Part shown: one piece after another, positions 1-64,000 of the stretch
Position numbering within the stretch: position 1 is the first letter of the stretch
Layout: every line of letters starts with the position of its first letter
NCBI GenBank assembly: GCA_965224065.1
Contig: CBDCYF010000005.1
Location: 2,175,616 to 2,239,615 of the forward strand
DNA length: 64,000 nucleotides
Source: Candidatus Multivoradales bacterium
GTDB taxonomy: Bacteria > Acidobacteriota > Thermoanaerobaculia > Multivoradales > JAHEKO01
Reading direction: 5' to 3'
Program-made: the position numbers and the translations under genes
The notes under the pieces: generated by a model
The model's input: the letters and a program-made list of their open reading frames with translations, nothing else
What the model was told of the DNA's origin: nothing
The model's database searches: none

Positions 1-255
1 GATCGACTGGCTCCAGCGCTCCACCCGAGCGCCGTCGCTGCGCCAGGCGAGGACGTCCTGCCGCAGCGATTCGAGTGCCTCCACCACCTCGGTCTCGGTC
101 AGGTCGGTGACCGGATCGCGATTGCTCTTCTGGTTGCAGGCTGCGATCAGCGCGTTGACCGTCAGCGGATAGTACTCGGGAGTCGCCTGCTCCTTTTCGA
201 GCAATGCGCCGAGAACCCGAATCTCGACGGTTTCCAAATCGCGCAGGATCTTCAT
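1..255 (-). CDS. YceH/DUF480-family protein, N-terminal fragment (gene continues beyond window start)
   Basis: Reverse-strand ATG at 255-253 gives MKILRDLETVEIRVLGALLEKEQATPEYYPLTVNALIAACNQKSNRDPV..., the conserved N-terminus of DUF480/YceH proteins. Absent from the ORF track because it is truncated by the window edge. Confidence 0.5.
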   Translation of the reverse strand, partial: MKILRDLETVEIRVLGALLEKEQATPEYYPLTVNALIAACNQKSNRDPVTDLTETEVVEALESLRQDVLAWRSDGARVERWSQSI

Positions 256-624
256 CTCCCGCCCAGTCTAGACCGGATAGGGACCTGAAGGCCCGATGCC
301 GCTTACGCCGACCCCAACTACAGCAGCGGATCCTTTCTGGTCGGACCCGGAGATCATCAGATCACCATCGAAGTGCTGCCGGGGAGCTTCCTGGCCGGCC
401 GCGCCTATATCCGGATCGACCCGCCCACCGACCCGCTTTGCGCGGTGGTGCCGACGATGCCCACTGCTGACCTGGTGGCGCTGCTGGCGGCTCTGCTCCT
501 GGCCGGCGGATGGATTCCTGAGAGCCCACCGGACCGGCGCGGCATCCCGGTCCATTCGGGCCTGACCCGCGGGCCGCACACTCGGCCGCGCACCCGGTCT
601 CGCCGATCGGGCTAAAGTCCGAGC

Positions 625-1815
625 GTGACAGACCTGACCCTCCGCGAAGCCCGGCGACTGGCCCTGGTCCGCGCCGGGCTGCTCAAGCCCGAGTGGACCG
701 GGATGCCGCGGCGGGCCTCCGGACAGGGACAGCGGGCGCGGCGCGCGGCACACGCGGTCATCCGCCGCTTCGGCTATCTCCAACTCGACACCATCTCGAT
801 CGCCGGTGCCCGCAGCCACACGATCACTCTGATGTCGAGGCTTTCGGGTTTCGACCCGAGCATGGGCGAGGCCATCTTGCAGCCCGGGGAGCCGTTGTTC
901 GAGTACTGGGGCCACGAGGCGAGCTGGCTGCCGGTCGAGCTCTACCCCACCTTCGAGTTCCGACGCCGCGAGTTTCACCACCATCCCTGGTGGGGCGACG
1001 TGCTGGGAGAGAATCGCGCGCTGGCCAGGCGGCTTTTGAAGCGCGTTCGCGATGAGGGACCTCTGCGCACAGCCGATTTCGAGGGATCGTGCAGCGCCGA
1101 AATGTGGGCGACCAAAGTGGCGAAAAAGATCGCCCTCACCTTTTGGATGCGTGGCGACCTGGCGATCCGCGAGCGCAGAAACTTCCAACGCGTCTTCGAT
1201 CTCACCGAACGGGTGATCCCAGCGGAGCTCCGGCAAGAGAAGATCAAAAGGCCCGAGGCTCTCCGAACGCTCCTGCTGTACGCGCTGGCCGGCCATGGCT
1301 GGGCACAGACCGGCACACTTGCCGCCACCTGGCGGTTGCGAAACTTGCGACCCCAAATCGGCAAGGCGCTGGAGGAGCTACGGGAAGCCGGGGAGATCGT
1401 TCCCTGTGCCGTCCAGTCCGATGGTAAGACACTTGGCGGCTGGATCCGGCCGGCCGATCTGGAGTTGGCCGGCCGGTTGAGGCGTCTGAGGCCGAGACAG
1501 GACGCCGGGGTCCTGCTCTCCCCCTTCGATCCCGTGTTGTGGGACCGCCCGAGAGTCGAGCGTCTCTTCGGGTTTCACCAGGTTCTGGAGATCTACAAAC
1601 CCGCGCCGCAGCGGATCTACGGCTACTACTGTCTGCCGGTCCTCGCCGGCGAACGATTGGTGGCCCGGGTCGATCTCAAGGCCGAGCGCAAGGCGGGTCG
1701 CTTGCACGTGCTGTCCAAACGCTTCGAAATGGACCGTCCCTCGGCGGCCGACCGGGCGGCGGCCCGAAGCGCCCTCGAGCGCTACGCGGCAAGCCTCGAG
1801 CTCAAACTATCCTGA
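625..1815 (+). CDS. winged-helix DNA-binding protein of the YcaQ/AlkZ-like (DUF1006) family
   Basis: 396-aa ORF with motifs FEYWGHEASW and HHHPWWGDVL, characteristic of the YcaQ crosslink-repair glycosylase-like family. Family call from memory. Confidence 0.6.
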   Translation: MTDLTLREARRLALVRAGLLKPEWTGMPRRASGQGQRARRAAHAVIRRFGYLQLDTISIAGARSHTITLMSRLSGFDPSMGEAILQPGEPLFEYWGHEASWLPVELYPTFEFRRREFHHHPWWGDVLGENRALARRLLKRVRDEGPLRTADFEGSCSAEMWATKVAKKIALTFWMRGDLAIRERRNFQRVFDLTERVIPAELRQEKIKRPEALRTLLLYALAGHGWAQTGTLAATWRLRNLRPQIGKALEELREAGEIVPCAVQSDGKTLGGWIRPADLELAGRLRRLRPRQDAGVLLSPFDPVLWDRPRVERLFGFHQVLEIYKPAPQRIYGYYCLPVLAGERLVARVDLKAERKAGRLHVLSKRFEMDRPSAADRAAARSALERYAASLELKLS

Positions 1816-1839
1816 CCCCCGCACCGTGCGGTTTCCATC

Positions 1840-1950
1840 GACGGCTGGCAGGGTCGCCAGCCGCTTCAGCCAGGTACCCGCATGTCGTGCCCCTGAAGCG
1901 GCCGGCGCCCCTGCCGGCCGTTAGGTCCGGCGCCTCTGCCGGCCGTTCAG
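1840..1950. repeat. cluster of GC-rich REP-like hairpin modules (GCTGGC..GCCAGCCGCTTCAG; CTGAAGCGGCCGGC..GCCGGCC)
   Basis: Intergenic between the YcaQ-like and DUF5916 genes. The same GAAGCGGC-stem-loop modules recur in six other intergenic sites in the window. Confidence 0.45.
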
Positions 1951-1998
1951 CCCGCGCTCTGCCACCCCGTCCGAGTTGAGTATGCTCTCGGTCGCGTC

Positions 1999-4218
1999 AT
2001 GATCCGCTTTGATCCTCGATTCCTCCTCGCGGCCCTGGCGATTCCCGGATCGCTGACCGCGCAAACGGGGACGCCCACCGACGGTGGGCAAAGCCGTCCG
2101 ATCGCCGCCGCGGTCCGGCTGAGCGACACTCCCATCCTCGACGGCGAGGTTGCCGGCGACCCGGCGTGGTCCGGCGCGCCCGCAGCCACGAATTTCGTGC
2201 AGAACACACCGGATGAGGGCGAGCCCGCGACCGAACGCACCGAGGTCTACATCGGCTACACCGACAGCACGCTCTATCTCGGTGTCATCTGCCACGATCG
2301 TGATCCGGCCGGGATTATCGTGGCCGACAGCCGCCGGGACTCCTCGCTCGCCGACACCGACAGCTTCCAGGTGATCTTCGACACCTACCTGGACGGCCAG
2401 AGCGGGTTTGTCTTTGGCACCAACCCGGCCGGGGTCGAATTCGACGGTCAAGTGACCGGAGCCGTGGAGGGCGGCATGAGCTCGGGAAACACACTCAACC
2501 GCAACTGGGACGCCGCTTGGGAAGTGGAAGCTACCACCTCGACAACCGGTTGGAGCGCCGAGCTCGCCATCCCGTTTCGGTCCCTGCGCTTTCCGCCGGG
2601 CAACGAGCAGACCTGGGGAGTCAATTTCCAGCGCAACATCCGGCGCCGCAACGAGATCGCTCACTGGGCGCCGCTCGGGCGCCAGTTCAACCTCTACTGG
2701 GTGTCAGAAGCCGGGCGTCTCGAGGGGGTCGAGCCGCCCAAGCAACGCAATCTGCAGCTCATCCCCTACGCACTCGCCGACGCGACAAGGCGGCCGATCG
2801 CCACTGCAGACGGCTTCGCGACCGAGACCACCGAAGACGCCGACGGTGGTTTCGACCTCAAATACTCCATCACCCCCAGCTTGACCCTGGACGCCACGAT
2901 CAACACCGACTTCGCACAGGTCGAGGCCGACGAGCAGCAGATCAATCTCGACCGGTTCAACCTCTTTTTTCCCGAGAAGCGGCCGTTCTTTCTGGAGAAC
3001 GCGGGTCTCTTTTCGGTGGGCGTCCCCGGGGAGCTACAACTTTTCTTCAGCCGCCGGATCGGACTGGGCCCGCAGGGACGGGAGATTCCGATCGACGGTG
3101 GCCTCCGCCTCTCCGGCAAGCTCGGCCGCAACAACGTCGGGCTCTTGGCCATGAGGGTCGAGGAGTCAGAAGGCCTGACGGCGCGCAACGATTTCACCGT
3201 GGCCCGCTACAGCCGCGATTTGCCCAACCGCTCGTCCATCGGCGCGATGCTCGTCAGCCGCGGTGGCGGTGGGTCACTCGCCGGCCCGGACGACACCAAC
3301 CGCACGTTCGCAATCGACGGCCAATGGGGAATCGGAAAGTACGGCCAGATCCTCGGCTTTGTCGCCCAGACCGACACGCCGGGGGTCAACGGGGATGACC
3401 ACGCCTACCGGGTTGGTGGCCGCTACGACTCCGACACTTGGATTGCCTCGGTCAACTACACTGAAGTCGCCGAGAGCTTTAACCCCGAGGTCGGATTTCT
3501 GAGCCGTCGCGGCTACCGCAAGCCTGACGTTTTCGCGCTCTACCGCATTCGTCCCGAGAAACTCTGGGGGCTTCACGAGCTGCGCCCACATATCTCGTAT
3601 TCGGGGTTCTGGGACTTCGACGACTTTCAGGAAACCGGGTTTTTGCACGTCGACAACCACTGGGAGTGGAAAAACGGTTTCGAAGTCCACACCGGCGTCA
3701 ACTTCCGTCACGAAGGCGTCAAGGAGCCCTTCGAGATCTTCCCCGGCGTGGTCGTGCCCGCCGCGACCTACAAGGACGACGAGGTTCAGCTCGTCTTTCA
3801 GACCAACGAGGCGAAAGCGCTGGCGTTCGAAACGCGGCTCACCGTCGGCGGCTTCTTTGGCGGCGACCGGGTCCGTCTCACGCCCGAGCTGGAGTTCCGC
3901 ATCCGCGAGCGCTTCAACGGCGAGCTCGAATGGGACTACAACGACATCGAGCTGTCGGGTGGCGCCTTCGAGACCAACCTCGGCCGGCTGCGGCTCAACT
4001 ATTCTTTTACGCCGCGAATCTTTGTCCAGACACTGGTGCAGTACAACGACCGGGCCGATGCCTGGGCGACCAATTTGCGTTTTGCCTGGCTCCAGCAGGC
4101 CAACACGGGTCTTTTTGTCGTCTACGACGAGGTGCGCGACATCGGCTCCACAGGGATCGGGATTCCCGGACGCAGCCTGATCGTCAAGTACAGCCGGTTG
4201 GTCGATTTGCTGCGGTAG
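1999..4218 (+). CDS. secreted CBM9-like/DUF5916-type beta-rich protein (putative hydrolase or binding protein)
   Basis: 739 aa with N-terminal signal peptide MIRFDPRFLLAALAIPGSLTAQ. Overall architecture resembles carbohydrate-binding-family-9-like N-domain proteins with a DUF5916 C-domain. Function unknown. Confidence 0.5.
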   Translation: MIRFDPRFLLAALAIPGSLTAQTGTPTDGGQSRPIAAAVRLSDTPILDGEVAGDPAWSGAPAATNFVQNTPDEGEPATERTEVYIGYTDSTLYLGVICHDRDPAGIIVADSRRDSSLADTDSFQVIFDTYLDGQSGFVFGTNPAGVEFDGQVTGAVEGGMSSGNTLNRNWDAAWEVEATTSTTGWSAELAIPFRSLRFPPGNEQTWGVNFQRNIRRRNEIAHWAPLGRQFNLYWVSEAGRLEGVEPPKQRNLQLIPYALADATRRPIATADGFATETTEDADGGFDLKYSITPSLTLDATINTDFAQVEADEQQINLDRFNLFFPEKRPFFLENAGLFSVGVPGELQLFFSRRIGLGPQGREIPIDGGLRLSGKLGRNNVGLLAMRVEESEGLTARNDFTVARYSRDLPNRSSIGAMLVSRGGGGSLAGPDDTNRTFAIDGQWGIGKYGQILGFVAQTDTPGVNGDDHAYRVGGRYDSDTWIASVNYTEVAESFNPEVGFLSRRGYRKPDVFALYRIRPEKLWGLHELRPHISYSGFWDFDDFQETGFLHVDNHWEWKNGFEVHTGVNFRHEGVKEPFEIFPGVVVPAATYKDDEVQLVFQTNEAKALAFETRLTVGGFFGGDRVRLTPELEFRIRERFNGELEWDYNDIELSGGAFETNLGRLRLNYSFTPRIFVQTLVQYNDRADAWATNLRFAWLQQANTGLFVVYDEVRDIGSTGIGIPGRSLIVKYSRLVDLLR

Positions 4219-4468
4219 AGAGGGCGCGCACAAGGGCTGCCGGAGCGGCGCCGATTGACGGCCACGTCACAGGCGGTCCTCTTTTGCTCCCAACGGCAAC
4301 GGCCAGCCGCGGGTCGAAAGCGGCTACTGTGACGCGCACGACACGGAAGGAAAAGATTACTGTAAACATGACAAGGTTGGCGGTGCCACCGAGCGGCTAC
4401 ACCTCGCCGACTTACTTTCCAAAGGGGAAAAACTTGTTGCCTTTTACAGTGATGGACACCCGGCGTCC

Positions 4469-5770
4469 ATGGGGCTCTGCAGCATGATTCGACGATTGGA
4501 GGCAGAAGAGCTACAGGCTTTTGTCGATGCCATTGCGGCCAGCGTCGCCGTTCTGGAGCACGACCCCACCGGGCACCATCTCGTCCGCGTCTGCAACGAT
4601 CGGTTTCGGCAAATGGTCGAGGGTGGAAGTCCTTTGACCCGAACGACCCCCTTTGCGTTGAAAGACCTGCTGCCCGGCTATGCCCGGCGTCCCTTTGCCG
4701 AGGCCATCGACAACTGCTACAACACCACGGAACCGTTGGAATTCGAGCAGGTCTACGACCTGCGCGACGGCACACGCTGGTGGCGCTACACGGCTACGCC
4801 GGTCCTCGAGCCCTCCAACGAAATGTACCGGGTTCTGTTGACGGGTCTCGACATCACGTCAAAGATCGAGCTGGAGCACGAGCTGCGATTCACCAGCTCC
4901 CGTTTCGCCTCAGTGATCGCCGCGGCCTACGACGGTATCGTGACGATTGACCAGCGGGCTCGGATCACGCTGTTCAACCAGGCCGCCGAGCAACTCTTCG
5001 GCTACTCGGAAGAGGAGCTTCTCGGTCAACACCTCAACGTCCTCTTGCCCGAGGACAATCGAGAACACCACGACGCCTACATCGACCAGTTTGGCCGCTC
5101 ACCGGTGCCGTCGCGGCAGATGGACGAGCGCGGGCGGATCTTTGGCCGTCACAAAGACGGAACCGTATTCCCCGTCGAGATCGCGATCTCGAAGATCAAC
5201 GTCGGCGGCTTGATCGAGTTCACGGCGATCATCCGCGACATCAGCGACCGCGTTCGTCTGATGGACATTCTCGAGCAGCAGGCCAAGCTCGACCCGCTGA
5301 CCGGGGTACCCAACCGCCGGGAATTCCGCGAACAGGGCGAGCCGGCGTTCCAGCAGGCTCAGCCCGGCGCGTTCTCACTGCTCATTCTGGATGTGGACCG
5401 TTTCAAGAACATCAACGACACGCACGGGCACGACCGGGGCGACGATGTCTTGCGAGCGCTAGCCGCCACCGCCGCCTCGACCGTCCGCCACCTCGACGTC
5501 TTCGCCCGCTTGGGCGGCGAGGAGTTCGCGGTCTTGATGCCGGACACCGGTGACACGCAGGCCTCCGCTACGGCCGAACGCATCCGGCGGATCTACGACG
5601 AGCAGGCCTTCGAGCATGAGTGGAACGGTGAGCCGATCCCCTTTACCGTCAGTGTCGGGGTGGCGACCAAGACAGAAAGCGACGCCGATTTCGACGCGTT
5701 GCTCAAGCGTGCCGACACGGCGCTCTACCGGGCCAAGGAGTCGGGGAGAAACCGGGTCGAGGTGGACTAG
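4469..5770 (+). CDS. PAS-domain sensor diguanylate cyclase (GGDEF)
   Basis: 433 aa. Two PAS-like segments followed by a GGDEF domain with an intact RLGGEEFAVLMPD active site and an RHLD I-site-like motif 5 aa upstream. Confidence 0.85.
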   Translation: MGLCSMIRRLEAEELQAFVDAIAASVAVLEHDPTGHHLVRVCNDRFRQMVEGGSPLTRTTPFALKDLLPGYARRPFAEAIDNCYNTTEPLEFEQVYDLRDGTRWWRYTATPVLEPSNEMYRVLLTGLDITSKIELEHELRFTSSRFASVIAAAYDGIVTIDQRARITLFNQAAEQLFGYSEEELLGQHLNVLLPEDNREHHDAYIDQFGRSPVPSRQMDERGRIFGRHKDGTVFPVEIAISKINVGGLIEFTAIIRDISDRVRLMDILEQQAKLDPLTGVPNRREFREQGEPAFQQAQPGAFSLLILDVDRFKNINDTHGHDRGDDVLRALAATAASTVRHLDVFARLGGEEFAVLMPDTGDTQASATAERIRRIYDEQAFEHEWNGEPIPFTVSVGVATKTESDADFDALLKRADTALYRAKESGRNRVEVD

Positions 5771-6129
5771 TCGGAGCCGCCGAGGATCTCTCGGATCGAG
5801 GACGCGTCGTAAAAGCCCCGGATCTCCTGGATGGCATCTCCCTCGACACGGACCCAGTCACAGGCTTCGACCACGCCTTTTGGGGTCGTGTTCTCGTACA
5901 GGACCGCCGCCTGATTCCCGCTGGCGATCACATCCTTGACCGAAAGCTCCGACACGCTCTTGCGCGCCATCGGCTCGACCTCGGCGAGGTAGTTGTCGCG
6001 GCCGTCGTATCGCCCCAAGGGACTAACGTGGACAAAGTCGGGGGCCAGCCGCTGCCGAAGCCATTCCATGTCGTACTTGGCCCATGCCTCGATCCAACCT
6101 ACGGCCAACTCTGCGGTGCGTTCACTCAT
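5767..6129 (-). CDS. SnoaL-like/NTF2-fold small protein
   Basis: ORF 5767..6438 trimmed to the internal ATG at 6129-6127 gives a 120-aa protein, MSERTAELAVGWIEAWAKYDMEWLRQRL..., with an NTF2/SnoaL-like pattern. Shares a palindromic CTAG stop (5767-5770) with the convergent GGDEF gene. Confidence 0.5.
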   Translation of the reverse strand: MSERTAELAVGWIEAWAKYDMEWLRQRLAPDFVHVSPLGRYDGRDNYLAEVEPMARKSVSELSVKDVIASGNQAAVLYENTTPKGVVEACDWVRVEGDAIQEIRGFYDASSIREILGGSD

Positions 6130-6167
6130 CGCCGATCTCCTTTCTTGGTTGGTAGCCCGACCCGTGG

Positions 6168-6923
6168 TCAGAGCCGCCGGTAGCGTGCCGGATCGGCGGC
6201 GAGGATCAGCAGATCGCCGCGGCGGCGAACCTGTCCGGTGATCTCGACCGGCTCGGCGACAAAGTCGAGTACCCGGTCGTTGACGGCAGCGCCGTCCTCG
6301 TCGGTGAGCAGAAAATGACGGTAGTCCCCGTCCGCGGTCTCGACCCTCAAGACCGGAGGGATGCCCCCGCTGATACAGCGGGTGGCGCAGGCGCGGTGGG
6401 GCTTGCCGCGGCCGGGCTTCATCACCCCCAGAAAACACTTGCTGTCGACGATCTCGCCGCGCAGGGTCCGGCGGCCGAGATCGACCACGGCCTGGCGGCT
6501 CGCCTGCCTCTGCTCGAGCGGTTCGACGCTGCCCGCGACCATTTCGATCATGTGCTCGCCTTCGCGGTAGATGAGCGAGCCCCGGAGGCGTACCCGCTGC
6601 CCCTCGAGCCCCCCGGTCTCGGGCTCAGCGCCGTGCTTGCCAAAAGCGACGAGCAGGAACCGCGCGGCGGTCGTCTCTCCGAGCTGCACCGGGGCATCGA
6701 GCAGGAGCACCGGGTGCGGCCGCTCGCTCACGACGCCTTCGAAATCGCGAACCACCCCGAACTCGAAGACCCCGGGATCGAAGCGGTCCTGCAAGACGGC
6801 CAGTGCCGCCGCGACGCCCGCTCCGGCCACCAGCAGCAAAACGACGACACGCCGTAGAAAGCCCGCCAGCCCGGCCGGGGCCTGTTTCTGATAGCCGACA
6901 TAGAAGTCGTCGCGGCCGCTCAT
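6168..6923 (-). CDS. hypothetical membrane-anchored protein (one N-terminal TM helix); last gene of the Rieske operon
   Basis: ATG at 6923-6921 overlaps the upstream stop (ATGA). MSGRDDFYVGYQKQAPAGLAGFLRRVVVLLLVAGAGVAAALAVL..., Cys-containing C-terminal region. No family recognised. Confidence 0.45.
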   Translation of the reverse strand: MSGRDDFYVGYQKQAPAGLAGFLRRVVVLLLVAGAGVAAALAVLQDRFDPGVFEFGVVRDFEGVVSERPHPVLLLDAPVQLGETTAARFLLVAFGKHGAEPETGGLEGQRVRLRGSLIYREGEHMIEMVAGSVEPLEQRQASRQAVVDLGRRTLRGEIVDSKCFLGVMKPGRGKPHRACATRCISGGIPPVLRVETADGDYRHFLLTDEDGAAVNDRVLDFVAEPVEITGQVRRRGDLLILAADPARYRRL

Positions 6924-7978
6924 CGGGTGCCTTCCTGAGCCGCGCCGATCGTCGCCGGCTCGACCGGGGTTCCTGCCGGGTTGGGCCGCGGATGGACCAG
7001 CACGCGATCCCCTTCGACTCGCACGCGGAAGGTCGGGACCTTCTCGGTAAACGGAGGCGGTGAAGAGCCGTTCTCCGGCCGGTACTGGAACCCGTGCCAG
7101 GGGCAGGTAATGCATCCGTCGATGATCCTGCCCTCGCCGAGCGGGCCATTCTGATGCTGACAGACATTCGAGACCACCGAGATCTTGCCGTCGTAGCGAA
7201 AGACCGCCACCCGCTCGCCCGCCAGGCAGACGATACGAGCACGCTTCTCGGCGATGTCACCCACCCGGCAGGCTTCGACATAGCCATCCGCGTCTCCAGC
7301 CGCCTGAAGCTCGCGGTCGCCGGCGCGCTCGCGCCAGCCCGCCACCAGATGGAGTCCGAGCACCCAGACCAGACCCAGCCCAAGCAGGCCGGCCAACACC
7401 GGGTGCCGCTCGGATTGCAGTACGCCGAGCGCCACGTGGAGCACGATCAGCCCGTAGGCAACGTAGACCATCATATGGAGCGTCTTCCACACCGGCGCCG
7501 TCAGGTTGGCGAGCCAGAAATCGTGGCTGGTCGCGGCCATCAAGAAGAGGATCGCCAGCGCCGCCAGCCCCAGCGGCTGGAACGGAAACTGCGCCAGATC
7601 CCCCCAGCGACCGTTCGAGGTCAAGACGCTCACCAGCGGGTTGACGTCGCCGAGAGCGTGAAACTGGAAGATCGAAAAACCGCCGTGGACGAGCGCGAGA
7701 AAGAACAGAGTCACGCCCATGTGGCGGCGGTTGTAGAGCAGCGGCAGAAAGCGCGTGTCGAGCCGGCAAAGCGGGCCGATCGAAAGAATGACATGGAGCA
7801 GCAGCAGCGCCGCAGTGCCGAAGGCGCGGATGAGAAGCGTTTCGACGGTGGCGTTGGGACGCGCCAGCGCCCCCAGTCCCACAAACACCACCAGATACAG
7901 GAGCACCCCGGCGAGAAGCGCGCGGTCGTAGATCTTCTTCTGCCGGTTCCAGCCGACAAACCGGTAAGCGTGGCTCAT
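6920..7978 (-). CDS. membrane di-heme-b (ferric-reductase/MsrQ-like) domain fused to a C-terminal Rieske [2Fe-2S] domain
   Basis: 352 aa. N-terminal ~220 aa carry multiple TM helices with conserved His (LLLHVILS, LALVHGGFSIFQFH, ATSHDFW, IVLHVALG), resembling the Ferric_reduct heme-b domain. C-terminal CQHQNGPLGEG...CITCPWHGFQY is a Rieske CxH...CxxH motif. Confidence 0.65.
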   Translation of the reverse strand: MSHAYRFVGWNRQKKIYDRALLAGVLLYLVVFVGLGALARPNATVETLLIRAFGTAALLLLHVILSIGPLCRLDTRFLPLLYNRRHMGVTLFFLALVHGGFSIFQFHALGDVNPLVSVLTSNGRWGDLAQFPFQPLGLAALAILFLMAATSHDFWLANLTAPVWKTLHMMVYVAYGLIVLHVALGVLQSERHPVLAGLLGLGLVWVLGLHLVAGWRERAGDRELQAAGDADGYVEACRVGDIAEKRARIVCLAGERVAVFRYDGKISVVSNVCQHQNGPLGEGRIIDGCITCPWHGFQYRPENGSSPPPFTEKVPTFRVRVEGDRVLVHPRPNPAGTPVEPATIGAAQEGTR

Positions 7979-8112
7979 CGCTGGGCCTCGACTAAGTTCT
8001 CTTCATACGGGCGCTCGGGCCTGGCCGCCAGCGCCGCGAGAAAAAGCACCAGGGCCACCACCGCGATGATCGCCACCAGCCAGAAATGGCGTCGGCGCAG
8101 CGGCCGGATCAC
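7975..8112 (-). CDS. putative small single-TM protein (45 aa, GTG start)
   Basis: GTG at 8112-8110 overlaps the TGA of the upstream ORF (GTGA). VIRPLRRRHFWLVAIIAVVALVLFLAALAARPERPYEENLVEAQR. Stop overlaps the start of the downstream membrane-Rieske gene. Confidence 0.25.
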   Translation of the reverse strand: MIRPLRRRHFWLVAIIAVVALVLFLAALAARPERPYEENLVEAQR

Positions 8113-8402
8113 CGCCGCGTCTCCTTGTGCGACGAAAAGACCGGCCGGCCGGAGCGCGTGAGGTCTCGGTGAGGGTTGCGCTCTTCCGGGGGCGACGCGC
8201 CCCGAATCCACCGCCGCGCCAGCAGCGGCCACAAGGCCGCGGTCGCGGGCAAGATCGCCAGCCGGAACCCCCAGCTACCGCCCACGGCCTGCGGGTCGAT
8301 CCGCTGAGCGCCGCGGATCACAAAGGCAATCCCAAAGAGGAGACCTATGCCCAGGTACACGCCGGTTACGAGTAGCAGCCAACTCGCGATTGTCTCGGTC
8401 AT
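8109..8402 (-). CDS. putative small 2-TM membrane protein
   Basis: MTETIASWLLLVTGVYLGIGLLFGIAFVIRGAQRIDPQAVGGSWGFRLAILPATAALWPLLARRW... The C-terminal tail is low complexity, so the true end or frame is uncertain. Confidence 0.3.
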   Translation of the reverse strand: MTETIASWLLLVTGVYLGIGLLFGIAFVIRGAQRIDPQAVGGSWGFRLAILPATAALWPLLARRWIRGASPPEERNPHRDLTRSGRPVFSSHKETRR

Positions 8403-8432
8403 CTGTTCCGCCGGTTTTGGAGGTTCACGCCT

Positions 8433-10403
8433 TCAGACCAGCTCCGGATCGGCCACGACCTCGACCAGGCTGGGACCGTCGTGCGCCAGTGCCCTGTCTA
8501 GCGCTTCGTCCAGGTCCTCCTTGTCGGTCACCCGGATACCCAGGGCCCCGCACAGCTCCGCGTATTTCGAGAAATCCGGATTGTGAAGCGAGGTCTGCCA
8601 AACCTCCCAGTTGCCCGATCGCTGCTCCTTGGAGATCTTGCCCAGCTCCGAGTTGTTGAGCAGCACGTGGGTGATGTTCATGCCGTACTTGACCGCGGTG
8701 GTGATCTCGCCCAGATACTGGCCAAAGCCGCCGTCGCCGGTCACCGCCACCACCGGGCGGCCCTTGAAGCGCGGATCGTCTTCCTGGGTCGCCGCCCACG
8801 CCCCCATCGCCGCCGGATAGCCAAAGCCGATCGAGCCCAGATACCCCGACATCAAAACGGCCTGCCGGCTGCATTCGAAGTAGCGCCCGAACGAGTAGGT
8901 GTTGTTGCCGACGTCGACCGCGATGACGGCGTCCTCGGGCACCTTGCGGTTCATGGCGGCAAACACCGCCGAGGACGAGACGCCCCGGCCGCGCTCTTCG
9001 GCCTGGCGCCGCTCCTTCTCGTGGCGCCAGATGGCCCACCGCTCGGCGATCTCGGGCCGCTGGTCGACCGTATCGATCCCGTCGCCCAGCTCGTCTCGCA
9101 ACAGCCGCGCGGTCACCCCGATCTCGCCCCACACCGGCACCTTGACGGCGTGGAACTTGCCCAGGATCATCGGGTCGTAGTCGACCTGGACGATCGGACG
9201 CTTGGGGGTGATCCCGGTGTGGTTCGAAAAGCTGGCGCCAAAGACCAGCAGGGCGTCGGACTCGTTCATGAAGTAGCTGGCGATCGGCGTGCCGCTCCGG
9301 CCCAGGACGCCACAGCCCAGCGTGTGGTGGTCCGAAACCAGGCCCTTGCCCTTGAAGGTGGTGAGCACCGGGCTGTTCAAACGCTCGGCCAGCTCGAGGA
9401 TGGCATCCATCTCGAAGCGGGCGCCGTGGCCAACGATGATCACCGGCCGCTTCGATCCGCGGATCACATCGAGTGCCCGGTCCAGGGACTCTCGGGGGGG
9501 CGCAATCTCGCGCGGCGCCACCCGACCCTCAGGGCGGCTCGCTTTGGCATTGGGCGGCGCTTCGAGCGTCTGGACCTCGTCGGGAAAGATGAGATGCGAC
9601 ACGCCCCGGTTGAGGATGGCGCTCTTGGCCGCCAGGTTGACCAGCTCGGCGTGGCGGGAGGTGTGGAGCACCGGCTGGCTCCACTGGGCGACCTTGCCAA
9701 AGGCCGCCGACAGATCGACCTCCTGAAACGCCCCCGGCCCGAGCACCTGGGTATCCACCTGGCCGGTGAGCGCAAGGACCGGCGAACGGTCCACGTTGGC
9801 GTCCCACAGGCCGGTCAGCAGATTGGTCGCGCCCGGCCCGGCGATGGCCAGACAGGCTGCCGGCCGGCCGGTCAGCTTGCCGTAGGCCGAGGCGGCAAAC
9901 GACGCCGCGGCCTCGTGGCGGATGCCGTAGAACGTCAGGTTGCCGGCCTCCTCCTGCCGTCGCAGCGCGTCGGCCAGACCGAGGTTGGAGTGCCCGACCA
10001 TGCCCCAGACATGGCGGATGCCCCAGTTGACCATCGTCTCGGCCATCACGTCGGTCACCGTCGGGACGTGAGTCTCCTCGGGCGCAAAACCGACATAGAC
10101 ACCGTCCTTGCGCTCTTCGACCGGGAACGTCGCCACCCCGTCGTCAAAGCCCGGAGCCTTACCGGTGAGCGGATCGTAGTCCCAACCATGCCAGGGGCAT
10201 CGCAGCAGACCGTTCTCGATCGAGCCCTCTCCCAACGGCCCGCCCTGGTGGGGACAGCGATTGTCGAGCGCGCCGTACTCGCCGTTGTGACGCGTCATAC
10301 AGACCGTGGTGTGCTCGCAGGTCACCGGCTTGACCCGGCCTTCGGCCAGCTCGTCCGGTTCTAAAACCTTCAGCCAGACTCTTTCGCTGGTGTCGCTCGG
10401 CAT
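8433..10403 (-). CDS. Rieske [2Fe-2S] domain fused to a thiamine-diphosphate-dependent enzyme (pyruvate-oxidase/acetolactate-synthase-like)
   Basis: 656 aa. N-terminal CPHQGGPLGEGSI...LLRCPWHGWDY. The remainder has TPP_enzyme N/M/C-like regions including the GDG-X-NN ThDP motif AVTGDGGFGQYLGEITTAVKYGMNITHVLLNNSELG. Confidence 0.75.
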   Translation of the reverse strand: MPSDTSERVWLKVLEPDELAEGRVKPVTCEHTTVCMTRHNGEYGALDNRCPHQGGPLGEGSIENGLLRCPWHGWDYDPLTGKAPGFDDGVATFPVEERKDGVYVGFAPEETHVPTVTDVMAETMVNWGIRHVWGMVGHSNLGLADALRRQEEAGNLTFYGIRHEAAASFAASAYGKLTGRPAACLAIAGPGATNLLTGLWDANVDRSPVLALTGQVDTQVLGPGAFQEVDLSAAFGKVAQWSQPVLHTSRHAELVNLAAKSAILNRGVSHLIFPDEVQTLEAPPNAKASRPEGRVAPREIAPPRESLDRALDVIRGSKRPVIIVGHGARFEMDAILELAERLNSPVLTTFKGKGLVSDHHTLGCGVLGRSGTPIASYFMNESDALLVFGASFSNHTGITPKRPIVQVDYDPMILGKFHAVKVPVWGEIGVTARLLRDELGDGIDTVDQRPEIAERWAIWRHEKERRQAEERGRGVSSSAVFAAMNRKVPEDAVIAVDVGNNTYSFGRYFECSRQAVLMSGYLGSIGFGYPAAMGAWAATQEDDPRFKGRPVVAVTGDGGFGQYLGEITTAVKYGMNITHVLLNNSELGKISKEQRSGNWEVWQTSLHNPDFSKYAELCGALGIRVTDKEDLDEALDRALAHDGPSLVEVVADPELV

Positions 10404-10421
10404 GGATCTCTTCGCCGCCCG

Positions 10422-12041
10422 CTAGAGCGGGACGGCGCCTCCGTAGTGGACGCCGGTGAGGTAGGCAACGTCTCGTTTCCAGGTCGTCAGGTCCTCGATG
10501 CGGAAGTCCGCCAGACGAGAGTGGCCGCAGGCCCGCGCCAGCAGCTTCATCAGCTCGACCGAGGCGCCAAAAAACCGCGCCAACCGCTCGGCCGCCTCGT
10601 CCACCGGCAGGCGTTCGCGCAGTTGCGGTTTCTGCGTCGCGATCCCGACCGGGCAGTTGTTGGTGTGGCACGCCCGCATACCGAGACAGCCGATCGCCTG
10701 GATCGCCGCGTTCGACACCGCGACGCCGTCGGCGCCCAGCGCCAGCGCCTTTGCAAAGTCGGCGGGAGTGCGGAGCCCGCCGGTGATGATCAACGTGACC
10801 TCTCCGCTCTTGCCTCTGAGATCGAGATGCTGCCGCGCCCGCGCCAGCGCCGGCAACGTCGGCACCGAGATGTTGTCGCGAAAGATCAGCGGGGCCGCCC
10901 CCGTGCCCCCGCCACGGCCGTCCAGGATGACGTAGTCCACGCCGATCCGGAGCGCCGCGTCGATGTCGTCCTCGATGTGCTGGGCCGAAAGCTTGAACCC
11001 GATCGGAATGCCGCCCGTGGACTCGCGCACCTCGTCGGCAAAGTGACGAAAGGGCTCCACGTCGTCCCAATCGGGGAAGCGCGACGGCGAGACCGCCTGC
11101 TGCCCCTCCTCGAGACTCCGGACCTCCGCGATCTTGCCCACGACCTTCTCGCCCGGCAGGTGTCCGCCGGTTCCGGTCTTCGCCCCCTGGCCGCCCTTGA
11201 AGTGAAAGGCCTGCACCCCCTGGAGCTTGTCCATCGAGAAACCGAAGCGCGCCGAGGCGAGCTCGTAGAAATAGCGGCTGTTCGCTCCCTGCTCCTCGGG
11301 CAGCATTCCCCCTTCGCCCGAACAGATCCCGGTGCCGGCGAGCTCCGCCCCTTTTGCGAGAGCCACCTTGGCCTCGAAGGACAGCGCGCCAAAGCTCATG
11401 TCCGAGACAAAGAGCGGAATGTCGAGCACCAGCGGCTTGGCGGCGTTTGGGCCGACCACCAGCTCGGTGCCCACCGGTGTGTCGTCGAGCTGGGGCACGC
11501 GCGCGAGCTGGGCGGTGACGAACTGGAGATCGTCCCAGACCGGGAGCTGGCTTCTCGGCACGCCCATTGCCGCCACCGGGCCGTGGTGCCCGACCTTTTC
11601 CAGCCCGTTGGCCGCCAGCTCGCGGATGAACTTGACGTATGGCTCGGCCGGGCTGCCTTTCGAGTGGTCCTGAAAGACTCCTTGGTAGGCGTCGCGCGCA
11701 TAGGGCTGCGGGTTATCACGCTCCCAGGCGGCAACCTCGTCCCGGTCGACCCAGACGCCGCCGTCTTCGACCCAGGAAGAGAACTTGTGGAGCCTCTCCT
11801 CCGGGGCGTAGGAGCTCACCCCGCTTCGAAACTGATAGTCCCAGTTGTGGACTCCGCAGATGATGTCGTCACCACGCACAAAGCCGTCGGACATCAAGGC
11901 ACCACGGTGCTGGCAGCGACCGTAGAGCACCGAGACTTCCTCGTCGTACCGAACCACCACCAAGTCGACGTTGGTAACCAGCGCGTGGGCCGGCTGGCGG
12001 TCGGCCAGCTCTACCCACTCGGCGATCTTCACCTTGTCCAT
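10422..12041 (-). CDS. Rieske [2Fe-2S] domain fused to a glutamate-synthase-like FMN-binding (GltS domain-2) protein
   Basis: 539 aa. N-terminal CQHRGALMSDG...CGVHNWDY. C-terminal ~400 aa match the glutamate-synthase FMN-domain family (GEGGMLPEE, DGRGGGTGAAP, ITGGLRTPADFAKALALGADGV, CHTNNCPVGIATQ). Confidence 0.75.
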   Translation of the reverse strand: MDKVKIAEWVELADRQPAHALVTNVDLVVVRYDEEVSVLYGRCQHRGALMSDGFVRGDDIICGVHNWDYQFRSGVSSYAPEERLHKFSSWVEDGGVWVDRDEVAAWERDNPQPYARDAYQGVFQDHSKGSPAEPYVKFIRELAANGLEKVGHHGPVAAMGVPRSQLPVWDDLQFVTAQLARVPQLDDTPVGTELVVGPNAAKPLVLDIPLFVSDMSFGALSFEAKVALAKGAELAGTGICSGEGGMLPEEQGANSRYFYELASARFGFSMDKLQGVQAFHFKGGQGAKTGTGGHLPGEKVVGKIAEVRSLEEGQQAVSPSRFPDWDDVEPFRHFADEVRESTGGIPIGFKLSAQHIEDDIDAALRIGVDYVILDGRGGGTGAAPLIFRDNISVPTLPALARARQHLDLRGKSGEVTLIITGGLRTPADFAKALALGADGVAVSNAAIQAIGCLGMRACHTNNCPVGIATQKPQLRERLPVDEAAERLARFFGASVELMKLLARACGHSRLADFRIEDLTTWKRDVAYLTGVHYGGAVPL

Positions 12042-12126
12042 GAGTCCTCCGTAATCCAGCCGCTGCGCCGGCGCAGTCTACAAGGCCAAGTCAGCGCTTG
12101 GCCCGTACTACACCGGTTAGGATGGG

Positions 12127-12537
12127 GTGGCGATGAAAGGACTGAGCTGGATCCTCCGAGGCATTGCTGCTGTCATCCTCTTGCAGACGCTGTTCTTCAA
12201 GTTCACCGCGGCGCCCGAGTCGGTCTTTATCTTCGAGACTCTCGGAATGGAGCCCTGGGGCCGGATCGGCTCCGGTGTGGCCGAGCTCGTCGCCGCGGTC
12301 CTCCTCCTCGTGCCGGCAACCACCCTATACGGCGCGATCCTGGCGTTGGGATTGATGGCAGGCGCCATTGTGAGCCATCTGACCCGTCTGGGTATCGAGG
12401 TTCAGGGTGACGGTGGCCTGTTGTTCGGTCTGGCACTGGTCGTTACCGCATGCTGTCTCAGCCTGGTGGCGCTCGACCGGCGCCGTCTCGGTGAGCTTTG
12501 CGCGCGTATCCTCGGGCAGGGCCGGAAGAAAGGGTAA
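12127..12537 (+). CDS. DoxX-family membrane protein
   Basis: 136 aa, four predicted TM helices. Divergent from the Rieske operon. Confidence 0.6.
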   Translation: MAMKGLSWILRGIAAVILLQTLFFKFTAAPESVFIFETLGMEPWGRIGSGVAELVAAVLLLVPATTLYGAILALGLMAGAIVSHLTRLGIEVQGDGGLLFGLALVVTACCLSLVALDRRRLGELCARILGQGRKKG

Positions 12538-14033
12538 GCGCCAAACCCACCGTGGCCGAACCTCGAGAAGACGACCGACCGAAAAGCTCCGACGGCTGGA
12601 GCGGCGCAGTCGGAGGCCGGTCCGAGCGGACGCTCGAACGGCTCTTCGAAGTCGCGTCGGCACAGATCGCGACCGAGCATGAGCTCACCAGCCGCGACCG
12701 CGACCCCGAGGAGCTCTATGACGAGCTGGGGATCGCGCTCTCTGAAGAAGGCGTCTCCTTCGACGAGGTCGTCGACCGGTTGCGGGCCATCCTGGCGGCG
12801 ACTCCGTCCGCGGCGGGTCGCCGCTTCCTCAACCAGCTTTTTGGCGGCCGCGATGAGATCGCCAGCCTGGCCGAGATGCTCACCCCGCTTGTCAACACTT
12901 CGATGTATACCTACAAGGTGGCCGGCCCGCAGGTGCTCCTCGAGCGGGAAGTGCTGGCCCGCATGGGCGCAAAGATCGGTCTGGCCGACGGCGAGGGAAT
13001 CCTGTGTCCCGGCGGCTCGCTGGCTACGCTGACGGCGATGCTGATCGCGCGCAACGAAGCTCTCGACGGGGTGCGGGACCAGGGGCTTGGAGCCATGGCC
13101 GGGCGGGGCTTGACCCTCTACACATCGGTCGACGGCCACTATTCGGTACGCAAGAACGCCGGCATTCTGGGTCTGGGAAGAAGCTCGGTACGCGAGATCG
13201 CGACCGACGACGGCGGCCGTATGGACGTCGAGGCCTTGCGCCAGACTATCCGCTCGGATCGGGCCGCCGGCCACCGGCCCTTGCTGGTCAACGCCACCGC
13301 CGGCTCGACGGTGCTGGGTGCCTTTGACCCGATCCACGAGATCGGCCTCATCGCCCAGGACGAAGGAATGTGGCTGCACGTCGACGGGGCCCTGGGCGGC
13401 TCGGTGGCGCTCTGTTCGCGGCACCGAGACCTGATCGACGGCTCCGAGCTGGCCGACTCCTTTGTCTGGAATGCCCACAAGATGATGGGTGTGCCGCTGC
13501 CGTGCTCGGCGTTGCTCTTGGCCCGGCGTGGCCAGCTTCAGCGCCAGCTTGCCGAGCCGGCCGACTATCTCTTTCAAAGCCACGGCGACGAGCTCAACCC
13601 GGGCACGCGTTCGATCCAGTGCGGGCGCCGCAACGATGCGCTCAAGCTGTGGGCGGCCTGGAAGCTCCACGGAGACCGTGGCTACGACCGACGGCTGAGT
13701 CGCCTGTTCGACCTGGCCCAATACACGGCCTCGCGGGTGGAGGCTGACCCGGCTTTCGAGCTGCTCTTGCCACCGGAATCGATCAACGTGTGTTTCCGGG
13801 TGAAGGGAAGGTCGAGCGCTGACATCTGCGGGCAGCTCGACCGCGAGGGCCGTCTGTTGATCGGACACGGCAAGGCGCAAGGGCGACAGGCGATCCGGCT
13901 GGTCTGTGTGAACCTCGATCTCGAGGAACGAGACATCGACGACGCCTTGGGTGCGATCCGACAAGCCGCCGCGTCTCTGCCGGCCGTCGAAGACCCGACG
14001 CCCGACAATCCCATCCCATCGGCCGCTCGATGA
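12498..14033 (+). CDS. PLP-dependent group II amino-acid decarboxylase (GadB/CSAD/DABA-decarboxylase-like)
   Basis: 511-aa ORF. An alternative in-frame GTG at 12552 lies just after the DoxX stop. PLP-lysine motif NAHKMMGVPLPCS, plus HVDGALGGS. Confidence 0.8.
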   Translation: MRAYPRAGPEERVSAKPTVAEPREDDRPKSSDGWSGAVGGRSERTLERLFEVASAQIATEHELTSRDRDPEELYDELGIALSEEGVSFDEVVDRLRAILAATPSAAGRRFLNQLFGGRDEIASLAEMLTPLVNTSMYTYKVAGPQVLLEREVLARMGAKIGLADGEGILCPGGSLATLTAMLIARNEALDGVRDQGLGAMAGRGLTLYTSVDGHYSVRKNAGILGLGRSSVREIATDDGGRMDVEALRQTIRSDRAAGHRPLLVNATAGSTVLGAFDPIHEIGLIAQDEGMWLHVDGALGGSVALCSRHRDLIDGSELADSFVWNAHKMMGVPLPCSALLLARRGQLQRQLAEPADYLFQSHGDELNPGTRSIQCGRRNDALKLWAAWKLHGDRGYDRRLSRLFDLAQYTASRVEADPAFELLLPPESINVCFRVKGRSSADICGQLDREGRLLIGHGKAQGRQAIRLVCVNLDLEERDIDDALGAIRQAAASLPAVEDPTPDNPIPSAAR

Positions 14034-14812
14034 AGACGCTCAGCCAGGTCTTCCCGCTTCACCGCGAACAGCTTCCCACCACAACCCTGGGGGAGAGCCA
14101 CTACGAGATCCGATTCGCCCAGACTTCGGAAGAGCTCGATGCCATCCAGAAGCTGCGTTTCGAAGTGTTCAACCTCGAGATGGGTGAAGGCCTCGAAGAG
14201 TCATTCGAGAGCGGCCGCGACGCCGACGCCTTCGACCCGGTATGCCACCACTTGATGGTCACCGACCGCAACACCGACTCGATCGTCGGCTGTTACCGGA
14301 TGCAGACCGCCGCGATGGCAAGCGCCAATCGTGGTTTCTATTCGTCGAGCCTCTTCGATCTCTCAACCCTCCCCGAGACCGCAACCGAAAAGTCCATCGA
14401 AGTGGGCCGCGCGTGCGTCGCCAAGAGCCATCGCAGCTCGCTGGTGCTCTTTTTGCTCTGGAAGGGCCTGGCTCTCTATGTCGCCCACAACCAGGTGCGG
14501 TATCTCTTTGGCTGCTGCTCGCTGACCAGCCAGGATCCGGCGGAGGGCAGCGCGGTCTTGCGCTATCTCGAAGAGGGCGGGCGTATGCACCCGGAGTGGT
14601 CGATCCAACCGGTCCCCGACTGTGTGTGCCCCATCGACCGCACCGTCGAGGCGGCCACCGGGGTGCCGACGCTCTTCCGGACATATCTTCGATATGGCGC
14701 CAAGGTCTGCGGTCCCCCGGCGATCGATCGCGAGTTCAAGACCATCGATTACCTGGTGGTGCTCGATATCGACGGGCTGTCTCCGCGAACCCACCGGATG
14801 TTCTTCGATTAA
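14030..14812 (+). CDS. olsB: OlsB-like N-acyltransferase (Acetyltransf_5, hemolysin-like; lyso-ornithine-lipid synthase or N-acyl amino acid synthase family)
   Basis: 260 aa. ATGA overlap with the decarboxylase stop. Pattern LRFEVFNLEMGEG...HLMVTDRNTDSIVGCYRM...LVLFLLWKGLALYV is typical of OlsB-like/N-acyl amino acid synthases. Confidence 0.65.
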   Translation: MKTLSQVFPLHREQLPTTTLGESHYEIRFAQTSEELDAIQKLRFEVFNLEMGEGLEESFESGRDADAFDPVCHHLMVTDRNTDSIVGCYRMQTAAMASANRGFYSSSLFDLSTLPETATEKSIEVGRACVAKSHRSSLVLFLLWKGLALYVAHNQVRYLFGCCSLTSQDPAEGSAVLRYLEEGGRMHPEWSIQPVPDCVCPIDRTVEAATGVPTLFRTYLRYGAKVCGPPAIDREFKTIDYLVVLDIDGLSPRTHRMFFD

Positions 14813-14844
14813 CCCGGGGCCTCACGGGTGCCGAGAGAGCTGGA

Positions 14845-15630
14845 GTGAAAACCCTCCGCGCCGGTTGGCGTCTTCTGCTCGTCGCCAAGACGACGGCTTT
14901 TTTCTACGCCCTGGTGCTTGCCGGGACGGCGGTAGTCGCTTTCGCGCCGCGCCAGCGCATCCGTTGGCGCGATTTCTGTTTCCGCAACTGGTCGCGGTGG
15001 GTGCTTGCGATTCTCCACGTCACCGTCGAGCACCAGGGTACGCCACCTCGGCCACCCTTCTTTCTGGTCGCGAATCATCTGAGCTACATCGACATCCTGG
15101 TGCTGGCCAGCCACGTCGACGCGGTGTTCATCGCCAAATCCGAAGTTCGGTCCTGGCCGATCATCGGGCTTCTCTGCCGCTCGGTCGGCACGCTCTTTGT
15201 CGACCGCGGGTCACGGCGCGACATCCCGCGGGTGATCGCCGAGATCGATCGTGTGCTGGGCCACGGCCAGGGAATCGTCCTCTTCCCCGAGGGCACCAGC
15301 ACCCCGGGTTTCGAGGTCGGCCGCTTCCGGCCCTCGCTCCTCGAGGTGGCCGCGCGCGCCGGGATCCCGGTCTCCCACGCCAGCCTGAGCTACGACACCG
15401 GCGACGAATCAAAGCCGGCCCACCTCACCGTTTGCTGGTGGGGAGACATGGAATTCCCCGGCCACTTCTGGCGTCTGCTGGCACTCCCGAGGTTCACCGC
15501 AAAACTGTCGTTTGGACGCGACACGATTCAGGACGACGACCGCAAGCGTCTCGCCGATCGCCTGCAAGCCGCGGTCGAGCGGCAATTCGTTCCCGTCGTG
15601 TCCGAGGGCGCACCCACGGAGGCGGCGTGA
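14845..15630 (+). CDS. olsA: PlsC-family lyso-lipid O-acyltransferase (OlsA-like)
   Basis: GTG at 14845, 33 nt after the olsB stop. The long ORF 14242..15630 is an out-of-frame read-through artefact. HxxxxD motif in FLVANHLSYIDILVL and the FPEGTSTPG motif. Confidence 0.7.
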   Translation: MKTLRAGWRLLLVAKTTAFFYALVLAGTAVVAFAPRQRIRWRDFCFRNWSRWVLAILHVTVEHQGTPPRPPFFLVANHLSYIDILVLASHVDAVFIAKSEVRSWPIIGLLCRSVGTLFVDRGSRRDIPRVIAEIDRVLGHGQGIVLFPEGTSTPGFEVGRFRPSLLEVAARAGIPVSHASLSYDTGDESKPAHLTVCWWGDMEFPGHFWRLLALPRFTAKLSFGRDTIQDDDRKRLADRLQAAVERQFVPVVSEGAPTEAA

Positions 15631-15652
15631 GGCGGTCGGGCGAGCCACAAGC

Positions 15653-18226
15653 GTGAAGCGCCGGATCTTTCTCGCCCTGGGGGCTGTCTATCTCGCTCTT
15701 CTGGCGATGTCGCACCTCGTGCGCTCGCAGCGCGCCGCACCGGTCCCGCCACCCGAACTTGCCGTCCTGGAGCTGTCCGCAGGATCCGATGGCCGTGACC
15801 CGGTCCGCCTCGGCTACAAGAGCTGGGGCCACTCGACCGACGTTGCGGTCGACGTTGCGGTAGTTCTCCTCCACGGCAGCCCGGGATCCAGCCGTGATTT
15901 CGACGCGCTCGGGCCCCGGCTGGCCGACGACCGCCGGGTGCTGGCGCCGGATCTGCCCGGGTTCGGGTTCTCGACCCAAAGCGTGCCCGACTACTCGATC
16001 GCGGCGCATGCCGGCTATGTTCAGGCGTTTCTGGATCGCCTGGATGTCGGACAGGTCCACGTCCTGGGCTTCAGCATGGGAGGCGGGGTCGCGCTCGAGC
16101 TCGCGGCGCGGCAACCCGATCGGGTGCGCTCGGTGACCCTCCTGTCTTCAATCGGCGTCCAGGAGCTCGAGCTCCTCGGAAGCTACCCCCTCAACCACGG
16201 CGTCCACGGGTTGCAACTCGCCGGCCTGTGGTTGCTCCACGAAGCGGTGCCGCATTTCGGGATACTCGACGGATTCCCGCTCAATGTCCCCTACGCCCGC
16301 AACTTCTTCGACACCGACCAGCGGCCACTGCGAGGCGTTCTGGAGCGGCTCGAGATGCCGATCCTCATCGTCCACGGCGAACACGACTTTCTGGTGCCCG
16401 CGGCGGCCGCCCGCGAGCACCATCGCCTGGCACCTCAGAGCGAGCTGGCGATGATCGACGCCGGCCACTTCATGGTCTTCCGGGACAACCCATCGCTGGC
16501 GTCGACGGTCGGGGATTTCTTGGGACGGGCCGAAGCCGGCCGGGCAGTCCGGCGGGCGGAAGCTCTCTCCGAGCGGCGGGCCGCGGCGCTGGTGCCGTTT
16601 GACGCCGCACAGGTTCCCGCGGCCACCGGCGTCACCCTGGCGGTCTTGATCGCGCTGATCGCGATCGCCACCTTGATCAGCGAAGACGCCACCTGCATCG
16701 CGACCGGCTTGCTGGTCGCGCAGGGCCGCGTCGGGTTTCTGGCGGGCAGCGTGGCTTGCGCCGTCGGCATCCTGGTCGGCGACTTGATGATCTACGCGGC
16801 CGGACGATTTCTGGGGCGACCCGGGCTCCGTCATGTGCCGCTCAAATGGCTCGTCTCGCCACGCGCCCTCGCTCGGGGCTCGGCGTGGTTCGCTCGCCGC
16901 GGACCCGCGGTGATCGTGTCGAGCCGGTTTTTGCCCGGGACTCGGGTGGCCACGTACTTCGCCGCCGGTCTTCTCAAAACCAGCTTCTGGAAGTTTCTGG
17001 GCTATTTTCTGATCGCGGTTCTCGCCTGGACGCCGCTCCTGGTCGGTCTGTCCGCCTGGCTCGGGAGCCGGCTGTCGCAGCACTTCGAGGCGTTTCAGCG
17101 CTGGGCGCTCCCCGGCGCCGTTGCCCTCGCGCTTCTCGCCACCGTCACCCTAAAGCTCGCGCGGGCGCTGTCGAGCTGGAAGGGACGCCGCCTTCTTCTG
17201 GGCGCGCTCGGCCGCAAGCTCAAGTGGGAGTTCTGGCCTTGGTGGCTGATCTATGTTCCGGTCGCCCCGTGGATCGCCTGGGTGGGGCTGCGTCACCGGA
17301 GCCCGACGCTCTTTACCGCCGTCAACCCGGCGATTCCGGCAGGCGGGTTTGTCGGTGAGTCGAAGGCGGCGATTCTGGGATCGATCGACCCCCGGTGGGT
17401 GGCGCGGTTTCGGAAAATTCCCGCCGGGGGATCACCCGCGTCCCGACTCGGGATGGCCCAAGACTTCTTGCGCCGCGAGCGGCTCGAGCTGCCGGTGGTG
17501 GTCAAGCCCGACGTCGGCGAGCGGGGGACTGGATTTGCGATCGTCCGCACCGAACAAGAGCTCGAAGAAGCGATCGCGGAGCAGAGTCACGATCTGCTCG
17601 TTCAGGAGTACGTCGGGGGCGTCGAGCTGGGGATCTTCTACACCCGACGGCCCCAGGAAGACAGCGGCCGGATCTTCTCGATCACCGAGAAGAGACTGAC
17701 CACACTGACTGGCGACGGAACGTCGAGCATCGAGAAGCTGATCCTCGCCGATCGGCGCGCCGTGCTGCAGGCCCCGATCCACCTCGACAAGATGGCCGGC
17801 GAGCTCGACCGCGTCCCGGAAGCCGGCGAACAAGTGGCGCTGGTCGAGATGGGCGTCCACAGTCGGGGGGCGCTTTTTCTGGATGGCTCCGGCTTTCACA
17901 CCGAGGCCCTCGAACGGACGATCGACGGGATCAGCCGTTCCTTCGATGGGTTCTTCTTTGGACGCTACGACGTGCGAGCGCCGTCCCACGACGCTTTTCG
18001 CCGCGGCGAGGGTCTCAAGATCCTCGAGCTCAACGGTGTGACCTCCGAGGCCACCCATATCTACGACCCAAAGAACTCATTTTTGGACGCGACCCACTTA
18101 CTCCGCCGCCAGTGGACGCTGGCCTTCGAGATCGGAGCACAGAACCGGGCCCGCGGTGCGCGACCTGTCGGTATCGGCACGCTGGCCCGGCTGGTCTTCC
18201 GGCACTATTTTCCCGAGAGCCGCTAA
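15653..18226 (+). CDS. three-domain fusion: alpha/beta-hydrolase + DedA/SNARE-associated membrane domain + C-terminal ATP-grasp ligase
   Basis: GTG at 15653, 23 nt after the olsA stop. HGSPGSSRDF..GFSMGGGVA (GxSxG) hydrolase fold. VIVSSRFLPGTRVATYFAAGLL DedA motif with several TM helices. C-terminal VVVKPDVGERGTGFAIVRTEQELEEAI...LVQEYVGGVELGIFY ATP-grasp. Confidence 0.7.
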   Translation: MKRRIFLALGAVYLALLAMSHLVRSQRAAPVPPPELAVLELSAGSDGRDPVRLGYKSWGHSTDVAVDVAVVLLHGSPGSSRDFDALGPRLADDRRVLAPDLPGFGFSTQSVPDYSIAAHAGYVQAFLDRLDVGQVHVLGFSMGGGVALELAARQPDRVRSVTLLSSIGVQELELLGSYPLNHGVHGLQLAGLWLLHEAVPHFGILDGFPLNVPYARNFFDTDQRPLRGVLERLEMPILIVHGEHDFLVPAAAAREHHRLAPQSELAMIDAGHFMVFRDNPSLASTVGDFLGRAEAGRAVRRAEALSERRAAALVPFDAAQVPAATGVTLAVLIALIAIATLISEDATCIATGLLVAQGRVGFLAGSVACAVGILVGDLMIYAAGRFLGRPGLRHVPLKWLVSPRALARGSAWFARRGPAVIVSSRFLPGTRVATYFAAGLLKTSFWKFLGYFLIAVLAWTPLLVGLSAWLGSRLSQHFEAFQRWALPGAVALALLATVTLKLARALSSWKGRRLLLGALGRKLKWEFWPWWLIYVPVAPWIAWVGLRHRSPTLFTAVNPAIPAGGFVGESKAAILGSIDPRWVARFRKIPAGGSPASRLGMAQDFLRRERLELPVVVKPDVGERGTGFAIVRTEQELEEAIAEQSHDLLVQEYVGGVELGIFYTRRPQEDSGRIFSITEKRLTTLTGDGTSSIEKLILADRRAVLQAPIHLDKMAGELDRVPEAGEQVALVEMGVHSRGALFLDGSGFHTEALERTIDGISRSFDGFFFGRYDVRAPSHDAFRRGEGLKILELNGVTSEATHIYDPKNSFLDATHLLRRQWTLAFEIGAQNRARGARPVGIGTLARLVFRHYFPESR

Positions 18227-20085
18227 CCGCAGGTCAGCCGGATGCGACGCCGGTTGGCTCGGTACTCGGCGAGCGCGAGCTCCTGGAGCTCGTCCAAACC
18301 GTCGGCCTCTACCCAACGTCTTCTGATCTCGAGCTCTCGCTCGAGGCTGAAGCTTCCCGGCGTCTCGCGGTGCCGCACGGTCTGGATGAGGGCACCGAGC
18401 GAGTTCTCGACGGTTCGCGCCGTCTGCCCCGGTGGGCAAAGCCCTTCCGGCAGGGTGATATTCCACACCGTCGACGTCAATCGCGGCGCGATCACCACCG
18501 CTGTTTCTCGCTCGACGAGCGCCGATGGCTCGGGCAGCGATTCGAGCGCCACCGCCTCGAAGGACGGCGCCCCGCTCTCCAGCCCCTGGACCAACGACTG
18601 GAACCCGACCTGCGCGGTCAGGTGAATCGTCGGCACCTCCCCCTCTTGCTCGGCCCACGAGACCGGACCGAGACGAGCCGCCGGGACGAGCGCCGAGAAC
18701 AGCCCCCGGGTCTCCTCCTCGTTGCGCGCGGATGGTTGCGCCGCGAACCGGTGGAGCACACCGCTCGCCGCCGACCCCACAAAGGACAGCGCTGCGCCGC
18801 CGTTGGCGCTTCCATCCGGCTTTACCGTGAGGGTCACCGTCATCTCGCGGCGCTCGTGCTGGGGGCGCTGGGGAGTCCGAGCCAAAGTTCCTCCCCGGCC
18901 GGTGACCACGAGTGCGTGCTGGTCCTGCACGCCCGGGTGCAGCCAGCCGGCGGTGCCACGGGTCTGCGTCGGATCGACAAAAAAGAAGCCGTCGCCCACC
19001 GGATCGTCGCCCTCCGCCGAAACCTCACCCTCCGGGATGGCCACGATCATGTGGTTGAACTGGGTCGGAGACGGAAACTCGCTGCGAACCCGACCGCGCC
19101 GCGCCGACAAGATCAACGCAGGGTACGCCTCGATCTCGGCTTCGCGCAACAGGTCCAGAAGCAAAAGCGATTTGTCCTTGCAGTCGCCCCAACGCCGCTC
19201 CAGAACTTCTCCGGGCGGCGAGGGCCGGTAGCCCCCGATGCCGACTTCGACGGCCACATAACGGATCTGGCGACGCAGATAGGCGAGCAGACTCTCGAGC
19301 CGTTCGCGTGGGCTGGTGGCCTCGGCGATAAGCTCGCGCGCCTTGCCGCGAACCTGTGGGTCGCCGCGCGCCAACCCGGACGCGACCCCCTCGTACCAAC
19401 GCGCCACGCCGGCCCAAGTCGCGTCCTCACTCCAGGCGACCAAAAGATACGACGCTTGCGCCTCCTCCGGCGCCCGAGCCGGTGCGATGACGCCCTCGAG
19501 ACCGTTTCCACGAACCGTCAAAGCGCCTTCCGCGACGCTGGCTTCCAAGTCCCCATGAGGTCCGAGAAACTGCCAGCGCATACCGGACCCACCCCCGACA
19601 ACTCGCACCGAGAGCTTCTCGACCGGCTCCTCGCCACGAAGCCACAGCGTGCTGGCCGGGAAGTAGGGTCGAACCTCGAGCGTGTACGAGATGTCGATCA
19701 CCGAGCCGGTGCCGAGACCCGGCAGCTCGAGAATTTCAAAGCTGGCCGAAGAATGAAGCAAGTCTCCGGAGTACTCGACCCGGTCCTTGTGCCGCCGCTT
19801 GACCCGGTCGCGGCGGCCGTCGGCGTGAATGGCAAAAGCCTCGACTCCTTCGAGCTTCCGGTTTTTGTTGAGACGGATGGGATAGACCGACCAGTCGGCC
19901 GCGTCTGCCGCCGAGTCCATCCGAACCCTCATACGGACCCGCTCGACAAACCGATCGGCGCCCTGAATGTCGACGGTTACCGTCCGTTCGAGAATCGTCG
20001 CTGCCGCAAGTGGCTCCGCGCCGACCGCCAAGACGGCAGCCATGAAAAGAACGCTAGCGCGACACCAAAACCAGTCTCTGCGCAT
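18223..20085 (-). CDS. secreted DUF3857 + transglutaminase-like (Cys-protease fold) protein
   Basis: Signal peptide MRRDWFWCRASVLFMAAVLAVGAEPLAAA. Transglutaminase core RRWGDCKDKSLLLLDLLREAEIEAYPALIL with a catalytic Cys. The start could also be the upstream ATG at 20106. Confidence 0.6.
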   Translation of the reverse strand: MRRDWFWCRASVLFMAAVLAVGAEPLAAATILERTVTVDIQGADRFVERVRMRVRMDSAADAADWSVYPIRLNKNRKLEGVEAFAIHADGRRDRVKRRHKDRVEYSGDLLHSSASFEILELPGLGTGSVIDISYTLEVRPYFPASTLWLRGEEPVEKLSVRVVGGGSGMRWQFLGPHGDLEASVAEGALTVRGNGLEGVIAPARAPEEAQASYLLVAWSEDATWAGVARWYEGVASGLARGDPQVRGKARELIAEATSPRERLESLLAYLRRQIRYVAVEVGIGGYRPSPPGEVLERRWGDCKDKSLLLLDLLREAEIEAYPALILSARRGRVRSEFPSPTQFNHMIVAIPEGEVSAEGDDPVGDGFFFVDPTQTRGTAGWLHPGVQDQHALVVTGRGGTLARTPQRPQHERREMTVTLTVKPDGSANGGAALSFVGSAASGVLHRFAAQPSARNEEETRGLFSALVPAARLGPVSWAEQEGEVPTIHLTAQVGFQSLVQGLESGAPSFEAVALESLPEPSALVERETAVVIAPRLTSTVWNITLPEGLCPPGQTARTVENSLGALIQTVRHRETPGSFSLERELEIRRRWVEADGLDELQELALAEYRANRRRIRLTCG

Positions 20086-22030
20086 CGCTCTTGACGACCC
20101 AATCAAACAGATCTCGAATCGTTTTGTAGGATTCCTGTCCGGGAAAGAGCGTCTGCCGGACGTCCACGCGACGCGTATAGCGGAGCCGGCGTTGCTCTTT
20201 GTCGACCTCGAGCCGCGCGGCCAACGATCCGGCCGAGCTGTCGAACTGTCGATCCTGAGGAGTTATCTCGATGTCCCAGCCCGCAGGCCATGCAAGCTCC
20301 AGCACCACCTCGTCGCGATCGGCGAAAGGCATCAGAACCGGTGTGGCGCGGCGGCTTGGATCGAGGGCAAAGGGCTGACCCACCGGCCCGAGCGGCCGGC
20401 TGGGAATCACGGATGCTTCGTCTCCCAGCACCTCCTCCTCCCGCTGCGCCATCGACCAGCCGACGCGGATCATCTGTTCCTCGACCCGCTCCTCGACCCC
20501 GACGTCGTCGATCCCATAGCCGGGGAAGCGATCTTCGAGCCATCCGCTCCAATAGTCGAGCCGTGCTTCCTCGTCCTCCCCCGAGCGAAGGGCCACCCAG
20601 GCATGATGACCCAAAAGCTGCAACGACCCGGAGCCGCGGACCCGGCCCTCCGGATCGAGCGCGAGATCGAGCTCGGCGCGGCGCGTGTTGTCGTCAAACG
20701 GTCGCGACGGCAGGACGATCACCTCGGGCTTGCGGTGATGAAAAACCAGCGCCTGAGTCCCTTCGAAGTCAGGAGCCAGACGCCCCATGGCGAGACCCCG
20801 ATCCGATGGATCGAGAAAAACCTGTTGTCCTTCGACTTCGACCCGGACCAGAGAGCGGTCAAACCACCAGGGATTGGCGACGGTCAGATCGGCGCCACCC
20901 TCACTTCGGCGGGTGGCCCAGATGAGATCCGGCTTGAGCTTGAGCGTCTCGAGCATGGTCCGCAACAACAGTGCTTTCTCGAGCTCGCTACCGGCCCTCT
21001 CCGTCAGAACCAGATCGGCCCTGCGGCCCTCATCGACGCCAAAGTCGAGGGTCGAGAGCGTGCGGATCTCGTCTCGGACAAACCGATAGATCGCGTCGAT
21101 CGACGCCCGCAGGCTAGGTTGACCGGCTGCGAGCTCGGCGGCCTCCTTCTTGGTCTTGGACTTGCGGCCGACAAAATTGTTATGCGACTCGCGAAAGAGC
21201 TCGCACGCGCTCTTCCAAGAGTCAAGGAGTGGGTACGGCGAACCACTCAGCATCACGCTCACCGGGATCATCATGATGCGGCTCGACAGCGCACGGACCG
21301 GCAACGAAGACGGCTCCTCGGGAATGGCCCGCACATTCTCCATCCACACCCGCACCCGGCGTCCGACGGCCCCCCTCTCAAGTTCCGTCTTGATCTCGTT
21401 GCGGGTCGAGCTCACCCACCAGCGCTTGACCGAGAGATTTCCGGGAACGATGTAGGTGATCTCGGACTCGAGCGCCGGCAGCGAGCCGGCGAAATACCAC
21501 GGCTCGAGAAAAAAAAGTGAATCCCAGCGCATGTCGTAGCGGTAGTCGAGGATCGCCCCCACTTCGACTGCCGGAAACGCCAGCTTGGTCACAAAATACT
21601 TTTCCGAGCGCGACCGGCGCTGTTCGAAGACCGCGTCCTTGGGTAGCTCGACGACTCTTCCGTCCGGCAACACGGTGCGGCCTTCCACGTTCTTGAGTCG
21701 GAAGAACCGGCTGTGCGGGATCTCCACCTCGCCGAAACGGATTCCGGCCTCGGTCAGCACCTTGAGGCGAACCTCGACTTGGAAACGCGACGAGGCCTCG
21801 GTCGGAAAGTCCATAAACTGCAGCTCGCCGCTGCGGAAGAGGACCACCGCCGCGGCTTCGGGATCGTACGGCGGCGCTCCCTGGGCTTTCTCGGCGTCGG
21901 TGATCGGTCGAAAGCCGGCGGCCTGAACAGGGGAAGTTGCGAGCCCCGAGGTCACTGACAGGGCCAACCAAGCAATCGCGGCAGCAAGCGCACCGCTTAC
22001 GCGGGTCCCTCCCCGTTTTGTCCCGCTCAA
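20054..22030 (-). CDS. DUF3857/transglutaminase-like paralog lacking the catalytic Cys
   Basis: 658 aa with signal peptide. The region RAGSELEKALLLRTMLETLKLKPDLIW aligns with the GDCKDKS core of the neighbour but has Cys replaced by Glu. Confidence 0.5.
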   Translation of the reverse strand: MSGTKRGGTRVSGALAAAIAWLALSVTSGLATSPVQAAGFRPITDAEKAQGAPPYDPEAAAVVLFRSGELQFMDFPTEASSRFQVEVRLKVLTEAGIRFGEVEIPHSRFFRLKNVEGRTVLPDGRVVELPKDAVFEQRRSRSEKYFVTKLAFPAVEVGAILDYRYDMRWDSLFFLEPWYFAGSLPALESEITYIVPGNLSVKRWWVSSTRNEIKTELERGAVGRRVRVWMENVRAIPEEPSSLPVRALSSRIMMIPVSVMLSGSPYPLLDSWKSACELFRESHNNFVGRKSKTKKEAAELAAGQPSLRASIDAIYRFVRDEIRTLSTLDFGVDEGRRADLVLTERAGSELEKALLLRTMLETLKLKPDLIWATRRSEGGADLTVANPWWFDRSLVRVEVEGQQVFLDPSDRGLAMGRLAPDFEGTQALVFHHRKPEVIVLPSRPFDDNTRRAELDLALDPEGRVRGSGSLQLLGHHAWVALRSGEDEEARLDYWSGWLEDRFPGYGIDDVGVEERVEEQMIRVGWSMAQREEEVLGDEASVIPSRPLGPVGQPFALDPSRRATPVLMPFADRDEVVLELAWPAGWDIEITPQDRQFDSSAGSLAARLEVDKEQRRLRYTRRVDVRQTLFPGQESYKTIRDLFDWVVKSDAQRLVLVSR

Positions 22031-22073
22031 GATGCCCGGAATTGTAACACTCGCGCGCCGGGCCGCGGGAGCG

Positions 22074-23162
22074 TCACTGCCGGCCGCCGTAGACCCGGCA
22101 GGCCGTGGCCTTGATCACCAGAAAGACCCCGCGGCCGAGCTCGAGCCCGAGATCGGCCGGTGTCGATTCGGTGACTTCGACAACGACCGGTGGCAGACCC
22201 GGATCGAGATCGAGCCGTACTAGCGCCGCCGCGCCTACCGGCTGGATCTCCCGCACGCGTGCGGCGAGCGCGTTACGCGCCGAGAGCCCGCGCGGCGAAT
22301 CGGTGGCGATCAGGACCTGGTTGGCCGCCAGGCCGATCAACACCTCGTCCCCGACGGCCGCCCGCGCCTCGCCGGTCACCAGCTCGGCTCCTTTTTCACC
22401 CAGAGCGACCCTCGCTCCCCGCCCAGTGCTTTCGACCAGCCGACCGGGCAAAACGTTGACAAAGCCCTCGAGCTCGGAGAGCGGAAAGACCTCGGGATCG
22501 CTCAACACCCGCGATGGCTCACCGGTAGCGGCCACCCTCCCTTCGCGCAGAACGAACGCGACGTCGCACAGGGCCTGAACCTCGATCGGGTCGTGGGTGA
22601 CCAGGAGCATCGGCACGGTCAACTGCGAGCGCACCCGGCGCAGCATCATCAGCAGACGCCGCCGGAGCGGCCGGTCGAGCGAGGCCAGCGGCTCGTCCAG
22701 AAGCAGGAGCGCGGGGTGCGAGCACAGCGCCCGCCCCAGCGCCACCCGTTGCCGCTCGCCACCGGAGAGTGTCGCCGGCCAGCGGTCCAGCAGCTCGTTC
22801 AACTCGAGGAGACGCGCGATGTCTTCGAGCGACGCACCCGGTCGCGAAGAAGAGTGCGCCCCCGCCAGCAGGTTCTGGCGCACGCTCCAGTGCGGGAACA
22901 GCAGCCCCTCCTGGGGCACGTAGCCGATGCCGCGCCGTTCGGGTGGCACGTTGATCCCACGCTCGCTGTCGAGCCACACTTCTTCGCCATAGACGATCCG
23001 TCCGCGCGCTTCCCGGCGAGCACCCGCGATCGTCTCCAACAGACTGGTCTTTCCCGCACCCGAGGGACCAAAAACGCCGGTCGCCGGCCCGTCGGTGGCG
23101 AGACCGACATCGAGCTCGAACCGGTCGAGCGGCAGCGAAACCCGAGCGTCCAGCCTTTTCAT
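22074..23162 (-). CDS. modC: molybdate-type ABC transporter ATP-binding protein with C-terminal TOBE/MOP domain
   Basis: Walker A GPSGAGKTSLL, signature LSGGERQRVALGRAL, Walker B LLLLDEP. C-terminal MOP-like beta region. Start taken at MKRLDARV (23162); the ORF extends to 23195. Confidence 0.7.
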   Translation of the reverse strand: MKRLDARVSLPLDRFELDVGLATDGPATGVFGPSGAGKTSLLETIAGARREARGRIVYGEEVWLDSERGINVPPERRGIGYVPQEGLLFPHWSVRQNLLAGAHSSSRPGASLEDIARLLELNELLDRWPATLSGGERQRVALGRALCSHPALLLLDEPLASLDRPLRRRLLMMLRRVRSQLTVPMLLVTHDPIEVQALCDVAFVLREGRVAATGEPSRVLSDPEVFPLSELEGFVNVLPGRLVESTGRGARVALGEKGAELVTGEARAAVGDEVLIGLAANQVLIATDSPRGLSARNALAARVREIQPVGAAALVRLDLDPGLPPVVVEVTESTPADLGLELGRGVFLVIKATACRVYGGRQ

Positions 23163-23208
23163 CTCGCGCCTCGACGGCCGGGAAAGGGCCGGCACTGCCC
23201 TCGCCGCC

Positions 23209-24150
23209 TCACGCGTCGCCTGCGTACTCCTGGTAGATCACGTGACCGCACGACTTGCAGTGGCTGGCGTCGGGATCGTGTCCGGTCAAGCCGCAGCGCT
23301 CGCAGGTCGTCTCCACTTTCCCGAGTCGGAAGAGCACCCGGCGCGCAAGCGTGGTGAGCTGCCAGGGGATCATCAGGACCCCCACCAGAATCATGACCAT
23401 CGTGACCATCTTGCCGGCCAGGGTGTGGGGCGTCATGTCGCCAAAGCCGACGGTGGTAAGCGTCACCACCGCGAAGTAGATGCCGTCGAACAGGCTCGGC
23501 CAGGTCTCCGGGTGCGCCTCGTGCTCGAGCTCGTAGAGCGTGCCTCCGGTGACAAACACGAGACAGACCACGGTAAGGACGATGCGCAGCACGATCAGGT
23601 GCTCGGCCGTCACCTCGCCAAAGAAGAACTTGCGGCTCTGGACGAGTCGCAGCAGCCGGAAGAAGCGCACCAACCGGACCAACTGGAGCTGCGGACCGAG
23701 AAAGAGCGGCAGGATCGCGGCACCGTCGATCAGCGCCATGGGCGACACCAGATAGCGCAGCGAAAACCCTTTGGCCCACCAGCGCACCAGATACTCGACC
23801 AGAAAGATCACCGTGATGGCGACTTCGAGCGTCCGGATGACCCGCATGGTCGCCGGGGGCAGCTCCAGGGTGCTCAAGATAAAAAGCGCGCAGATGGCCA
23901 GGATGAGGGCCCCGACCACCGCTTCGATCACCCTGCCGGTGGTCGAGGCCGGCTCGTTCAAGTACCAGTCCATCCGGTCCTGAAACGACAGCTCGGACGG
24001 GTCGACGACTTCGTAGACATCGTCGACGTCGCGGAACAACCGAGCGTCCCGACCCTGCAGGAGCCGCAATTTGGCGGTTGAGGAGCCGCTGTCGGACTCG
24101 CTGGGGCGCGGGCTCACGCGCCCGAGTTTAGCCTGACCGCCTGCGACCAT
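23209..24150 (-). CDS. tetrameric K+ channel (6TM/ion_trans type) with C-terminal zinc ribbon
   Basis: Selectivity filter TLTTVGFGDMTP, Arg-rich S4-like helix RLVRFFRLLRLV, C-terminal CERCG...CKSCG. N-terminal start uncertain. Confidence 0.7.
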   Translation of the reverse strand: MVAGGQAKLGRVSPRPSESDSGSSTAKLRLLQGRDARLFRDVDDVYEVVDPSELSFQDRMDWYLNEPASTTGRVIEAVVGALILAICALFILSTLELPPATMRVIRTLEVAITVIFLVEYLVRWWAKGFSLRYLVSPMALIDGAAILPLFLGPQLQLVRLVRFFRLLRLVQSRKFFFGEVTAEHLIVLRIVLTVVCLVFVTGGTLYELEHEAHPETWPSLFDGIYFAVVTLTTVGFGDMTPHTLAGKMVTMVMILVGVLMIPWQLTTLARRVLFRLGKVETTCERCGLTGHDPDASHCKSCGHVIYQEYAGDA

Positions 24151-24214
24151 GCGCTGCTAGACTTGCGCGTCGACCCACCGACCGTCACCTTCAACCTTCA
24201 GCCGAGGAGGCGAG

Positions 24215-25780
<1,566 letters not shown>

Positions 25781-25783
25781 TGC

Positions 25784-25940
25784 GGCGGGCCGGGGCAAGC
25801 CCGGCCCCTACAAAATTGAAGCGGCCGCCGCCTCTGGCGGCCGGCGGGCCGGGGCAAGCCCGGCCCCTACAAGATCGAAGCGGCTTGCACGCGGGACTGA
25901 AGCGGCCGGACCTGTGCCGGCCGTTTGGGCCGGCGCCCAG
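25784..25940. repeat. REP/BIME-like cluster: 2 x GGGCCGGGGCAAGCCCGGCCCCTACAA hairpin + GAAGCGGCCGCCGCCTCTGGCGGCCG hairpin
   Basis: Intergenic between convergent abgT-like and TrxR-like genes. 8-bp GC stem with GCAAG loop. Confidence 0.5.
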
Positions 25941-25977
25941 GCGGGTGTTGCCGTCGCTGGCCGCCGACGCACCTGAT

Positions 25978-26913
25978 TCAGCCGGCCGCGACGTCGGCGC
26001 GCCGCAGGTGCTGGTCGATCATCACCGCCGCGATGTTCCCGGTCCCCATCGCCACCGAGACTTGCTGGGTCATCGGCCGCAGGTCACCCGCCACCCACAC
26101 ACCCGCCACATTGGTGTCGCCACGCTGTGAGCTGGGCTGGGCGTGGTGGCCGGTGGGCGCGATCTTCACCCCGAGCTGCTCGGCGAGATCGGTCCGTCCG
26201 ATCGCCGGGCTCGACACAAAAAAGGCCTCGGCTTCGAGCGTGGCGCCGTCTTTCAGGCGAACCGCCCGCAGATGTTGGCGCTCGCCCACCAGCTCGGCGA
26301 TCTCGCCTTCGACAACCGCAATGCCCTTACCGGCCAAGCGGTCCGCGCGGCCCTCGGAAAGCTCCCGGCCGCCGGTCGACAGCACCGTGATCTCGTCGGT
26401 GTAGCGACTCAAACCGATCGCCATCCCCGCGGCGCCGTCGGCCGATCCGACACCGATCACTACCGTTCGCTTGTCGCGAATCTCGGGCGCCTCGCAATCG
26501 GGACAGTAAAAGAGGTTGCCCTTGCCGGCGTATTTAAAGCACGGCCGGTAGTCGCCGTCGACCGTCGGATGGTAGCGGGCGACGCCGGTCGCCAGAAGGA
26601 GTGTCCGAGCCCTCCACTCCTCGCCCTTCTCGCCGGTCAGCACAAAGTCGCCTTCCTCCCCTGAGGCCCCGACCACATTGGCGCGCTCGAGCTCGACGCC
26701 CAGCTCTTCGGCCTGCGCGCGCAGCCGGCGCTGGAGGTCGATCCCGCGGACCGCCGGCTGGCCGGGAACGTTCCACAGCTTCTCGAGCGTGAAGAAAAGC
26801 GGCCCGGTTCGGCGATCGATCAGCAGAACCCGCCGATCGTGCCACGCCAGGTGAATCGCCGCAGTCAACCCCGCGGGGCCTCCTCCCACCACGATCGTTT
26901 CGTAGCTCTCCAT
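25978..26913 (-). CDS. FAD/NAD(P)-dependent thioredoxin-reductase-like oxidoreductase
   Basis: MESYETIVVGGGPAGLTAA dinucleotide-binding motif. Second Rossmann motif RTVVIGVGSADGAAG. CPDC redox-pair candidate. Confidence 0.65.
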   Translation of the reverse strand: MESYETIVVGGGPAGLTAAIHLAWHDRRVLLIDRRTGPLFFTLEKLWNVPGQPAVRGIDLQRRLRAQAEELGVELERANVVGASGEEGDFVLTGEKGEEWRARTLLLATGVARYHPTVDGDYRPCFKYAGKGNLFYCPDCEAPEIRDKRTVVIGVGSADGAAGMAIGLSRYTDEITVLSTGGRELSEGRADRLAGKGIAVVEGEIAELVGERQHLRAVRLKDGATLEAEAFFVSSPAIGRTDLAEQLGVKIAPTGHHAQPSSQRGDTNVAGVWVAGDLRPMTQQVSVAMGTGNIAAVMIDQHLRRADVAAG

Positions 26914-26977
26914 CGCGGGCCGCATTCTAGACCCTCTCTATAATCCTCTCGCGCTCGAGAGACGAGCGCTCTGCAAC

Positions 26978-28717
26978 ATGAACGCTTTCGATACCGACGC
27001 CGTCTCGCCGGACGGGGACTCGCGGCGCCGGTCGGGACTCCTGCTCGGCGTCGTGGGCTTCTTGGGAACCCTCCTCGCCCCGGCGATCGCTCGGGTCCCG
27101 GAAGCTCGCCTGGGCTGGATCGGCATGGCGCTGCTCGTGGCGGCAGCCGCAGTGGCGATCCGCGGCTTCGCAAAGAAGACGCCTGCGGCCACCGCCGCGG
27201 CCGCCCTGCTCGCCTGCCTGGCTCTGGTGAGCTTCGCCGCGCCCTACACCGCCGGCATGTCCCAGGCGGCCCGAGCCACGCTGGCCTCTACCGTCCTGAT
27301 GGCCGCCTGGTGGGTGACGCTGGCGGTCCCGATCGCCGCAACTTCACTGCTTCCGCTGGTTCTCTTTCCGGTTCTGGGCGTCGGCACCAGCTCCGAGACC
27401 GCGGCCGCCTACGCCAACAACAACATCTTCCTGTTCCTCGGCGGCTTCATCCTCGCCCTGGGGATCCAGCGCTGGGGCCTCCACCGGCGCATCGCTCTCC
27501 AGATCGTGCGCCTGATCGGCTCCAACCCGTCGCGGATGGTACTGGGCTTCATGGTGGCCACCGCTTTTCTGTCGATGTGGATCTCCAACACCGCGACGGC
27601 GCTGATGATGCTCCCCATCGCGCTCGCGGTGATCTCCTCGATGCGCGAGGTCGGTGGAGGCCAGCGGCTGGGTGGCTTCGCTCCGGCGCTGCTGTTGGGA
27701 GTGGCCTATTCGGCCTCGCTCGGCGGGCTCGCGACCCCCATCGGCACGCCGCCCAACATCTCCTTTCTGAGAATCCTCGAGATCCTCTACCCCGAGGCGC
27801 CGCCGATCTCCTTCGGCCGCTGGCTGGTATCGTTTCTGCCCCTGGTGGTGATCTTCCTCCCGCTGGCCTGGCTCGTTCTCACCCGCGTAGCCCACCGTCC
27901 GTTGCGCCGCTCGATCGCCGCCGGCGCGCAGGTCATCCGCGCCGAGCTCGACCGGCTCGGACCCCTGGCGGGCGCCGAGCGGCGAATGCTGTGGATCTTC
28001 GCCGCTACCGCGGTGCTGTGGACGACACGCGGCGATCTGGACCTCGGCCGGCTGCATGTTCCCGGTTGGGCGGGGCTCGTCGAGCGCTGGCTCGGCAGCC
28101 CGTTTGCCGCCTCCAACCTCCACGACTCAACCGTCGCCGTCGCCATGGCCGTGCTCACCTTCATCCTCGCCGGCGACCCCGACGAGGCCGGCCGCCGCCG
28201 CGCGTTGATGGACTGGGAGACCGCCAAGAAACTCCCCTGGGGGATCCTGCTGCTCTTTGGCGGCGGCTTTGCGCTCGCCGGAGCGTTCAAGACCTCGGGG
28301 CTGTCTCGCTTTCTCGGCGACAGCTTTGCCGGCCAGGTCTCAGGGCTCCCTCCTTTGTTGCTGGTCGCCTCTTCCTGCTTCCTCCTGACCTTTATGACCG
28401 AGGTCACCTCCAACACCGCCACCACCGAAGTGATGCTCCCGGTCCTCGCCGGCACTGCCGCCGGTTTGGGTGTTCATCCGTTGCTGTTGATGATCCCGGC
28501 GACCTTGTCGGCGAGCTGCGCCTTCATGCTGCCGATCGCAACACCCCCCAACGCCATCGTCTTTGGCTCAGGCGAGCTCGAAATGCGTCAGATGGTGCGC
28601 GCCGGGGTTCTTCTCAACTTGCTCGGGATCCTGTTGATCTCCCTTTTCTTCTACTTTGCCGGCTCGGCACTCCTGGGTGTCGACCTCGGCACCGTCCCGG
28701 CCTGGGCCACCGATTGA
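26978..28717 (+). CDS. DASS/SLC13-family anion (di/tricarboxylate or sulfate) transporter
   Basis: 579 aa polytopic. Duplicated hairpin motifs SNTATALMMLPIA and TSNTATTEVMLPV are typical of SLC13/DASS carriers. Confidence 0.75.
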   Translation: MNAFDTDAVSPDGDSRRRSGLLLGVVGFLGTLLAPAIARVPEARLGWIGMALLVAAAAVAIRGFAKKTPAATAAAALLACLALVSFAAPYTAGMSQAARATLASTVLMAAWWVTLAVPIAATSLLPLVLFPVLGVGTSSETAAAYANNNIFLFLGGFILALGIQRWGLHRRIALQIVRLIGSNPSRMVLGFMVATAFLSMWISNTATALMMLPIALAVISSMREVGGGQRLGGFAPALLLGVAYSASLGGLATPIGTPPNISFLRILEILYPEAPPISFGRWLVSFLPLVVIFLPLAWLVLTRVAHRPLRRSIAAGAQVIRAELDRLGPLAGAERRMLWIFAATAVLWTTRGDLDLGRLHVPGWAGLVERWLGSPFAASNLHDSTVAVAMAVLTFILAGDPDEAGRRRALMDWETAKKLPWGILLLFGGGFALAGAFKTSGLSRFLGDSFAGQVSGLPPLLLVASSCFLLTFMTEVTSNTATTEVMLPVLAGTAAGLGVHPLLLMIPATLSASCAFMLPIATPPNAIVFGSGELEMRQMVRAGVLLNLLGILLISLFFYFAGSALLGVDLGTVPAWATD

Positions 28718-28721
28718 AACG

Positions 28722-29045
28722 GCGCGGCTTCTGCCGACCGCCGGGCGGGGGCAAGCCCCGCCCCTACAAGAAATGACCTCTGAAGCGGCCGCCGCCTCTG
28801 GCGGCCGTCGGGCCGGGGCAAGCCCGGCCCCTACAGGAAGGGGTGCCGCCAAGGGTGCGCCCGTCGGAATCGAAGATGTAGGGGCGGGGCTTGCCCCCGC
28901 CCGACAATGCACCCAACCCGACGTCTACCCGTTGGCCGAACGCAGGGCCGGATCCGCCGGCGTTCCCGCCAGGCGGATATGATGCCCGAAGCGGCCGCCG
29001 CCTCTGGCGGCCGTCCGGCCGACGCCTCCGCCGGCCGAACCGCCA
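28722..29045. repeat. REP/BIME-like cluster (3 GCAAG/CTTGC-loop hairpins + 2 GAAGCGGCCGCC..GGCGGCCG hairpins)
   Basis: Same modules as at 25.8 kb, 39.4 kb, 40.4 kb and 58.4 kb. Forms the left boundary of the DUF1566 island. Confidence 0.5.
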
Positions 29046-29056
29046 GAGGAACCGCT

Positions 29057-29347
29057 ATGCCGACCTTTATCGTTCTGCTCGACTACACCGACCAGGGAAT
29101 CCGCAACCTGAAGGACTCTCCCCAGCGGGCCGACGCCTTCAACGAATTTGCCGAAAAAGCCGGCGTCAAGATCCATAGCCAGTACTGGACCATCGGCAAC
29201 CACGACGGAATCTTCATCATGGAGGCACCGTCCGAGGAGGTCGCGGCTTCGGTGCTCCTTCACCTCGGAGCGGGCGGCAACGTACGCACGACGACCCTGC
29301 GCGCCTACGACTGGGCCGAGGCTCAAGACCTGATCGAAGCGGGCTAG
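29057..29347 (+). CDS. GYD-domain protein
   Basis: 96 aa from ATG 29057: MPTFIVLLDYTDQGIRNLKDSPQRADAFNEFAEKAGVKIHSQYWTIGNHDGIFIMEAP... The upstream part of ORF 28907..29347 runs through REP repeats and is discounted. Confidence 0.6.
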   Translation: MPTFIVLLDYTDQGIRNLKDSPQRADAFNEFAEKAGVKIHSQYWTIGNHDGIFIMEAPSEEVAASVLLHLGAGGNVRTTTLRAYDWAEAQDLIEAG

Positions 29348-29366
29348 CGACCCGTACTAGAGACGG

Positions 29367-29999
29367 TCACTGGCCGCCGCGAACCGGCCAGACGACGTTG
29401 CCGTTGGTCTTGCCGCCGCGCCCGACGTGGCCGACGTTGAGGAATACCTCCCAGGCGAGGGTGTGGTTGTCGGTGGCGGTCGTCGACGTCCAATAACGGA
29501 ACAGCCACGTCACGCCGTAGAAGCTGCTCGGGCCGTTCACCCAGCAATCACTGCCGCTGTCATTCGTAATCGTCGGTGGCGATGCGGTGCAGTCCGGGTC
29601 GCCCACAAAACCCAGAGCGTCGGAGACCATCCTCTGCCACTCGGCGGCCGTCGGCAGTCGCCACTCGCCGGGAGAGGATTTGTCACCCAAGCCACAGTCC
29701 TGGTCGGCCAACGGGCTGCCAAGGCGCTGGGGGGGAAGATCCGACAAGTTGGCGACGATCTCCGTCGCCTCGTGCCATTCCATCGGGCCGTAGCAGTCCG
29801 CGTTCTTGAGCCACACCAGCCCGGTGCGGTTGTCCGTCACCGTTCCGTTACCGCAGTCGACGTAAATGTCGCCACTGTTGTCCGGGCAGGCCGGGTCGGC
29901 GGTCTGCAACGCCACCATCCCGTCGCCCCCGAGCACCGGCGCGGCGCCCGGCCACAACAGCATGAATCCTGATACCAACGCTCCTGCCCATTTCATCAT
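29367..29999 (-). CDS. secreted DUF1566 (Lcl C-terminal-like) domain protein, paralog 1
   Basis: Signal peptide, then DCGNGTVTDNRTGLVWLKNA...GEWRLPTAAEWQRM...YWTSTT...AWEVF...VVWPVRGGQ, matching the DUF1566 pattern. Confidence 0.65.
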   Translation of the reverse strand: MMKWAGALVSGFMLLWPGAAPVLGGDGMVALQTADPACPDNSGDIYVDCGNGTVTDNRTGLVWLKNADCYGPMEWHEATEIVANLSDLPPQRLGSPLADQDCGLGDKSSPGEWRLPTAAEWQRMVSDALGFVGDPDCTASPPTITNDSGSDCWVNGPSSFYGVTWLFRYWTSTTATDNHTLAWEVFLNVGHVGRGGKTNGNVVWPVRGGQ

Positions 30000-30209
30000 C
30001 GACGGTCCTCCGGTTGTTGGCTCCCCCTAACCTCTACAACGCAAACGGGGAGCCGTTTGGATCAAACGAAGGGTCGGGGGGCGCCAGGCCGGAGAGATGA
30101 ACAGGCGGCAACCCAGGTATATTCTTGCTCCAGCCAGTTACTCATGACGCAGACCCGTGCAACCGCAAACACGCGCCGGCGCACGGGGCCTCGGCAAGGA
30201 GGTCCTTCG

Positions 30210-30803
30210 ATGCAGCAATCCACTACCGCAGCGGCCATTCTCTTCGCGCTACTGTCGTGGCCCCTGGCGGCCGACGACGGCGCCGAAGCCAGCCGGCAGA
30301 CGGCCTTGGACATGATCGAGGCCATCAACGAGCGCGACCTCGATGCACTGGATACCGTCGTCGCGCCGAACATGGTCCGGCACAGCGCCGCCACACCGGG
30401 AGCCACGATCGAGAGCCTCGATCAGTTCAAGGCTTTCTTGACCGAGGACTTCAAGGCGGTACCCGATTCCCAGGTGACGGTAGACACCCTCTTAGCCACC
30501 GAGAACATGGTCGCGATCCGAGCGATCTATGCCGGCACCCAAACCGGACCCATGGGGCCATTTCCACCCAGCGACAAGAAAGTCGAGCTGCCCTTTCTCG
30601 GCATCCTGCGCATCGAAGCCGGAAAGATCGTCGAGATGTGGGTCGAGTGGGACAACCTGTACATGCTGACTCAACTCGGCCACTTTCCGCCGCCTGATGC
30701 GGAGCCGGCCGCGGACAACCGGTGCGAGGCCTGCAAGATGCATGACCGTCAGCACGATGCGGCCTGCGCTCACGGCGGCTCCCACACGCCCGACGGGCCA
30801 TGA
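30210..30803 (+). CDS. secreted SnoaL-like/NTF2-fold protein
   Basis: ATG at 30210 gives MQQSTTAAAILFALLSWPLAADDG signal peptide, then an NTF2/SnoaL-like domain. The ORF-track start (TTG 30057) is probably too far upstream. Confidence 0.5.
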   Translation: MQQSTTAAAILFALLSWPLAADDGAEASRQTALDMIEAINERDLDALDTVVAPNMVRHSAATPGATIESLDQFKAFLTEDFKAVPDSQVTVDTLLATENMVAIRAIYAGTQTGPMGPFPPSDKKVELPFLGILRIEAGKIVEMWVEWDNLYMLTQLGHFPPPDAEPAADNRCEACKMHDRQHDAACAHGGSHTPDGP

Positions 30804-31276
30804 CCCGTTCCGGGCGGGATCGAGCCGCGGTTCGGGTCCCACCACCACTCGTCTTTGTGCTCGTGGTCGCCGCCGGGTTCTTCCTCCACCGATCGCTCCA
30901 GCCCCTACCTCTCGGGCTTCCCGATGGGCTGCGCAAAGCGGCTTCCGCGGTCACACTACTTTCCGGCGCCGGGCTCCTGGCATGGTCGCTGACGCTTTTT
31001 CTCAGGAGCGGTCAAGACCCGGCACCCTGGAAGAGCACTCCCGAAATGATCTTCAAAGGCCCTTTTCGGTTTAGCCGCAACCCCATGTATCTGTCGATGG
31101 CCTTACTCCAGATCGCCGCCGGTCTCTGGTACTCAAACAGCTGGATCCTGGGCTTGCTGCCCTTAGCGCTTTTTTGCGTCTACCGGACGGCCATCCGCCA
31201 CGAGGAAGCGTACTTGGAGTCCAAATTCGGGGACTCGTACCGGGAGTACAAGGCCGAAGTGCGGAGATGGATCTAG
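30800..31276 (+). CDS. isoprenylcysteine carboxyl methyltransferase (ICMT)/phospholipid methyltransferase-family membrane protein
   Basis: 158 aa. ATGA overlap with the upstream gene. Motifs GPFRFSRNPMYLSMAL and HEEAYLESKFGDSYREY are typical of the ICMT/PEMT family. Confidence 0.65.
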   Translation: MTRSGRDRAAVRVPPPLVFVLVVAAGFFLHRSLQPLPLGLPDGLRKAASAVTLLSGAGLLAWSLTLFLRSGQDPAPWKSTPEMIFKGPFRFSRNPMYLSMALLQIAAGLWYSNSWILGLLPLALFCVYRTAIRHEEAYLESKFGDSYREYKAEVRRWI

Positions 31277-31392
31277 GGCCTAGGGCTCTAGGCTCGGATC
31301 GATTTCGGCGGCAAACACGTCTCCCTCGACCGAGAACTCGTTCGTAAGCCGAATTTCCTGTCCAGCGCAAGCCAAAGGCTCCCAAGAGCCAA

Positions 31393-32070
31393 TCATTGTC
31401 CGCCGCGAACCGGCCAGACATAGTAGGTGCTGGCCTTGTTGCTAATGCTGAAGGCGCCGTTGGCGAGGAACACGGCCCAAGCGCTCGTGGGGAAGGGGAC
31501 ATCGGTTCTAGCCGACCAATAGAAGGTCGACACCACGCCGGTAAAACTACAAGTCCGACCCGAAAGAAAACACACGAGAGGATCGGCCCAGCAACCGGTC
31601 CCCTCATCGTCGGTGATCGCAGGACTGCAAGCCAACACGTTTGGCGACATCATCGCCTCCCACTCCCCCACCGATGGCAACCGCCACTCCCCGGGCGACG
31701 AACCGTCCGACAGACTGCAGTCTTGCGCCGCAGCAGCCGACGTCGCCGGCTCGTCTGACAGACCGGCCACGAACTCCATCGCCGTATGCCAGTCCACTTG
31801 GCCCGGCGGGGCACCAACCCCACCGCCGGCAGAACCGATACAGTTCGCGTCCTGCAGCCATACCAGCCCCGTCCAGTTGTCCGTCACCGTGCCGTTGCCG
31901 CAGTCGATGTAGCGGTCGCTGTTCGTCGGGTCCGCACACGACGGGTCCGCGGTCTGTAGTGCGACCACCCCGTCGCCCGCCCAGGCTGCCGAAACGCCCC
32001 ACAACAGACAACAGAGCAGACAAGCCAAAGCAGTGGTACCTCTCGATCTCGTGATGCTGTAGTGCCTCAT
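31393..32070 (-). CDS. secreted DUF1566 domain protein, paralog 2
   Basis: MRHYSITRSRGTTALACLLCCLLWGVSAAWAG signal peptide. DUF1566 motifs. GGAGGG RBS 6 nt upstream of the ATG. Confidence 0.7.
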   Translation of the reverse strand: MRHYSITRSRGTTALACLLCCLLWGVSAAWAGDGVVALQTADPSCADPTNSDRYIDCGNGTVTDNWTGLVWLQDANCIGSAGGGVGAPPGQVDWHTAMEFVAGLSDEPATSAAAAQDCSLSDGSSPGEWRLPSVGEWEAMMSPNVLACSPAITDDEGTGCWADPLVCFLSGRTCSFTGVVSTFYWSARTDVPFPTSAWAVFLANGAFSISNKASTYYVWPVRGGQ

Positions 32071-32136
32071 CTCGAACCCTCCATTAGAAAAGCACCGTGG
32101 CAGCTACCCCGAAGGGCCAAGGCTCCCAAGAGCCAA

Positions 32137-32778
32137 TCATTGTCCGCCGCGAACCGGCCAGACATAGGCGGTGCCGGACTTGCTGCCGGCGACGAGGATG
32201 CCGCCAAGGTTCGCGCCCAACGCGAACGTTGGGTTGAGGACACTGGTACTAGCCGACCAATATAACTCCGACAGCACGCCGGTAAAACTACAAGTCCGAC
32301 CCGAAAGAAAACACACGAGAGGATCGGCCCAGCAACCGGTCCCCTCATCGTCGGTGATCGCCGGATTGCAAGCCAACACGGTTGGCGACATCATCGCCTC
32401 CCACTCCTCCACCGATGGCAACCGCCACTCCCCCGGCGACGATCCGTCCGACAGACCGCAGTCGATCGATGCCACCACCGACGTCGACGGCTTGTCCGAT
32501 AGCCCCGCTACGAACTCCATTGCCGTGCGCCAGTCGTAGGCGCCGTCCAGACAGTTGGCGTTTGCAAGCCATACCAGCCCCGTGGCGTTGTCCGTCACCG
32601 TGCCGTTCCCGCAGTCCACGTACCGATCGCCGCTGTCGTCCGCGCACGACGGGTCCGCCGTCTGTAGTGCGACCACCCCGTCGCCCGCCCAGGCTGCAGA
32701 AACGCCCCACAACAGACAACAGAGCAGACAAGCCAAAGCAGTGGTACCTCTTGATCTCGTGATGCTGTAGTGCCTCAT
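32137..32778 (-). CDS. secreted DUF1566 domain protein, paralog 3
   Basis: N-terminal 47 aa identical to paralog 2. Mosaic middle. Divergent C-terminal 35 aa. Confidence 0.7.
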   Translation of the reverse strand: MRHYSITRSRGTTALACLLCCLLWGVSAAWAGDGVVALQTADPSCADDSGDRYVDCGNGTVTDNATGLVWLANANCLDGAYDWRTAMEFVAGLSDKPSTSVVASIDCGLSDGSSPGEWRLPSVEEWEAMMSPTVLACNPAITDDEGTGCWADPLVCFLSGRTCSFTGVLSELYWSASTSVLNPTFALGANLGGILVAGSKSGTAYVWPVRGGQ

Positions 32779-32826
32779 CGCGAACCCTCCACTAGAAAAG
32801 CACCGTGGCAGCTACGCGCCAACCTC

Positions 32827-32860
32827 TGAAAGAAAAAGCAGGGGGGCTCACGCCCCCTGC
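32827..32860 (-). terminator. rho-independent terminator downstream of DUF1566 paralog 4
   Basis: Minus-strand RNA GCAGGGGGCGUGAGCCCCCCUGC followed by UUUUUCUUUCA: a perfect 9-bp GC stem plus U-run. Confidence 0.5.
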
Positions 32861-32894
32861 ACCCTCCCGAAGAGCCAAAACTCCCAAGAGCCAA

Positions 32895-33563
32895 TCATTG
32901 TCCGCCGCGAACCGGCCAGACATAGTAGTCGGCGGCCTTGGCGCCGCCGCCGACGGTGCCGAAGCTGAGGAACGCGACCCAGGCGGTCGACGGGACGCTG
33001 ACCCTGGTACTAGCCGACCAATAGATGGACGACACCACGCCGGAAAACGAGCAAGCACCCACGGTCACACACGCCACGTCCCAGCAGCCATTGCCGGCGT
33101 CGTTCGTGATCGTAGGGTCACAACCCAAGGCAACCGCATCGGCGACCATCGCCTCCCACTCCTCCACCGATGGCAACCGCCACTCCCCAGGCGACGACCC
33201 GTCCGACAGACCGCAGTCGTGCGCAGCAGCAGACCCCGCCGGCTTGTCCGACAGCCCCGCCACGAACTCCATTGCCGTGCGCCAGTCCACTTCGCCCGGC
33301 GGGGTACCAACTCCACCGCCGGCAGAACCGATACAGTTCGCGTCCTGCAACCACACCAGTCCCGTGGCGTTGTCCGTCACCGTGCCGTTGCCGCAGTCGA
33401 TGTAGCGATCGCTGTTCGTCGGGTCAGCACACGACGGATCCGCCGTCTGTAGTGCGACCACCCCGTCGCCGGCCCAGGCTGCCCCAACGCCCAACGAGAG
33501 ACAACAGAGCAGACAAGCCAAAGCAGCGGTACCTCTCGATCTCGTGATGCTGTAGTGCCTCAT
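32895..33563 (-). CDS. secreted DUF1566 domain protein, paralog 4
   Basis: Near-identical N-terminus to paralogs 2 and 3. Ends WPVRGGQ. Confidence 0.7.
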   Translation of the reverse strand: MRHYSITRSRGTAALACLLCCLSLGVGAAWAGDGVVALQTADPSCADPTNSDRYIDCGNGTVTDNATGLVWLQDANCIGSAGGGVGTPPGEVDWRTAMEFVAGLSDKPAGSAAAHDCGLSDGSSPGEWRLPSVEEWEAMVADAVALGCDPTITNDAGNGCWDVACVTVGACSFSGVVSSIYWSASTRVSVPSTAWVAFLSFGTVGGGAKAADYYVWPVRGGQ

Positions 33564-33690
33564 CTCGAACCCTCCATTAGAAAAGCACCGTGGCAGCTAC
33601 GCCGCGCCGTAGAACGAAACTCAAGAAACGAGTCGTAAAAGCCCTATCACCGGCGAGGCCCCCCGAAGGGCCAAGGCTCCCAAGACCCAA

Positions 33691-34347
33691 TCATTGGCCG
33701 CCGCGAACCGGCCAAATATAGTAATCGGTGATCTTGGTGCTGATGATGCCGACGGTGCCGTCGCCGAGGTCCGCGAACCAGGCGCCCGTGGTGGGGAAGG
33801 TGACGACGACGGTACTAGCCGACCAATAGTGCGACGACACCACGCCGGTAAAACTACAAGTCCGACCCGAAAGAAAACACACGAGAGGATCGGCCCAGCA
33901 ACCGGTCCCCTGATCGTCGGTGATCGCCGGACTGCAAGCCAACACGTTCGCACCCGACATCATCGCCTCCCACTCGGCCAACGACGGCAAACGCCACTCC
34001 CCGGGCGACGAACCGTCCGACAGACCGCAGTCGTGCGCCGCAGCAGCAGATGACGCCGGCTGGTCCGACAGCCCCGCCACGAACTCCATCGCCGTATGCC
34101 AGTCGTAGGCGCCGTCCAGACAGTTGGCGTTTGCAAGCCATACCAGCCCCGTGGCGTTGTCCGTCACCGTGCCGTTCCCGCAGTCCACGTACCGATCGCC
34201 GCTGTCGTCCGCGCACGACGGGTCCGCCGTCTGTAGTGCGACCATCCCGTCGCCCGCCCAGGCTGCCCCAACGCCCCACACCATCAAAGCCGCGGCAAGC
34301 GAGCCACAAACAGTCATTCTCTGCGTCATCCCGGTCTCCTTCCTCAT
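33691..34347 (-). CDS. secreted DUF1566 domain protein, paralog 5
   Basis: Different signal peptide (MRKETGMTQRMTVCGSLAAALMVWGVGAAWAG) but the same domain. The start may be the internal Met. Confidence 0.65.
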   Translation of the reverse strand: MRKETGMTQRMTVCGSLAAALMVWGVGAAWAGDGMVALQTADPSCADDSGDRYVDCGNGTVTDNATGLVWLANANCLDGAYDWHTAMEFVAGLSDQPASSAAAAHDCGLSDGSSPGEWRLPSLAEWEAMMSGANVLACSPAITDDQGTGCWADPLVCFLSGRTCSFTGVVSSHYWSASTVVVTFPTTGAWFADLGDGTVGIISTKITDYYIWPVRGGQ

Positions 34348-34643
34348 TGACAGAGTCCGTTACCGAGTCATTTTGCTCAAAGAAGATGCGCTGCAAGCCA
34401 AGCGCGTGACCGAAGGCAGCAGCGCCTCAGTCAAAACGAGCCGTGATTCGCTACCAAAGTGAGGACGGCGGAGCCGTCCGAGCCGCGTCCGAGATCACGG
34501 ACGCGTTACGAACGACCGAGCGACGCGAGGGGCATCGGCTCCCCTACGGGATTCGCTCTAGAGGACTTCGGATGGAATCCGAAGTCCGACGACCGAGATC
34601 ACGGACGCGCTGCCGGACCGAGCGCAGCTTGCTGAGCGAGGGA

Positions 34644-34719
34644 TGGTAGCGCGTACGGGATTCGAACCCGTGTTACCGGCGTGAGAGGCCGGCGTCCTAG
34701 ACCCCTAGACGAACGCGCC
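34644..34719 (-). tRNA. tRNA-Glu(CUC): tRNA-Glu (anticodon CUC)
   Basis: Reverse complement GGCGCGTTCGTCTAGGGGTCTAGGACGCCGGCCTCTCACGCCGGTAACACGGGTTCGAATCCCGTACGCGCTACCA. Aligns position-by-position with bacterial tRNA-Glu (D-arm TCGTCTAGxGGxxxAGGAC, T-arm GGTTCGAATCC). Anticodon loop CUCUCAC gives CUC. CCA is encoded. Confidence 0.85.
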
Positions 34720-34784
34720 ACGGGATTGTGGAGGGTAGCAGAAGGGAGCGCGGGGGCTCAAGGTCGGACGGACGGCAGGGAGGC

Positions 34785-34975
34785 CGGCTTCCAAACGGCC
34801 GCCAGAGGCGGCGGCCGCTTCAGAGAGTTGTGCGCGGCGCGGGGCCGCCAGCCGCTTCAGGGAGCCGTGCACGACACAGGACCGCCGGCCGCCAGCCGCT
34901 TTAGGGAGCCGTCGGCCGCCAGAGGCGGCGGCCGCTTCAGAGAGCTGTGCGCGGCGCGGCACCGCCGCCGGCATC
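34785..34975. repeat. REP-like cluster: four alternating GGCCGCCAGAGGCGGCGGCCGCTTCAG / GCCGCCAGCCGCTT modules
   Basis: Between tRNA-Glu and the formamidase gene. Forms the right boundary of the DUF1566 island. Confidence 0.45.
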
Positions 34976-36044
34976 AGGGAACGGCAGGCGCCTCAAAGAT
35001 GCTCTTGGGCAGGTGCATGGCCACCAGCATGTGGGGCACGTCGACGGTCTCGGCGATTTTCAGGTCGCCGGCCAGCGAGCAGAGCATGTAAGCGTCGTTC
35101 CGGCTGAGGCCGCGGGTCTCGACGAGGTAGTCGATCATGTATCGGGTGGCCTTTTTCGCCGCCTCGTCGATGGTGGTGGCAAAGCCGGTGGTGGCGTAGT
35201 AGGTGTCGGTCTCGTACTGGGGCTCTTGGATGGACCGGTCGCCCTCGACCACGCTGACCCGGTAGACGATCCGCATGGGGGTCTCGATGGCGGTGCCGGA
35301 GACTTCACCCAGGCCCTGTGCGCCGTGGGTATCGCCGATCGAGAACAGCGCGCCCTCGACAAAGACCGGGAAGTAGACGGTGGTGCCGGCCACCAGGTGG
35401 GGGTCGTCCATGTTGCCGCCGTTAGCGCGCGGCGGGATGGTGTTCAGCATTTCATCGGTGTCCGGGGCCACGCCCATGACACCGGGAAAGGGCCGAAGCG
35501 GAACGGTGATGCCTTCGGCGTACTCCAGAACGCCTCGCTCTTTGTCGAGTGGAAAGATCTTGAGCACCGACTCCTGGAACTCCTCCGCCAGGAAGCCAAA
35601 GCCCGGGGCGATGGCCATCCAGCCCCAGTCGGCGGTCTCGAGTTCGAGCAACTCGACCGCCAGGACATCGCCCGGCCGGGCGTCTTCGACATAGACCGGT
35701 CCGGTCAGGGTGTGAATCCGGTCCATGTCGAGGGTGGCGAGATCGTCTGGGGTCGAGTCGGGGCCGAACTGGCCGCCGGTGGCCTCGTGGGTGGAGACTT
35801 CGATGACGCTTCCCGAGGGAACACGGATGGCGGGCGGGATCGAGCGGCTGAACTTGTCGTGGGTCTGATCGGCGGTGAGGACGAAATCGGGCTCGGGGAC
35901 CTTCGACTCCGCTGCCGGTTCCGCCGCGGGCGCCGGCTCGGAAGCCGTCGGGGCCTGGGTGCAGGCGCCGAGAAGCACCAGGCAAACGGCCACGGACGCG
36001 CAAACGGCGCCGACGTCGAGACGAGGATTGTTGGACGTCATCAT
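34974..36044 (-). CDS. acetamidase/formamidase (FmdA_AmdA)-family lipoprotein
   Basis: 356 aa. Lipoprotein signal MMTSNNPRLDVGAVCASVAVCLVLLGAC. Strong FmdA/AmdA family pattern (GPVYVEDA, GGNMDD, FSIGDTHGAQG). Confidence 0.75.
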   Translation of the reverse strand: MMTSNNPRLDVGAVCASVAVCLVLLGACTQAPTASEPAPAAEPAAESKVPEPDFVLTADQTHDKFSRSIPPAIRVPSGSVIEVSTHEATGGQFGPDSTPDDLATLDMDRIHTLTGPVYVEDARPGDVLAVELLELETADWGWMAIAPGFGFLAEEFQESVLKIFPLDKERGVLEYAEGITVPLRPFPGVMGVAPDTDEMLNTIPPRANGGNMDDPHLVAGTTVYFPVFVEGALFSIGDTHGAQGLGEVSGTAIETPMRIVYRVSVVEGDRSIQEPQYETDTYYATTGFATTIDEAAKKATRYMIDYLVETRGLSRNDAYMLCSLAGDLKIAETVDVPHMLVAMHLPKSIFEAPAVP

Positions 36045-36063
36045 TTTTTGTGACCGGGTCAGC

Positions 36064-36468
36064 CTAGTGCGGGTGGTCGTCTTCCATGAATAGAATCTTG
36101 ACCCCGTCCGGGTCGTGGGTCTCGAAGACCAGCTTGCCGTCGGCGAGGTGTTTCAATCCGCCCGGGATGTTTTTCTCGCGAAAGATCAGATCTTCGTAGG
36201 CCTTCTCGGCCGACGGCACCGACAGGGTCAGGGTCATCTTGTGCAACGGGCCCTGGTAGGAGAACTCGTCCTCACCCAGCGACCCCGCCGGCACCGACGG
36301 CCGCCCACGGACTTCGACCAGCCCGGAACCGGCCTGAAACACCGCTCCACGTCCGTTCTCGCCATCCCAGCTCGCGATCCCGGGCAACCCCAGGACCTCG
36401 CCGTAGAAACGCGCGGTCTGAACAAAATCGCGGACCCGCAAGACGACCCGAAACTCTTGGATTTCCAT
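36064..36468 (-). CDS. VOC-family (glyoxalase/bleomycin-resistance fold) protein
   Basis: 134 aa. VLRVRDFVQTARFYGEVLGL ... paired beta-alpha-beta-beta-beta module pattern. Confidence 0.6.
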   Translation of the reverse strand: MEIQEFRVVLRVRDFVQTARFYGEVLGLPGIASWDGENGRGAVFQAGSGLVEVRGRPSVPAGSLGEDEFSYQGPLHKMTLTLSVPSAEKAYEDLIFREKNIPGGLKHLADGKLVFETHDPDGVKILFMEDDHPH

Positions 36469-36517
36469 GCCTTAGCTCTCCCCGGCGCCGGATTGCCGGT
36501 GGTATCCTCGACCCGCC

Positions 36518-38032
36518 GTGGGCCGCTCCACCCTTCGTCTCTTCCTCTCCATCTTACTGCCGATCGCGTTGTTTTCGGGAGCGGTGACCGCGCGTGAGGT
36601 CATCAAGCCCCCGGCGATCGTCGAGGCGGGTTTTGCGGACGCCCGGCTCCCCGGAAACCGCGGCCCGGTGAGCTACTCGCGGACCGCGTTCGGGCCGCTG
36701 GTCTCGCTGGCGCCGATCGTCGCGGCGCTCGGCGGCAACCTCGATGTCGGGCCGCTGCGGCAGAGGCACGAGCTGACGATCGGCGAGGAGAGTTTTTTGT
36801 TTGGTCCCGGCGCTTCCGCGGTGACCGTCGGGCAGGAGATCGACGACCTGAGCCAGCCGCCTCAGAAGGGGCCGGAAGGGCTCCAGGTGCCGCTCGATCT
36901 GCTCGAGATGATCTATGGGCGTCTGCTGGGCTATGACTTCCGGTGGCGGCCGACCGGACCTCAGCTCGAAGTCTCCCGGCGCCCGGCCCGCACGATCCCG
37001 CTGGTGTTCGACATTGTCAACCTACAAGGCGTGACGACGCTGGTGTTTCAGTTCCCGAGCCCGCCCCGGTATCGCATCGAGCGTTCGCCCTCGCGCCTCG
37101 AGGTCGAGATGATCGGCGACCGGCTGGAGCTGGGATCGAAGCGCTTGTTCCCCGCCGACGACCTGGTCCGCGACGTCCGCCTGACGCCGGAGAAGATCTT
37201 GATCGACCTGGCTCCCGGCACTGTCGCCCAGGACTACGAGCTGGAGCAGCCGTTCCGGCTGGTTTTCGACGTGCTGCGCGATACCGGCTCGGGCCGGCGC
37301 ACGGCGGCTAATGTGCCGCGGCGCAGTCCGCGGCGGGCTTCCTCGATCCGCACCATCGTTCTCGACCCCGGCCACGGGGGCACCGACCCCGGGGCTCGCG
37401 GGCCGGGCGGGACCGAGGAGAAAACCCTCACTCTGGCACTCGCTCGCTCGCTCAAACAGAGGCTCGAGCAGCGCCTGCCGGTGCGCGTCGTGCTCACCCG
37501 GACCGGGGACTCGCTGCTCCCCCACGACACCCGCTCGGCGCTGGCCAACCAGCACAAGGCCGACCTCTTTATCTCGGTGCACATCAACTCATCGCCGGCG
37601 GCCGGCGCCAGCGGCGCGGAGACCTATTTCGCCAGCCTCGAAGCCAGCGACGAGCGCGCCGCCGAGGCGGCGACGGCCGCAAACCACGGCGACCCGCTCT
37701 ACGATCTTCAACTGATCCTGTGGGATCTGGCGCAGAGCCGCCATCTGGCCGAGAGCCAGCGGTTCGCATCGCTGATTCAAGCCGAGCTCAACGACACGCT
37801 CAACTTGAAGAACCGCGGCGTCAAGCAAGCGCCCTTCCGAGTTCTCATGGGCGCCGCGATGCCCGCGGTTCTGGTCGAACTGGGCTTCCTGAGCAACCCC
37901 CGGGAAGAGTCGCGTCTGGGAGACCCGGAGTACCGCGCCCGGCTGGTCGACGCCCTGGCCCGCGCGGTCGGACGTTACAAGGCCCAGATCGAAGGCGTCC
38001 CGGCGACGTCGCAAGATACGACCGGTCGATGA
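36518..38032 (+). CDS. N-acetylmuramoyl-L-alanine amidase (Amidase_3, AmiC-like) with N-terminal AMIN-like domain
   Basis: Signal peptide. Catalytic domain IVLDPGHGGTDPGARGP...LFISVHINS...RVLMGAAMPAVLVELGFLSN. Confidence 0.8.
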   Translation: MGRSTLRLFLSILLPIALFSGAVTAREVIKPPAIVEAGFADARLPGNRGPVSYSRTAFGPLVSLAPIVAALGGNLDVGPLRQRHELTIGEESFLFGPGASAVTVGQEIDDLSQPPQKGPEGLQVPLDLLEMIYGRLLGYDFRWRPTGPQLEVSRRPARTIPLVFDIVNLQGVTTLVFQFPSPPRYRIERSPSRLEVEMIGDRLELGSKRLFPADDLVRDVRLTPEKILIDLAPGTVAQDYELEQPFRLVFDVLRDTGSGRRTAANVPRRSPRRASSIRTIVLDPGHGGTDPGARGPGGTEEKTLTLALARSLKQRLEQRLPVRVVLTRTGDSLLPHDTRSALANQHKADLFISVHINSSPAAGASGAETYFASLEASDERAAEAATAANHGDPLYDLQLILWDLAQSRHLAESQRFASLIQAELNDTLNLKNRGVKQAPFRVLMGAAMPAVLVELGFLSNPREESRLGDPEYRARLVDALARAVGRYKAQIEGVPATSQDTTGR

Positions 38033-38613
38033 ACCGCGGCATCGCCAACTACCTGCTGGCGTCGATCTTCGCCGTGGGGCTCGTCGGGATCGGCATCTGG
38101 CTGTGGACGACAAAAGGCGACGCGTCCGGCGCAGGCGGGGGACGCGGCGACGACTCGGCCCGCCTCGGCAGGACGGCGCAGTTGATGTTCCCCGGTCCGG
38201 GAAACATGCTCCACACCGAGACCCGGGAGCTCGACGAAGCCTCCGATGAGGAGGAAAGACTTCGCCGGCTGGTGGAAGCGCTTCTCGAGGGTCCGCAAAC
38301 CGAAGGGCTTTTTCGGCCCTTCCCCGAGGGAATCGAGCTGGCCTCGATCCTGATCGCAACCGACGGCACCGCGATCGTCGATCTGGCTTCGAGCGAGGGT
38401 GGCCCGCCTCCGTCCTCGGGATCGACCGAGGAGCTGCTCGCCGTCTACAGCCTGGTCAATACGGTGCTGCTCGACGCGCCCGATCTGCGCCGTGTCGCCC
38501 TGCTATGGAACGGGCAGCATCGCCCGACGCTCGCCGGACACGTCGATCTGACCCGGCCGCTCGGCCTCGCCCGCCAACTGATCGCCGGCGAGCCCTCGCC
38601 CGCCGCTTCGTGA
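38029..38613 (+). CDS. GerMN-domain protein (membrane-anchored)
   Basis: ATGA overlap with the amidase stop. N-terminal TM helix. GerMN-like pattern LFRPFPEGIELASILIATDGTAIVDL...LVNTVLL. Confidence 0.55.
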   Translation: MNRGIANYLLASIFAVGLVGIGIWLWTTKGDASGAGGGRGDDSARLGRTAQLMFPGPGNMLHTETRELDEASDEEERLRRLVEALLEGPQTEGLFRPFPEGIELASILIATDGTAIVDLASSEGGPPPSSGSTEELLAVYSLVNTVLLDAPDLRRVALLWNGQHRPTLAGHVDLTRPLGLARQLIAGEPSPAAS

Positions 38614-39401
38614 GCCGCTCGATCGGCGTCTTTGACTCCGGTGTCGGAGGGCTGACCGTGGTCGAAGCCCTGCGCCGCCGGCTGCCGGACGAGCCCATCC
38701 TCTACCTGGGCGACACGGCTCGGCTTCCCTACGGCACCAAGTCGGCCGACACCGTGGTGCGCTACACCCGGCGCAACTTGTCCTTTCTCGCCGAGCGCGG
38801 GGTCAAGGCCATCGTCGTCGCCTGCAACACCGCGTCGGCGCTCGCTCTTGCCCACATCGATTCTCCCGTGCCGGTCTGGGGAGTGGTCGAGGCGGGTGCG
38901 GCGGAGGCGGCAAAAGTCAGCGCGGGGAGTGTCGGTGTGCTCGCCACCGAGACGACCGTGCGCTCGGGCGCCTACCCGCGCGCGATCCAAAGGCGGCGGC
39001 CCGAGCTCGAGGTCCACAGCCAATCGTGCGCGCTCTTTGTGCCCCTGGTGGAAGAGGGCTGGCAGGATGACCCGGTGGCGGTCGAGATCGCTCGACGCTA
39101 TCTGGAGCCGCTGCTTGCGGCCGGCGTCGACACCTTGGTCCTCGGGTGCACCCACTACCCGCTGCTCGAGAAGACGATCCGCCGGGTCGCCGGACCCGAG
39201 ACACGGTTGGTGAGCTCGGCCGAATCGGCGGCGGCGCGGGTCGCGGCAGATCTCGAGGGTCTGGGCCTGGCGGCGGGGCCGAGCGAACCGGACGCTGGGC
39301 GGGTTCATCTGTGCATGACCGACAATGCGGAGCGGTTCGAGGCGATGGCGCGGCGGATTTTGGGGGAGTTGGAGCGGCCCCCGGAGCATGTCGACGTGTA
39401 G
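38610..39401 (+). CDS. murI: glutamate racemase
   Basis: GTG at 38610 overlapping the upstream TGA. IGVFDSGVGGLTV, VVACNTAS, LVLGCTHYPLL catalytic-Cys motifs. Confidence 0.85.
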   Translation: MSRSIGVFDSGVGGLTVVEALRRRLPDEPILYLGDTARLPYGTKSADTVVRYTRRNLSFLAERGVKAIVVACNTASALALAHIDSPVPVWGVVEAGAAEAAKVSAGSVGVLATETTVRSGAYPRAIQRRRPELEVHSQSCALFVPLVEEGWQDDPVAVEIARRYLEPLLAAGVDTLVLGCTHYPLLEKTIRRVAGPETRLVSSAESAAARVAADLEGLGLAAGPSEPDAGRVHLCMTDNAERFEAMARRILGELERPPEHVDV

Positions 39402-39404
39402 CGG

Positions 39405-39525
39405 CGCGGGCCGGGGCAAGCCCGGCCCCTACACGGTCGAAACGAGTGCGAAGCGGCCGGCGCCTCTGCCGGCCGTTTGGGCCGCCGCCCCTGGCGGCCG
39501 TTCGGACACCGCAACCAGCCGGTGA
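39405..39525. repeat. REP/BIME-like unit (GGGCCGGGGCAAGCCCGGCCCCTACA + CGAAGCGGCCGGCGCCTCTGCCGGCCG modules)
   Basis: Intergenic murI-rph. Confidence 0.5.
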
Positions 39526-39553
39526 TCCCGCAGCGTCGTAGAATGACGGCCCC

Positions 39554-40372
39554 ATGAGCGACGCGACCCGACCCGCCGGCCGAAGCGACGACGCCCTTCG
39601 CGACATCGGCATCGCGCTCGGCGCGATGAAGTTCGCCGACGGCTCGGCGCAGATCGACGCCGGCGACACCCGCGTGCTCGTCGGGGCGACGATCGAGAAC
39701 CGCGTGCCCCCGTTTCTCATCGATTCCGGCAAGGGCTGGGCCACCGCCGAGTACGCGATGCTGCCGCGCGCCACCTCGACCCGCTCGCGCCGCGAGGTCA
39801 CCCGCGGCCGGCCCTCCGGCCGCAGCTCGGAGATCCAACGCCTGATCGGCCGCAGCCTGCGCGCGGGGCTGGATCTGACCGCACTGGGCGAGCGTACGTT
39901 GATCCTCGACTGCGACGTCTTGCAGGCCGACGGCGGAACGCGAACCGCGGCGATCACCGGCGCTTACGTCGCGGCGGTCGAGGCGCTTTCCGGGATCCTG
40001 CTGGCCGGCGACATCGACCGCTGGCCGGTGATCCGTCAGATCGCCGCGGTCTCGGTGGGCATCGTCGACGGACGGCCGCTTCTGGATCTCGAGGCGAGCG
40101 AAGACCAGCGGGCCGACGTGGACATGAACGTGGTCGCCACCTCGGAGGGCGAGATCGTCGAAGTTCAGGGCACCGGCGAGGGGCGGAGCTTTACCCGCGG
40201 AGAGCACGATCGCCTCGTGGACCTGGCGCTCGAGGGCATCGCCGAGCTGGTGCGGCGGCAAAACAAAGCGCTGGCCCCGGTGATGGCCGAGGTCGAGGCG
40301 GTGCTCGCCAAGGGAAGCCGGCGCCCGGCGCCGCCCAAAGACGAGCGCGACGTCTGGGACCGGCCGCGGTAA
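39554..40372 (+). CDS. rph: ribonuclease PH
   Basis: 272 aa. Canonical RNase PH sequence (TRSRREVTRGR, LDCDVLQADGGTRTAAITGA). Confidence 0.9.
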   Translation: MSDATRPAGRSDDALRDIGIALGAMKFADGSAQIDAGDTRVLVGATIENRVPPFLIDSGKGWATAEYAMLPRATSTRSRREVTRGRPSGRSSEIQRLIGRSLRAGLDLTALGERTLILDCDVLQADGGTRTAAITGAYVAAVEALSGILLAGDIDRWPVIRQIAAVSVGIVDGRPLLDLEASEDQRADVDMNVVATSEGEIVEVQGTGEGRSFTRGEHDRLVDLALEGIAELVRRQNKALAPVMAEVEAVLAKGSRRPAPPKDERDVWDRPR

Positions 40373-40382
40373 CAAAGGGTCC

Positions 40383-40650
40383 CGGGCTCACTCGTGTAGG
40401 GGCAGGGCTTGCCCCGGCCCAAACGGCCGCCAGAGGCGGCGGCCGCTTCAGAGACAGTCCAATGTTGAAGCGGCTGGCGACTCTGCCAGCCGGTAAGGCG
40501 GCGGCGGCTTCTTTCTTTAGGTAGGGGCCGGGCTTGCCCCGGCCCAAACGGCCGCCAGAGGCAGCAGCCGCTTCAGAGACAGTCCAATGTCGAAGCGGTT
40601 GGCGACTCTGCCAGCCGGTAAGGCGGCGGCCGCTTCAGATCCTTCGGGCT
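40383..40650. repeat. two tandem ~123-bp composite REP/BIME-like units
   Basis: GTAGGGGC(A/C)GGGCTTGCCCCGGCCC + GGCCGCCAGAGGC(G/A)GC(G/A)GCCGCTTCAG + GAAGCGG(C/T)TGGCGACTCTGCCAGCCGG, repeated twice. Confidence 0.5.
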
Positions 40651-40657
40651 TCCGCCG

Positions 40658-41674
40658 CTACAGCACCGTCCCGGACACGTCGACCTCGACCACCGGCTGC
40701 AGCCGGCTGGAGGTTTGGAGCCGGACCTTGCCCTCGAACGGACCCTTTTGCATCTCGGGATCGAGTGTCAGGCGCAGGCGGAACTTCTTGCCACCCTCGA
40801 CCTCTTCGACGTCGGCCGCCAGGCCTTCGATGTCGGCGCTCGCCGAAGTCACCGAAACGTTCGCCGAGCTCAAGTTCTCGACTTCCAGGAAGGCGCTGTA
40901 CGGCCCATCCAGCTCCCGGCGCCCAAAGTCGGCGGTCCGCGGCCGCACCGCGATCACCGGCCTGACAAACCCCGACACCGGCAGCTCGACCGTCCTGCGC
41001 TTTGGCTGGTTGGTGCGAATTCGCACAAAGTCGGCCATCGGCCCCACCGGCGCATCGTCGGCCAGGGCGATGACGATTTTCCATTGCCGGTCCGGTCCGT
41101 CGGAACGCCGCTCGGCCTCGGTGGCTTCGCGGTAGGACACATCCAGAAACGGGTAGGGCGAGTCCACCGACTGGATCTCCATCGGCGGACCTTCGGTCGC
41201 CCACAACAGGTGCTCGCTCGACGGGTGTTTTTCACCGACCACCACGACAAACCGTGCGTAGACCGGCTGCAGCTCGAACTGCGGCCGCACGTCGGCCTTG
41301 ACCACCAGGCTGATCCGCGGATTGGTGGGATCGGTGGTGAAAACGGTGACCGACTTGGCGATCGGACCGCGAAAATCCTTGGTCTCGATCCGGGTCACCA
41401 CCCGCCCGCTCCGCCCCGGCGAGATCGTGCGGTCGTACTCAGCGACCGCGCAGCCGCAGGACGCGGTGACGTCGCGGATGCGCAGGGCCTCGTTGCCGTC
41501 GTTGCGGATCTCGAAGGTGTGCTCGACGGTGTCCCCCTTGTCGACCGAGCCGACGTCGTGGACCGGCGAGACCGGAACCGCCCGCGGCTGGGCCGACGCC
41601 GGGGCCGACACGAGAGCAAAACACACCGCGGTCAACAGGAAAAACGCTTTTCGTCGCAAGGCTTTGACCTCCAA
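40658..41674 (-). CDS. secreted DUF1573 (Ig-like fold) domain protein
   Basis: Signal peptide MEVKALRRKAFFLLTAVCFALVSAPASAQ. DUF1573-like motif GDTVEHTFEIRNDGNEALRIRDVTASCGC. Confidence 0.6.
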   Translation of the reverse strand: MEVKALRRKAFFLLTAVCFALVSAPASAQPRAVPVSPVHDVGSVDKGDTVEHTFEIRNDGNEALRIRDVTASCGCAVAEYDRTISPGRSGRVVTRIETKDFRGPIAKSVTVFTTDPTNPRISLVVKADVRPQFELQPVYARFVVVVGEKHPSSEHLLWATEGPPMEIQSVDSPYPFLDVSYREATEAERRSDGPDRQWKIVIALADDAPVGPMADFVRIRTNQPKRRTVELPVSGFVRPVIAVRPRTADFGRRELDGPYSAFLEVENLSSANVSVTSASADIEGLAADVEEVEGGKKFRLRLTLDPEMQKGPFEGKVRLQTSSRLQPVVEVDVSGTVL

Positions 41675-41733
41675 ATCGAGTCCGAGCGCAATGCTATACT
41701 GACCGCAACTCGACGCAAACCGCGCCCCGCAGC

Positions 41734-43146
41734 TTGGACATCTATCTCATCGCCATCGGCGGCACCGGAGTCGCGCCGCTGGCTTGTCTCCTCCAGGAGG
41801 AGGGCCACCGGGTGAGCGGCTCCGACGGCCCGCTCTACCCGCCGATGAGCACGCTCCTCGAGTCCACCGGCATCGAGATCCATCAAGGCTACGATGCCGC
41901 GCACCTCGATCCGGCCCCCGATCTCGTGGTGGTCGGCAACGCGGTGCCGCGCACCAACCCGGAAGCCGAGGAGGTCGAGCGGCTCGGTCTCGAGCGCGTC
42001 TCGATGCCCGAGGCGCTGTATCGCTTCTTTCTCGAGGACCGCAAGCCGCTGGTGGTCTCGGGAACCCACGGCAAGACCACCACCACGGCGATGGCGGCCT
42101 GGGTCTACCTCGAGTGCGACGCCGACCCGGGGTTTCTGATCGGCGGTCTGCCCAAGGATCTGAGCCGCAACTTCCGGCGTGGCCGGGGCGAGCGCTTCAT
42201 TCTGGAGGGCGATGAGTACAACGCCGCCTATTTCGATCGCGGGCCCAAGTTCTTCCACTACCGGCCCGAGACCCTGATCCTCACCAGTGTCGAGTTCGAC
42301 CACGCGGATCTCTATCCCGACGCCGAGGCGGTCGAAGCCGTCTTTGTCGAACTGGTCGAGCGGATGCCGGACGACGGTCTGTTGATCGCCTGCGGTGACT
42401 CACCCGATGTGCGACGGGTTGCCGGGCACGCCCGTTGCCGGACTCTCTTCTACGGTCTGGAGCACGACAACGATCTTCACCCCACGGCCACGCCCGATAC
42501 CGACGCCGATTCGACCCGTTTCGAGCTCCTCGATCCCGACGCCGGGGAGGTCACCGTCCGGCTGGGGCTGGCCGGTCATCACAATGTGCAGAACGCGCTG
42601 GCGGTCTGGGCGGCCGCGCGCGCCGACGGTCTTCCGGCCGAGGCCGTGGCGGCGGCGCTGGGGAGCTTTGGCGGCGTCAAGCGGCGTCTCGAGCTGGTCG
42701 GCCGGCCCCGCGGCATCGCGGTGATGGACGACTTCGCCCACCACCCCACCGCGGTGTCCAAGACGCTCCAGGCGCTCAAGGCCCGCTTCCCGTTTCGCCG
42801 CCTGCTGGCGGCCTTCGAGCCGCGCTCCTTGACCACCGCCCGCAATCTGTTCTTCTCCGAGTATTGCGAGGCCTTTACTCACGCCGACCGGGTTTTCTTT
42901 GCGCCGATCTACCACGCGGCCCGCTTCGAGCCCCACGAGCAGCTCGATCTCGAAGGGATCGCGCGCCACTTGGCCCGCCATGGCAAGCGCACCGTGCTGA
43001 CGGCAACGACCGACGAGCTGCTGGCGCGGCTCACCGCCGAAGCGGAGCCCGGCGATGTGATCGTGACCATGTCCTCGGGCAGCTTCGACGGCCTGCCCCA
43101 CCGGCTGGCGGCCGCACTCGAGGAGGAGTCTCAGGCCTCGTCCTAA
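41734..43146 (+). CDS. mpl: UDP-N-acetylmuramate:L-alanyl-gamma-D-glutamyl-meso-diaminopimelate ligase (murein peptide ligase)
   Basis: 470 aa. MDIYLIAIGGTGVAPLA, VSGTHGKTTTTAM P-loop, Mur-ligase middle and C domains. Mpl-like N-terminal pattern rather than MurC. Confidence 0.8.
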   Translation: MDIYLIAIGGTGVAPLACLLQEEGHRVSGSDGPLYPPMSTLLESTGIEIHQGYDAAHLDPAPDLVVVGNAVPRTNPEAEEVERLGLERVSMPEALYRFFLEDRKPLVVSGTHGKTTTTAMAAWVYLECDADPGFLIGGLPKDLSRNFRRGRGERFILEGDEYNAAYFDRGPKFFHYRPETLILTSVEFDHADLYPDAEAVEAVFVELVERMPDDGLLIACGDSPDVRRVAGHARCRTLFYGLEHDNDLHPTATPDTDADSTRFELLDPDAGEVTVRLGLAGHHNVQNALAVWAAARADGLPAEAVAAALGSFGGVKRRLELVGRPRGIAVMDDFAHHPTAVSKTLQALKARFPFRRLLAAFEPRSLTTARNLFFSEYCEAFTHADRVFFAPIYHAARFEPHEQLDLEGIARHLARHGKRTVLTATTDELLARLTAEAEPGDVIVTMSSGSFDGLPHRLAAALEEESQASS

Positions 43147-44063
43147 AGACCGGCTCGAGCAAGCGCGTTCTCGAGGATCAGCCCGTCGTGGAAATTCTCG
43201 ATCCCGAGCTCCGCCGGGGAGCTACTTTCCAGGGCCTCGCCCGGTATGAGACCCACCAGCTCGGTTCCAACGACCCGAGTCTCCCGACGGGCCGCTTCGC
43301 GCTCGACGGCCTCCAGCGCGCGCGCCGGTGAGGTCACCCGGTAATCGACCAGGTTCATGCTCACTTGAGCGCAACCGCGAGATTCGAGCGCGACCCCGAT
43401 CGCCTTGAGCGCCGGCAACCCACCGCTCGCAGTACGCACCCGGCGGGCAATCGCGCGAGCTACGCGCACGTCGTCTGTGTCCAGGAAAGCGTTGAAAGCC
43501 ACCAGAAAGTCCCGGGCGCCGACCGCTACGGCCCCGGCGCTCGGATGGAGGCCGGCGGGACCAAAATCCGGCTCGCCACCCACCCGCGCCAACCGCTGGG
43601 CGACGCCACGCAGCCCGTCTTGTCTCAGCGCCGAAAGCTCCGCTCTCTCCGGCCGGCGGGCGGCCCGGCCATAGAGAAAAACGGGCAGCTCGAACCTCCG
43701 GGCCGCGCGCTCGGCCAGTGAGAGCGCCGTCCGTACCGCGACCGCCATCGGAGCGTCGCGAAGCGGCACAAACGGCACCACGTCGACGGCGCCGATTCGT
43801 GGATGGACTCCCGACTGCCGCCGCAGATCGATCCGGTCCACGGCCACCGCCATCAATTCCTCCAGGACCTCGACCAGCGGCTCGGGGCTTCCCGCCAGCG
43901 TCAGGACGGTTCGATTGTGGTCGAGGTCGGAGCTGCGATCGAGAAGGTGGGCGCCCGCCACGGACCCCGCCACCTCGCCCAACCGTTCGATCACTTCCGG
44001 CCGCCGGCCCTCGCTGAAGTTGGGAACGCACTCCAGGATCGCGTCAGAGGACGACCGTTTCAC
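43143..44063 (-). CDS. ftcD: glutamate formimidoyltransferase (formiminotransferase domain)
   Basis: ILECVPNFSEGR N-terminal signature and duplicated FT sub-domains. Confidence 0.75.
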   Translation of the reverse strand: MKRSSSDAILECVPNFSEGRRPEVIERLGEVAGSVAGAHLLDRSSDLDHNRTVLTLAGSPEPLVEVLEELMAVAVDRIDLRRQSGVHPRIGAVDVVPFVPLRDAPMAVAVRTALSLAERAARRFELPVFLYGRAARRPERAELSALRQDGLRGVAQRLARVGGEPDFGPAGLHPSAGAVAVGARDFLVAFNAFLDTDDVRVARAIARRVRTASGGLPALKAIGVALESRGCAQVSMNLVDYRVTSPARALEAVEREAARRETRVVGTELVGLIPGEALESSSPAELGIENFHDGLILENALARAGL

Positions 44064-44138
44064 GGCCGCACTGTACCGAACCCGATCTGCTAATATTTCG
44101 GCTCCCCACCGCGGTTGCGGCTAAGGGATTTCTCTACA

Positions 44139-46040
44139 ATGACTTACCCCGGCAACCGATCTCTCTCCGAAGAGATCCGCGAGAGGATTACGACCACTTT
44201 CGAGCAAACGCTCGATCTGGCGGCCGAGGGCAGGCTCCAGGAAGCACGGACCGGATGCAACTTCGTGCTGCAGCTCGACCCGCTGTTGGAGCCGGCGCGA
44301 ACCCTCAAAGACCGGTTGGAGTCGGCGACCGGTCCGGTGGCGACCGAGGACCTGCGGATGTCCGCGGAGGGCACGACCGCCCCGGCAGCCGAGGGGGCTC
44401 CGGGACCCGAGCCGGCTGCCGAGCCGAGCGAGGAGGTCTTCGACTTGTCACCGGCCGCGGGAGATCAGGAGCCCACAGAGCCCATTGTGGAGCCGCCGGC
44501 AGCGCCCCCGAGCGGAGAGAAACCGGATGCCTCCGCCCATGACGAGGGCACCGAGCGTCTCGAAGCGGCGCTCGATCTGAGTATGCTCGGGTCGACGGCG
44601 GAAACGCCGGACACTGTCGAGCCGGCCGCGCCCCCGGAACAAGTGCCCGTGGCTTCGGACGGCGGGAGCGCCGCGAGCGAAGACGAGCCGGCCGGCGAAC
44701 CGGCGGCCGCTCTCGACGCCGAGAGCGAAGGACGCATCACCGAGCTTTTGGCCGAGGGTCAGGCCGCTTTCGAGGAGAAGCAGTACCAGTCGGCGATCGA
44801 CGCCTGGTCGCGGATCTTTCTCGTCGACATCGACCATGCCGAGGCCAGCCGGAGGATCGAGCTGGCCCGCAAGCTCAAGGCCGAGGTCGAGCGCCAGGTC
44901 GAGGAGACGTTTCACGAGGCGGTGGCACAGGTCGAGGGCGGGGACTTCGATGCGGCGCGGGAGGGCTTTCAGCGCGTCCTCGAGATGCATCCCAGCCATC
45001 TGAGCGCGCAGGAGTATCTGGAGAAGCTCGACTCGGGCGGATTTGCGCCCCCTTCGGCCGAGCCGGCGCCGCCTTCCGTGCCGCCTGCCGCGCCGACCAT
45101 CGACCCGGGACCCGACGACCCCGGTCTCGCCGCGCCGGTGGAAGATTCCTTCGGAGACGCCCTCGGCTCTCCGGCCGACGAGACAACCGTCGAGGCACCC
45201 AAAGGACCGCCGCCCCAGGCCAAACCCCAGCGTCCGCCCGCCAAGCAGGGCAGGTTTCGCCCTTCGTTGCTCTATCTCGGCGGCGCGGTCCTGCTCCTCG
45301 TCCTCGCCGGTATCTGGTTTCTTTGGAGCAACTGGGACAGCACGTTTCCCAACGCCGGCGACCAACCTGTCGCCCAGAAGCGGCCCCGGATCGACCCCAT
45401 CGCTCGCGCCATGAAGGTCCACGACGATGGCAACGCCGCGCTGGCCATCGCTCAGCTCAAGCGGCTACCGCCCAGCCACGAACGCTACGCCGAGGCCCAG
45501 GCGCTGATTGCCCAATGGGAGGCGCCTGCCGAGGAAGAGGAGGTCGCCGAGGTGGTCACGGCCGAGCAGACCGCGGCTCGCGACCTGTTCGTTCAACAAG
45601 CCCAAAGCGCCGCGGACCGCCGGGAGTTTCTTCTCGCCCAGGATCTGCTGACACAGGCAGCCGACAGCGCTCCTCTTGAGGAGGGTTCGCTCGCGCTGCA
45701 GAACACCGTCGAGCAAGCGCTGGCTCCGCTGGCGACCGAGCTCGAGATCTTCCGGCAGGGCGAATGGGCGCACGGGCTGCGGAAGCTCTGGACGCTGCGT
45801 GAGAGCAATCCCACCAACCCCGACATTCAACGGCTGATGGTGGATTCGTACTACAACCTGGGGGTACGCGACCTACAGCGGCAGGAGCCCCTGACCGCGG
45901 TGGAAAACCTCACCGAGGCGCTTCAGCTCGCCGGCGCGGACCCCGAGGTCCAGCGCCTGCTGGATTTCGCCCGCGCATACGAAAAACAGCCGGTGGATCT
46001 TCTCTATCGCATTTTTGTCAAGTACGTCCCGTTCCGATAG
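44139..46040 (+). CDS. hypothetical protein with Pro/Ala/Glu-rich linker, one TM helix and TPR-like helical repeats
   Basis: ATG 44139 (MTYPGNRSL...). Low-complexity acidic region 44.3-45.2 kb. TM LLYLGGAVLLLVLAGIWFLW. C-terminal helical repeats. Confidence 0.5.
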   Translation: MTYPGNRSLSEEIRERITTTFEQTLDLAAEGRLQEARTGCNFVLQLDPLLEPARTLKDRLESATGPVATEDLRMSAEGTTAPAAEGAPGPEPAAEPSEEVFDLSPAAGDQEPTEPIVEPPAAPPSGEKPDASAHDEGTERLEAALDLSMLGSTAETPDTVEPAAPPEQVPVASDGGSAASEDEPAGEPAAALDAESEGRITELLAEGQAAFEEKQYQSAIDAWSRIFLVDIDHAEASRRIELARKLKAEVERQVEETFHEAVAQVEGGDFDAAREGFQRVLEMHPSHLSAQEYLEKLDSGGFAPPSAEPAPPSVPPAAPTIDPGPDDPGLAAPVEDSFGDALGSPADETTVEAPKGPPPQAKPQRPPAKQGRFRPSLLYLGGAVLLLVLAGIWFLWSNWDSTFPNAGDQPVAQKRPRIDPIARAMKVHDDGNAALAIAQLKRLPPSHERYAEAQALIAQWEAPAEEEEVAEVVTAEQTAARDLFVQQAQSAADRREFLLAQDLLTQAADSAPLEEGSLALQNTVEQALAPLATELEIFRQGEWAHGLRKLWTLRESNPTNPDIQRLMVDSYYNLGVRDLQRQEPLTAVENLTEALQLAGADPEVQRLLDFARAYEKQPVDLLYRIFVKYVPFR

Positions 46041-46056
46041 GTGATGGCGGCTCGCG

Positions 46057-46668
46057 ATGAAACGCCCCGATCGGTCGTCTGAAGTCGACCTCCTTTTCGA
46101 CCTGCCGCTCGAGAAACCGGACCCCCACACGGCGGCGGACGATATCGCCGACTTCGACGCCGACTTTGTCGAGGTCCAGAAACCGCTGGTCTTCGAATCG
46201 ACCTCCGAGCCGGATCCCGCAGGCGAGACCAAGGTGCCGCCCTTTGCGGGGCGGAGCGCTTCCGAGCCGCCGGTCTCATCGCGTTTTCTCGCCGCGATCC
46301 TCGATCTCGGAACGGTCGCGGCAGGCGTCGCGGTGGCGCTGGCGGCCGCCGCCCTCCTCGGCGCTCGCCCCCACCCCGCGGCGTGGCCGCCGTTTGTGCT
46401 TTTTGGACTGTGTTTTTCCTTTCTCTACACCGTCGTTCCACTGGCCTTCTGGGGCAAGACACCCGGGATGGCCTACGCCGGGATCGTCAGCCGCGGCAAG
46501 GACGGGCTGCCGCTGACCATTCCGCAGACGGTTCTCCGGTGGCTCGGTCAGATGATCGTCTACGCCGGAGCCGGGCTGCCCGCGCTCCTCGCCCTGAGCG
46601 GCGTGTCGCTCTCCGACCTGCTCAGCCGCTCGCGCGTAACGATCGACGACTCACCGGCTACGCAGTAG
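46057..46668 (+). CDS. RDD-family membrane protein
   Basis: 203 aa, C-terminal RDD-like TM domain. The stop TAG (46666-68) lies inside MITE-derived sequence. Confidence 0.6.
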   Translation: MKRPDRSSEVDLLFDLPLEKPDPHTAADDIADFDADFVEVQKPLVFESTSEPDPAGETKVPPFAGRSASEPPVSSRFLAAILDLGTVAAGVAVALAAAALLGARPHPAAWPPFVLFGLCFSFLYTVVPLAFWGKTPGMAYAGIVSRGKDGLPLTIPQTVLRWLGQMIVYAGAGLPALLALSGVSLSDLLSRSRVTIDDSPATQ

Positions 46669-46873
46669 ATTCCCGGTGAGAACGTCTGGCTAGCCTGACT
46701 TTCTCACCAACCTCCGGCCCGAAGGCCGGAAATGCCTGAATCTACTGCGTTGCGCTCCCATCGGGCTCCTCGACGTAGCTACGGCTACGCCTGCGTCGCC
46801 CTCGGTCGCAAGCCTTGCATCTCCAGGCATTTGCAGCCTTCTGCCTCGAACGCTGGTGAGAAAGTCAGGCTAG
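46661..46873. mobile_element. MITE-like element, copy 1 (184-bp core 46690..46873 with 19-bp terminal inverted repeats CTAGCCTGACTTTCTCACC / GGTGAGAAAGTCAGGCTAG, plus partial extra end 46661..46689)
   Basis: Perfect 19-bp TIRs. Internal sequence ~85% identical to the inverted copy at 50290..50472. No ORF. Internal long palindromic structure. Confidence 0.7.
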
Positions 46874-47463
46874 GGAATCGTTCCCTCCAGCAGCAGCCGG
46901 CCGACCTCGGCGATGAGAGAGCGGCGCCTTTGCTCGCCGAACAGCTTGACGTCGCGGCTGAGATTGGCCAGTAGACCCAGGCCCACGAGGGCCCACGCCG
47001 CTTGCTCGGCGTCGAGCGCACTCGCCCCCTTCCGCCGCTCGCCATGCTCTTCGATCCGGCCGCTGATTTCCTTGTGGAAGCTGTGGAACATGCGGCGCAG
47101 CGCGGTCCGGATCTCGGCGTCATCCGCCTCGCTGAGCCCCGCAAAAATGATGCGGTAGAGGCCGAATTCCCCCAAGTGGCGGGACTCGTACTCCAAAAGC
47201 CGCTCGGCGCGGCTTCCCCCCTCACCGGGTCGGTCGAGGACCTCTTGCCAGATACGGGCGGAATTCTGGTAGACGTGCTCGATCGCCGCCAGGAACATCT
47301 CCTTTTTCCCGGGCCAGAGCCGGTAGAGAATCGTCTCCTGGACGCCACAGGCTTCAGCCAGCTCCGCGGTCGTGGTGCGCCGATACCCTCGTTCCACAAA
47401 ACACTGCGCGATAACGGGCAGTAGCTTGGCGCGCTTTTCCTCGCTCAGGTTGGGTCTGGCCAC
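46870..47463 (-). CDS. TetR/AcrR-family transcriptional regulator
   Basis: N-terminal HTH RRTTTAELAEACGVQETILYRLWPGKKEMF. The stop codon lies inside the MITE TIR. Confidence 0.8.
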   Translation of the reverse strand: MARPNLSEEKRAKLLPVIAQCFVERGYRRTTTAELAEACGVQETILYRLWPGKKEMFLAAIEHVYQNSARIWQEVLDRPGEGGSRAERLLEYESRHLGEFGLYRIIFAGLSEADDAEIRTALRRMFHSFHKEISGRIEEHGERRKGASALDAEQAAWALVGLGLLANLSRDVKLFGEQRRRSLIAEVGRLLLEGTIP

Positions 47464-47549
47464 GATGGTCTCCCAGGATCTCCGTTGCTGGCACGAATGG
47501 ACGACAGCACGAAGATCATACCGGGGCCATACTGGATAAGATCCCTCCA

Positions 47550-49247
47550 GTGCGTATCGCCGCGCTCGCCCAAATTGTCCTACTCGGCCTTTGCGCAGCC
47601 ATAGGCTTGCTGGGCACTTTCGCGGTCGCGAGCGACTGGATCCGAGGTCTCGACACCTGGTTCTGGGAAGAGACGGTTTGCACGATCGAGTCGTCCGAGG
47701 CGGTGCGGCGCCCGCAATACGGGGACACCGAGCTCCAGGTCTCGTACCGGTACGACCACCGTGCCCAACCCTACTTGGGAAACGCCTACCGCCACGGCTA
47801 TGCTGGGTCCGAGACGGTCTCCGAGGCCCAGGTTCTGGCCGGGCGGTATCGAGCCGGCGACAAAGTGACGTGCTGGGTCGACCCGGAAGAGCCCGGCCGA
47901 TCGTATCTGCGCCGGTCCAATCTCTGGGAAGGGTTTTGGATCCTGGTGCCCCTGGTCTTTCTGGCCGTCGGGGCCGGTGCCCTCTGGCTGTTGCACGGCC
48001 CTCCTTCCCGAACCGACGGGGAGGAGACCGCGGGCGACGGCCCGTTGCCCAAGAAGGCCCGCTCCGGACTGGCGGTCGCCGCGATCATCTTCTTCCCCGG
48101 CATCTTCTTTCTGGTCGGCGCCGGTTTTCTGATCCCGTTTTTCATCTGGCCGGCTCTCCAAGTCGTCGAGGCCCGCTCCTGGCTCGAGGTGCCGTGCGAG
48201 ATCCTGTCGAGCGGGGTGCGGTCGCATCCGGGTGACGACAGCACCACCTACAGTGTCGATGCGCTGTATCGGTACGAGATCGACGGGCGTTCGTATCAAT
48301 CGAACCGCTACGGTTTCATGGGCGGTTCCTCCAGCGGCTACGAGCGCAAAGCCAGGATCGTCGCCGGGCTCGAGGAAGGAACCACCACGCTTTGCTACGT
48401 CGATCCGAACGACCCGTTCAATGCCGTCATCGAACGGGGCTTCACCGCCGATTACCTGTTTGGCGTCATCCCCCTCCTGTTCACGCTGATCGGCGCCGGT
48501 GGGCTCGTCTTCGTGATCAAGGGCCTGAGGGACGCCAGGCGGGACGCGGCACGCCCTTCCTGGGCCGCGCCCACCGAACCGGGCGATGCGCCGGCACTCG
48601 GCCGATTCGCCGCCGGTCCGACCCCGGAACAGCCGGTCACCGATTCTCTCGTGCTCGAACCGACGACGGGCCCGCTCGGCAAACTGGGGTGCACGATTCT
48701 CGGCGCGCTGTTCTGGAACGGTTTTCTCTCGATCTTCGTATGGCAGGTGGTCGAAAGTTGGAAGGCCGGAACCAAGGAGTGGTTCGTCATCCTGGTCCTG
48801 ACCCCATTTGTTCTCATCGGCCTGCTGCTGCTCGCCGGCATCCCCTATTCCATCCTGGCTCTCCTCAACCCACGCGCGCGCGTCAGCCTCACCCCGGGCA
48901 CTCTCCGGGTTGGTGAATCGGCTCAGCTCAAGTGGTCCTTCACCGGGTTTGCGAGCCGCGTCCGGCACCTCGAGGTCTGGCTCGAAGCCACCGAGACCCA
49001 AACCCATCACAAGGAATCGGGGGTTCGCATAGAAACAAGGCCTCTCGACACGCCCAAAGTCTCGATCCTGGACCGCGGGCGAGACCAACCACTGGAGTCC
49101 GGCGGTGTGACGTTCACGATTCCCACCGGCACGCCTCTTTCGTCCGACGGCGACCCTTCGATCGCCTGGAAGCTCAAGCTCCACGGCGAGATCGCCTACT
49201 GGCCCGACGTCGCCGAGGAGTACGAGGTGCGGCTGAGCGGGCTCTAG
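47550..49247 (+). CDS. membrane protein with two DUF3592-like modules
   Basis: Two repeats of the pattern TM helix - C..E/ILSS..v...YRY..dg..Y......ag..vtCwVDPeeP (DUF3592-like), plus extra TM helices. Confidence 0.55.
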   Translation: MRIAALAQIVLLGLCAAIGLLGTFAVASDWIRGLDTWFWEETVCTIESSEAVRRPQYGDTELQVSYRYDHRAQPYLGNAYRHGYAGSETVSEAQVLAGRYRAGDKVTCWVDPEEPGRSYLRRSNLWEGFWILVPLVFLAVGAGALWLLHGPPSRTDGEETAGDGPLPKKARSGLAVAAIIFFPGIFFLVGAGFLIPFFIWPALQVVEARSWLEVPCEILSSGVRSHPGDDSTTYSVDALYRYEIDGRSYQSNRYGFMGGSSSGYERKARIVAGLEEGTTTLCYVDPNDPFNAVIERGFTADYLFGVIPLLFTLIGAGGLVFVIKGLRDARRDAARPSWAAPTEPGDAPALGRFAAGPTPEQPVTDSLVLEPTTGPLGKLGCTILGALFWNGFLSIFVWQVVESWKAGTKEWFVILVLTPFVLIGLLLLAGIPYSILALLNPRARVSLTPGTLRVGESAQLKWSFTGFASRVRHLEVWLEATETQTHHKESGVRIETRPLDTPKVSILDRGRDQPLESGGVTFTIPTGTPLSSDGDPSIAWKLKLHGEIAYWPDVAEEYEVRLSGL

Positions 49248-49852
49248 TCCGTCCGATCCGAGCGATCCCGCCGCCGCACCCCCCAGGCCAGCCAGAGGTT
49301 GCCGGCCGCAGCCGCGATGGCGAACGCCAGCAGCGGGTCGACGCCCGGCACCAGCGCCGCCAGTCCGCCGATCTGGTAGATCAACCCGGCGGCGCGGAAG
49401 GGCGGAAATCCCAGTCCCCCGTGAGCGTAGAACGAGTGGCCGAGCACCAGCAGCCAGAGACCCGGCAGCAGGCTCGCCTGTCCGGCCCACAGCAACGCCA
49501 GGGAGAGAGCGATGGCGACGAGCGACAGATTTCCCTGGCTTCGCAGGACCCAGCGGGCGAGCTCGGAAGGCCGGTGTGCGCGAGAGCCGCGGAAGAGCAC
49601 GACGCCTTCGACCACTCCACCCAGCAGAATCGCCACCGACCACAGCAAGGTGACGGCGGCCACGCCGCCGGTCTCGACGCGCCGCGTCAGCAGGGCGGCG
49701 GCGGCCAGCACCACCGCCCACACCACCCAGGACAGAGGCGAGCGCAGAAAGCTCTCCGCCGAGCGGGAGAACTGCTCTCGAACCCGCTCGAGGTCGGACG
49801 GACCGGCGTTCAGGTCCGACGGTGGAACGAGCGGGTCGTAGTCGGAAGCCAC
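49244..49852 (-). CDS. hypothetical polytopic membrane protein
   Basis: 202 aa, five or more TM helices. Immediately downstream of atpC. Shares a CTAG stop overlap with the convergent DUF3592 gene. Confidence 0.4.
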   Translation of the reverse strand: MASDYDPLVPPSDLNAGPSDLERVREQFSRSAESFLRSPLSWVVWAVVLAAAALLTRRVETGGVAAVTLLWSVAILLGGVVEGVVLFRGSRAHRPSELARWVLRSQGNLSLVAIALSLALLWAGQASLLPGLWLLVLGHSFYAHGGLGFPPFRAAGLIYQIGGLAALVPGVDPLLAFAIAAAAGNLWLAWGVRRRDRSDRTD

Positions 49853-49860
49853 CGCGATGG

Positions 49861-50268
49861 CTACTTTTGCTTCTCGAGCAGCCTCAACTGGGTGCGCGCG
49901 CGTTTGAACACGCGCTCGCGCTGAGCGGCCGCACCGTCGGCGCGGTCCTTCATCTCGCGAGCTTCGGCCAGCAGCGCCTCGGCCTGCTCGCGGTCTAGTT
50001 CTTCGACCCGCCGCGCGTCCTCGGTCAGCACCGTCAGCCGGTTGTCGATCATCTCGACAAACCCGCCGTCGATAAAAAAGACCTCATCGCCTTCCTCGGT
50101 CTCGATCCGCAACCGGCCGACGTCGAGCTTGGCCAGGATGGGTGCGCGGCTGCGCAGAAAGCCCAGCTCGCCATCGTGCGCCGGCACGGCGACAAAACGA
50201 GCCTCGCCGTCGAAGACCGCCTTCTCGGGGGTCACGACGGCGACTTGGAAGCTCTTGGAATCGGCCAT
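49861..50268 (-). CDS. atpC: F1 ATP synthase epsilon subunit
   Basis: 135 aa, MADSKSFQVAVVTPEKAVFDGEARFVAVPAHDGELG. Confidence 0.85.
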   Translation of the reverse strand: MADSKSFQVAVVTPEKAVFDGEARFVAVPAHDGELGFLRSRAPILAKLDVGRLRIETEEGDEVFFIDGGFVEMIDNRLTVLTEDARRVEELDREQAEALLAEAREMKDRADGAAAQRERVFKRARTQLRLLEKQK

Positions 50269-50289
50269 GGCGCGTGCTTTGGGGGCGGG

Positions 50290-51938
<1,649 letters not shown>

Positions 51939-51947
51939 CTAAGCTAT

Positions 51948-52826
51948 CTAGGCCAGGGCGTTGGCTCCCCCGACGATGTCCAAAAGCTCCATCGTGATCT
52001 GTGTCTGCCGCGCCCGGTTGTACTGCTGGGTCAGGCGCTTGATCATCTCGCCCGCCGCGTCGGTCGCCGCCTTCATCGCCACCATCCGGGCGATCTGCTC
52101 CGACACCGCGGCATCGGTAAAGCTCTGAAAAAGCCGCACCCGCACCGTGGCCGGCAGGATCTCGTTGAGCAGGGTCTGCGGGTCGGGCGAGAACTCGTAC
52201 TCGGCCGACGAGCCCGCGTCCGCTTCGCCTCCCGTGGCCGCCTCGCGCTCGAGCGGCAGGATCTTCTCGACCACCGGCTTTTGCCGGCCGGTCGAGATGA
52301 ACTTTGTGTAGGCCACGTAGACCGAGTCGAGCTCACCCGAGACAAAGCGCTCGATCATCCGGTTGGCAAAGGGCTCGACGTCTTCGAAACGGACGTTCTC
52401 GCCGGCCTCGGCGTCGGTCGAGGCCATCTCGTGGCCGAGAAACTGAAAATAGGCGATGCCCTTCTTGCCCACCATGTGGGTCTCGCACTCCACCCCCTGC
52501 TCGGACAACCCCTTCAAATGGTCCATGGCCGCCCGCAGCACATTGCTGTTGTAACCGCCGCACAGACCGCGGTTGCTGGTCAGCACCACCAGCGCCGCCC
52601 GCTTTTCGGCCTCGGGCTGGTGCATCAACGGATGGTCGATCCCGGATGCCGCACGCGACAGATTGCCGACCAGCTCGGCGAGCTTGTCGGTGTACGGGCG
52701 GCCCGCCACCGCAGCGCTGTAAGCCGCCTGAAAACGCGCCGTGGCAATGAGCTGCATCGTCCGCGTGATCTTGCGGATGTTGCGAGCCGCCTTGCGGCGC
52801 TTGACCAGTACTCTGCGATTCGCCAT
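51948..52826 (-). CDS. atpG: F1 ATP synthase gamma subunit
   Basis: 292 aa. N-terminus IRKITRTMQLIATARF and C-terminus ITMELLDIVGGANAL. Confidence 0.9.
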   Translation of the reverse strand: MANRRVLVKRRKAARNIRKITRTMQLIATARFQAAYSAAVAGRPYTDKLAELVGNLSRAASGIDHPLMHQPEAEKRAALVVLTSNRGLCGGYNSNVLRAAMDHLKGLSEQGVECETHMVGKKGIAYFQFLGHEMASTDAEAGENVRFEDVEPFANRMIERFVSGELDSVYVAYTKFISTGRQKPVVEKILPLEREAATGGEADAGSSAEYEFSPDPQTLLNEILPATVRVRLFQSFTDAAVSEQIARMVAMKAATDAAGEMIKRLTQQYNRARQTQITMELLDIVGGANALA

Positions 52827-52841
52827 CGGGCTCTACCGGCT

Positions 52842-54581
52842 CTACGCGGCCTCGTCCGACTCCATCCGGTTGACAAAGTTGGTCTTGAGGTCGCCGACGA
52901 TCTTCTCCAGGCTTTCGGCGAGCTCGTCCGAGAGCTTGCCGCTCTCGGTGATCTCGTCGAGCACCTCAGGGAACTCGTCCCGCAGGTGCCGCACCAGGTC
53001 GGCCTCGAACTCGCCCACCTTTGCAGGGGGCAGATCGTCGAGATGGCCGCGGGTGCCCGCAAAGATCGAGGCAATCTGGTCCTCGACCGCGAAGGGCTGA
53101 TACTGCGGCTGCTTGAGCAACTCGACCATGCGCTCGCCGCGGTCGAGCTGACGCTGGGTGGCGGCATCGAGCTCGGTGCCGAGCTGGGCAAAGGCCTCGA
53201 GCTCGCGAAACGCCGCCAGGTCCAGGCGCAGCGTACTGGCGATCTTCTTCATCGCCTTGATCTGCGCGTTGCCGCCGACACGCGACACCGAGATACCGAC
53301 ATTGACCGCCGGCCGCACGCCGGCGAAAAAGAGGTCGGGCTCGAGATAGATCTGGCCGTCGGTGATCGAGATCACGTTGGTCGGGATGTAGGCCGAGACC
53401 TCGCCCTCGAGGGTCTCGATGATCGGCAACGCGGTCATCGAGCCGCCCGAGTCGTAGAACTTGTGGACCCGATAGTCGTCCTTGTCGTCCAGCGACTCGA
53501 GCCAGGCCTCGGCCCGCTCGCGGCCCTCGGGCCGGTGATAGATGCCCCCCGCATCGTCGGGACGGTGTTCGGCCGAAGCGTCAGCCCCATCGGGGTGGGT
53601 ACGGGCCAGCGACCGGTCGGTCGAGTCTTCGGGTGTGTCCTTGGGCACGACGGCAAACTCATCGCGCAGCTTGACCGCGCGCTCGAGCAGGCGCGAGTGG
53701 AGATAGAAGACGTCGCCCGGGTAGGCCTCGCGTCCCGGCGGCCGGCGGAGCAACAACGAGAGCTGGCGGTAGGCGTGCGCCTGTTTGGACAGATCGTCGT
53801 AGACCACCAAGGTGGCCCGCCCCTGGCCGTACATGAAGTACTCGGCCATGGCGGCCCCGGCATAGGGCGCGATGTACTGGAGCGGCGCCGGATCCGAGGC
53901 CGAGGCCGAGACCACGATGGTGTAGTCCATGGCGCCCAGCTCGGTCAGCTTGTCGACCACTCCGGCCACGGTCGACTCTTTCAACCCCACCGCCACATAG
54001 ATACAGATGACGTCGCCGCCTTTCTGATTGACGATGGTGTCGAGCGCGATCGCGGTCTTGCCGGTCTTGCGGTCGCCGATGATGAGCTCGCGCTGGCCGC
54101 GGCCGATTGGAATCATCGAGTCGATGGCCTTGATACCCGTCTGGAGCGGCTCGTCCACCGGCTGCCGCGCGGCGATTCCGGGCGCCTTGTACTCGAGCGG
54201 CCGGCGTTCGCCGGTCTCGACCACGCCCTTGCCGTCGAGCGGCCGTCCCAGCGGGTCGACCACCCGGCCCACCAGGGCCTCGCCACACGGAATCGACAGC
54301 AGGTTGCCGGTGCGCCGCACCTCGTCGCCTTCCTTGATGTCCAGATACTCGCCAAAGATGACCACACCGACCGAGCTCTCCTCGAGATTGAAGACCTGGC
54401 CGAACTGGCCGTTGGCGAACTCGAGCTGCTCGCCGGCCATGGCACCCGTCAGGCCGTAGACTCGGGCGATCCCGTCGCCCACCTCGAGCACCCGTCCGAC
54501 CTCGGACAGATCGACTTCGCTGCGGTAGTTCTGGATCTCTTCGGTGAGAACGGATGAGATCTCGTCAACGTTGAACTTCAT
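52842..54581 (-). CDS. atpA: F1 ATP synthase alpha subunit (579 aa, with ~57-aa insertion)
   Basis: [16 protein letters not shown]-loop. Canonical apart from the insertion between HSRLLERA and [10 protein letters not shown]. Confidence 0.95.
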
Positions 54582-54596
54582 GGATCAATCCTCGTT

Positions 54597-55220
54597 TCAA
54601 GGCGCGGTCTCGCCGCCGCCTCCGTCTGAGAAGTACGTCTTGCCGCTCAAGAGCTCTTGGGACGAACGCTCGAACAGACGCTCGCCGAGCGTCGAGAGCT
54701 CGCGCGAGACGCTGGTGTCGAATTTGCGGTCGCCGACCTGGACCACCATGCCCCCCAGAAGATCGGGGTCTACCGCCTCGACCAGACGCGGGGTAGCGTC
54801 CAGAATGCGCGCGGCCAACTCTTCGGTGCGTCGGCGGTTCTCGGCGCTCAGCGGCACCGCCGTCGCCACCCGCACCTCGACCACGCCCTTGGCCTTCTCG
54901 AGCGCCTTGCGATAGGCCTCGGCCAGGGCCCGCAACAGGACCAGCCGGCCCTTGCGGTTCATCACCTGAAAGGAATCGACCAGCAGATCGCTGGCCCGGC
55001 CCCGGAACGCCCGCTCGATGGTCTCGCGCCGGCTTTCGGCATCGACCAGCGGCGTGGCCAGCGCGAGCTCGATGTCGGGGTCGCGGTCGAGTAGCTCGAC
55101 TGTGCCCTCGAGCTCGCCGAGCAGCTCGTCTTCGGTGCCGCCGGCCTTCGCCAGACCCAATATGGCCTCGGCGTAGAGGTTGGCTACCGCCAGCTCGCGT
55201 TCGTCGATTCCGGTGCTCAC
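54597..55220 (-). CDS. atpH: F1 ATP synthase delta subunit
   Basis: 207 aa OSCP-like. Operon position between atpF and atpA. Confidence 0.75.
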   Translation of the reverse strand: MSTGIDERELAVANLYAEAILGLAKAGGTEDELLGELEGTVELLDRDPDIELALATPLVDAESRRETIERAFRGRASDLLVDSFQVMNRKGRLVLLRALAEAYRKALEKAKGVVEVRVATAVPLSAENRRRTEELAARILDATPRLVEAVDPDLLGGMVVQVGDRKFDTSVSRELSTLGERLFERSSQELLSGKTYFSDGGGGETAP

Positions 55221-55222
55221 GA

Positions 55223-55795
55223 TCAGTTGGTCTCGGTCTCGTCGAGCTTGGCGAGCGACTCGGCGATCAAGCGCTCCTGGTCCTCGACCGTCAGCTCTTT
55301 TCTGACGATGCGCGAGGCCATATCGGTAGCCAGCGTCGCGCTGGTCGAATAGAGCTCCTTGATCGCGGTCTGTTTGGCGATGTCGATCTCACGCTTGGCC
55401 CGATCGACCATCTTGTCGGCCTCGGCCCGCGCCTCCTCTTCGATCCGGGCGCGCACCACATCGGCATCGCGCCGCCCCTCTTCGACGATCGCGGTGGCCT
55501 CGGCCCGCGCCTCGTCCAGCTTGTCGGAGTACTCCTTGAGCCGCTCCTCGGCGGACTCCCGGTCCTCCTTGGCCTTCTCCAGCGAGTCGCGGATAAACCG
55601 CTCACGCTGCTGGAGCGAATCGAGCAGCGGCCCCCAGGCGTACTTGCCGAGCACAAACAGGACGGCGCCAAAGATCAGCACCGTCCAGATCATGTTGCCC
55701 AGGTCGCCGGCGAAGATGTTCTCGTCGCCGCCGCCGGCCGCAAAGACCGGCGCCGCCGCCAGAGCCACGACCACGGATAAAAAGATCCGCTTCAT
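55223..55795 (-). CDS. atpF: Fo ATP synthase subunit b
   Basis: 190 aa. N-terminal TM then a long charged coiled coil. Confidence 0.8.
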   Translation of the reverse strand: MKRIFLSVVVALAAAPVFAAGGGDENIFAGDLGNMIWTVLIFGAVLFVLGKYAWGPLLDSLQQRERFIRDSLEKAKEDRESAEERLKEYSDKLDEARAEATAIVEEGRRDADVVRARIEEEARAEADKMVDRAKREIDIAKQTAIKELYSTSATLATDMASRIVRKELTVEDQERLIAESLAKLDETETN

Positions 55796-55817
55796 CTGTG
55801 CGCCCTTGTCAGGCCGC

Positions 55818-56159
55818 TTATTTCGCGAACCAGATGACGATCAGCGCGAAAAACGTCGCGCCTTCGATAAACGCGGCCGTTACCACCATGGGGGTGAAGA
55901 TCTGGCCGGCGACTTCGGGCTGGCGTGCCATCGACTCGACGGCGCTGCCGCCGATGCGACCGATCCCCAGACCGGCGCCGATGATCACCAGGCCGGCACC
56001 GATGCCGTTGCCGATCTTGGTGGCGCCCAGTGTGCTGAAAAGGCTGCCGCCGTCCGCAGCGGCACCTTCAGCGGCCGCGGCCGGCCCGGAAGGCACCAAC
56101 ATCAGGACGAGGCCTGCGACGATCAAACCGAGGGTCAGCTTCGAGAACCTCTTGCTCAT
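55818..56159 (-). CDS. atpE: Fo ATP synthase subunit c with ~35-aa N-terminal extension
   Basis: C-terminal GAGLVIIGAGLGIGRIGG...MVVTAAFIEGATFFALIV c-ring hairpin with carboxylate Glu. N-terminal signal-like extension MSKRFSKLTLGLIVAGLVLMLVPSGPAAAAEG. Confidence 0.8.
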   Translation of the reverse strand: MSKRFSKLTLGLIVAGLVLMLVPSGPAAAAEGAAADGGSLFSTLGATKIGNGIGAGLVIIGAGLGIGRIGGSAVESMARQPEVAGQIFTPMVVTAAFIEGATFFALIVIWFAK

Positions 56160-56300
56160 CAGATGTTCCTCTTTTTCTTCGAACGATCGCCACCCCGCGG
56201 GAAGGGTGACTTTTTGAGAATCGCCATCGCGTCAGTCCGCCTCGCGGCCCCGAGACCCGCCGTCCGGAGCATGGCGACGATTTCATTTTTTGTCTTGCCC

Positions 56301-57155
56301 CTAGTGAGCCGGCGCCTCCTCGTGCTCGTCGTGGTGAAAGACCACCGACATTCCGATAAAGAGCGTCGTCAAAAAGGTAAAGATAAACGCCTGTAGGAAG
56401 GCGACAAACAGCTCGAGCAGGGTGAACGCGATGCTCCCCAGCACCACCGGCACCGCCACCGCCAGTCCCGCCGTCGCCGAGACGGCGCCGGCCCCGAGGA
56501 TAAAGCCCACCAGCACCGCCAGGATCAAGTGGCCGGCCACCATATTGGCAAAGAGCCGCACGGTGAGGGCGAAGATCTTGGCGAATAGGCCGGCGATCTC
56601 GATCGGCACCAAAAGGGGCGCCATCCACACCGGGCCGGGGCAGAAGTGCTTGATGTAATCCATGCCGCCGAGCCGCAGGCCGTTGACCACCATCATCAGA
56701 AGGGTCATGACGGCCAGGGTGCCGTTGACCCAGATGTTGGCGGTCGCGGTGCCGCCGATGTGAGTCCCCAGCACCGGGGTGATCGAGCCCAGCGGGATCA
56801 GCCCCAGGAGGTTCATCGCCAGCACAAAGAAGAACAGGCTCCAGATGTACTTGATGAACCGGTCGGTGTGGTGCTCGAGGACCGGGCGGGCGATGTCCTC
56901 GCGCAGGAACTGGCAGATCAGCTCGATCAGATTGCCCGGGCCCGCGGGGACCAACCCGTCGATCCCTTCCCGGCCCCGCCGTTTGCGCAGGGCCCACGGG
57001 ACCAGCACGCACAGCAGGAGCCCCGCCAGAATGATCATGACGATGTGATCGCTCATGATCGTCACCACGCCCTCAGGCGTCAGCAGCCCGGCGTCGAACT
57101 CTTTTTCGACGAGCGGGTGCTGGACGACGTGGCCTAACGGACTTCCGGTCGACAT
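56301..57155 (-). CDS. atpB: Fo ATP synthase subunit a
   Basis: 284 aa. Conserved RLFANMVAGH stator Arg motif. Confidence 0.9.
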   Translation of the reverse strand: MSTGSPLGHVVQHPLVEKEFDAGLLTPEGVVTIMSDHIVMIILAGLLLCVLVPWALRKRRGREGIDGLVPAGPGNLIELICQFLREDIARPVLEHHTDRFIKYIWSLFFFVLAMNLLGLIPLGSITPVLGTHIGGTATANIWVNGTLAVMTLLMMVVNGLRLGGMDYIKHFCPGPVWMAPLLVPIEIAGLFAKIFALTVRLFANMVAGHLILAVLVGFILGAGAVSATAGLAVAVPVVLGSIAFTLLELFVAFLQAFIFTFLTTLFIGMSVVFHHDEHEEAPAH

Positions 57156-57253
57156 CTAACCGTGCGGGCGAATCGGGCGAGTTCTGAGGTGTTTCGAAAA
57201 GCTGCCTGACGACAGCGGCGGCGATCCTACCGGAACTGGCTTCCCTGGGAAAG

Positions 57254-57283
57254 AGTATACGCGCTTGTGAAATTTTTCACAAG
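57254..57283 (-). promoter_or_regulatory. sigma70-like promoter TTGTGA-N17-TATACT within a 9-2-9 palindrome (CTTGTGAAATTTTTCACAAG), upstream of atpB
   Basis: AT-rich island in a GC-rich context. -35 at 57282-57277 overlaps the atpI stop. -10 at 57259-57254. About 95 nt upstream of the atpB ATG. Confidence 0.4.
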
Positions 57284-57663
57284 CTCCGGAGCACGCGGAC
57301 CGAGTAGGCCGTATCGACCGCGAGTAGCACCAGATAGGCGATCACCAGCGCGAACAGAAACGGCGTCCGGGAGACGTCGAGTGCCAGCAAGCACCAGACG
57401 CAGAGGCCGGCCACCAGCAACAATCGCGCCCCCATCGCCACGAGAAAGCGGTTGAGCGCCGACTGCGGGCTGCCACCCGGGACCGCCAGCAACACACCCG
57501 AGATCGCGGTCGCCAGCCCGCACGATAGGACGGCGGCGACGATGGCCTCAAAAGACCAGCCGCCCCGCTTGGCGAGCGCGTAGCCGACCGCCAGGAGCAG
57601 CAGCACAGCCCCAACCACCCAGGCTAGAAACCGCAAGTACGCGGCCGGCGACCAGCCCTTCAT
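57277..57663 (-). CDS. atpI: AtpI-like 4-TM membrane protein
   Basis: 128 aa from ATG 57663 (MKGWSPAAYLRFLAWVVGAVLLLLAVGYALA...), 4 TM helices. Only this part of ORF 57277..58311 is credible. Confidence 0.5.
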   Translation of the reverse strand: MKGWSPAAYLRFLAWVVGAVLLLLAVGYALAKRGGWSFEAIVAAVLSCGLATAISGVLLAVPGGSPQSALNRFLVAMGARLLLVAGLCVWCLLALDVSRTPFLFALVIAYLVLLAVDTAYSVRVLRSL

Positions 57664-57857
57664 CGGCGCCTCCCTTGCTGTGCCGCCCGCGACGCCTGCC
57701 GGATGAAGTTGTAGAGCCCTCCAACAATCCCGACCAGGGCGCCGATGACAACGCCCCACGGCTCGCTTTCGAGCTGGCGGTCGATCCAGTACCCCAGGAG
57801 CGTCGCGCCGAGCACCGCCGCGGCCAGCTCCAGGCCCAGCCCCGCGAGCCCCATGGG
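57660..57857 (-). CDS. atpZ: AtpZ/ATPase_gene1-family small membrane protein
   Basis: 65 aa from the internal ATG: MGLAGLGLELAAAVLGATLLGYWIDRQLESEPWGVVIGALVGIVGGLYNFIRQA. ATGA overlap with atpI. Confidence 0.5.
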   Translation of the reverse strand, partial: PMGLAGLGLELAAAVLGATLLGYWIDRQLESEPWGVVIGALVGIVGGLYNFIRQASRAAQQGRRR

Positions 57858-57901
57858 CGCGCGGCGTCTCCGGCGAGGGTCCTTGGTCTCCGGTGGCGGG
57901 C

Positions 57902-58342
57902 TCAATAGTCGATCCGGATCTGGGTGCCGGGCCGGGTGTCGGCCAGAGCCCACACGACCCGGCGCTCGCCGCGCGCCGACGAGAAACCGCCTCCCGCCGG
58001 CTCCACCGACCAGCCGAGGTCCCGCAGCCGGCGCGACAGGCTTTCGCGCACCGCGCCGAGCTGGGCCGGGGTCTGGAGAACGACGTACGCGTCGTCGGTC
58101 CCGGTGCCCAGATCCACAATGGAAAACTGCGCCGGCAACGGAAGGTCCGCGGGAAAGTCGCCGGGCAACACGGCGCCCGGACGGGCCACCTGGCGGCCCT
58201 TCTCGTCGTCCTCGGTCGACAGCTCGACGTCGATGCCGCCCCCGATCTCCTCGCTCTCGAGGGGGGTGTCCTCAAAGGCCGGGCGCTCGGGCGAACAGGC
58301 GACGAAGACAAAGACGATCAACAGGCCCGAGATTCGCAGCAC
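57902..58342 (-). CDS. small lipoprotein of unknown function
   Basis: GTG 58342-40 gives VLRISGLLIVFVFVACSPERPAFEDTPLESEE... The part of ORF 57902..58822 upstream of this is read-through of REP repeats. Confidence 0.4.
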   Translation of the reverse strand: MLRISGLLIVFVFVACSPERPAFEDTPLESEEIGGGIDVELSTEDDEKGRQVARPGAVLPGDFPADLPLPAQFSIVDLGTGTDDAYVVLQTPAQLGAVRESLSRRLRDLGWSVEPAGGGFSSARGERRVVWALADTRPGTQIRIDY

Positions 58343-58369
58343 GGAGAAAACGTAGCACAGGCAGGCGGA

Positions 58370-58790
58370 CGGGCGGGGGCAAGCCCCGCCCCTACATAAA
58401 CCAGTTGTCCGACCCGCAGTCTCTCTCGGTGTAGGGGCGGGGCTTGCCCCCGCCCGAGATCGGTTGAAGCGGCTGGCGACTCTGCCAGCCGGGGTTGAGA
58501 CACAACCATCGAACGGCCGCCAGAGGCGGCGGCCCAACGGCTCTCGGTGTAGGGGCGGGGCTTGCCCCCGCCCGAGATCGGTTGAAGCGGCTGGCGACTC
58601 TGCCAGCCGGGGTTGTGACACAACCATCGAACGGCCGCCAGAGGCGGCGGCCCAACGGCTCTCGGTGTAGGGGCGGGGCTTGCCCCCGCCCGAGATCGGT
58701 TGAAGCGGCTGGCGACTCTGCCAGCCGGGGTTGTGACACAACCATTGAACGGCCGCCAGAGGCGGCGGCCGCTTCAATCCTGAAGCTATC
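58370..58790. repeat. tandem array: 3 x 118-bp composite REP/BIME-like units (period 118; units at 58423, 58541, 58659) preceded by a partial unit
   Basis: Each unit has GTAGGGGCGGGGCTTGCCCCCGCCC + GAAGCGGCTGGCGACTCTGCCAGCCGG + GGTTGTGACACAACC + GGCCGCCAGAGGCGGCGGCC hairpins. Units 98-100% identical. Confidence 0.7.
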
Positions 58791-58838
58791 TCGAGCGCGG
58801 GGAGATCCGAGCACGGAGCCACCGCACCGCGCGCAGGA

Positions 58839-59540
58839 TCACCCGCGCTCTGTATCGGTCCGAAGCCACCCCAACAACCCGTCGAGCCTCGCGATGTCTC
58901 CGCCTTTCCTCACGCGGTCGAGATGTAACGCCCGCATTCCCACGGCCTCGGCCCCTTCGACGTCGTGGCGGCGGCGGTCGCCGACGTGGAGTGTCTGATC
59001 CGGTTCGACTCCGATGCCGTCCAGGGCGTGACGGAAGATCGCCGCGTGGGGCTTCTCGACGCCGACGGCTTGCGAATACGACACCACTCGGAATTTCCCG
59101 GCGAGCCCGAGCCGGTCGAGGACTCGCGGCAGACGCTCGTCCCAGTTGCTGACCACGCCAAGCTCGAAGCCCCGCAAAGCCAGCCGTTCGAGAACCGCCG
59201 GCACCTCCCCGAAGACTTCCCAGGCGTCCGCCCCCGCAAACCGCTCGTAGAGCTCGGCCGCCGCAAAGGGCGGCGCTGACCCGTCGCCCAGATGGGCGCA
59301 AAAACGGTCGAGAAATCTCTTCCACCAGCCGCGCGCGCCTTCGGGGTGGGCGGCAAAGCGGTCGCGTGCCGGTTCGGAGGCGCAATCGAATTCGAGCCAC
59401 ACCCGGCGCACCAGCTCCGCCGCCTCGCCGGCGCCGACCTCGACTCCGTGCCGGCCCAGGACCTCGGAGTAGATCGCGCCCAGGCGCGGAGCGTGGAAGA
59501 GTGTCCCGGTGGCGTCGAAAGTGATCGCCCGGATCGTCAT
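58839..59540 (-). CDS. HAD-family hydrolase
   Basis: ITFDATGTLF (DxD/T motif I), VVSNWDE, HVGDRRRHDVEGA motifs. Confidence 0.7.
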   Translation of the reverse strand: MTIRAITFDATGTLFHAPRLGAIYSEVLGRHGVEVGAGEAAELVRRVWLEFDCASEPARDRFAAHPEGARGWWKRFLDRFCAHLGDGSAPPFAAAELYERFAGADAWEVFGEVPAVLERLALRGFELGVVSNWDERLPRVLDRLGLAGKFRVVSYSQAVGVEKPHAAIFRHALDGIGVEPDQTLHVGDRRRHDVEGAEAVGMRALHLDRVRKGGDIARLDGLLGWLRTDTERG

Positions 59541-59561
59541 GAGCGGTGTGAGAAAGACCGG

Positions 59562-59732
59562 CTAACTGCGCCAGCGATCAAACGTCCGCCAGGCCGAGAA
59601 GACCAGCGCGCCGGCCGCGAGGCCGACGATCAGAGCGTGGCTCCAGAAAAATCCCCGCGCAAACCGCAGGATGAGCAGGACGACCGTAGCAGTGACCACC
59701 GCGGCGAGATAGCGAAACGCGAGACCCGACAC
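59562..59732 (-). CDS. possible 56-aa two-TM membrane protein (not in ORF track, below size cut-off)
   Basis: GTG 59732-30: VSGLAFRYLAAVVTATVVLLILRFARGFFWSHALIVGLAAGALVFSAWRTFDRWRS, stop at 59564-62. Immediately downstream of the ABC permease. Confidence 0.2.
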   Translation of the reverse strand: MSGLAFRYLAAVVTATVVLLILRFARGFFWSHALIVGLAAGALVFSAWRTFDRWRS

Positions 59733-59741
59733 GGTCGAATT

Positions 59742-60743
59742 CTAAACCCCGGCGCCGCCGCGGCCTCTCGACATCAGAAGCCACAGAAAGAACGGCCCGC
59801 CGAGAAGAGCGGTGAGGACACCCACCGGCAGCTCCATCGGGGCCAGAACTCGTCTCGCCGCCAGGTCGCACAGCGCGAGAAACGCGCCGCCCCCCAAAAG
59901 GCACGCGGGCAGAAGCACCAGATGATGGTGCCCGACCCACCGGCGGAGGATGTGCGGCACCACCAGGCCGACAAAGCCGATCGGCCCCGCGACCGCCACC
60001 AGGGCGCCGACCATGCCCGAGACCGCCGCCAGAACCACCAGACGCAGCCGGTCCAGATCGACCCCGCGGCTGGCCGCGACCTCTTCGCCGGTCAGAAGCT
60101 GGTCGAGGTCGCGCGCGCGAAACAAAAGCACCGCAAAGCCAACGGCCGCCCAGAGGCCGACCCACAAGACCTCGCGGTAGCCGACGACCGCCAGACCGCC
60201 CATCATCCAGCGCACCATGCGAAAGGTGCGGGTGAAATCGGCCAGATACTGGACGAACAAGATCAGGGCCGAGCACGACAGCGAGACCGCGATTCCGGCG
60301 AGCAGCAGGGTCGAGGTCTGAATGCCTCCCCGGCCGCGCGCCAGACCCAGGATCGTGAGCCCCACCAGTACCGCGCCCGCAAAACTCGCCGCCGAGACCA
60401 GCGGAAAACCGGCCGCCGAGCCCGTGAGGCTCAGGTGCTGCGCCAGCACCGCGCCCAGGGCCGCGCCGCTCGCCAGACCCAGGGTGTAGGGCTCGGCCAG
60501 CGGGTTGCGAAACAGGGTCTGAAACGCCACGCCACCCATCGCCAGGGCGCCCCCGGCGAGCAGTCCCAGGAGCACGCGCGGCAGCCGCAGACGCCAAACG
60601 ATGGTGTGGGTGGCCGTGTCGGGTGAGAACAGATCGGCGATCGAAGCGTCCTGGCTGCCGATAGTCGGACCCAAAAACAGAACCGCCAGCCAGGCGAGCG
60701 CGAGGATCGCAAGAGCCCACCCGGCTCGCATCGACCCGCTCAC
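59742..60743 (-). CDS. FecCD/BtuC-family ABC transporter permease (cobalamin or iron-siderophore)
   Basis: 333 aa. Typical FecCD pattern. Confidence 0.85.
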   Translation of the reverse strand: MSGSMRAGWALAILALAWLAVLFLGPTIGSQDASIADLFSPDTATHTIVWRLRLPRVLLGLLAGGALAMGGVAFQTLFRNPLAEPYTLGLASGAALGAVLAQHLSLTGSAAGFPLVSAASFAGAVLVGLTILGLARGRGGIQTSTLLLAGIAVSLSCSALILFVQYLADFTRTFRMVRWMMGGLAVVGYREVLWVGLWAAVGFAVLLFRARDLDQLLTGEEVAASRGVDLDRLRLVVLAAVSGMVGALVAVAGPIGFVGLVVPHILRRWVGHHHLVLLPACLLGGGAFLALCDLAARRVLAPMELPVGVLTALLGGPFFLWLLMSRGRGGAGV

Positions 60744-61654
60744 CGATCGGTCCTCACCGGGCCGCTGCCCACGCGGTCACTCACCGAAGAGGCCCTGTAG
60801 TCGAGATGTACACGCCGCCCGGAGCCGCCCCCAGAGCCGTCGGTGCCGCCGGTCGCGACCTCGAACGGTGCGTCAAAGAGCCGCGTCAACAGCTCGGGAC
60901 GGAGCACCTCGGCCGCCGGCCCCGACTCGAGGATCCGGCCGGCTTTCAGCGCCACCACATGGTCCGCCACGTGGGCCGCCAGATCCAAGTCGTGGGTCGC
61001 CAGCACCAGCGTCCGCGCCATCTCGCCGTCCGTCCGCCGATCGGGCCTGCCCAGGCGCTCGAGCAGCGACGCCACTTGCAGCCGGTGCGACGGATCGAGG
61101 TGAGTGGTCGGCTCGTCGAGCACCAGGAGCTCGGCCTCCTGGGCCAGGGCGGCCGCCACATACACCGCCTGGCGCTCTCCCCCGGAGAGCCGATCGACGA
61201 CGCGATCCTCGAGTCCGGACAGGCCGGACAGCTCGATCGCACTCTCTACCGCGCGATAGTCGGAGGTTCGCGGCGCGAGCTGCCAGCGCCCAAAGTGCGG
61301 GTGGCGTCCCAGCAGAATCATCTGCCGCACCGTCAGGGGGACCGACGCCGGTCTCACCTGGGGGACATAGGCGATTCGGCGCGCCAGCTCGCGGCGGCCC
61401 AACCGCCGGAAATCGGTTCCGCGCCATTCGATCCGGCCACCCGAGGGAACCAGTACCCCGCAAAGCAATTTGAGCAGGGTCGTCTTGCCCGCGCCGTTGG
61501 GACCGATCAGGACGAACGTCCGGCTGACCGGCCCGGTACCCGGGCGGCCGCCGCCGATCTCGAGATCGAGCGGCCCCAGCACCAGGCGCTCTTCATAGCG
61601 CGCCTCGACCGAGGTGGCGGTCAGCACGGCCCCGGTCATCGCGCTCCCTTGCAT
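60740..61654 (-). CDS. ABC transporter ATP-binding protein (BtuD/FecE-like)
   Basis: GPNGAGKTTLL, LSGGERQAVYVAAAL, LLVLDEPTTHLD. ATGA overlap with the permease. Confidence 0.85.
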   Translation of the reverse strand: MQGSAMTGAVLTATSVEARYEERLVLGPLDLEIGGGRPGTGPVSRTFVLIGPNGAGKTTLLKLLCGVLVPSGGRIEWRGTDFRRLGRRELARRIAYVPQVRPASVPLTVRQMILLGRHPHFGRWQLAPRTSDYRAVESAIELSGLSGLEDRVVDRLSGGERQAVYVAAALAQEAELLVLDEPTTHLDPSHRLQVASLLERLGRPDRRTDGEMARTLVLATHDLDLAAHVADHVVALKAGRILESGPAAEVLRPELLTRLFDAPFEVATGGTDGSGGGSGRRVHLDYRASSVSDRVGSGPVRTDR

Positions 61655-62604
61655 CTCGCGATCGCCGCCTCGAGCTCGGCCATCAAACGCATGAGGCGCG
61701 GGCCCGGGCTCAGCACGTGCTCGCCGGTGAGGACTTCAACACAAACTCGCGCGCTCCCCTGCCTCTGAAACTCCGGAAACTCGAGCTCGGCCCATTCGGC
61801 CATCAGATTCTCGCGGGCCACCATGTCCAACTCGTCCGGCTGCAGCTCAAGGACGACGTCCGGCGCGCGCCGCAGCACCTCTTCGAGACCGACCTCAGCG
61901 TAGGCGCGCTCGAGATCGCCAAAGACGTTGTGGGCTCCGGTCTGGTTCAGAAGCTCGGCCAAAAAGGTCCTCGAGCCGACGACCGTCATCGACGCCAGAT
62001 CCCCCGGCTCGCGGGCCACCACCAGGATGGTTCGCAACCCGGCCTCCGTGGAGTTGCCGTCGGGCTCGACGGACAGCGCGCCTCGCGACGGGTCTCCGAG
62101 CCCACGCCGCCAGCGGGCGATGAGCTCGCGACCCCGTTCGTCCACGCCCGCTCGCCGGGCGATCGACTCGAACGACGCCTCGATGTCGGCCAGCGTCTCG
62201 TGCTCGACGGTGAGGACTTCGATCCCCAGACGCCCGAGCTCCACCGCCAGCTTCTCTTCGCTCGGCAGCAGGATCGCAAGATCGGGCTCCAGCGCGACGA
62301 TGTCCTCGAGATGGGGGTCGAACAGACCGCCGATCCGCGGCTTGTTCGCGGCCTCCGGTGGCCACGAGACATAGTCCCCCACGGCCACGACCCGCTCTCC
62401 CAGACCCAGCTCGAAGAGAATCTCGACCAGACTCGGGGCGACGGCGAGGATCCGGTCGGGTGCCGTCACCGGCTCTGTGGCCGGTCCGGGGCCTCCCGTC
62501 CGGGTGGCCGCTCGGTCCCCGAGGCCCGCCGGCTGGCAGGCGGCACAAACCAGCGCCGCCGCCAGAGCGACGAACCGCGCTCGGGGCACGCGGGTCACTC
62601 CCAA
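61636..62604 (-). CDS. periplasmic substrate-binding protein, BtuF/FhuD-like (Peripla_BP_2)
   Basis: Lipoprotein-like signal ALAAALVCAAC. RILAVAPSLVEILFELGLGERVVAV motif. Confidence 0.7.
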   Translation of the reverse strand: MGVTRVPRARFVALAAALVCAACQPAGLGDRAATRTGGPGPATEPVTAPDRILAVAPSLVEILFELGLGERVVAVGDYVSWPPEAANKPRIGGLFDPHLEDIVALEPDLAILLPSEEKLAVELGRLGIEVLTVEHETLADIEASFESIARRAGVDERGRELIARWRRGLGDPSRGALSVEPDGNSTEAGLRTILVVAREPGDLASMTVVGSRTFLAELLNQTGAHNVFGDLERAYAEVGLEEVLRRAPDVVLELQPDELDMVARENLMAEWAELEFPEFQRQGSARVCVEVLTGEHVLSPGPRLMRLMAELEAAIARCKGAR

Positions 62605-64000
62605 CCGGTCAGCAAGCCGACGATGAGTGTTCGGCCCGGAGCCGGAAATCCCAAGGCTTCCTGGTACTCACGGTCGGCGAGGTTCTCGATCCGTGCGTAG
62701 GGAGCGAGCCGTCGAACCGGTTTCCACTTCGCCGCCAGATCGAACCGAACATAGCCGGGGTTCTCGGAGCGGGCAAAGGTCACCGGGTCGACGTCCGGCC
62801 GCGGCCCGACGTAGCGCCCGGTCAGGTGCAGCCCCACCCGCCGGACGGGAAACGAGACCAGCAGGTTGCTGCTCTCACGGGGACGGCGCAACAGCGGCTC
62901 GTCGCTGGTCGCGTCCACGGCATCGAGAAACGTCACGTTCCATCGCCAGGAAAGCGCCTTCGTCCGTCGACCGAGCCATCCTTCGACCCCTTGGGTCTCG
63001 GCCCGGCCCCGGTTGACGTTGGAGAAGGTCACAAAGTCGAAATCGATCAGGTTGATCAGCCGGGTGTCAAAACCGGTTACCCCAGCCTGCCATCTCGCGC
63101 CCTCGTACTCGACCCCCAGCTCGAGGCTTTCGCTCTCCTCGGGCTCGAGCTCCCGGTTGCCGCTCGAGGGGAAGAACAGCTCCCCCAGAGACGGCGCCCG
63201 GAACCCCTCGCCATAGGATGCCTTGATCCGGCCGTGCGAGCCCAGCTCGGCGGAGACGCCGAAACGCGGAGAGGTCCGAGACCCGTAGACGTCGTTGTCG
63301 TCATAGCGGACCCCGGCGTCGACGTGAAAACGGCCCAGCTTTCGGAATGCCTCGGCAAAAAACGCCCGGGTCTCCTGCTGCGCGCCCACCAGGTTGATCC
63401 CAAAAACCGACCGGTCGTCCACCTCCAGCCGCTCGACCTCGGTGCCAAAGGCCAGCCAGCTCGAACCGGAAAAATGACGCGACGCGGTGGCACGCACCCT
63501 CAAGGCCTCTGAGTCGGTGTCCGAGGCGGTGAAGCCAAAGGCGTCCTCGGGGTCCCGGAAGGCGGTCTCGTAGACCACCTGGGAGAGCTGGGCGTCCAAT
63601 CGCCAAGCTCCCGATTCGACGCGAAAGGGCACCGCCAGCTCGCGCTCCTGCCAGGAGATCCGACGGCTTGGTGAAGGGGCGCCGCCCGAAAACGGGATTC
63701 CGACGTCCGATTGGTTGAGCCGCGCGATCACACCGATCGTCGCGGTCTCGCCCAGGTTCCACTGCGCCCGCGCGGCGGCCTCCTCGCTCTCGTACCGGTC
63801 GTTGACGAAATCGCCGCTGCCGGTTCGAAAATGACCCAGCACTTCCAGCTCAAAACCTGGGGAGCTCATCCCCGTCGCCAGCGCGGCTCGGAAGTAGTCT
63901 CCGTCGCCACCTTCGAGTCGCAAGCTTCCGCCGTCGACCGCCTCGGTCAAGACCTGTATGACCCCACCGATCGCATCACTGCCGTGGACGGCGCTGAACG
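62595..64000 (-). CDS. TonB-dependent outer-membrane receptor (BtuB-like), C-terminal ~450 aa; N-terminus beyond window end
   Basis: Beta-barrel repeats. C-terminal region ...RIENLADREYQEALGFPAPGRTLIVGLLTGWE. Confidence 0.75.
   Translation of the reverse strand, partial: FSAVHGSDAIGGVIQVLTEAVDGGSLRLEGGDGDYFRAALATGMSSPGFELEVLGHFRTGSGDFVNDRYESEEAAARAQWNLGETATIGVIARLNQSDVGIPFSGGAPSPSRRISWQERELAVPFRVESGAWRLDAQLSQVVYETAFRDPEDAFGFTASDTDSEALRVRATASRHFSGSSWLAFGTEVERLEVDDRSVFGINLVGAQQETRAFFAEAFRKLGRFHVDAGVRYDDNDVYGSRTSPRFGVSAELGSHGRIKASYGEGFRAPSLGELFFPSSGNRELEPEESESLELGVEYEGARWQAGVTGFDTRLINLIDFDFVTFSNVNRGRAETQGVEGWLGRRTKALSWRWNVTFLDAVDATSDEPLLRRPRESSNLLVSFPVRRVGLHLTGRYVGPRPDVDPVTFARSENPGYVRFDLAAKWKPVRRLAPYARIENLADREYQEALGFPAPGRTLIVGLLTGWE

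What the first reader, a model, noticed from the sequence alone, without database searches (positions are those of the whole stretch)
6168..12041. Operon encoding three different Rieske [2Fe-2S] fusion proteins: candidate undescribed electron-transfer module
Six co-directional, tightly packed genes lie on the minus strand. Gaps are at most 31 nt, and three junctions overlap as ATGA or GTGA. From upstream to downstream the operon encodes:
- a Rieske + glutamate-synthase-like FMN-domain protein (10422..12041);
- a Rieske + ThDP-dependent enzyme of the pyruvate-oxidase/ALS fold (8433..10403);
- two tiny TM proteins;
- a membrane ferric-reductase/MsrQ-like di-heme-b domain + Rieske (6920..7978);
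- a TM-anchored hypothetical protein (6168..6923).

All three Rieske modules carry the NirD/oxygenase-ferredoxin-type CxH...CxxH motif (CPHQGGPLGEG..CPWHGW). The arrangement suggests a dedicated chain: ThDP-enzyme oxidative decarboxylation, then Rieske, then the membrane heme-b/Rieske anchor to quinone, and/or Rieske to the GltS-like FMN reductase. I do not recall a described system with this composition. Each fusion is unusual on its own.
Basis: partly seen in the sequence, partly recalled or inferred. Interest (0 to 1): 0.85.

Follow-up and report, generated by a model that had tools for sequence, protein, structure and literature searches.

The report
Three Rieske-tagged redox proteins, lipid cluster
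Three different enzymes that each carry the same small iron-sulfur "plug" domain (a pyruvate-oxidase-like enzyme, a glutamate-synthase-like enzyme and a membrane cytochrome) really are encoded side by side, and they belong to a larger, widespread and uncharacterised gene cluster that also holds genes resembling those that make phosphorus-free amino-lipids.

Summary
Six tightly packed minus-strand genes encode:
- A: Rieske + GltS-type FMN/3Fe-4S.
- B: Rieske + PoxB-like ThDP enzyme.
- C and D: two small TM proteins.
- E: di-haem ferric-reductase domain + Rieske.
- F: TM-anchored protein with no known family.

All Rieske ligands are conserved.

- The operon is half of a larger conserved cluster (6168-18226). 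The divergent plus-strand operon (DoxX, PLP decarboxylase, OlsB-like, OlsA-like, hydrolase-DedA/VTT-ATP-grasp) lies in one co-directional operon with A-F in several relatives.
- The cluster is modular. C-(D)-E-F is almost invariant, and E-F fusions exist. A-B is a separate pair, adjacent in about half of 80 species. The two modules are joined in different orders in several phyla.
- B is 70-87% identical across many phyla (at least 588 species).

No paper describing the system was found.

Best reading: ferredoxin-type Rieske domains wire a 2-oxoacid-oxidising ThDP enzyme to a GltS-like reductase and to a transmembrane haem conduit ending at periplasmic F. This works within an amino-lipid / envelope pathway. 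Substrates and electron direction are inferred, not shown.

The parts
10422..12041 (-). A: N-terminal Rieske [2Fe-2S] ferredoxin-type domain (res. 4-82) plus glutamate-synthase-type FMN TIM-barrel with a 3Fe-4S motif C-x5-C-x4-C (CLGMRACHTNNC). No amidotransferase or GXGXG domain.
   Evidence: - Pfam Glu_synthase 300 bits, Rieske 45 bits.
- Best PDB matches are GltS large chains, aligned over the FMN domain only.
- The Rieske ligands C43/H45/C62/H65 and the three 3Fe-4S Cys are at least 95% conserved across the window protein and 34 homologues.
- NCBIfam GltB scores 138 bits against a cut-off of 1047.
8433..10403 (-). B: N-terminal Rieske ferredoxin-type domain (res. 10-104) plus a three-domain ThDP enzyme of the pyruvate oxidase / PoxB branch. 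It lacks PoxB's C-terminal membrane-binding peptide.
   Evidence: - Pfam TPP_enzyme_N/M/C plus Rieske.
- The best NCBIfam hit is pyruvate oxidase, 383 bits against a cut-off of 742.
- The best PDB hit is E. coli PoxB 3EYA, E 7e-69. B residues 115-653 align to PoxB 4-529, and B ends at residue 656.
- 295 of 656 positions are at least 95% conserved in 78 species from many phyla.
8109..8402 (-). C: 97-aa protein with two hydrophobic segments (likely two TM helices) and no known family. It is a constant upstream partner of E.
   Evidence: - No Pfam or NCBIfam hit.
- A homologue lies upstream of E in 59 of 59 metagenome loci with enough flank.
7975..8112 (-). D: 45-aa single-TM protein (VIRPLRRRHFWLVAII...). 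It starts at GTG 8112, which overlaps C's stop (GTGA), and its stop overlaps E's ATG (ATGA). It is truncated relative to the 59-169-aa relatives.
   Evidence: - Sequence reading, with AAGGAG 7 nt upstream of the GTG.
- The N-terminal TM region is conserved in L084 (MIRPLRRRHRWMVALV...).
- Small ORFs are called between C and E in L081, L082, L084, L165, L166 and L168.
6920..7978 (-). E: six-TM ferric-reductase-domain cytochrome b plus a C-terminal cytoplasmic Rieske ferredoxin-type domain. The four canonical haem His are H86/H98 in TM3 and H168/H181 in TM5.
   Evidence: - Pfam Ferric_reduct 47 bits (cut-off 28) and Rieske 57 bits.
- Invariant in 29 homologues: H62, H86, H98, H107, H152, H168, H181, H210 and the Rieske ligands C273/H275/C292/H295.
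- The AF2 model has six long helices followed by a beta domain.
- The Rieske part superposes on oxygenase ferredoxins with TM 0.82-0.87.
6168..6923 (-). F: N-in TM anchor (res. 19-44) plus a predicted periplasmic beta-barrel (OB-like) domain. It carries the invariant motif GEIVDSKCxxGxMxPxxxKxHxxCAxxCxxGGxP. No known family. It is an obligate partner of E and is sometimes fused to it.
   Evidence: - No Pfam or NCBIfam hit.
- About 2600 clusters at 50% identity, nearly all stand-alone or fused behind E.
- E-F fusions of about 600 aa: P0128, P0160, P0207.
- F lies downstream of E in 51 of 52 loci.
- AF2 model pLDDT 89.
- Invariant residues are listed.
12042..12126 (.). 85-nt divergent intergenic region between A and the DoxX-like gene. 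It presumably holds the promoters of both operons.
   Evidence: - Sequence reading.
- No sigma-70-like consensus was found here.
- No Rfam match.
12127..12537 (+). H: DoxX-like small membrane protein, the first gene of the divergent operon.
   Evidence: - Pfam DoxX_2 1.2e-7.
- Homologues lie near C-E-F in 8 of 14 wide-flank metagenome loci and next to A in L041.
12498..14033 (+). I: group-II PLP-dependent amino-acid decarboxylase. The true start is probably near 12537.
   Evidence: - Pfam Pyridoxal_deC 7.7e-74.
- The nearest NCBIfam models are DABA decarboxylase and PanP, both far below cut-off.
- The homologue follows B directly in L084, L165 and L166.
- Homologues lie near B in L003, L006 and L035.
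14030..14812 (+). J: OlsB-like N-acyltransferase (Acetyltransf_5).
   Evidence: - Pfam 5.8e-31.
- NCBIfam OlsB 162 bits against a cut-off of 320.
- The homologue follows F directly in L081, L082/83, L168, L137 and L133.
14845..15630 (+). K: OlsA-like (PlsC-type) O-acyltransferase. Start at GTG 14845.
   Evidence: - Pfam Acyltransferase 8e-23.
- NCBIfam OlsA 128 bits against a cut-off of 300.
- Start codon read.
- The homologue sits immediately upstream of, and co-directional with, A-X6-B in L079 and next to A in L003 and L123.
15653..18226 (+). L: alpha/beta-hydrolase plus DedA/VTT membrane domain plus a weak C-terminal ATP-grasp (RimK-like) hit. Start probably GTG 15653 (857 aa).
   Evidence: - Pfam Abhydrolase_1 and VTT_dom, with a weak RimK hit.
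- NCBIfam UptA-like for the VTT part.
- Start codon read.
- Homologues of 857-877 aa in L081, L084, L165, L166 and L168.
- Present in 12 of 14 wide-flank E loci.
5767..6090 (-). G: SnoaL_2-like small protein, 77 nt downstream of F. Probably co-transcribed here but not a conserved member of the cluster.
   Evidence: - Pfam SnoaL_2 1e-11.
- A homologue lies near B only in L026.
- Marine relatives have MsrB (SelR) in this position instead.

Best explanation
The six genes are the redox half of a conserved, modular gene cluster (window 6168-18226). In it, three ferredoxin-type Rieske [2Fe-2S] domains appear to act as built-in electron connectors.

Shown:
- A, B and E each carry an intact low-potential-type Rieske module.
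- All three modules are predicted to lie in the cytoplasm.
- B is a PoxB-like ThDP enzyme that lacks PoxB's membrane-binding tail.
- A is a GltS-type FMN/3Fe-4S barrel without the glutaminase part.
- E is a di-haem ferric-reductase-domain cytochrome b whose constant partners are C and F.
- F is a TM-anchored protein, predicted to be periplasmic, with an invariant Cys3/His/Met motif.
- The genes recur together with OlsB/OlsA-like acyltransferases, a PLP decarboxylase, DoxX and a DedA/VTT fusion protein.

Inferred mechanism:
1. B oxidatively decarboxylates a 2-oxo acid. Instead of docking on the membrane and reducing quinone as PoxB does, it hands the electrons one at a time to its own Rieske cluster.
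2. That cluster passes electrons to the Rieske domains of two acceptors.
3. The first acceptor is A. There the path Rieske to 3Fe-4S to FMN follows the normal, reductive direction of glutamate synthases. It would reduce an imino or 2-oxo acid, possibly to an amino acid that the adjacent PLP decarboxylase converts into the amine head group acylated by the OlsB/OlsA-like enzymes.
4. The second acceptor is E, which carries electrons through two b haems across the membrane to the periplasmic F domain. This resembles how MsrQ serves MsrP, for an envelope or lipid-directed reduction that is still unknown.

The substrates of A, B and F are not known.
For: Domain identity and cofactor motifs:
- Pfam, NCBIfam and PDB comparisons.
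- Conservation of Rieske ligands, haem His and 3Fe-4S Cys.

Rieske type:
- Closest to the shuttle ferredoxins of oxygenase systems, which transfer electrons from one Rieske cluster to another.

B compared with PoxB:
- The alignment stops at PoxB residue 529-533 and B ends there, so the lipid-binding C-terminal peptide is missing. A Rieske domain is added at the N terminus instead.

Topology:
- E has positively charged N-terminal and even-numbered loops and six TM helices.
- F has a basic N terminus followed by one TM helix.
- In E-F fusions F's TM helix follows E's Rieske domain. This is consistent with a cytoplasmic Rieske domain and a periplasmic F domain.

Functional linkage:
- A lies next to B in about 37-39 of 80 species.
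- C and F lie with E in 59/59 and 51/52 loci.
- All of A, B, PLP decarboxylase, OlsB-like, OlsA-like, hydrolase-VTT, C, D, E and F sit in one co-directional operon in L084, L165 and L166. They appear in permuted order in L168.
- Other arrangements occur in L004, L015, L041, L079, L081, L097, L123 and L146.
- B is 70-87% identical across Acidobacteriota, Gemmatimonadota, Nitrospirales, Myxococcota, Planctomycetota, Gammaproteobacteria, Trueperaceae and others. This indicates strong constraint and lateral spread.
Against: - No experiment or structure of a complex links the three Rieske domains. The electron path is inference from domain logic and synteny.
- In half of the B loci no A lies within 8 kb. 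In most E loci (many from soil or peat) no A or B is nearby. E-F therefore clearly works without A/B next to it, and may use other donors.
- FAD binding by B was not tested. The residue equivalent to PoxB Phe465, which lies between ThDP and FAD (position and role recalled, not checked), is Lys in B by my own residue count along the alignment (LGKISKEQ; conservation). The chemistry may therefore differ from PoxB.
- F's Cys3-His motif could be a structural zinc site rather than a redox site. Its fold gives no functional clue.
- The link to lipid synthesis rests on OlsB/OlsA-like hits that fall below the NCBIfam cut-offs.
Confidence: 0.45

Rival explanations
1. A and B form a closed redox pair whose only job is head-group biosynthesis.

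- B oxidises pyruvate or another 2-oxo acid and feeds electrons through the two Rieske domains to A.
- A reductively aminates a 2-oxo acid to an unusual amino acid.
- The PLP decarboxylase turns this into an amine, and the OlsB/OlsA-like enzymes acylate it.
- E-F-C-D is a separate membrane system that merely shares the lipid cluster and does not exchange electrons with A or B.
For: - A-B adjacency is far more frequent (about half of 80 loci) than A/B-E adjacency.
- The gene order A-B-decarboxylase-OlsB-OlsA is tightly packed. In L165 B ends at 3969 and the decarboxylase starts at 3969.
- In known glutamate synthases the 3Fe-4S cluster is the entry point for electrons in the reductive direction (established GltS knowledge). 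A keeps the Lys and Arg that I map to the GltS 2-oxoglutarate site. Their role and numbering are recalled, not checked (alignment; conservation).
Against: - A occurs directly next to C-D-E-F without B in L146. It also lies in E-F operons or beside them in L081, L090 and L123.
- B lies directly upstream of C-E in the window, L041 and L097.
- The decarboxylase is present in only a minority of A-B loci.
- This model does not explain why E carries the same type of Rieske module.
Confidence: 0.25
2. A catabolic, energy-conserving route.

- A runs in reverse as an amino-acid (glutamate-like) dehydrogenase and produces a 2-oxo acid.
- B oxidatively decarboxylates that 2-oxo acid.
- All four electrons pass through the Rieske domains to E, and from there to quinone or a periplasmic acceptor of the respiratory chain.
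- The lipid genes are bystanders.
For: - The product of A would be the substrate class of B, which fits their adjacency.
- PoxB is a respiratory-chain-linked dehydrogenase (established knowledge; homology).
- A TRAP-type transporter (TAtT, DctP) precedes A in L081.
- A carbonic anhydrase lies next to B in Nitrospirales loci.
Against: - No other catabolic gene is conserved around B. Apart from the TRAP genes in L081 and a Na+/H+ exchanger in the Thiodiazotropha/Beggiatoa lineages, no transporter is either.
- The conserved neighbours are acyltransferases, DedA/VTT, DoxX, DinB-like and TANGO2-like proteins, which is not a catabolic set.
- The reverse GltS reaction is not known to be physiological (established knowledge).
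- Ferric-reductase-domain proteins are not known as respiratory entry points.
Confidence: 0.12
3. The three Rieske fusions are functionally unrelated, and their adjacency in this window is an accident of operon shuffling among mobile, frequently transferred genes.
For: - The modules are separable and usually apart.
- The high identity of B across phyla suggests frequent lateral transfer, which can create chance juxtapositions.
Against: - At least a dozen loci from different lineages place A and/or B with C-E-F in at least six different gene orders, several as single operons.
- Among the top 120 hits of each search, B and E/F homologues have identical longest-contig lengths in seven cases besides the window. 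This suggests they share a contig. Four were confirmed by look-up: L084, L165, L166 and L168 for B with E/F, and L167 for B with E.
Confidence: 0.08

Closest known systems
E. coli PoxB (pyruvate:ubiquinone oxidoreductase) and Lactobacillus/Aerococcus pyruvate oxidases
   Same: - Same three-domain ThDP fold.
- Best PDB (3EYA, E 7e-69) and NCBIfam matches.
- The cofactor-activating Glu and the GDGG...NN Mg-ThDP motif are present.
   Different: - An N-terminal Rieske [2Fe-2S] domain is added.
- PoxB's C-terminal lipid-activated membrane peptide is absent.
- Scores about half the family cut-off (383 against 742).
- The Phe465 equivalent is Lys (my residue count on the alignment).
- FAD dependence and substrate are unknown.
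Glutamate synthase alpha-subunit FMN domain (NADPH-GltS, Fd-GltS) and stand-alone GltB-like proteins
   Same: - FMN TIM barrel (Pfam 300 bits).
- 3Fe-4S motif C-x5-C-x4-C.
- The QGAK...R substrate-site residues are retained.
   Different: - No glutamine amidotransferase, central or GXGXG domains. The protein is 539 aa against about 1500 aa.
- A Rieske domain takes the place of ferredoxin or the beta subunit as the likely electron entry.
- The Gln after the GxGG loop is His (GGHLPG).
- 138 bits against a cut-off of 1047.
MsrQ-MsrP, bacterial NOX and other ferric-reductase-domain (FRD) proteins
   Same: - Six-TM FRD with bis-His haem sites in TM3 and TM5.
- The known role of the family is to carry electrons from the cytoplasmic side to a periplasmic or extracellular acceptor.
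- An FRD form with a Rieske domain was catalogued as model M4 in PMC3591440.
   Different: - The cytoplasmic module is a Rieske ferredoxin rather than FAD/NADPH-binding domains (NOX) or a separate Fre/quinol donor (MsrQ).
- The periplasmic partner is F, an OB-like protein of no known family, rather than the molybdoenzyme MsrP.
- The MsrQ model scores 39 bits against a cut-off of 130.
Rieske-type ferredoxins of multicomponent oxygenases (BphA3/BphF, T4moC, CarAc, NDO ferredoxin)
   Same: - Closest sequences and structures to the Rieske modules of B and E.
- They shuttle single electrons, often to another Rieske cluster.
   Different: - Here the ferredoxin is covalently fused to three different non-oxygenase partners.
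- No oxygenase catalytic (mononuclear iron) domain is present in the cluster.
Pyruvate:ferredoxin oxidoreductase (PFOR)
   Same: By inference only: a ThDP-bound hydroxyethyl intermediate oxidised in one-electron steps by an iron-sulfur cluster in the same polypeptide.
   Different: - Unrelated domain organisation.
- [4Fe-4S] clusters and CoA dependence in PFOR, against the POX/ALS fold with a [2Fe-2S] Rieske cluster here.
OlsB/OlsA ornithine-lipid pathway (for the neighbouring genes)
   Same: Paired N-acyltransferase (Acetyltransf_5) and PlsC-type O-acyltransferase. OlsB and OlsA are the best NCBIfam models.
   Different: - Both score about half the cut-offs.
- They are accompanied by a PLP decarboxylase, DoxX, DedA/VTT-hydrolase, DinB-like and TANGO2-like genes and the redox proteins. 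Four literature searches combining lipid-gene, DoxX/TANGO2 and redox-domain terms found no such report.

Membership tests
Rieske [2Fe-2S] domain, ferredoxin (low-potential) type | CxH...CxxH ligand set within a PF00355 match | tested here: met
   - Pfam hits in A, B and E.
- Ligands are invariant in E and at least 95% conserved in A and B.
Rieske [2Fe-2S] domain, ferredoxin (low-potential) type | No disulfide-forming extra Cys in the two boxes (bc1/b6f type has CTHLGC / CPCHGS). Closest relatives are oxygenase ferredoxins. | tested here: met
   - The sequence has CPHQGG/CPWHGW (B), CQHQNG/CPWHGF (E) and CQHRGA/CGVHNW (A).
- Best PDB hits are T4moC, BphA3 and the NDO ferredoxin.
Rieske [2Fe-2S] domain, ferredoxin (low-potential) type | A cluster is actually assembled, with a measured redox potential | not testable with these tools
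   Needs EPR or redox titration of expressed protein.
PoxB / pyruvate oxidase subfamily of ThDP enzymes | PYR, middle and PP domains, with the catalytic Glu and the GDG...NN Mg-ThDP motif | tested here: met
   - TPP_enzyme_N/M/C hits.
- IRHEAAASFAA and VTGDGGF...LLNNSELG align to PoxB and are conserved.
PoxB / pyruvate oxidase subfamily of ThDP enzymes | Score above the curated equivalog cut-off | tested here: not met
   - Pyruvate oxidase PRK08611: 383 bits against 742.
- PoxB PRK09124: 297 bits against 792.
PoxB / pyruvate oxidase subfamily of ThDP enzymes | C-terminal lipid-activated membrane-binding peptide (specific to PoxB) | tested here: not met
   The alignment ends at PoxB residue 529 of 572, and B terminates three residues after the aligned region.
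PoxB / pyruvate oxidase subfamily of ThDP enzymes | FAD bound in the middle domain as electron acceptor; aromatic residue (PoxB F465) between ThDP and FAD | tested here: inconclusive
   - The F465 position is Lys in B (LGKISKEQ), by my residue count on the alignment. The motif is conserved. The role of F465 is recalled, not checked.
- FAD-contact residues were not evaluated.
Glutamate synthase (GltS) large subunit | FMN-binding domain PF01645 with 3Fe-4S Cys motif | tested here: met
   - Pfam 300 bits.
- CLGMRACHTNNC aligns to the GltS cluster motif and is conserved.
Glutamate synthase (GltS) large subunit | N-terminal glutamine amidotransferase, central domain and C-terminal GXGXG beta-helix | tested here: not met
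   The protein is 539 aa and only the FMN domain matches. No such genes are conserved nearby.
Ferric reductase domain (FRD) superfamily: MsrQ / NOX / STEAP | PF01794 match with paired haem-ligating His in TM3 and TM5 | tested here: met
   - 47 bits against a cut-off of 28.
- H86/H98 and H168/H181 are invariant.
- The model has six TM helices.
Ferric reductase domain (FRD) superfamily: MsrQ / NOX / STEAP | MsrQ proper: equivalog score and an adjacent msrP (molybdopterin) gene | tested here: not met
   - MsrQ model scores 39 bits against 130.
- The downstream partner is F, which has no Pfam family.
Ferric reductase domain (FRD) superfamily: MsrQ / NOX / STEAP | NOX/FRE proper: C-terminal FAD- and NAD(P)H-binding dehydrogenase domain | tested here: not met
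   The C-terminal domain is a Rieske domain.
OlsB/OlsA ornithine-lipid synthases (neighbouring genes J, K) | Equivalog-level match to OlsB and OlsA | tested here: not met
   OlsB scores 162 bits against 320, and OlsA 128 bits against 300. The Pfam domains are present.

The most novel reading that the evidence does not exclude
This is a widespread, undescribed pathway, especially common in marine bacteria.

- A POX-fold ThDP enzyme performs PFOR-like one-electron oxidation directly onto a fused Rieske cluster.
- This powers a minimal, Rieske-fed glutamate-synthase-like reductive aminase that makes a non-standard amino acid.
- The amino acid is decarboxylated and acylated into a new phosphorus-free amino-lipid, possibly with a sulfonated or diamine head group.
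- The same Rieske 'plug' couples the pathway to a new transmembrane complex (C-D-E-F), a Rieske-fed counterpart of MsrQ or NOX whose periplasmic Cys3/His/Met protein F acts on the envelope or on the lipid.
Probability: 0.2. Interest if true: 0.85.

Novelty: new variant of a known kind. Interest (0 to 1): 0.68.

Why it matters
- B, E and F each form very large families that are highly conserved across phyla and carry only generic names in public databases. B has at least 588 species in GTDB representatives. B and E each filled the 8000-candidate limit of the protein search. F has about 4300 clusters at 90% identity and about 2600 at 50%.
- If the wiring proposed here is right, fused Rieske ferredoxins would be a general way of plugging soluble dehydrogenases or reductases into a membrane haem conduit.
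- It would also give a new solution to how a PoxB-type enzyme disposes of its electrons.
- It would provide the first handle on the function of the FRD-Rieske/F complex.
- The association with OlsB/OlsA-like, DedA/VTT, DoxX, DinB-like and TANGO2-like genes links it to membrane-lipid remodelling or envelope redox homeostasis. These are important traits in phosphorus-poor oceans and soils.
- A cultured carrier of C-E-F exists (Acidobacteria bacterium Mor1, CP011806.1), so part of this is directly testable.

Tried and rejected
- Exact-sequence look-ups of the window's own E and B found no recorded gene, so the source genome's annotation could not be used. The cluster-member look-up gave no names or accessions.
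- The listed top 50 Foldseek matches of the E model were all to its Rieske part. None of them confirmed the TM fold beyond Pfam.
- The profile search with F found no new domain architectures other than E-F fusions.
- A Rfam scan of 5000-19000 found nothing, including no TPP riboswitch. The promoter/terminator scan was uninformative.
- Seven literature searches found no paper on any of the fusions as a system. The only mention is the 2013 FRD survey.
- Clustering of all neighbours of B found no further conserved partner apart from A and X6. Na+/H+ exchanger and carbonic anhydrase neighbours are lineage-specific.
- My simple codon-usage gene caller worked poorly on soil loci, so its calls were not used as evidence, except as the ORF coordinates for the Pfam scan of L137.
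- Considered and dropped:
  - A Tat-exported Fe-S protein for F: the RR pair before its TM helix is not conserved.
  - NirD-like cluster-less Rieske domains: all ligands are conserved.
  - A siderophore-reductase reading: no TonB-dependent receptor or transporter appeared among the conserved neighbour families.
  - NrsF/ECF control: seen only in Mor1.

Full report
**1. The observation**

The six minus-strand ORFs are present as described.

| Gene | Coordinates | Pfam result |
|---|---|---|
| A | 10422-12041 | Rieske + Glu_synthase |
| B | 8433-10403 | Rieske + TPP_enzyme_N/M/C |
| C, D | 8109-8402, 7975-8112 | no family |
| E | 6920-7978 | Ferric_reduct + Rieske |
| F | 6168-6923 | no family |

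- The junctions are an 18-nt gap (A-B), a 30-nt gap (B-C) and the overlaps GTGA (C/D), ATGA (D/E) and ATGA (E/F). Shine-Dalgarno-like sequences lie before A and D.
- D is best read as a 45-aa single-TM protein starting at GTG 8112.
- The Rieske ligands CxH...CxxH are present in all three proteins and are conserved in their homologues.
- No other Rieske domain is detectable in the 64-kb window.

**2. The individual proteins**

*B*
- B is closest to E. coli PoxB (3EYA, E 7e-69) and to pyruvate oxidases. It scores only half the curated cut-offs.
- It ends where PoxB's catalytic core ends, so it lacks the C-terminal membrane-binding peptide.
- By my residue count on the alignment, it has Lys where PoxB has Phe465. 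The role of Phe465 is recalled, not checked.

*A*
- A contains only the FMN barrel of glutamate synthase. The 3Fe-4S motif C-x5-C-x4-C is conserved, as are the Lys and Arg that I map to the 2-oxoglutarate site.
- It has no amidotransferase or GXGXG domains.

*E*
- E has six predicted TM helices.
- The four canonical haem histidines (H86/H98, H168/H181) are invariant. So are four further His on the cytoplasmic or loop side.
- The charge distribution places both termini, and hence the Rieske domain, in the cytoplasm.

*Rieske modules*
- The modules of B and E are most similar to the soluble Rieske ferredoxins of oxygenase systems: T4moC, BphA3, CarAc and the NDO ferredoxin.
- They are 38% identical to each other.

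*F*
- The model is confident (pLDDT 89). It shows an N-terminal TM helix followed by OB-like beta-barrels.
- F carries the invariant motif GEIVDSKCxxGxMxPxxxKxHxxCAxxCxxGGxP.

**3. Distribution**

- A scan of one genome per species found B homologues in at least 588 species. The best 80 are 70-82% identical although they come from many phyla: Acidobacteriota, Gemmatimonadota, Nitrospirales, Nitrospinaceae, Myxococcota, Planctomycetota, Thiodiazotropha/Beggiatoa, Trueperaceae, Gaiellaceae, Rhodothermales and Spirochaetales. Judging by isolate and host names, many are marine MAGs.
- Across 78 of these species, 295 of 656 positions are at least 95% conserved.
- B, E and F all belong to very large families that carry only generic names.
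- E and F also occur in many soil and peat metagenomes.

**4. Synteny**

*Around B (80 loci)*
- A is adjacent in about 37-39 loci.
- A further conserved gene of about 300 aa, X6, has no Pfam family and is absent from this window. It is adjacent in about 23-29 loci.
- No other neighbour is conserved beyond single lineages.

*Around E (80 metagenome loci)*
- C lies upstream in 59/59 loci and F downstream in 51/52 loci with enough flank.
- Of the 14 loci with wide flanks, 12 have the VTT protein, 8 an OlsB-like gene and 8 a DoxX gene. Only 1 has A or B.
- DinB-like genes recur in 21 loci, TANGO2-like in 18 and MsrB in 6.
- E-F fusion proteins of about 600 aa exist.

*Joint occurrences*
- The two modules are repeatedly joined, in different arrangements.
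- L165, L166 and L084 carry A-B-PLP decarboxylase-OlsB-OlsA-hydrolase/VTT-(GDSL)-C-D-E-F-MsrB as one co-directional operon.
- L168 carries C-D-E-F-OlsB-OlsA-hydrolase/VTT-SDR-x-A-B.
- L081 carries C-D-E-F-OlsB-OlsA-DinB-VTT-TAtT-DctP-A.
- L041 has the window's order A-B-C-(D)-E-F, and L097 has B-C-E.
- L146 has A-C-D-E-F without B.
- L079, L004 and L123 have divergent versions.

*In the window*
- The lipid-type genes sit on the plus strand, diverging from A: DoxX-like 12127-12537, PLP decarboxylase about 12537-14033, OlsB-like 14030-14812, OlsA-like 14845-15630 and hydrolase-VTT-ATP-grasp 15653-18226.
- Beyond 18226 the genes are unrelated.
- The feature is therefore a cluster of about 12 kb (6168-18226). 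The reported operon is the redox half of it.

**5. Mechanism**

*Shown*
- Cofactor-binding motifs, predicted topology and conserved gene linkage.

*Inferred*
1. B oxidatively decarboxylates a 2-oxo acid. It has exchanged PoxB's membrane anchor for a Rieske module and releases electrons through that cluster.
2. A receives electrons through Rieske to 3Fe-4S to FMN, the normal direction in glutamate synthases. It reduces an imino or 2-oxo acid.
3. E receives electrons on its cytoplasmic Rieske domain and passes them through two b haems to the periplasmic F domain. This resembles how MsrQ serves MsrP, or how NOX reduces an external acceptor.
4. The recurrent operon context suggests that A's product may feed head-group synthesis of an amino-lipid, and that E-F acts on the envelope. 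That context is the PLP decarboxylase directly after B, the OlsB/OlsA-like genes and the DedA/VTT-hydrolase-ATP-grasp protein, together with DoxX, DinB-like, TANGO2-like and MsrB genes.

*Confidence*
- About 0.45 that the three Rieske domains form one electron-exchange network with B as donor.
- Much lower for any specific substrate.

*Rivals*

| Rival | Confidence |
|---|---|
| Closed B-to-A biosynthetic pair, with E-F independent | 0.25 |
| Catabolic amino acid to 2-oxo acid to acid route feeding the respiratory chain | 0.12 |
| Coincidental juxtaposition | 0.08 |

**6. Comparison with what is known**

- The parts resemble PoxB/POX, the GltS FMN domain, MsrQ/NOX-type FRD proteins and oxygenase Rieske ferredoxins. 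Each fails at least one defining feature of the characterised family (see the membership table).
- An FRD form with a Rieske domain was listed in a 2013 survey of the FRD superfamily, without a function (PMC3591440).
- Seven full-text searches found no paper that treats Rieske-ThDP proteins, Rieske-GltS proteins or this cluster.
- I rate it a new variant of known kinds of redox enzymes, assembled into an undescribed system.

**7. Verdict**

- The finding is real, conserved and uncharacterised.
It missed the lipid half, the modularity and the periplasmic partner F.
- Interest is 0.68. This rests on the very high conservation across phyla, three unusual fusions sharing one connector domain, and clear experiments that could assign function to several large families of unknown function.

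Noticed in passing
window 12127-18226 (+): A divergent operon lies next to the finding: DoxX-like, group-II PLP decarboxylase, OlsB-like, OlsA-like and an alpha/beta-hydrolase-DedA/VTT-ATP-grasp fusion. In relatives it lies in the same operon as the three Rieske genes, so it belongs to the same cluster.
   Followed up: yes
L021:7037-7912 (also L005, L011, L012, L015, L020, L042-L044, L052, L058, L079 and others): A conserved soluble protein of about 290-300 aa (X6) has no Pfam or NCBIfam family. It sits next to B, often between A and B, in about 23-29 of 80 species. It is absent from this window.
   Followed up: partly
window 7975-8112; L084:9495-10004: The small protein D is only 45 aa here, a TM helix plus a short tail. 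Relatives have 59-169 aa, with an extra region after the conserved N-terminal TM segment (IRPLRRRH.W). In the longer forms (L084, 169 aa) this region is Ala/Gly/Pro-rich. The window's copy looks truncated.
   Followed up: partly
P0128, P0160, P0207 (about 600 aa): Natural E-F fusion proteins exist: FRD, then Rieske, then F's TM helix and F domain. They support both the E-F partnership and the predicted topology.
   Followed up: yes
L165:12112-12660, L166:21762-21983, L084:11884-12456: In the closest marine relatives a SelR/MsrB methionine-sulfoxide reductase gene directly follows F. In the window a SnoaL_2-like gene (5767-6090) occupies that position.
   Followed up: partly
L169 (Acidobacteria bacterium Mor1, CP011806.1, 4542601-4563338): A cultured strain carries C-E-F preceded by an NrsF-type anti-sigma-factor gene, with no lipid genes or A/B within 10 kb. 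It is a possible experimental model and hints at stress regulation. NrsF was not seen in any other locus.
   Followed up: partly
window 8433-10403 (B), residues about 585-593: The residue aligned with PoxB Phe465, which I recall as lying between ThDP and FAD, is Lys by my residue count. It sits in the highly conserved motif LGKISKEQ. This hints that electron exit from ThDP differs from PoxB/POX.
   Followed up: no
E (window 6920-7978): residues H62, H107, H152, H210: Four invariant histidines occur in the TM domain in addition to the four canonical haem ligands. Three lie near the cytoplasmic face (my placement from the TM helix order). They may form an extra cofactor, metal or quinone site.
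   Followed up: no
L084:190-1169 and L167:8290-9963: The A homologue is split into fragments in these long-read-derived contigs. This is probably due to frameshift errors in the assemblies rather than real pseudogenes.
   Followed up: partly
L011, L015, L021, L027, L068 (Nitrospirales); L017, L024, L044-L049, L057, L059, L070 (Thiodiazotropha/Beggiatoa): Neighbours of B are lineage-specific. Nitrospirales have an alpha-type carbonic anhydrase directly downstream. The sulfur-oxidising gammaproteobacteria have a Na+/H+ exchanger.
   Followed up: partly
window 18223-20106 and 20054-22030 (-): Two adjacent paralogous DUF3857 / transglutaminase-like proteins converge on the end of the cluster. They appear unrelated to it.
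   Followed up: no
window 4469-5770 (+) and 1999-4218 (+): A PAS-GGDEF diguanylate cyclase and a DUF5916 protein lie beyond the downstream end of the operon. They were not among the conserved neighbours in related loci: the cyclase gave only weak, partial hits in two B loci, and the DUF5916 gene was not searched.
   Followed up: no

What the first reader, a model, noticed from the sequence alone, without database searches (positions are those of the whole stretch)
12127..18226. DoxX - PLP decarboxylase - OlsB-like - OlsA-like - (hydrolase/DedA/ATP-grasp) operon: candidate pathway for a modified aminolipid
Five same-strand genes with overlapping or near-abutting start and stop codons: ATGA at 14030, a 33-nt gap, a 23-nt gap. 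An amino-acid decarboxylase of the GAD/CSAD/DABA-DC type precedes a canonical OlsB(N-acyl)/OlsA(O-acyl) pair. This suggests the acylated head group may be a decarboxylated amine or a further tailored amino acid rather than plain ornithine. The ATP-grasp ligase in the last gene could add a second amino acid, as in tauro- or lysyl-type headgroups. This gene combination is not the standard olsBA locus.
Basis: partly seen in the sequence, partly recalled or inferred. Interest (0 to 1): 0.7.

Follow-up and report, generated by a model that had tools for sequence, protein, structure and literature searches.

The report
Aminolipid operon with head-group ligase fusion
Five co-directional genes in an Acidobacteriota-like genome probably make an ornithine-lipid-type membrane lipid and then attach an amine (here probably taurine or hypotaurine) to its head group, which offers a testable candidate for an ATP-dependent lipid-modifying enzyme whose gene has never been identified.

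Summary
DoxX (12133-12537), a PLP decarboxylase (12552-14033), an OlsB-like N-acyltransferase (14030-14812), an OlsA-like O-acyltransferase (14845-15630) and an 857-aa α/β-hydrolase–DedA–ATP-grasp fusion (15653-18226) lie on one strand, with a 4-nt overlap and gaps of 14, 32 and 22 nt.

Comparative data change the picture. The fusion family occurs in at least 567 species genomes from several phyla. OlsB lies upstream on the same strand in 43 of 57 informative loci. The conserved core is OlsB-OlsA-(DinB-like)-(TANGO2-like)-fusion-(DoxX), often preceded by a ferric-reductase–Rieske protein and an unknown membrane protein. The window carries that pair in a divergent operon (6168-12041).

The decarboxylase is lineage-specific. 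It is CSAD-type (F/S/Y substrate triad), not DABA-type. Unrelated aromatic-type decarboxylases sit beside the fusion in other lineages.

The ATP-grasp domain is closest to cyanophycin synthetase, GshF and Ddl, which ligate a terminal carboxylate to an amine.

Best reading: OlsBA builds an acyloxyacyl aminolipid, the ATP-grasp amidates its head-group carboxylate with the decarboxylase's amine, DedA flips it, and the hydrolase domain remodels it. None of the chemistry is shown. This is a new variant of a known kind, of moderate to high interest.

The parts
12133..12537 (+). DoxX-family small membrane protein (an alternative GTG start is at 12127). First gene of the operon.
   Evidence: PF13564 DoxX_2 scores 31.9 bits, above its cutoff of 26.3. 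A DoxX homologue lies within about 1 kb of the fusion gene, mostly just downstream, in 16 of 80 related loci. Function unknown.
12552..14033 (+). Group II PLP-dependent decarboxylase of the CSAD/GADL1/GAD clade, 493 aa. Predicted cysteine sulfinate/cysteate decarboxylase, producing hypotaurine or taurine.
   Evidence: PF00282, E 7.7e-74. Best solved relatives are human and mouse CSAD at 314 and 311 bits, ahead of GADL1 (264) and GAD65/67 (about 240). The CSAD recognition triad is present as F97/S117/Y119, with PLP lysine K310. GADL1 has Y/S/Y and GAD has S/N/F at these positions. The triad definition is taken from the Fig. S2 legend of bioRxiv 10.64898/2026.08.27.747329. The RhbB DABA-decarboxylase model scores 187 bits, far below its cutoff of 900.
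14030..14812 (+). OlsB-like N-acyltransferase, 260 aa. Its start overlaps the decarboxylase stop (ATGA).
   Evidence: PF13444 Acetyltransf_5, E 5.8e-31. Best NCBIfam models are OlsB equivalogs (162 and 148 bits, full length) but both are below their cutoffs of 320 and 350. GlsB scores only 30 bits. Homologues lie upstream of the fusion gene in 43 of 57 loci.
14845..15630 (+). OlsA-like (PlsC-family) O-acyltransferase, 261 aa.
   Evidence: PF01553, E 2.5e-23. Best NCBIfam models are OlsA equivalogs (128 and 114 bits, cutoff 300). The translation contains the HX4D box 'NHLSYID' and 'FPEGT'. Homologues are present in 37 of 57 loci.
15653..15721 (+). N-terminal signal-anchor of the fusion protein (MKRR followed by hydrophobic residues 5-23).
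   Evidence: Hydropathy and charge analysis. The N-in orientation is inferred from the positive-inside rule.
15722..16621 (+). α/β-hydrolase (serine esterase) domain of the fusion, residues about 24-323. Inferred to be periplasmic.
   Evidence: PF00561 scores 122 bits and PF12697 scores 72 bits. The nucleophile S141 (in GFSMGGG), D245 and H272 are invariant in 19 homologues. The nearest solved relatives are generic esterases, PHB depolymerase and the membrane phospholipase PlaF, 6i8w.
16622..17287 (+). DedA/VTT membrane domain plus a Trp-rich membrane anchor, residues about 324-545.
   Evidence: PF09335 VTT_dom scores 60.3 bits, above its cutoff of 33.9. The best NCBIfam model is the DedA-type undecaprenyl-phosphate transporter UptA, 73.6 bits, below its cutoff of 250. 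Hydrophobic segments and K/R-rich loops are shown.
17288..18226 (+). ATP-grasp amide ligase domain, residues about 546-857. Must be cytoplasmic because it needs ATP.
   Evidence: Profile search against PDB: cyanophycin synthetase 2 (7ta5, E 1.8e-7), CphA1, Ddl, RimK and GshAB. AF2 model with pLDDT 78. Foldseek top hits: 7ta5, 7wae, 3ln7/3ln6 (GshF), 7lg5 and Ddl, at E 1e-9 to 1e-7. Invariant K618, Q651/E652 and E792/N794. The domain family has 1517 50%-identity clusters at E<=1e-30. Among the best 150 representatives, 72 are hydrolase+DedA+ATP-grasp, 61 are DedA+ATP-grasp and 16 are ATP-grasp alone.
12042..12132 (.). Divergent intergenic region of 91 nt between the DoxX operon and the minus-strand redox operon.
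   Evidence: Read from the sequence. No σ70-consensus promoter was found.
10422..12041 (-). Rieske [2Fe-2S] domain fused to a glutamate-synthase-type FMN domain, 539 aa. Part of the extended conserved neighbourhood.
   Evidence: PF00355 plus PF01645, E 2.7e-89. It is co-directional with the decarboxylase-OlsB-OlsA-fusion genes in L081 and L084, and nearby in L003, L004, L008 and L087.
8433..10403 (-). Rieske domain fused to a pyruvate-oxidase-like TPP enzyme, 656 aa.
   Evidence: PF00355 plus TPP_enzyme_N/M/C. The best NCBIfam model is pyruvate oxidase, 383 bits, below its cutoff of 742. In L081 and L084 its stop overlaps the decarboxylase start.
7975..8402 (-). Two small predicted membrane proteins (8109-8402 and 7975-8232).
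   Evidence: ORFs. The first is 69% identical to the 88-aa gene that precedes the ferric-reductase–Rieske gene in L084. Equivalent small genes occur in L087 and L088.
6920..7978 (-). Ferric-reductase-like (MsrQ/YedZ-type haem b) membrane domain fused to a Rieske ferredoxin domain, 352 aa.
   Evidence: PF01794 plus PF00355, with MsrQ and Rieske-ferredoxin models matching. Together with the next gene it lies immediately upstream of OlsB on the same strand in about 17 of 80 loci, and elsewhere in the cluster in 5 more.
6168..6923 (-). Conserved unknown membrane-anchored protein ('orfX', 251 aa). Its start overlaps the stop of the ferric-reductase–Rieske gene.

Best explanation
The five genes form an operon for a head-group-modified acyloxyacyl aminolipid.

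1. [quoted passage not shown] The amino acid is ornithine-like but its identity is unproven. The OlsA-like enzyme then esterifies the second fatty acid.
2. Inferred from the closest relatives of the ATP-grasp domain: the cytoplasmic ATP-grasp domain of the fusion protein activates the free α-carboxylate of the lipid head group as an acyl-phosphate and couples it to an amine. This is the same chemistry as CphA, GshF, Ddl and RimK.
3. Inferred from the CSAD triad and the translationally coupled position: in this lineage the amine is hypotaurine or taurine, made by the co-transcribed CSAD-type decarboxylase. The product would be a cerilipin-like tauro- or hypotauro-aminolipid.
4. Inferred from the domain fusion and topology: the DedA domain moves the product to the outer leaflet, and the N-terminal α/β-hydrolase domain, predicted periplasmic, de-esterifies or remodels it.

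The design resembles MprF plus its periplasmic hydrolase, but it is tRNA-independent and acts on aminolipids. DoxX and the divergent Rieske/ferric-reductase operon belong to the same conserved neighbourhood. Their role is unknown.

What is shown: gene order, domains, catalytic residues and cross-phylum linkage. What is not shown: any chemistry.
For: - Tight same-strand packing.
- Best full-length matches are to OlsB and OlsA models.
- OlsB lies upstream of the fusion on the same strand in 43 of 57 informative loci, and OlsA in 37. These loci come from Acidobacteriota, Gemmatimonadota, Planctomycetota, Rhodothermia and others. Start and stop codons overlap in L087 and L088.
- The ATP-grasp domain is closest, by sequence and by fold, to ligases that extend a terminal α-carboxylate with an amine. 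Its catalytic residues are invariant.
- DedA+ATP-grasp is the constant core of the family in 133 of the best 150 representatives. That argues for a lipid substrate.
- The decarboxylase is CSAD-like with the F/S/Y triad and the PLP lysine. Its stop overlaps the OlsB start here, and also in L081 and L084.
- Independent evidence for a decarboxylase-to-fusion link: unrelated aromatic-type group II decarboxylases sit beside the fusion in other lineages. In L054 the order decarboxylase, TANGO2-like gene, fusion has 11- and 16-nt gaps. In L061 the decarboxylase is convergent, 13 nt away.
- Literature: taurine transfer to the ornithine-lipid carboxylate is ATP-dependent and its gene is unknown. Ser-Gly and Orn-Ser-Gly head groups also exist, and no enzyme for the extension step is named (PMC12971839).
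Against: - There are no lipid data for any organism carrying the cluster.
- The decarboxylase is absent from most clusters. Only one lineage has the CSAD type, so taurine cannot be the general substrate unless it is supplied from elsewhere.
- Close CSAD-type paralogues at 58-64% identity sit in unrelated contexts. The enzyme may therefore have a general metabolic role.
- OlsB- and OlsA-like scores are below equivalog cutoffs.
- No homologue could be checked in Gluconobacter, the only genus known to make tauro-ornithine lipid. The best 80 genome hits include no Alphaproteobacteria.
- The topology is only a hydropathy and charge inference.
- The conserved DinB-like, TANGO2-like, Rieske and orfX partners have no place in this simple scheme.
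Confidence: 0.4

Rival explanations
1. The ATP-grasp adds an ordinary amino acid, such as Ser, Gly, Asp or Glu, to the aminolipid carboxylate, giving a dipeptide-type lipid like flavolipin. Alternatively it adds an amino acid to the free side-chain amine of an Orn/Lys head group. On this view the CSAD-type decarboxylase is only a syntenic passenger that makes a soluble osmolyte or antioxidant, or it belongs functionally to the Rieske-POX and Rieske-GltS genes.
For: - Most clusters lack any decarboxylase.
- The closest ATP-grasp relatives all use amino acids as nucleophiles.
- Dipeptide and tripeptide aminolipids are known.
- In L081 and L084 the decarboxylase start overlaps the stop of the Rieske-TPP gene.
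- Paralogous decarboxylases stand alone elsewhere.
Against: - Here the decarboxylase stop overlaps the OlsB start.
- Three further, unrelated group II decarboxylases have been recruited next to the fusion in other lineages. That is hard to explain if decarboxylases are irrelevant to the system.
Confidence: 0.22
2. The OlsB-like enzyme directly N-acylates the decarboxylase product, for example hypotaurine or taurine. The result is an N-acyl(oxyacyl)-amine lipid with no amino-acid carboxylate.
For: - The decarboxylase is translationally coupled to the OlsB-like gene.
- The OlsB-like protein is below OlsB equivalog cutoffs, so its specificity is open.
Against: - OlsB orthologues at 50-60% identity work in clusters without a decarboxylase.
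- A taurine amide lipid would offer neither a carboxylate nor an amine for the always-linked ATP-grasp domain.
- All characterised OlsB, GlsB and GluB enzymes acylate α-amino acids (PMC12971839).
Confidence: 0.1
3. The fusion protein does not act on the OlsBA product. It could be a tRNA-independent aminoacyl-phosphatidylglycerol-type synthase/flippase/hydrolase, or a polyprenyl-phosphate-linked system. It would then be clustered with OlsBA only because both belong to one membrane-remodelling or envelope-stress regulon, together with the ferric-reductase–Rieske and orfX redox pair.
For: - The DedA domain matches the undecaprenyl-phosphate transporter UptA best.
- ATP-grasp enzymes can also form esters. 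This rests on established knowledge of VanA and microviridin ligases.
- 14 of 57 informative loci lack OlsB upstream, and 4 lack all four upstream partners.
- A periplasmic-type MsrB follows orfX in L081 and L084.
Against: - OlsB linkage of 75% across phyla, with overlapping start and stop codons, is typical of one pathway rather than a regulon.
Confidence: 0.13
4. The ATP-grasp is an L-amino-acid ligase that makes a soluble dipeptide or aminoacyl-amine at the membrane. The OlsB-like enzyme then acylates that product.
For: - L-amino-acid ligases are ATP-grasp enzymes. One appears among the weak PDB hits (3vot).
- This route would also yield dipeptide-type head groups.
Against: - Constant fusion to a DedA lipid-transporter domain, 133 of 150 representatives, is not expected for an enzyme with soluble substrates.
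- For flavolipin, glycine lipid is the intermediate. That means the lipid is made first and extended afterwards.
Confidence: 0.05

Closest known systems
OlsB/OlsA two-step ornithine lipid pathway (Sinorhizobium, Brucella, Rhodobacter)
   Same: Adjacent N-acyltransferase (PF13444) and PlsC-type O-acyltransferase (PF01553, with HX4D and PEGT motifs). The best NCBIfam models are OlsB and OlsA, matched over their full length.
   Different: Scores are about half the equivalog cutoffs, so amino-acid specificity is open. The pair is embedded in a larger cluster with a decarboxylase, a three-domain fusion, DoxX and redox proteins. None of these is part of described ols loci.
Cerilipin (tauro-ornithine lipid) formation in Gluconobacter cerinus
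   Same: It is described as ATP-dependent transfer of taurine to the ornithine-lipid carboxylate, with the gene unknown (PMC12971839). The window pairs an ATP-dependent carboxylate-amine ligase domain with a CSAD-type decarboxylase that would make taurine or hypotaurine.
   Different: No homologue could be examined in Gluconobacter. The fusion family was seen in Acidobacteriota, Gemmatimonadota, Planctomycetota and others, but not in Alphaproteobacteria among the best 80 genomes. No tauro-lipid has been reported from these phyla.
Flavolipin and other dipeptide/tripeptide aminolipids (Ser-Gly, Orn-Ser-Gly) of Bacteroidota
   Same: The head group is extended by an amide bond at the carboxylate of a pre-formed aminolipid. 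Glycine lipid is the intermediate of flavolipin, and the review names no enzyme for the extension step.
   Different: That pathway starts from GlsB/GlsA. The window's N-acyltransferase scores 30 bits on the GlsB model against 162 on OlsB.
MprF (aminoacyl-PG synthase-flippase) with periplasmic hydrolases such as AcvB, and membrane-anchored PlaF
   Same: The logic is the same: a cytoplasmic head-group-modifying domain, a lipid-translocating membrane domain and a periplasmic α/β-hydrolase. PlaF (6i8w) is among the hydrolase domain's solved relatives.
   Different: There is no sequence relationship to MprF domains. Activation is by ATP-grasp, not aminoacyl-tRNA. The membrane domain is DedA/VTT. 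All three functions are on one polypeptide.
Cyanophycin synthetase G domain, GshF/GshAB, D-Ala-D-Ala ligase and RimK (ATP-grasp amide ligases)
   Same: These are the closest sequence and fold relatives. The Lys, Glu and Glu-x-Asn ATP/Mg residues are conserved.
   Different: Identity is only 14-20%. No Pfam ATP-grasp family reaches its cutoff (RimK 19.7 against 21). The domain is preceded by a Trp-rich membrane anchor and is fused to DedA.
Cysteine sulfinic acid decarboxylase (CSAD; mammalian, and Synechococcus PCC 7335)
   Same: It gives the best PDB match (314 bits). The F94/S114/Y116 triad and K305 are conserved. JGI annotates several homologues as sulfinoalanine decarboxylase.
   Different: The active-site loop reads G-H-Y instead of C-H-Y. 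No adjacent cysteine dioxygenase was found. The gene sits in a lipid operon.

Membership tests
OlsB (ornithine N-acyltransferase) | Full-length Acetyltransf_5 (PF13444) domain | tested here: met
   E 5.8e-31, 107.6 bits against a cutoff of 22.4. The OlsB models align over residues 22-258.
OlsB (ornithine N-acyltransferase) | Score at or above the NCBIfam OlsB equivalog cutoff | tested here: not met
   162.2 bits against 320, and 147.7 against 350. It is OlsB-like, not a certified equivalog.
OlsB (ornithine N-acyltransferase) | Ornithine as the acyl acceptor | not testable with these tools
   This needs an enzyme assay or lipid analysis.
OlsA (lyso-ornithine lipid O-acyltransferase) | PlsC-type acyltransferase domain with HX4D and PEGT motifs, next to olsB | tested here: met
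   PF01553, E 2.5e-23. 'NHLSYID' and 'FPEGT' are in the translation. It lies 32 nt after the OlsB-like gene.
OlsA (lyso-ornithine lipid O-acyltransferase) | Score at or above the NCBIfam OlsA equivalog cutoff | tested here: not met
   127.7 and 114.4 bits against a cutoff of 300.
Cysteine sulfinic acid decarboxylase (CSAD) | Group II PLP decarboxylase fold with the PLP lysine | tested here: met
   PF00282, E 7.7e-74. K310 lies in 'WNAHKMM' and aligns with hCSAD K305.
Cysteine sulfinic acid decarboxylase (CSAD) | Substrate-recognition triad F94/S114/Y116 (hCSAD numbering) | tested here: met
   The window has F97/S117/Y119. In the same alignments GADL1 shows Y/S/Y and GAD65/67 show S/N/F. The triad is present in 114 of the 120 closest homologues.
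Cysteine sulfinic acid decarboxylase (CSAD) | Decarboxylation of cysteine sulfinate or cysteate | not testable with these tools
   This needs an enzyme assay.
L-2,4-diaminobutyrate decarboxylase (RhbB/Ddc) | Score at or above the NCBIfam equivalog cutoff | tested here: not met
   187 bits against a cutoff of 900. Solved DABA decarboxylases score 124-160 bits, against 314 for CSAD.
ATP-grasp superfamily (carboxylate-amine ligases) | ATP-grasp fold with the conserved Lys, Glu and Glu-x-Asn nucleotide/Mg residues | tested here: met
   Foldseek probability is 1.00 to CphA, GshF and Ddl. K618, E652, E792 and N794 are invariant.
ATP-grasp superfamily (carboxylate-amine ligases) | Membership of a curated Pfam ATP-grasp family | tested here: not met
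   Only RimK matches, at 19.7 bits against a cutoff of 21, and over 53 residues.
DedA / VTT-domain membrane proteins | VTT domain above the Pfam cutoff | tested here: met
   PF09335 scores 60.3 bits against 33.9. The UptA equivalog scores 73.6 against 250, so it is not UptA.
α/β-hydrolase fold serine hydrolases | G-x-S-x-G nucleophile with Asp and His, conserved | tested here: met
   S141, D245 and H272 are invariant in 19 homologues. PF00561 scores 122 bits.
MprF (aminoacyl-PG synthase/flippase) | MprF synthase and flippase domains | tested here: not met
   No such Pfam domain appears in the fusion protein. The resemblance is in logic only.
Tauro-ornithine lipid (cerilipin) synthase | ATP-dependent transfer of taurine to the ornithine-lipid carboxylate. 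No sequence is known. | not testable with these tools
   The gene is unidentified as of March 2026 (PMC12971839), so there is no reference sequence to compare with.

The most novel reading that the evidence does not exclude
The hydrolase–DedA–ATP-grasp protein founds a new class of tRNA-independent lipid head-group ligase-flippases, an MprF analogue for aminolipids. It is the enzyme type responsible for carboxylate-amidated aminolipids, that is, tauro-ornithine-lipid-like and dipeptide-type lipids. Lineage-specific decarboxylases would set the amine: the CSAD type gives hypotaurine or taurine, and the aromatic type gives aryl-ethylamines. The co-conserved cytoplasm-to-periplasm electron conduit (Rieske, ferric-reductase, orfX) and the DinB-like and TANGO2-like enzymes would act on the same lipid, for example in redox cycling of a lipid-anchored sulfinate. 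If so, the cluster would also give a bacterial TANGO2 homologue a concrete lipid-amide context.
Probability: 0.25. Interest if true: 0.85.

Novelty: new variant of a known kind. Interest (0 to 1): 0.62.

Why it matters
Two steps of aminolipid head-group chemistry have products known since the 1970s but no gene: ATP-dependent taurine transfer to ornithine lipid, and extension of glycine lipid to Ser-Gly lipid (PMC12971839). This locus gives a concrete candidate that can be tested by expression.

The candidate family is large: at least 567 species genomes, and 1517 50%-identity clusters at E<=1e-30. It is wholly uncharacterised and common in Acidobacteriota and Gemmatimonadota, abundant soil phyla whose membrane lipids are poorly known.

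It would also assign a lipid substrate to a DedA domain. In related genomes it places TANGO2-like and DinB-like enzymes in a defined lipid pathway.

Tried and rejected
- The exact-match contig look-up for the window's own fusion protein found nothing. The source is therefore only inferred to be Acidobacteriota-like, from its nearest homologues.
- DinB-like and TANGO2-like genes, common in related clusters, were searched for in the window and are absent.
This is a weak negative.
- The Agnello 2013 paper that defines the CSAD motif is not held. The motif residues were taken instead from a preprint legend that cites it.
- Literature searches combining ornithine lipid, DedA, ATP-grasp, TANGO2 and DinB found no description of this cluster.
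- The AFDB Foldseek library was unavailable.
- The promoter scan found nothing, and all terminator-like hits are intragenic.
- The DABA-decarboxylase reading was rejected on scores and on the triad.
- I considered that the decarboxylase might act on the lipid head group itself. I rejected this on chemistry: the α-amine of an OlsB product is acylated, so PLP α-decarboxylation is not possible.
- A check for a homologue in Gluconobacter was not possible.

Full report
**Observation**

The window is about 66% G+C. Between 12.1 and 18.2 kb the + strand carries five ORFs:
- DoxX, 12133-12537. An alternative GTG start lies at 12127.
- A PLP decarboxylase. It most probably starts at GTG 12552, which matches the 493-aa public gene call, and ends at 14033.
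- An OlsB-like gene, 14030-14812.
- An OlsA-like gene, 14845-15630.
- An 857-aa gene, 15653-18226.

The junctions were read directly from the sequence. They are a 14-nt gap, an ATGA overlap, 32 nt and 22 nt.

**The acyltransferase pair**

The GNAT-like protein has a full-length Acetyltransf_5 domain. It matches the two OlsB equivalog models best (162 and 148 bits), far ahead of OlsF (91) and GlsB (30). The scores are about half the curated cutoffs.

The next gene is a PlsC-type acyltransferase with HX4D ('NHLSYID') and 'FPEGT'. It matches the OlsA models best (128 and 114 bits against a cutoff of 300).

The pair is therefore OlsB/OlsA-like. The amino acid it uses is not established.

**The decarboxylase**

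The NCBIfam hit to DABA decarboxylase is weak (187 bits against a cutoff of 900). Against solved structures the order is:

| Solved structure | Bits |
|---|---|
| Human and mouse CSAD | 314 and 311 |
| GADL1 | 264 |
| GAD65/67 | about 240 |
| DABA and aromatic decarboxylases | 175 or less |

The residues reported to recognise cysteine sulfinate and cysteate in human CSAD are F94, S114 and Y116, with PLP lysine K305 (citing Agnello et al. 2013). They align with F97, S117, Y119 and K310 of the window protein. In the same alignments GADL1 has Y/S/Y and the GADs have S/N/F. Among the 120 closest homologues, 114 keep F/S/Y.

I therefore read the enzyme as a hypotaurine- or taurine-forming decarboxylase. 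This is an inference from homology and the motif; no activity was tested. No cysteine dioxygenase was detected nearby (a weak test).

**The fusion protein**

Its N-terminus is a signal-anchor (MKRR plus a hydrophobic stretch). Then follow three domains:
- An α/β-hydrolase domain whose S141 (GFSMGGG), D245 and H272 are invariant in 19 homologues.
- A DedA/VTT membrane domain (PF09335, 60 bits). Its best NCBIfam relative is the undecaprenyl-phosphate transporter UptA, below cutoff.
- After a Trp-rich anchor, a roughly 310-residue domain that Pfam barely recognises (RimK, 19.7 bits).

A profile of that last domain finds cyanophycin synthetases, GshAB, Ddl and RimK in the PDB. An AF2 model with pLDDT 78 matches the same enzymes by fold, at E 1e-9 to 1e-7. 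K618, E652, E792 and N794 are invariant. All these relatives activate a terminal carboxylate and couple it to an amine.

Hydropathy and charge distribution suggest the hydrolase domain is periplasmic and the ATP-grasp domain cytoplasmic. This topology is an inference.

**Comparative genomics**

The fusion has more than 1800 close homologues. It was found in at least 567 of the species-representative genomes. The best 80 loci come from Acidobacteriota (Thermoanaerobaculia, Blastocatellia), Gemmatimonadota, Planctomycetota (Engelhardtia mirabilis), Rhodothermia, Verrucomicrobiota, Desulfobacterota, KSB1 and Calditrichota.

Among 57 loci with at least 3.5 kb of upstream sequence, the genes lying upstream on the same strand are:

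| Upstream gene | Loci out of 57 |
|---|---|
| OlsB | 43 |
| OlsA | 37 |
| DinB-like (about 175 aa) | 38 |
| TANGO2-like (about 245 aa) | 28 |

DoxX is adjacent in 16 of the 80 loci. A ferric-reductase–Rieske protein and an unknown 250-aa membrane protein (orfX) immediately precede OlsB in about 17 loci, and occur elsewhere in the cluster in 5 more. In two complete chromosomes the whole set forms one operon with overlapping stops and starts.

The ATP-grasp domain family has 1517 50%-identity clusters at E<=1e-30. Among the best 150 representatives, 72 are hydrolase+DedA+ATP-grasp, 61 are DedA+ATP-grasp and 16 are ATP-grasp alone. DedA plus ATP-grasp is thus the invariant core.

The window lacks the DinB-like and TANGO2-like genes. 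It does carry the redox half on the opposite strand, diverging from DoxX:
- Rieske–GltS-like, 10422-12041
- Rieske–pyruvate-oxidase-like, 8433-10403
- Two small membrane proteins, 7975-8402
- Ferric-reductase–Rieske, 6920-7978
- orfX, 6168-6923

**Where the decarboxylase fits**

Among the 80 loci, only L002 has the CSAD-type gene in the same position. Looking up close decarboxylase homologues found three more clusters, L081, L082 and L084. There the order Rieske-GltS, Rieske-TPP, decarboxylase, OlsB, OlsA, fusion is co-directional and translationally coupled. All of these belong to the window's own lineage, so this counts as one evolutionary event. More distant CSAD-type paralogues (58-64% identity) sit in unrelated contexts.

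Three other lineages, however, have a different group II decarboxylase beside the fusion. It is aromatic-amino-acid type, with best PDB hits to Trp and DOPA decarboxylases.
- In L054 the order is decarboxylase, TANGO2-like gene, fusion, with 11- and 16-nt gaps.
- In L061 the decarboxylase is convergent, 13 nt away.
- In L076 it is 4 kb away.

Such enzymes are typically present at one or two copies per genome, which is my own knowledge and not a measured background. On that basis, four independent adjacencies in about 80 twenty-gene neighbourhoods are more than I would expect by chance. This supports a functional link between a decarboxylase-made amine and the fusion enzyme.

**Mechanism**

The simplest scheme that uses every domain of the operon is as follows. 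OlsB and OlsA build an acyloxyacyl aminolipid with a free head-group carboxylate. The ATP-grasp domain amidates that carboxylate with an amine. In this lineage the amine is hypotaurine or taurine from the CSAD-type enzyme. DedA translocates the product, and the periplasmic esterase domain remodels or turns it over.

A March 2026 review states that taurine transfer to ornithine lipid (cerilipin) is ATP-dependent and that its gene is unknown. The same review notes that Ser-Gly and Orn-Ser-Gly head groups exist, with glycine lipid as the intermediate of flavolipin. So chemistry of the proposed kind exists and has no known enzyme.

I put about 0.4 on this scheme. The generic part, an aminolipid cluster with an ATP-grasp head-group ligase, is more likely than the specific taurine part.

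The main rivals are:
- The ATP-grasp adds an ordinary amino acid and the decarboxylase is peripheral (0.22).
- The fusion acts on another lipid and is only co-regulated (0.13).
- OlsB acylates the amine directly (0.10).
- The ATP-grasp is a soluble dipeptide ligase (0.05).

The scheme does not explain the DinB-like, TANGO2-like, Rieske, ferric-reductase and orfX partners. TANGO2 was recently proposed to be a Cys-Ntn hydrolase of lipid amides (PMC13044924). The related clusters' TANGO2-like proteins begin with Met-Cys.

**Comparison and novelty**

The system resembles MprF plus a periplasmic hydrolase in logic but is not a member of that family. It contains members of the OlsB-like, PlsC, CSAD-like, DedA, α/β-hydrolase and ATP-grasp families.

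I found no description of this cluster or of the fusion family. I rate it a new variant of a known kind: aminolipid biosynthesis with uncharacterised tailoring. Interest is about 0.6. It is entirely untested experimentally, but it makes an old open question directly testable.

Noticed in passing
window 6168-12041 (- strand): A six-gene operon diverges from DoxX: Rieske–GltS-like FMN protein, Rieske–pyruvate-oxidase-like TPP enzyme, two small membrane proteins, ferric-reductase(haem b)–Rieske, and an unknown membrane protein. Three different enzymes are each fused to a Rieske ferredoxin domain. Together they look like a private electron-transfer chain from a 2-oxoacid to the periplasm. The last two genes are conserved next to OlsB in many phyla.
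   Followed up: partly
[not shown]
   Followed up: yes
L005:8713-9959, L032:8680-9917, L026:9171-9941 and about 30 further loci: In most related clusters a DinB-like gene and a TANGO2-like (Cys-Ntn hydrolase-type, starting Met-Cys) gene sit between OlsA and the fusion. Both are absent from the window. This places a bacterial TANGO2 homologue inside an aminolipid operon.
   Followed up: partly
L054:7376-12568; L061:9935-14173; L076:9181-10668: Aromatic-amino-acid-type group II PLP decarboxylases, unrelated to the window's CSAD type (26-27% identity), lie next to the fusion gene in three other lineages. In L054 the decarboxylase is in an apparent operon with TANGO2-like and the fusion.
   Followed up: yes
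L084:18780-19352 and L081:16646-17218: A methionine-sulfoxide reductase B (SelR) follows orfX. In L084, the one whose translation was read, it has a lipoprotein-like N-terminus. This hints that the ferric-reductase–Rieske/orfX pair belongs to periplasmic redox repair, as MsrPQ does.
   Followed up: no
L088:13570-14430 and L085:1176-1967: TauE/SafE-family (sulfite/sulfonate exporter) genes lie near the cluster in L088 and near a stand-alone CSAD-type decarboxylase in L085. This weakly supports a sulfonate theme.
   Followed up: no
window 18223-22030 (-): Two paralogous DUF3857/transglutaminase-like proteins (627 and 658 aa) lie on the - strand downstream of the fusion gene. The first is convergent with it, and its 3' end overlaps the fusion's stop by 4 nt.
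   Followed up: no
window 22074-23195 (-): An ABC-transporter ATPase with a TOBE domain has no adjacent permease gene. Homologues occur in 10 of the related loci downstream of the fusion.
   Followed up: no
window 11900-18500: Terminator-like stem-loops are more frequent than in shuffled sequence (11 against 3.9 ± 2.2), but all lie inside coding regions. This is probably a composition effect of the G+C-rich sequence.
   Followed up: no
window 4469-5770 (+) and 34647-34719 (-): A PAS–GGDEF diguanylate cyclase lies upstream of the redox operon. The window has a single tRNA gene (Rfam, 61.9 bits).
   Followed up: no

What the first reader, a model, noticed from the sequence alone, without database searches (positions are those of the whole stretch)
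15653..18226. Unusual three-domain fusion: alpha/beta-hydrolase + DedA membrane domain + ATP-grasp ligase
A single 857-aa ORF combines three elements. The first is a GxSxG hydrolase (HGSPGSS..GFSMGGG). The second is a DedA/SNARE-associated polytopic domain, a family implicated in lipid flipping. The third is a C-terminal ATP-grasp (VVVKPDVGERGTGF...EYVGGVELGIFY). Its position immediately after olsA suggests a membrane-embedded lipid-headgroup-modifying enzyme. In particular, the hydrolase could deacylate and the ATP-grasp could religate an amino acid on the periplasmic or cytoplasmic face.
Basis: partly seen in the sequence, partly recalled or inferred. Interest (0 to 1): 0.6.

Follow-up and report, generated by a model that had tools for sequence, protein, structure and literature searches.

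The report
Aminolipid ligase–flippase–hydrolase fusion protein
This is a real, widely conserved membrane protein at the end of an ornithine-lipid-type operon; it probably attaches an extra amine (here perhaps taurine or hypotaurine) to the lipid head group inside the cell, moves the lipid across the membrane and processes it outside, and no enzyme for that head-group step is named in the reviews I read.

Summary
ORF 15653-18226 (+) encodes 857 aa with an N-terminal membrane helix, an alpha/beta-hydrolase, a DedA domain and a C-terminal ATP-grasp. The catalytic-type residues of all three domains are invariant in 68 full-length homologues (51-73% identity), so this is not a frameshift artefact.

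The ATP-grasp fold is confirmed by structure prediction and Foldseek. Its closest solved relatives are cyanophycin synthetase, GshF and D-Ala-D-Ala ligase.

Gene context ties the protein to aminolipids. An OlsB-like gene lies within about 3 kb upstream in 34 of 44 related loci. Stand-alone homologues of the ATP-grasp sit next to olsB/olsA in Arenicella xantha and overlap a bona fide olsF in a metagenome contig.

Topology mapping predicts the hydrolase in the periplasm and the ATP-grasp in the cytoplasm.

In this window the operon starts with a decarboxylase closest to cysteine sulfinic acid decarboxylase, which makes hypotaurine or taurine.

Best reading: a membrane-anchored ligase amidates the free carboxylate of the OlsBA lipid. 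The DedA domain then flips the lipid and the outer hydrolase trims or transfers an acyl chain.

No experiment supports this yet. Interest is moderately high.

The parts
15653..18226 (+). Whole gene: 857-aa alpha/beta-hydrolase / DedA / ATP-grasp fusion (GTG start, stop codon included)
   Evidence: ORF and translation. 68 aligned full-length homologues at 51-73% identity. AlphaFold2 model pLDDT 89.8, pTM 0.64.
15656..15727 (+). N-terminal membrane helix (aa 2-25), predicted N-terminus in the cytoplasm; S20 invariant and H21 nearly invariant (>=90%)
   Evidence: Hydropathy peak of 2.21. Helix 2-25 in the model. The N-terminal flank carries net +2.1 K/R across homologues. In the four-domain relative P0241 a cytoplasmic-type TANGO2 domain and a K/R-rich stretch precede this helix.
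15761..16537 (+). Alpha/beta-hydrolase domain (aa ~37-295); invariant H74-G75, S141 (GFSMGGG), D245 and H272 = catalytic-triad pattern; predicted periplasmic
   Evidence: Pfam Abhydrolase_1 122 bits against a cutoff of 25.8. Invariant columns. Closest solved sequence is an intracellular PHB depolymerase, 8ynv, E 9e-19, otherwise generic. Location is inferred from topology.
16628..17170 (+). DedA/VTT membrane domain (aa 326-506): first hairpin 326-356 (E344 and D345 at the turn), helix 362-392, cytoplasmic K/R-rich loop, second hairpin ~403-440 (R425...R431 at the turn), two further membrane helices
   Evidence: Pfam VTT_dom 60 bits against a cutoff of 33.9. NCBIfam UptA 74-78 bits, below its cutoff of 250. 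BLASTP against E. coli YqjA aligns D345=D51, R425=R130 and R431=R136. Helices; loop charges.
17177..17293 (+). K/R-rich helix (aa 509-523, net +6.6) and Trp-rich interfacial segment WEFWPWW... (aa 525-547). Many stand-alone ATP-grasp homologues start with this 'R..RWEFWP.W' segment, so it is read as the membrane anchor of the ligase module.
   Evidence: N-termini of stand-alone homologues such as P0153, P0221, P0244, P0257 and P0269.
17294..18223 (+). ATP-grasp carboxylate-amine ligase domain (aa 548-857). Invariant K618, G622, R624, G625, Q651, E658, R771, D773, E792 and N794. Predicted cytoplasmic.
   Evidence: Model pLDDT 88, pTM 0.84. Foldseek PDB hits are cyanophycin synthetase, GshF and Ddl. 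Profile hits to 2pn1, CphA, GshF and Ddl. hhalign pairs VVVKP with DdlB VIVKP, and QEYV with EKWL.
14845..15630 (+). OlsA-like lyso-aminolipid O-acyltransferase. The start is probably GTG 14845, because 14809 is not a start codon.
   Evidence: Pfam Acyltransferase 82.6 bits. Best NCBIfam hit is lyso-ornithine lipid O-acyltransferase, 127 bits, below its cutoff of 300. Sequence read.
14030..14812 (+). OlsB-like amino acid N-acyltransferase. Its ATG overlaps the stop of the decarboxylase gene (ATGA).
   Evidence: Pfam Acetyltransf_5 107.6 bits. Best NCBIfam hit is L-ornithine N(alpha)-acyltransferase, 162 bits, below its cutoff of 320. Overlap read.
12498..14033 (+). First gene of the operon: PLP-dependent group II decarboxylase closest to cysteine sulfinic acid decarboxylase (CSAD)
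   Evidence: Pfam Pyridoxal_deC 249 bits. PDB hits: human CSAD 2jis E 2e-92, mouse CSAD 1.4e-91, GADL1 2.7e-77, GAD65/67 about 1e-70. The residue aligned with CSAD Phe94, a specificity determinant that is Ser in GAD and Tyr in GADL1, is Phe here.

Best explanation
The gene encodes a genuine polytopic inner-membrane enzyme that finishes an OlsB/OlsA-type aminolipid pathway. Each step below is marked as shown or inferred.

(1) Shown: it is the last gene of a four-gene plus-strand cluster, CSAD-like decarboxylase / OlsB-like / OlsA-like / fusion. The decarboxylase stop and the olsB start overlap, and the later gaps are short, so I read it as an operon.

(2) Inferred from family knowledge: OlsB and OlsA build an N-(3-acyloxyacyl) amino acid lipid whose head-group alpha-carboxylate is free.

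(3) Inferred: the C-terminal ATP-grasp is held at the cytoplasmic membrane surface by its Trp-rich segment. It activates that carboxylate as an acyl phosphate and ligates an amine to it. The product would have an amide-extended head group, of the cerilipin (taurine-ornithine lipid) or dipeptide-lipid type. In this genome the amine is most likely the product of the co-transcribed CSAD-like decarboxylase: hypotaurine, taurine or possibly beta-alanine.

(4) Inferred: the DedA domain keeps the acidic and di-arginine hairpin residues of the YqjA/UptA subfamily. It binds the now anionic lipid and translocates it to the outer leaflet.

(5) Inferred: the alpha/beta-hydrolase lies in the periplasmic loop before the first DedA hairpin. 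It acts on the flipped lipid as an esterase or transacylase, removing or transferring the ester-linked fatty acid.
For: The protein is real and conserved:
- The ORF and its three domains are present.
- 68 aligned homologues keep S141/D245/H272, E344/D345/R425/R431 and K618/R771/D773/E792/N794 invariant.
- The ATP-grasp module has 2505 cluster representatives at E <= 0.001 and 1011 at E <= 1e-30.

The C-terminal domain is an ATP-grasp:
- Foldseek hits are cyanophycin synthetase G domain, GshF and Ddl. All of these ligate an amino-acid or peptide alpha-carboxylate to an amine.

The family is linked to aminolipid genes:
- Across 89 loci encoding the fusion, an OlsB-like gene lies within about 3 kb upstream in 34 of 44 loci with enough flank. 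An OlsA-like gene is present in 36 of 53, a DinB-like gene in 43 of 60 and TANGO2 in 26 of 64.
- L013 carries a split hydrolase-DedA gene plus a separate ATP-grasp gene inside an olsB-olsA-DinB-TANGO2 cluster.
- Stand-alone ATP-grasp homologues (about 45% identical) lie next to olsB/olsA in Arenicella xantha.
- One stand-alone homologue overlaps a bona fide olsF, which scores 760.6 bits against the NCBIfam cutoff of 620.
- A TANGO2 + hydrolase + DedA + ATP-grasp fusion also exists.

The amine source in this window:
- The decarboxylase is closest to CSAD and has the CSAD-type Phe at the specificity position.

Precedent for the reaction:
- Taurine transfer to the carboxyl group of ornithine lipid is ATP-dependent, and its gene is unknown (review PMC12971839).
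- Glycine lipid is the precursor of the serine-glycine lipid, and no serine-adding enzyme is named in that review.

Topology:
- The loops at aa 381-419 and 504-524 carry net +6.0 and +6.6 charge.
- In E. coli YqjA, cysteine accessibility places A20, S52, V59 and V180 in the periplasm and V99, L117 and G217 in the cytoplasm.
- The YqjA alignment puts A20 at the linker that follows the hydrolase.
- In P0241 a cytoplasmic-type TANGO2 domain precedes the first membrane helix.
Against: - No biochemical or lipid data exist for any member of the family.
- The decarboxylase accompanies the fusion in only 2 of 41 loci (the window and L008). The amine cannot be the same everywhere, and taurine is a locus-specific guess.
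- The OlsB-like and OlsA-like proteins score below the NCBIfam equivalog cutoffs, so the head-group amino acid is unknown.
- The DedA domain is most similar to undecaprenyl-phosphate transporters. Its arginine pair is usually read as phosphate-binding.
- About a quarter of loci with enough flank (10 of 44) lack an OlsB-like gene in the ~3 kb upstream, for example L005, L031 and L046.
- The topology is inferred, not measured. The K/R count is about equal on the two flanks of the first helix (2.4 each); only the net charge differs. The full-length model has pTM 0.64, so domain packing is uncertain.
- The 80 metagenome loci are mostly related lineages, so the context counts are not independent events.
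Confidence: 0.5

Rival explanations
1. The ATP-grasp makes the soluble head-group precursor first, for example an amino acid-amine or dipeptide conjugate. OlsB then N-acylates that precursor. DedA only exports the finished lipid.
For: The closest structural relatives (Ddl, GshF) ligate soluble substrates. The gene context with olsB/olsA/olsF fits this order of reactions equally well.
Against: The ligase module always carries a K/R-rich plus Trp-rich membrane-interface segment, even when it stands alone. It is repeatedly fused to a lipid-binding DedA domain. Both features are hard to explain for a soluble substrate. Only about 50 residues precede the central domain, where Ddl has a full N-terminal substrate domain.
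Confidence: 0.15
2. The protein works on an isoprenoid-phosphate-linked or peptidoglycan-type substrate. A UptA-like DedA would recycle undecaprenyl phosphate and a Ddl-like ligase would add an amino acid to a lipid-linked precursor. The olsBA neighbourhood would then reflect only shared envelope regulation.
For: The best NCBIfam match of the DedA domain is the undecaprenyl-phosphate transporter UptA (E about 1e-20). The acidic and di-arginine residues typical of that subfamily are retained. Many Ddl structures are among the Foldseek hits.
Against: The UptA score (74-78 bits) is far below the equivalog cutoff of 250. No mur or cell-wall genes appear in any of the neighbourhoods whose gene tables I read. 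The ligase is adjacent to aminolipid synthases of two different architectures and in two named phyla (Acidobacteriota, Gammaproteobacteria) plus unassigned contigs.
Confidence: 0.1
3. The hydrolase domain is the key enzyme: an OlsI-like O-acyltransferase or a lipid deacylase. The ATP-grasp re-attaches an amino acid or acyl group in a remodelling cycle on one membrane face.
For: An alpha/beta-hydrolase (OlsI) is the O-acyltransferase of the third ornithine-lipid pathway (PMC12493201). About a third of loci (17 of 53) lack an OlsA-like gene, for example L006 and L010. The hydrolase is nearest to a 3-hydroxyacyl-ester-cleaving PHB depolymerase.
Against: The two domains are predicted to lie on opposite membrane faces. 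The hydrolase is dispensable in much of the family, whereas the ATP-grasp is always present. No known ATP-grasp uses a fatty acyl substrate (my own knowledge, not tested here).
Confidence: 0.12
4. The fusion is a sequencing or assembly artefact that joins separate genes.
For: One relative (L013) has the ATP-grasp as a separate, 4-bp-overlapping gene.
Against: More than 120 full-length fused homologues come from independent assemblies (NCBI, ENA, JGI, Logan) and are collinear throughout. 549 of 600 candidate metagenome stretches encode relatives.
Confidence: 0.01

Closest known systems
ATP-dependent taurine transfer to ornithine lipid (cerilipin formation in Gluconobacter/Gluconacetobacter cerinus; Tahara et al. 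1976-78, as cited in PMC12971839)
   Same: The proposed reaction type is the same: ATP-dependent amidation of the free carboxyl group of an OlsBA-type lipid with a small amine. In this window the operon also encodes a CSAD-like enzyme that would make hypotaurine or taurine.
   Different: The cerilipin enzyme has no known sequence, so homology cannot be tested. I could not check whether G. cerinus has a homologue. Most loci of this family lack the decarboxylase (2 of 41).
Cyanophycin synthetase G domain, GshF ATP-grasp domain and D-Ala-D-Ala ligase (closest solved structures)
   Same: Same ATP-grasp fold, with the VKP lysine, the glycine-rich loop and the QEY hinge aligned. A 'GDGxST..LI' stretch is shared with cyanophycin synthetase.
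   Different: Only 14-21% identity. The usual N-terminal substrate domain is reduced to about 50 residues. The domain is preceded by a membrane-interface segment and fused to membrane domains. It is below the cutoff of every curated family model.
MprF (aminoacyl-phosphatidylglycerol synthase fused to a flippase) and its periplasmic partner hydrolases (my own knowledge, not tested here)
   Same: Same logic: a cytoplasmic head-group-modifying enzyme is fused to a lipid-translocating membrane domain, and a hydrolase acts on the modified lipid outside.
   Different: No homology was detected; no MprF-type family appears in the Pfam hits. MprF uses aminoacyl-tRNA and phosphatidylglycerol. This protein would use ATP and probably an aminolipid. 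Here all three activities are on one chain.
DedA family, COG0586 subfamily (E. coli YqjA/YghB, B. subtilis UptA)
   Same: The VTT/DedA domain is above the Pfam cutoff. It has a two-hairpin architecture. The residues equivalent to YqjA D51, R130 and R136 are invariant.
   Different: It is not a UptA equivalog (74-78 bits against 250). It has a 270-aa enzyme domain inserted before the first hairpin and a ligase after the last helix. The published survey lists only rhodanese and PAP2 fusions for this subfamily (PMC10127716).
Ornithine-lipid synthases OlsBA, OlsF and OlsHI
   Same: The fusion or its ligase module is encoded next to OlsB/OlsA-like genes or a bona fide OlsF. OlsI sets a precedent for an alpha/beta-hydrolase acting as a lipid acyltransferase.
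   Different: The fusion has no GNAT, PlsC or GH3 domain. It is an additional, downstream enzyme, not a synthase.

Membership tests
ATP-grasp superfamily | Characteristic ATP-grasp fold | tested here: met
   Model of aa 546-857 has pLDDT 88 and pTM 0.84. Foldseek PDB gave 402 hits at E <= 0.001, and the 50 listed are all ATP-grasp ligases (TM up to 0.61).
ATP-grasp superfamily | ATP-binding lysine on the 'VKP' strand, glycine-rich loop and hinge acid | tested here: met
   K618, G622, R624, G625 and Q651 are invariant. hhalign pairs PVVVKP with DdlB PVIVKP, and LVQEYV with LIEKWL. The same region aligns to 2pn1, CphA and GshF.
ATP-grasp superfamily | Mg2+-binding acid/Asn pair (E-x-N) and catalytic Arg in the C-terminal half | tested here: inconclusive
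   R771, D773, E792 and N794 (GRYD...ELNG) are invariant and lie on predicted strands. Sequence and profile alignments to solved enzymes stop before this region. Equivalence therefore rests on motif pattern and fold only.
Pfam RimK / Dala_Dala_lig_C / NCBIfam cyanophycin synthetase (specific ATP-grasp families) | Score above the curated cutoff | tested here: not met
   For the full-length protein RimK scores 19.8 bits against a cutoff of 21. For the isolated C-terminal domain RimK scores 21.4, marginally above the cutoff. Dala_Dala_lig_C scores 17.1 against 24, and cyanophycin synthetase 26 against 850.
DedA/VTT family (PF09335), COG0586-like | [quoted passage not shown] | tested here: met
   VTT_dom scores 60.4 bits against 33.9. 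Helix pairs 326-342/344-356 and 403-424/431-440 are seen in the model. E344, D345, R425 and R431 are invariant. D345=D51, R425=R130 and R431=R136 of YqjA.
Undecaprenyl-phosphate transporter UptA (NCBIfam NF052604 equivalog) | Score at or above the equivalog cutoff of 250 bits | tested here: not met
   73.7-77.5 bits.
Alpha/beta-hydrolase fold serine hydrolases | Domain match; nucleophile elbow GxSxG; Ser-Asp-His triad; HG oxyanion motif | tested here: met
   Abhydrolase_1 scores 122 bits against 25.8. H74-G75, S141 (GFSMG), D245 and H272 are invariant in 68 sequences. No specific subfamily was reached; all NCBIfam equivalogs are far below cutoff.
Ornithine lipid:taurine ligase (cerilipin-forming enzyme) | ATP-dependent amidation of the ornithine-lipid carboxyl group with taurine | not testable with these tools
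   The activity is known only biochemically and the gene is unknown. Here there is only circumstantial support: an ATP-grasp, olsBA and a CSAD-like decarboxylase in one operon.
MprF (aminoacyl-PG synthase/flippase) | Homology to MprF synthase or flippase domains | tested here: not met
   No MprF-related family appears among the Pfam or NCBIfam hits listed for the fusion protein. The resemblance is functional only.

The most novel reading that the evidence does not exclude
The membrane-anchored ATP-grasp family is the missing aminolipid head-group ligase. It would make amide-extended aminolipids such as taurine-ornithine lipid (cerilipin type) and possibly the peptide-type lipids. The acidobacterial three-domain form would be a self-contained 'ligate inside, flip, process outside' machine, with catalytic domains on both faces of the membrane joined through a DedA transporter. 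As a corollary, bacterial homologues of the human disease protein TANGO2 would be dedicated aminolipid-pathway enzymes.
Probability: 0.35. Interest if true: 0.8.

Novelty: new variant of a known kind. Interest (0 to 1): 0.7.

Why it matters
- **Open question in aminolipid biosynthesis.** Several bacterial aminolipids have a second residue amide-linked to the carboxylate of the first: taurine-ornithine lipid (known since the 1970s), serine-glycine lipids and an ornithine-serine-glycine lipid. A 2026 review states that the taurine-transfer gene is unknown. It names no enzyme for the serine addition. This family is a concrete, testable candidate for that chemistry.
- **A system that can be tested.** A compact four-gene operon is available for heterologous expression. 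A cultured carrier, Arenicella xantha, is available for genetics and lipidomics.
- **DedA function.** The fusion would give a DedA domain a defined lipid context and link it physically to enzymes on both membrane faces. That would help the unresolved question of what DedA proteins transport.
- **TANGO2.** TANGO2 homologues with the Cys2/NRDE motifs are tightly linked to this module, and in one protein are fused to it. This offers a bacterial handle on the function of a human disease gene.

Tried and rejected
- **Frameshift artefact:** rejected, because the fused frame is conserved in more than 120 homologues.
- **Wrong frame for olsA:** ORF 14622-15656 gave no family hits. The real OlsA-like gene is in the frame of 14242-15630 and probably starts at GTG 14845.
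- **Earlier topology model:** I first read helix 324-342 as a full membrane span, which would put the hydrolase in the cytoplasm. I dropped this after mapping onto the experimentally probed YqjA topology, after seeing that E344/D345 and R425/R431 sit at helix-helix turns, and after seeing the TANGO2-first fusion.
- **Genome collection scan:** I therefore could not ask whether Gluconobacter cerinus has a homologue.
- **Source contig look-up:** the exact protein P0001 was not on record.
- **Papers:** Agnello et al. 2013 on the CSAD selectivity motif is not held, so I used the mouse CSAD structure preprint instead.
- **Literature searches:** searches for ATP-grasp or DedA together with aminolipids or ornithine lipids found no prior description. 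A search on Arenicella lipids found nothing.


Full report
**1. The observation**

The plus-strand ORF from GTG 15653 to the stop ending at 18226 encodes 857 aa. The in-frame TTG at 15512 would overlap the upstream gene. Homologues begin a few residues before the first hydrophobic helix, which favours 15653 as the start.

Pfam finds an alpha/beta-hydrolase (aa 69-280, E 3e-35) and a VTT/DedA domain (aa 351-466, E 3e-16), both above their gathering scores. The C-terminus gives only weak ATP-grasp hits: RimK at 6.6e-4, and NCBIfam cyanophycin synthetase or CPS-like models at about 2e-6. For the full-length protein these are all below their cutoffs; the isolated C-terminal domain reaches RimK 21.4 bits against a cutoff of 21. 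So the ATP-grasp call needed a real test.

An AlphaFold2 model of aa 546-857, built on 25 homologues, is confident (pLDDT 88, pTM 0.84). Foldseek against the PDB returns 402 matches at E <= 0.001. The 50 listed are all ATP-grasp ligases, led by cyanophycin synthetases (E about 3e-10, TM 0.5-0.6), the ATP-grasp half of GshF and many D-Ala-D-Ala ligases. Profile searches align the 'PVVVKPD.G.RG.G' strand and loop and the 'QEYV' hinge with these enzymes.

**2. Not an artefact**

A search of 5.8 billion proteins returned more than 120 full-length homologues of 830-900 aa. They come from independent NCBI, ENA, JGI and Logan assemblies and are named only 'alpha/beta fold hydrolase' from Acidobacteriota, Thermoanaerobaculia or Blastocatellia MAGs.

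In a 68-sequence alignment (51-73% identity to the window protein) the following residues are invariant:
- the hydrolase triad pattern H74-G75, S141, D245 and H272;
- the DedA residues E344, D345, D377, R425 and R431;
- the ATP-grasp residues K618, G622, R624, G625, Q651, E658, R771, D773, E792 and N794.

All three domains therefore look catalytically or functionally intact. The full-length model has pLDDT 89.8.

**3. Family anatomy**

HMMER with the C-terminal domain against 1.84 billion cluster representatives finds 2505 relatives at E <= 0.001 and 1011 at E <= 1e-30. They fall into four architectures:
- three-domain proteins of about 850-900 aa;
- DedA + ATP-grasp proteins of about 520-600 aa that start with Met just before the 'SED' motif;
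- stand-alone ATP-grasp proteins of about 325-390 aa, many of which begin with the same K/R-rich, Trp-rich 'R..RWEFWP.W' segment found at aa 509-547 of the window protein;
- one TANGO2 + hydrolase + DedA + ATP-grasp protein (P0241).

The membrane-anchored ligase is therefore the conserved core. DedA and the hydrolase are N-terminal additions.

**4. Genomic context**

In the window the gene closes a plus-strand cluster of four genes:
- a PLP decarboxylase at 12498-14033;
- an OlsB-like N-acyltransferase at 14030-14812, whose ATG overlaps the decarboxylase stop as ATGA;
- an OlsA-like O-acyltransferase ending at 15630, probably starting at GTG 14845;
- the fusion, after a 22-bp gap.

A convergent minus-strand gene overlaps the fusion's stop codon and ends the cluster.

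The OlsB-like and OlsA-like proteins hit the ornithine-lipid models best, but below the equivalog cutoffs (162 against 320 bits, and 127 against 300 bits). The head-group amino acid is therefore unknown.

I collected 89 loci that encode the fusion and searched them with the neighbouring proteins. Among loci with enough upstream sequence:

| Neighbour | Loci with it | Loci with enough flank |
|---|---|---|
| OlsB-like, within about 3 kb | 34 | 44 |
| OlsA-like | 36 | 53 |
| DinB-like protein of about 175 aa | 43 | 60 |
| TANGO2 homologue | 26 | 64 |

These loci are related lineages, so the counts are not independent. The link also holds at long range:
- L013 has a split hydrolase-DedA gene plus a separate ATP-grasp gene inside an olsB-olsA-DinB-TANGO2 cluster.
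- Stand-alone ligases about 45% identical to the window domain lie in DinB-TANGO2-ligase trios.
- One stand-alone ligase sits next to olsB/olsA in the cultured gammaproteobacterium Arenicella xantha.
- One overlaps by 4 bp a bona fide olsF, which scores 760.6 bits against a cutoff of 620.

Association with aminolipid synthases of two different architectures is the strongest evidence that the ligase works in aminolipid metabolism.

**5. Topology**

Cysteine-accessibility mapping of E. coli YqjA places A20, S52, V59 and V180 in the periplasm and V99, L117 and G217 in the cytoplasm. Its acidic hairpin enters from the periplasmic side and its arginine hairpin from the cytoplasmic side. TMEM41B has the same arrangement.

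In the window protein the model shows helix pairs 326-342/344-356, with E344 and D345 at the turn, and 403-424/431-440, with R425 to R431 at the turn. BLASTP against YqjA aligns D345=D51, R425=R130 and R431=R136. It places periplasmic A20 at aa ~319-320, which is the linker just after the hydrolase.

Across homologues the loops at 381-419 and 504-524 carry net +6.0 and +6.6 charge, and the N-terminal tail carries +2.1. In P0241 a TANGO2 domain with the Cys2 and NRDE motifs and no signal peptide, followed by eight K/R residues, precedes the first membrane helix. That fixes the N-side of this helix in the cytoplasm.

The consistent model has these elements in order:
- N-terminus in the cytoplasm;
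- helix 2-25;
- periplasmic alpha/beta-hydrolase;
- outer hairpin;
- membrane helix;
- cytoplasmic loop;
- inner hairpin;
- two further membrane helices;
- cytoplasmic interface segment;
- cytoplasmic ATP-grasp, which must be inside because it needs ATP.

This is inference. I give it about 0.7.

**6. The decarboxylase**

The closest solved relatives of the decarboxylase are:

| Protein | PDB entry | E-value |
|---|---|---|
| Human cysteine sulfinic acid decarboxylase (CSAD) | 2jis | 2e-92 |
| Mouse CSAD | 6zek | 1.4e-91 |
| GADL1 | 6enz | 2.7e-77 |
| GAD65/67 | 2okk, 3vp6, 2okj | about 1e-70 |

CSAD Phe94 is a determinant of preference for cysteine sulfinate; it is Ser in GAD and Tyr in GADL1. 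The window enzyme has Phe at the aligned position ('FLNQLFGG' against 'FFNQLFSG'), and the following 'NTSxYTY' stretch also matches CSAD. It is therefore best read as a hypotaurine, taurine or beta-alanine-forming enzyme.

It accompanies the fusion in only 2 of 41 loci, the window and its close relative L008.

**7. Mechanism proposed**

- OlsB and OlsA make an N-(3-acyloxyacyl) amino acid lipid with a free alpha-carboxylate (family knowledge).
- The ATP-grasp, whose nearest structural relatives all activate an amino-acid or peptide alpha-carboxylate, converts that carboxylate to an acyl phosphate at the inner leaflet. It then ligates an amine, here probably the decarboxylase product.
- The DedA domain translocates the now anionic lipid.
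- The periplasmic hydrolase removes or transfers the ester-linked acyl chain.

The closest solved sequence to the hydrolase is a PHB depolymerase, which cleaves 3-hydroxyacyl esters, but the similarity is generic.

The reaction type has a biochemical precedent with no gene assigned. [quoted passage not shown] The same review says glycine lipid is the intermediate of the serine-glycine lipid and lists an ornithine-serine-glycine lipid. It names no head-group-extending enzyme.

I found no paper that links an ATP-grasp or a DedA protein to aminolipids. A survey of DedA fusions lists only rhodanese and PAP2 partners for this subfamily.

**8. Rivals and limits**

- The ligase could make a soluble precursor for OlsB. 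The obligatory membrane anchor and the DedA fusion argue against this.
- It could act on an isoprenoid-phosphate-linked substrate, since the DedA domain is UptA-like. The neighbourhoods argue against this.
- The hydrolase could be an OlsI-like acyltransferase, especially in loci that lack OlsA.

Nothing here is experimental. The identity of the amine, the head-group amino acid and the role of the hydrolase are all inferred.

**9. Verdict**

This is a real and conserved protein of uncharacterised function. It is a new variant of the 'head-group-modifying enzyme fused to a lipid translocator' theme, built from known folds in an arrangement not previously described. It gives a directly testable candidate for an enzyme activity that has lacked a gene for decades.

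Noticed in passing
window 6168-12041, minus strand (also L006, L008, L009, L019, L024, L041, L070, L081, L086): A set of Rieske-domain proteins is transcribed divergently from the aminolipid operon. It comprises a Rieske + glutamate-synthase-FMN-domain protein (10422-12041), a Rieske + PoxB-like thiamine-diphosphate enzyme (8433-10403), a ferric-reductase-type membrane haem domain + Rieske protein (6920-7978) and an unknown 250-315 aa protein (6168-7115). The last two co-occur with the fusion gene in 11 of 37 loci. Three enzymes each carrying their own Rieske module is unusual, and their function is unknown.
   Followed up: partly
L010, L011, L013, L094-L097 and 26 of 64 fusion loci; protein P0241: Bacterial homologues of human TANGO2 all start MCT... 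(Cys2) and keep the NRDE motif. They sit immediately upstream of the ligase or fusion gene, and in P0241 the domain is fused to it. Human TANGO2 is reported as an acyl-CoA-binding protein with a Cys-Ntn-hydrolase-like fold and no known substrate. This bacterial context points to N-acyl amino acid lipids. The window itself has no TANGO2 or DinB-like gene.
   Followed up: partly
L006, L009-L011, L013, L094-L097 (43 of 60 fusion loci): A DinB_2-superfamily protein of about 170-190 aa is the most frequent immediate upstream neighbour of the fusion or ligase gene. Its role in a lipid pathway is unexplained.
   Followed up: no
L009 12568-13014, L096 10793-11266, L097 10634-11083: A small protein of about 150 aa with a weak YHS-domain match recurs downstream of the cluster in distant lineages. 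L096 also has an MBOAT acyltransferase next to it.
   Followed up: no
L011 12670-13350 and 15 of 69 fusion loci: An uncharacterised 226-aa protein with only faint SprT-like or DUF2268 (zinc protease-like) matches is a recurrent immediate downstream neighbour of the fusion gene.
   Followed up: no
L005 9323-9937 and L012 6968-7549: In two loci without olsB nearby, the fusion (L005) and a stand-alone ligase (L012) sit next to a DUF1579 protein and an ECF sigma factor. This suggests an alternative, stress-regulated context.
   Followed up: no
window 18223-22030, minus strand: Two tandem DUF3857 / transglutaminase-like proteins (18223-20106 and 20054-22030) converge on the end of the operon. The first overlaps the fusion gene's stop codon by 4 bp.
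   Followed up: no
window 10446-12410 (+), 12402-13964 (-), 8583-10364 (+), 14622-15656 (+): Long ORFs of 340-650 aa, antisense to or out of frame with the real genes, have no family hits. They are typical of G+C-rich DNA, so raw ORF length is unreliable in this window.
   Followed up: yes
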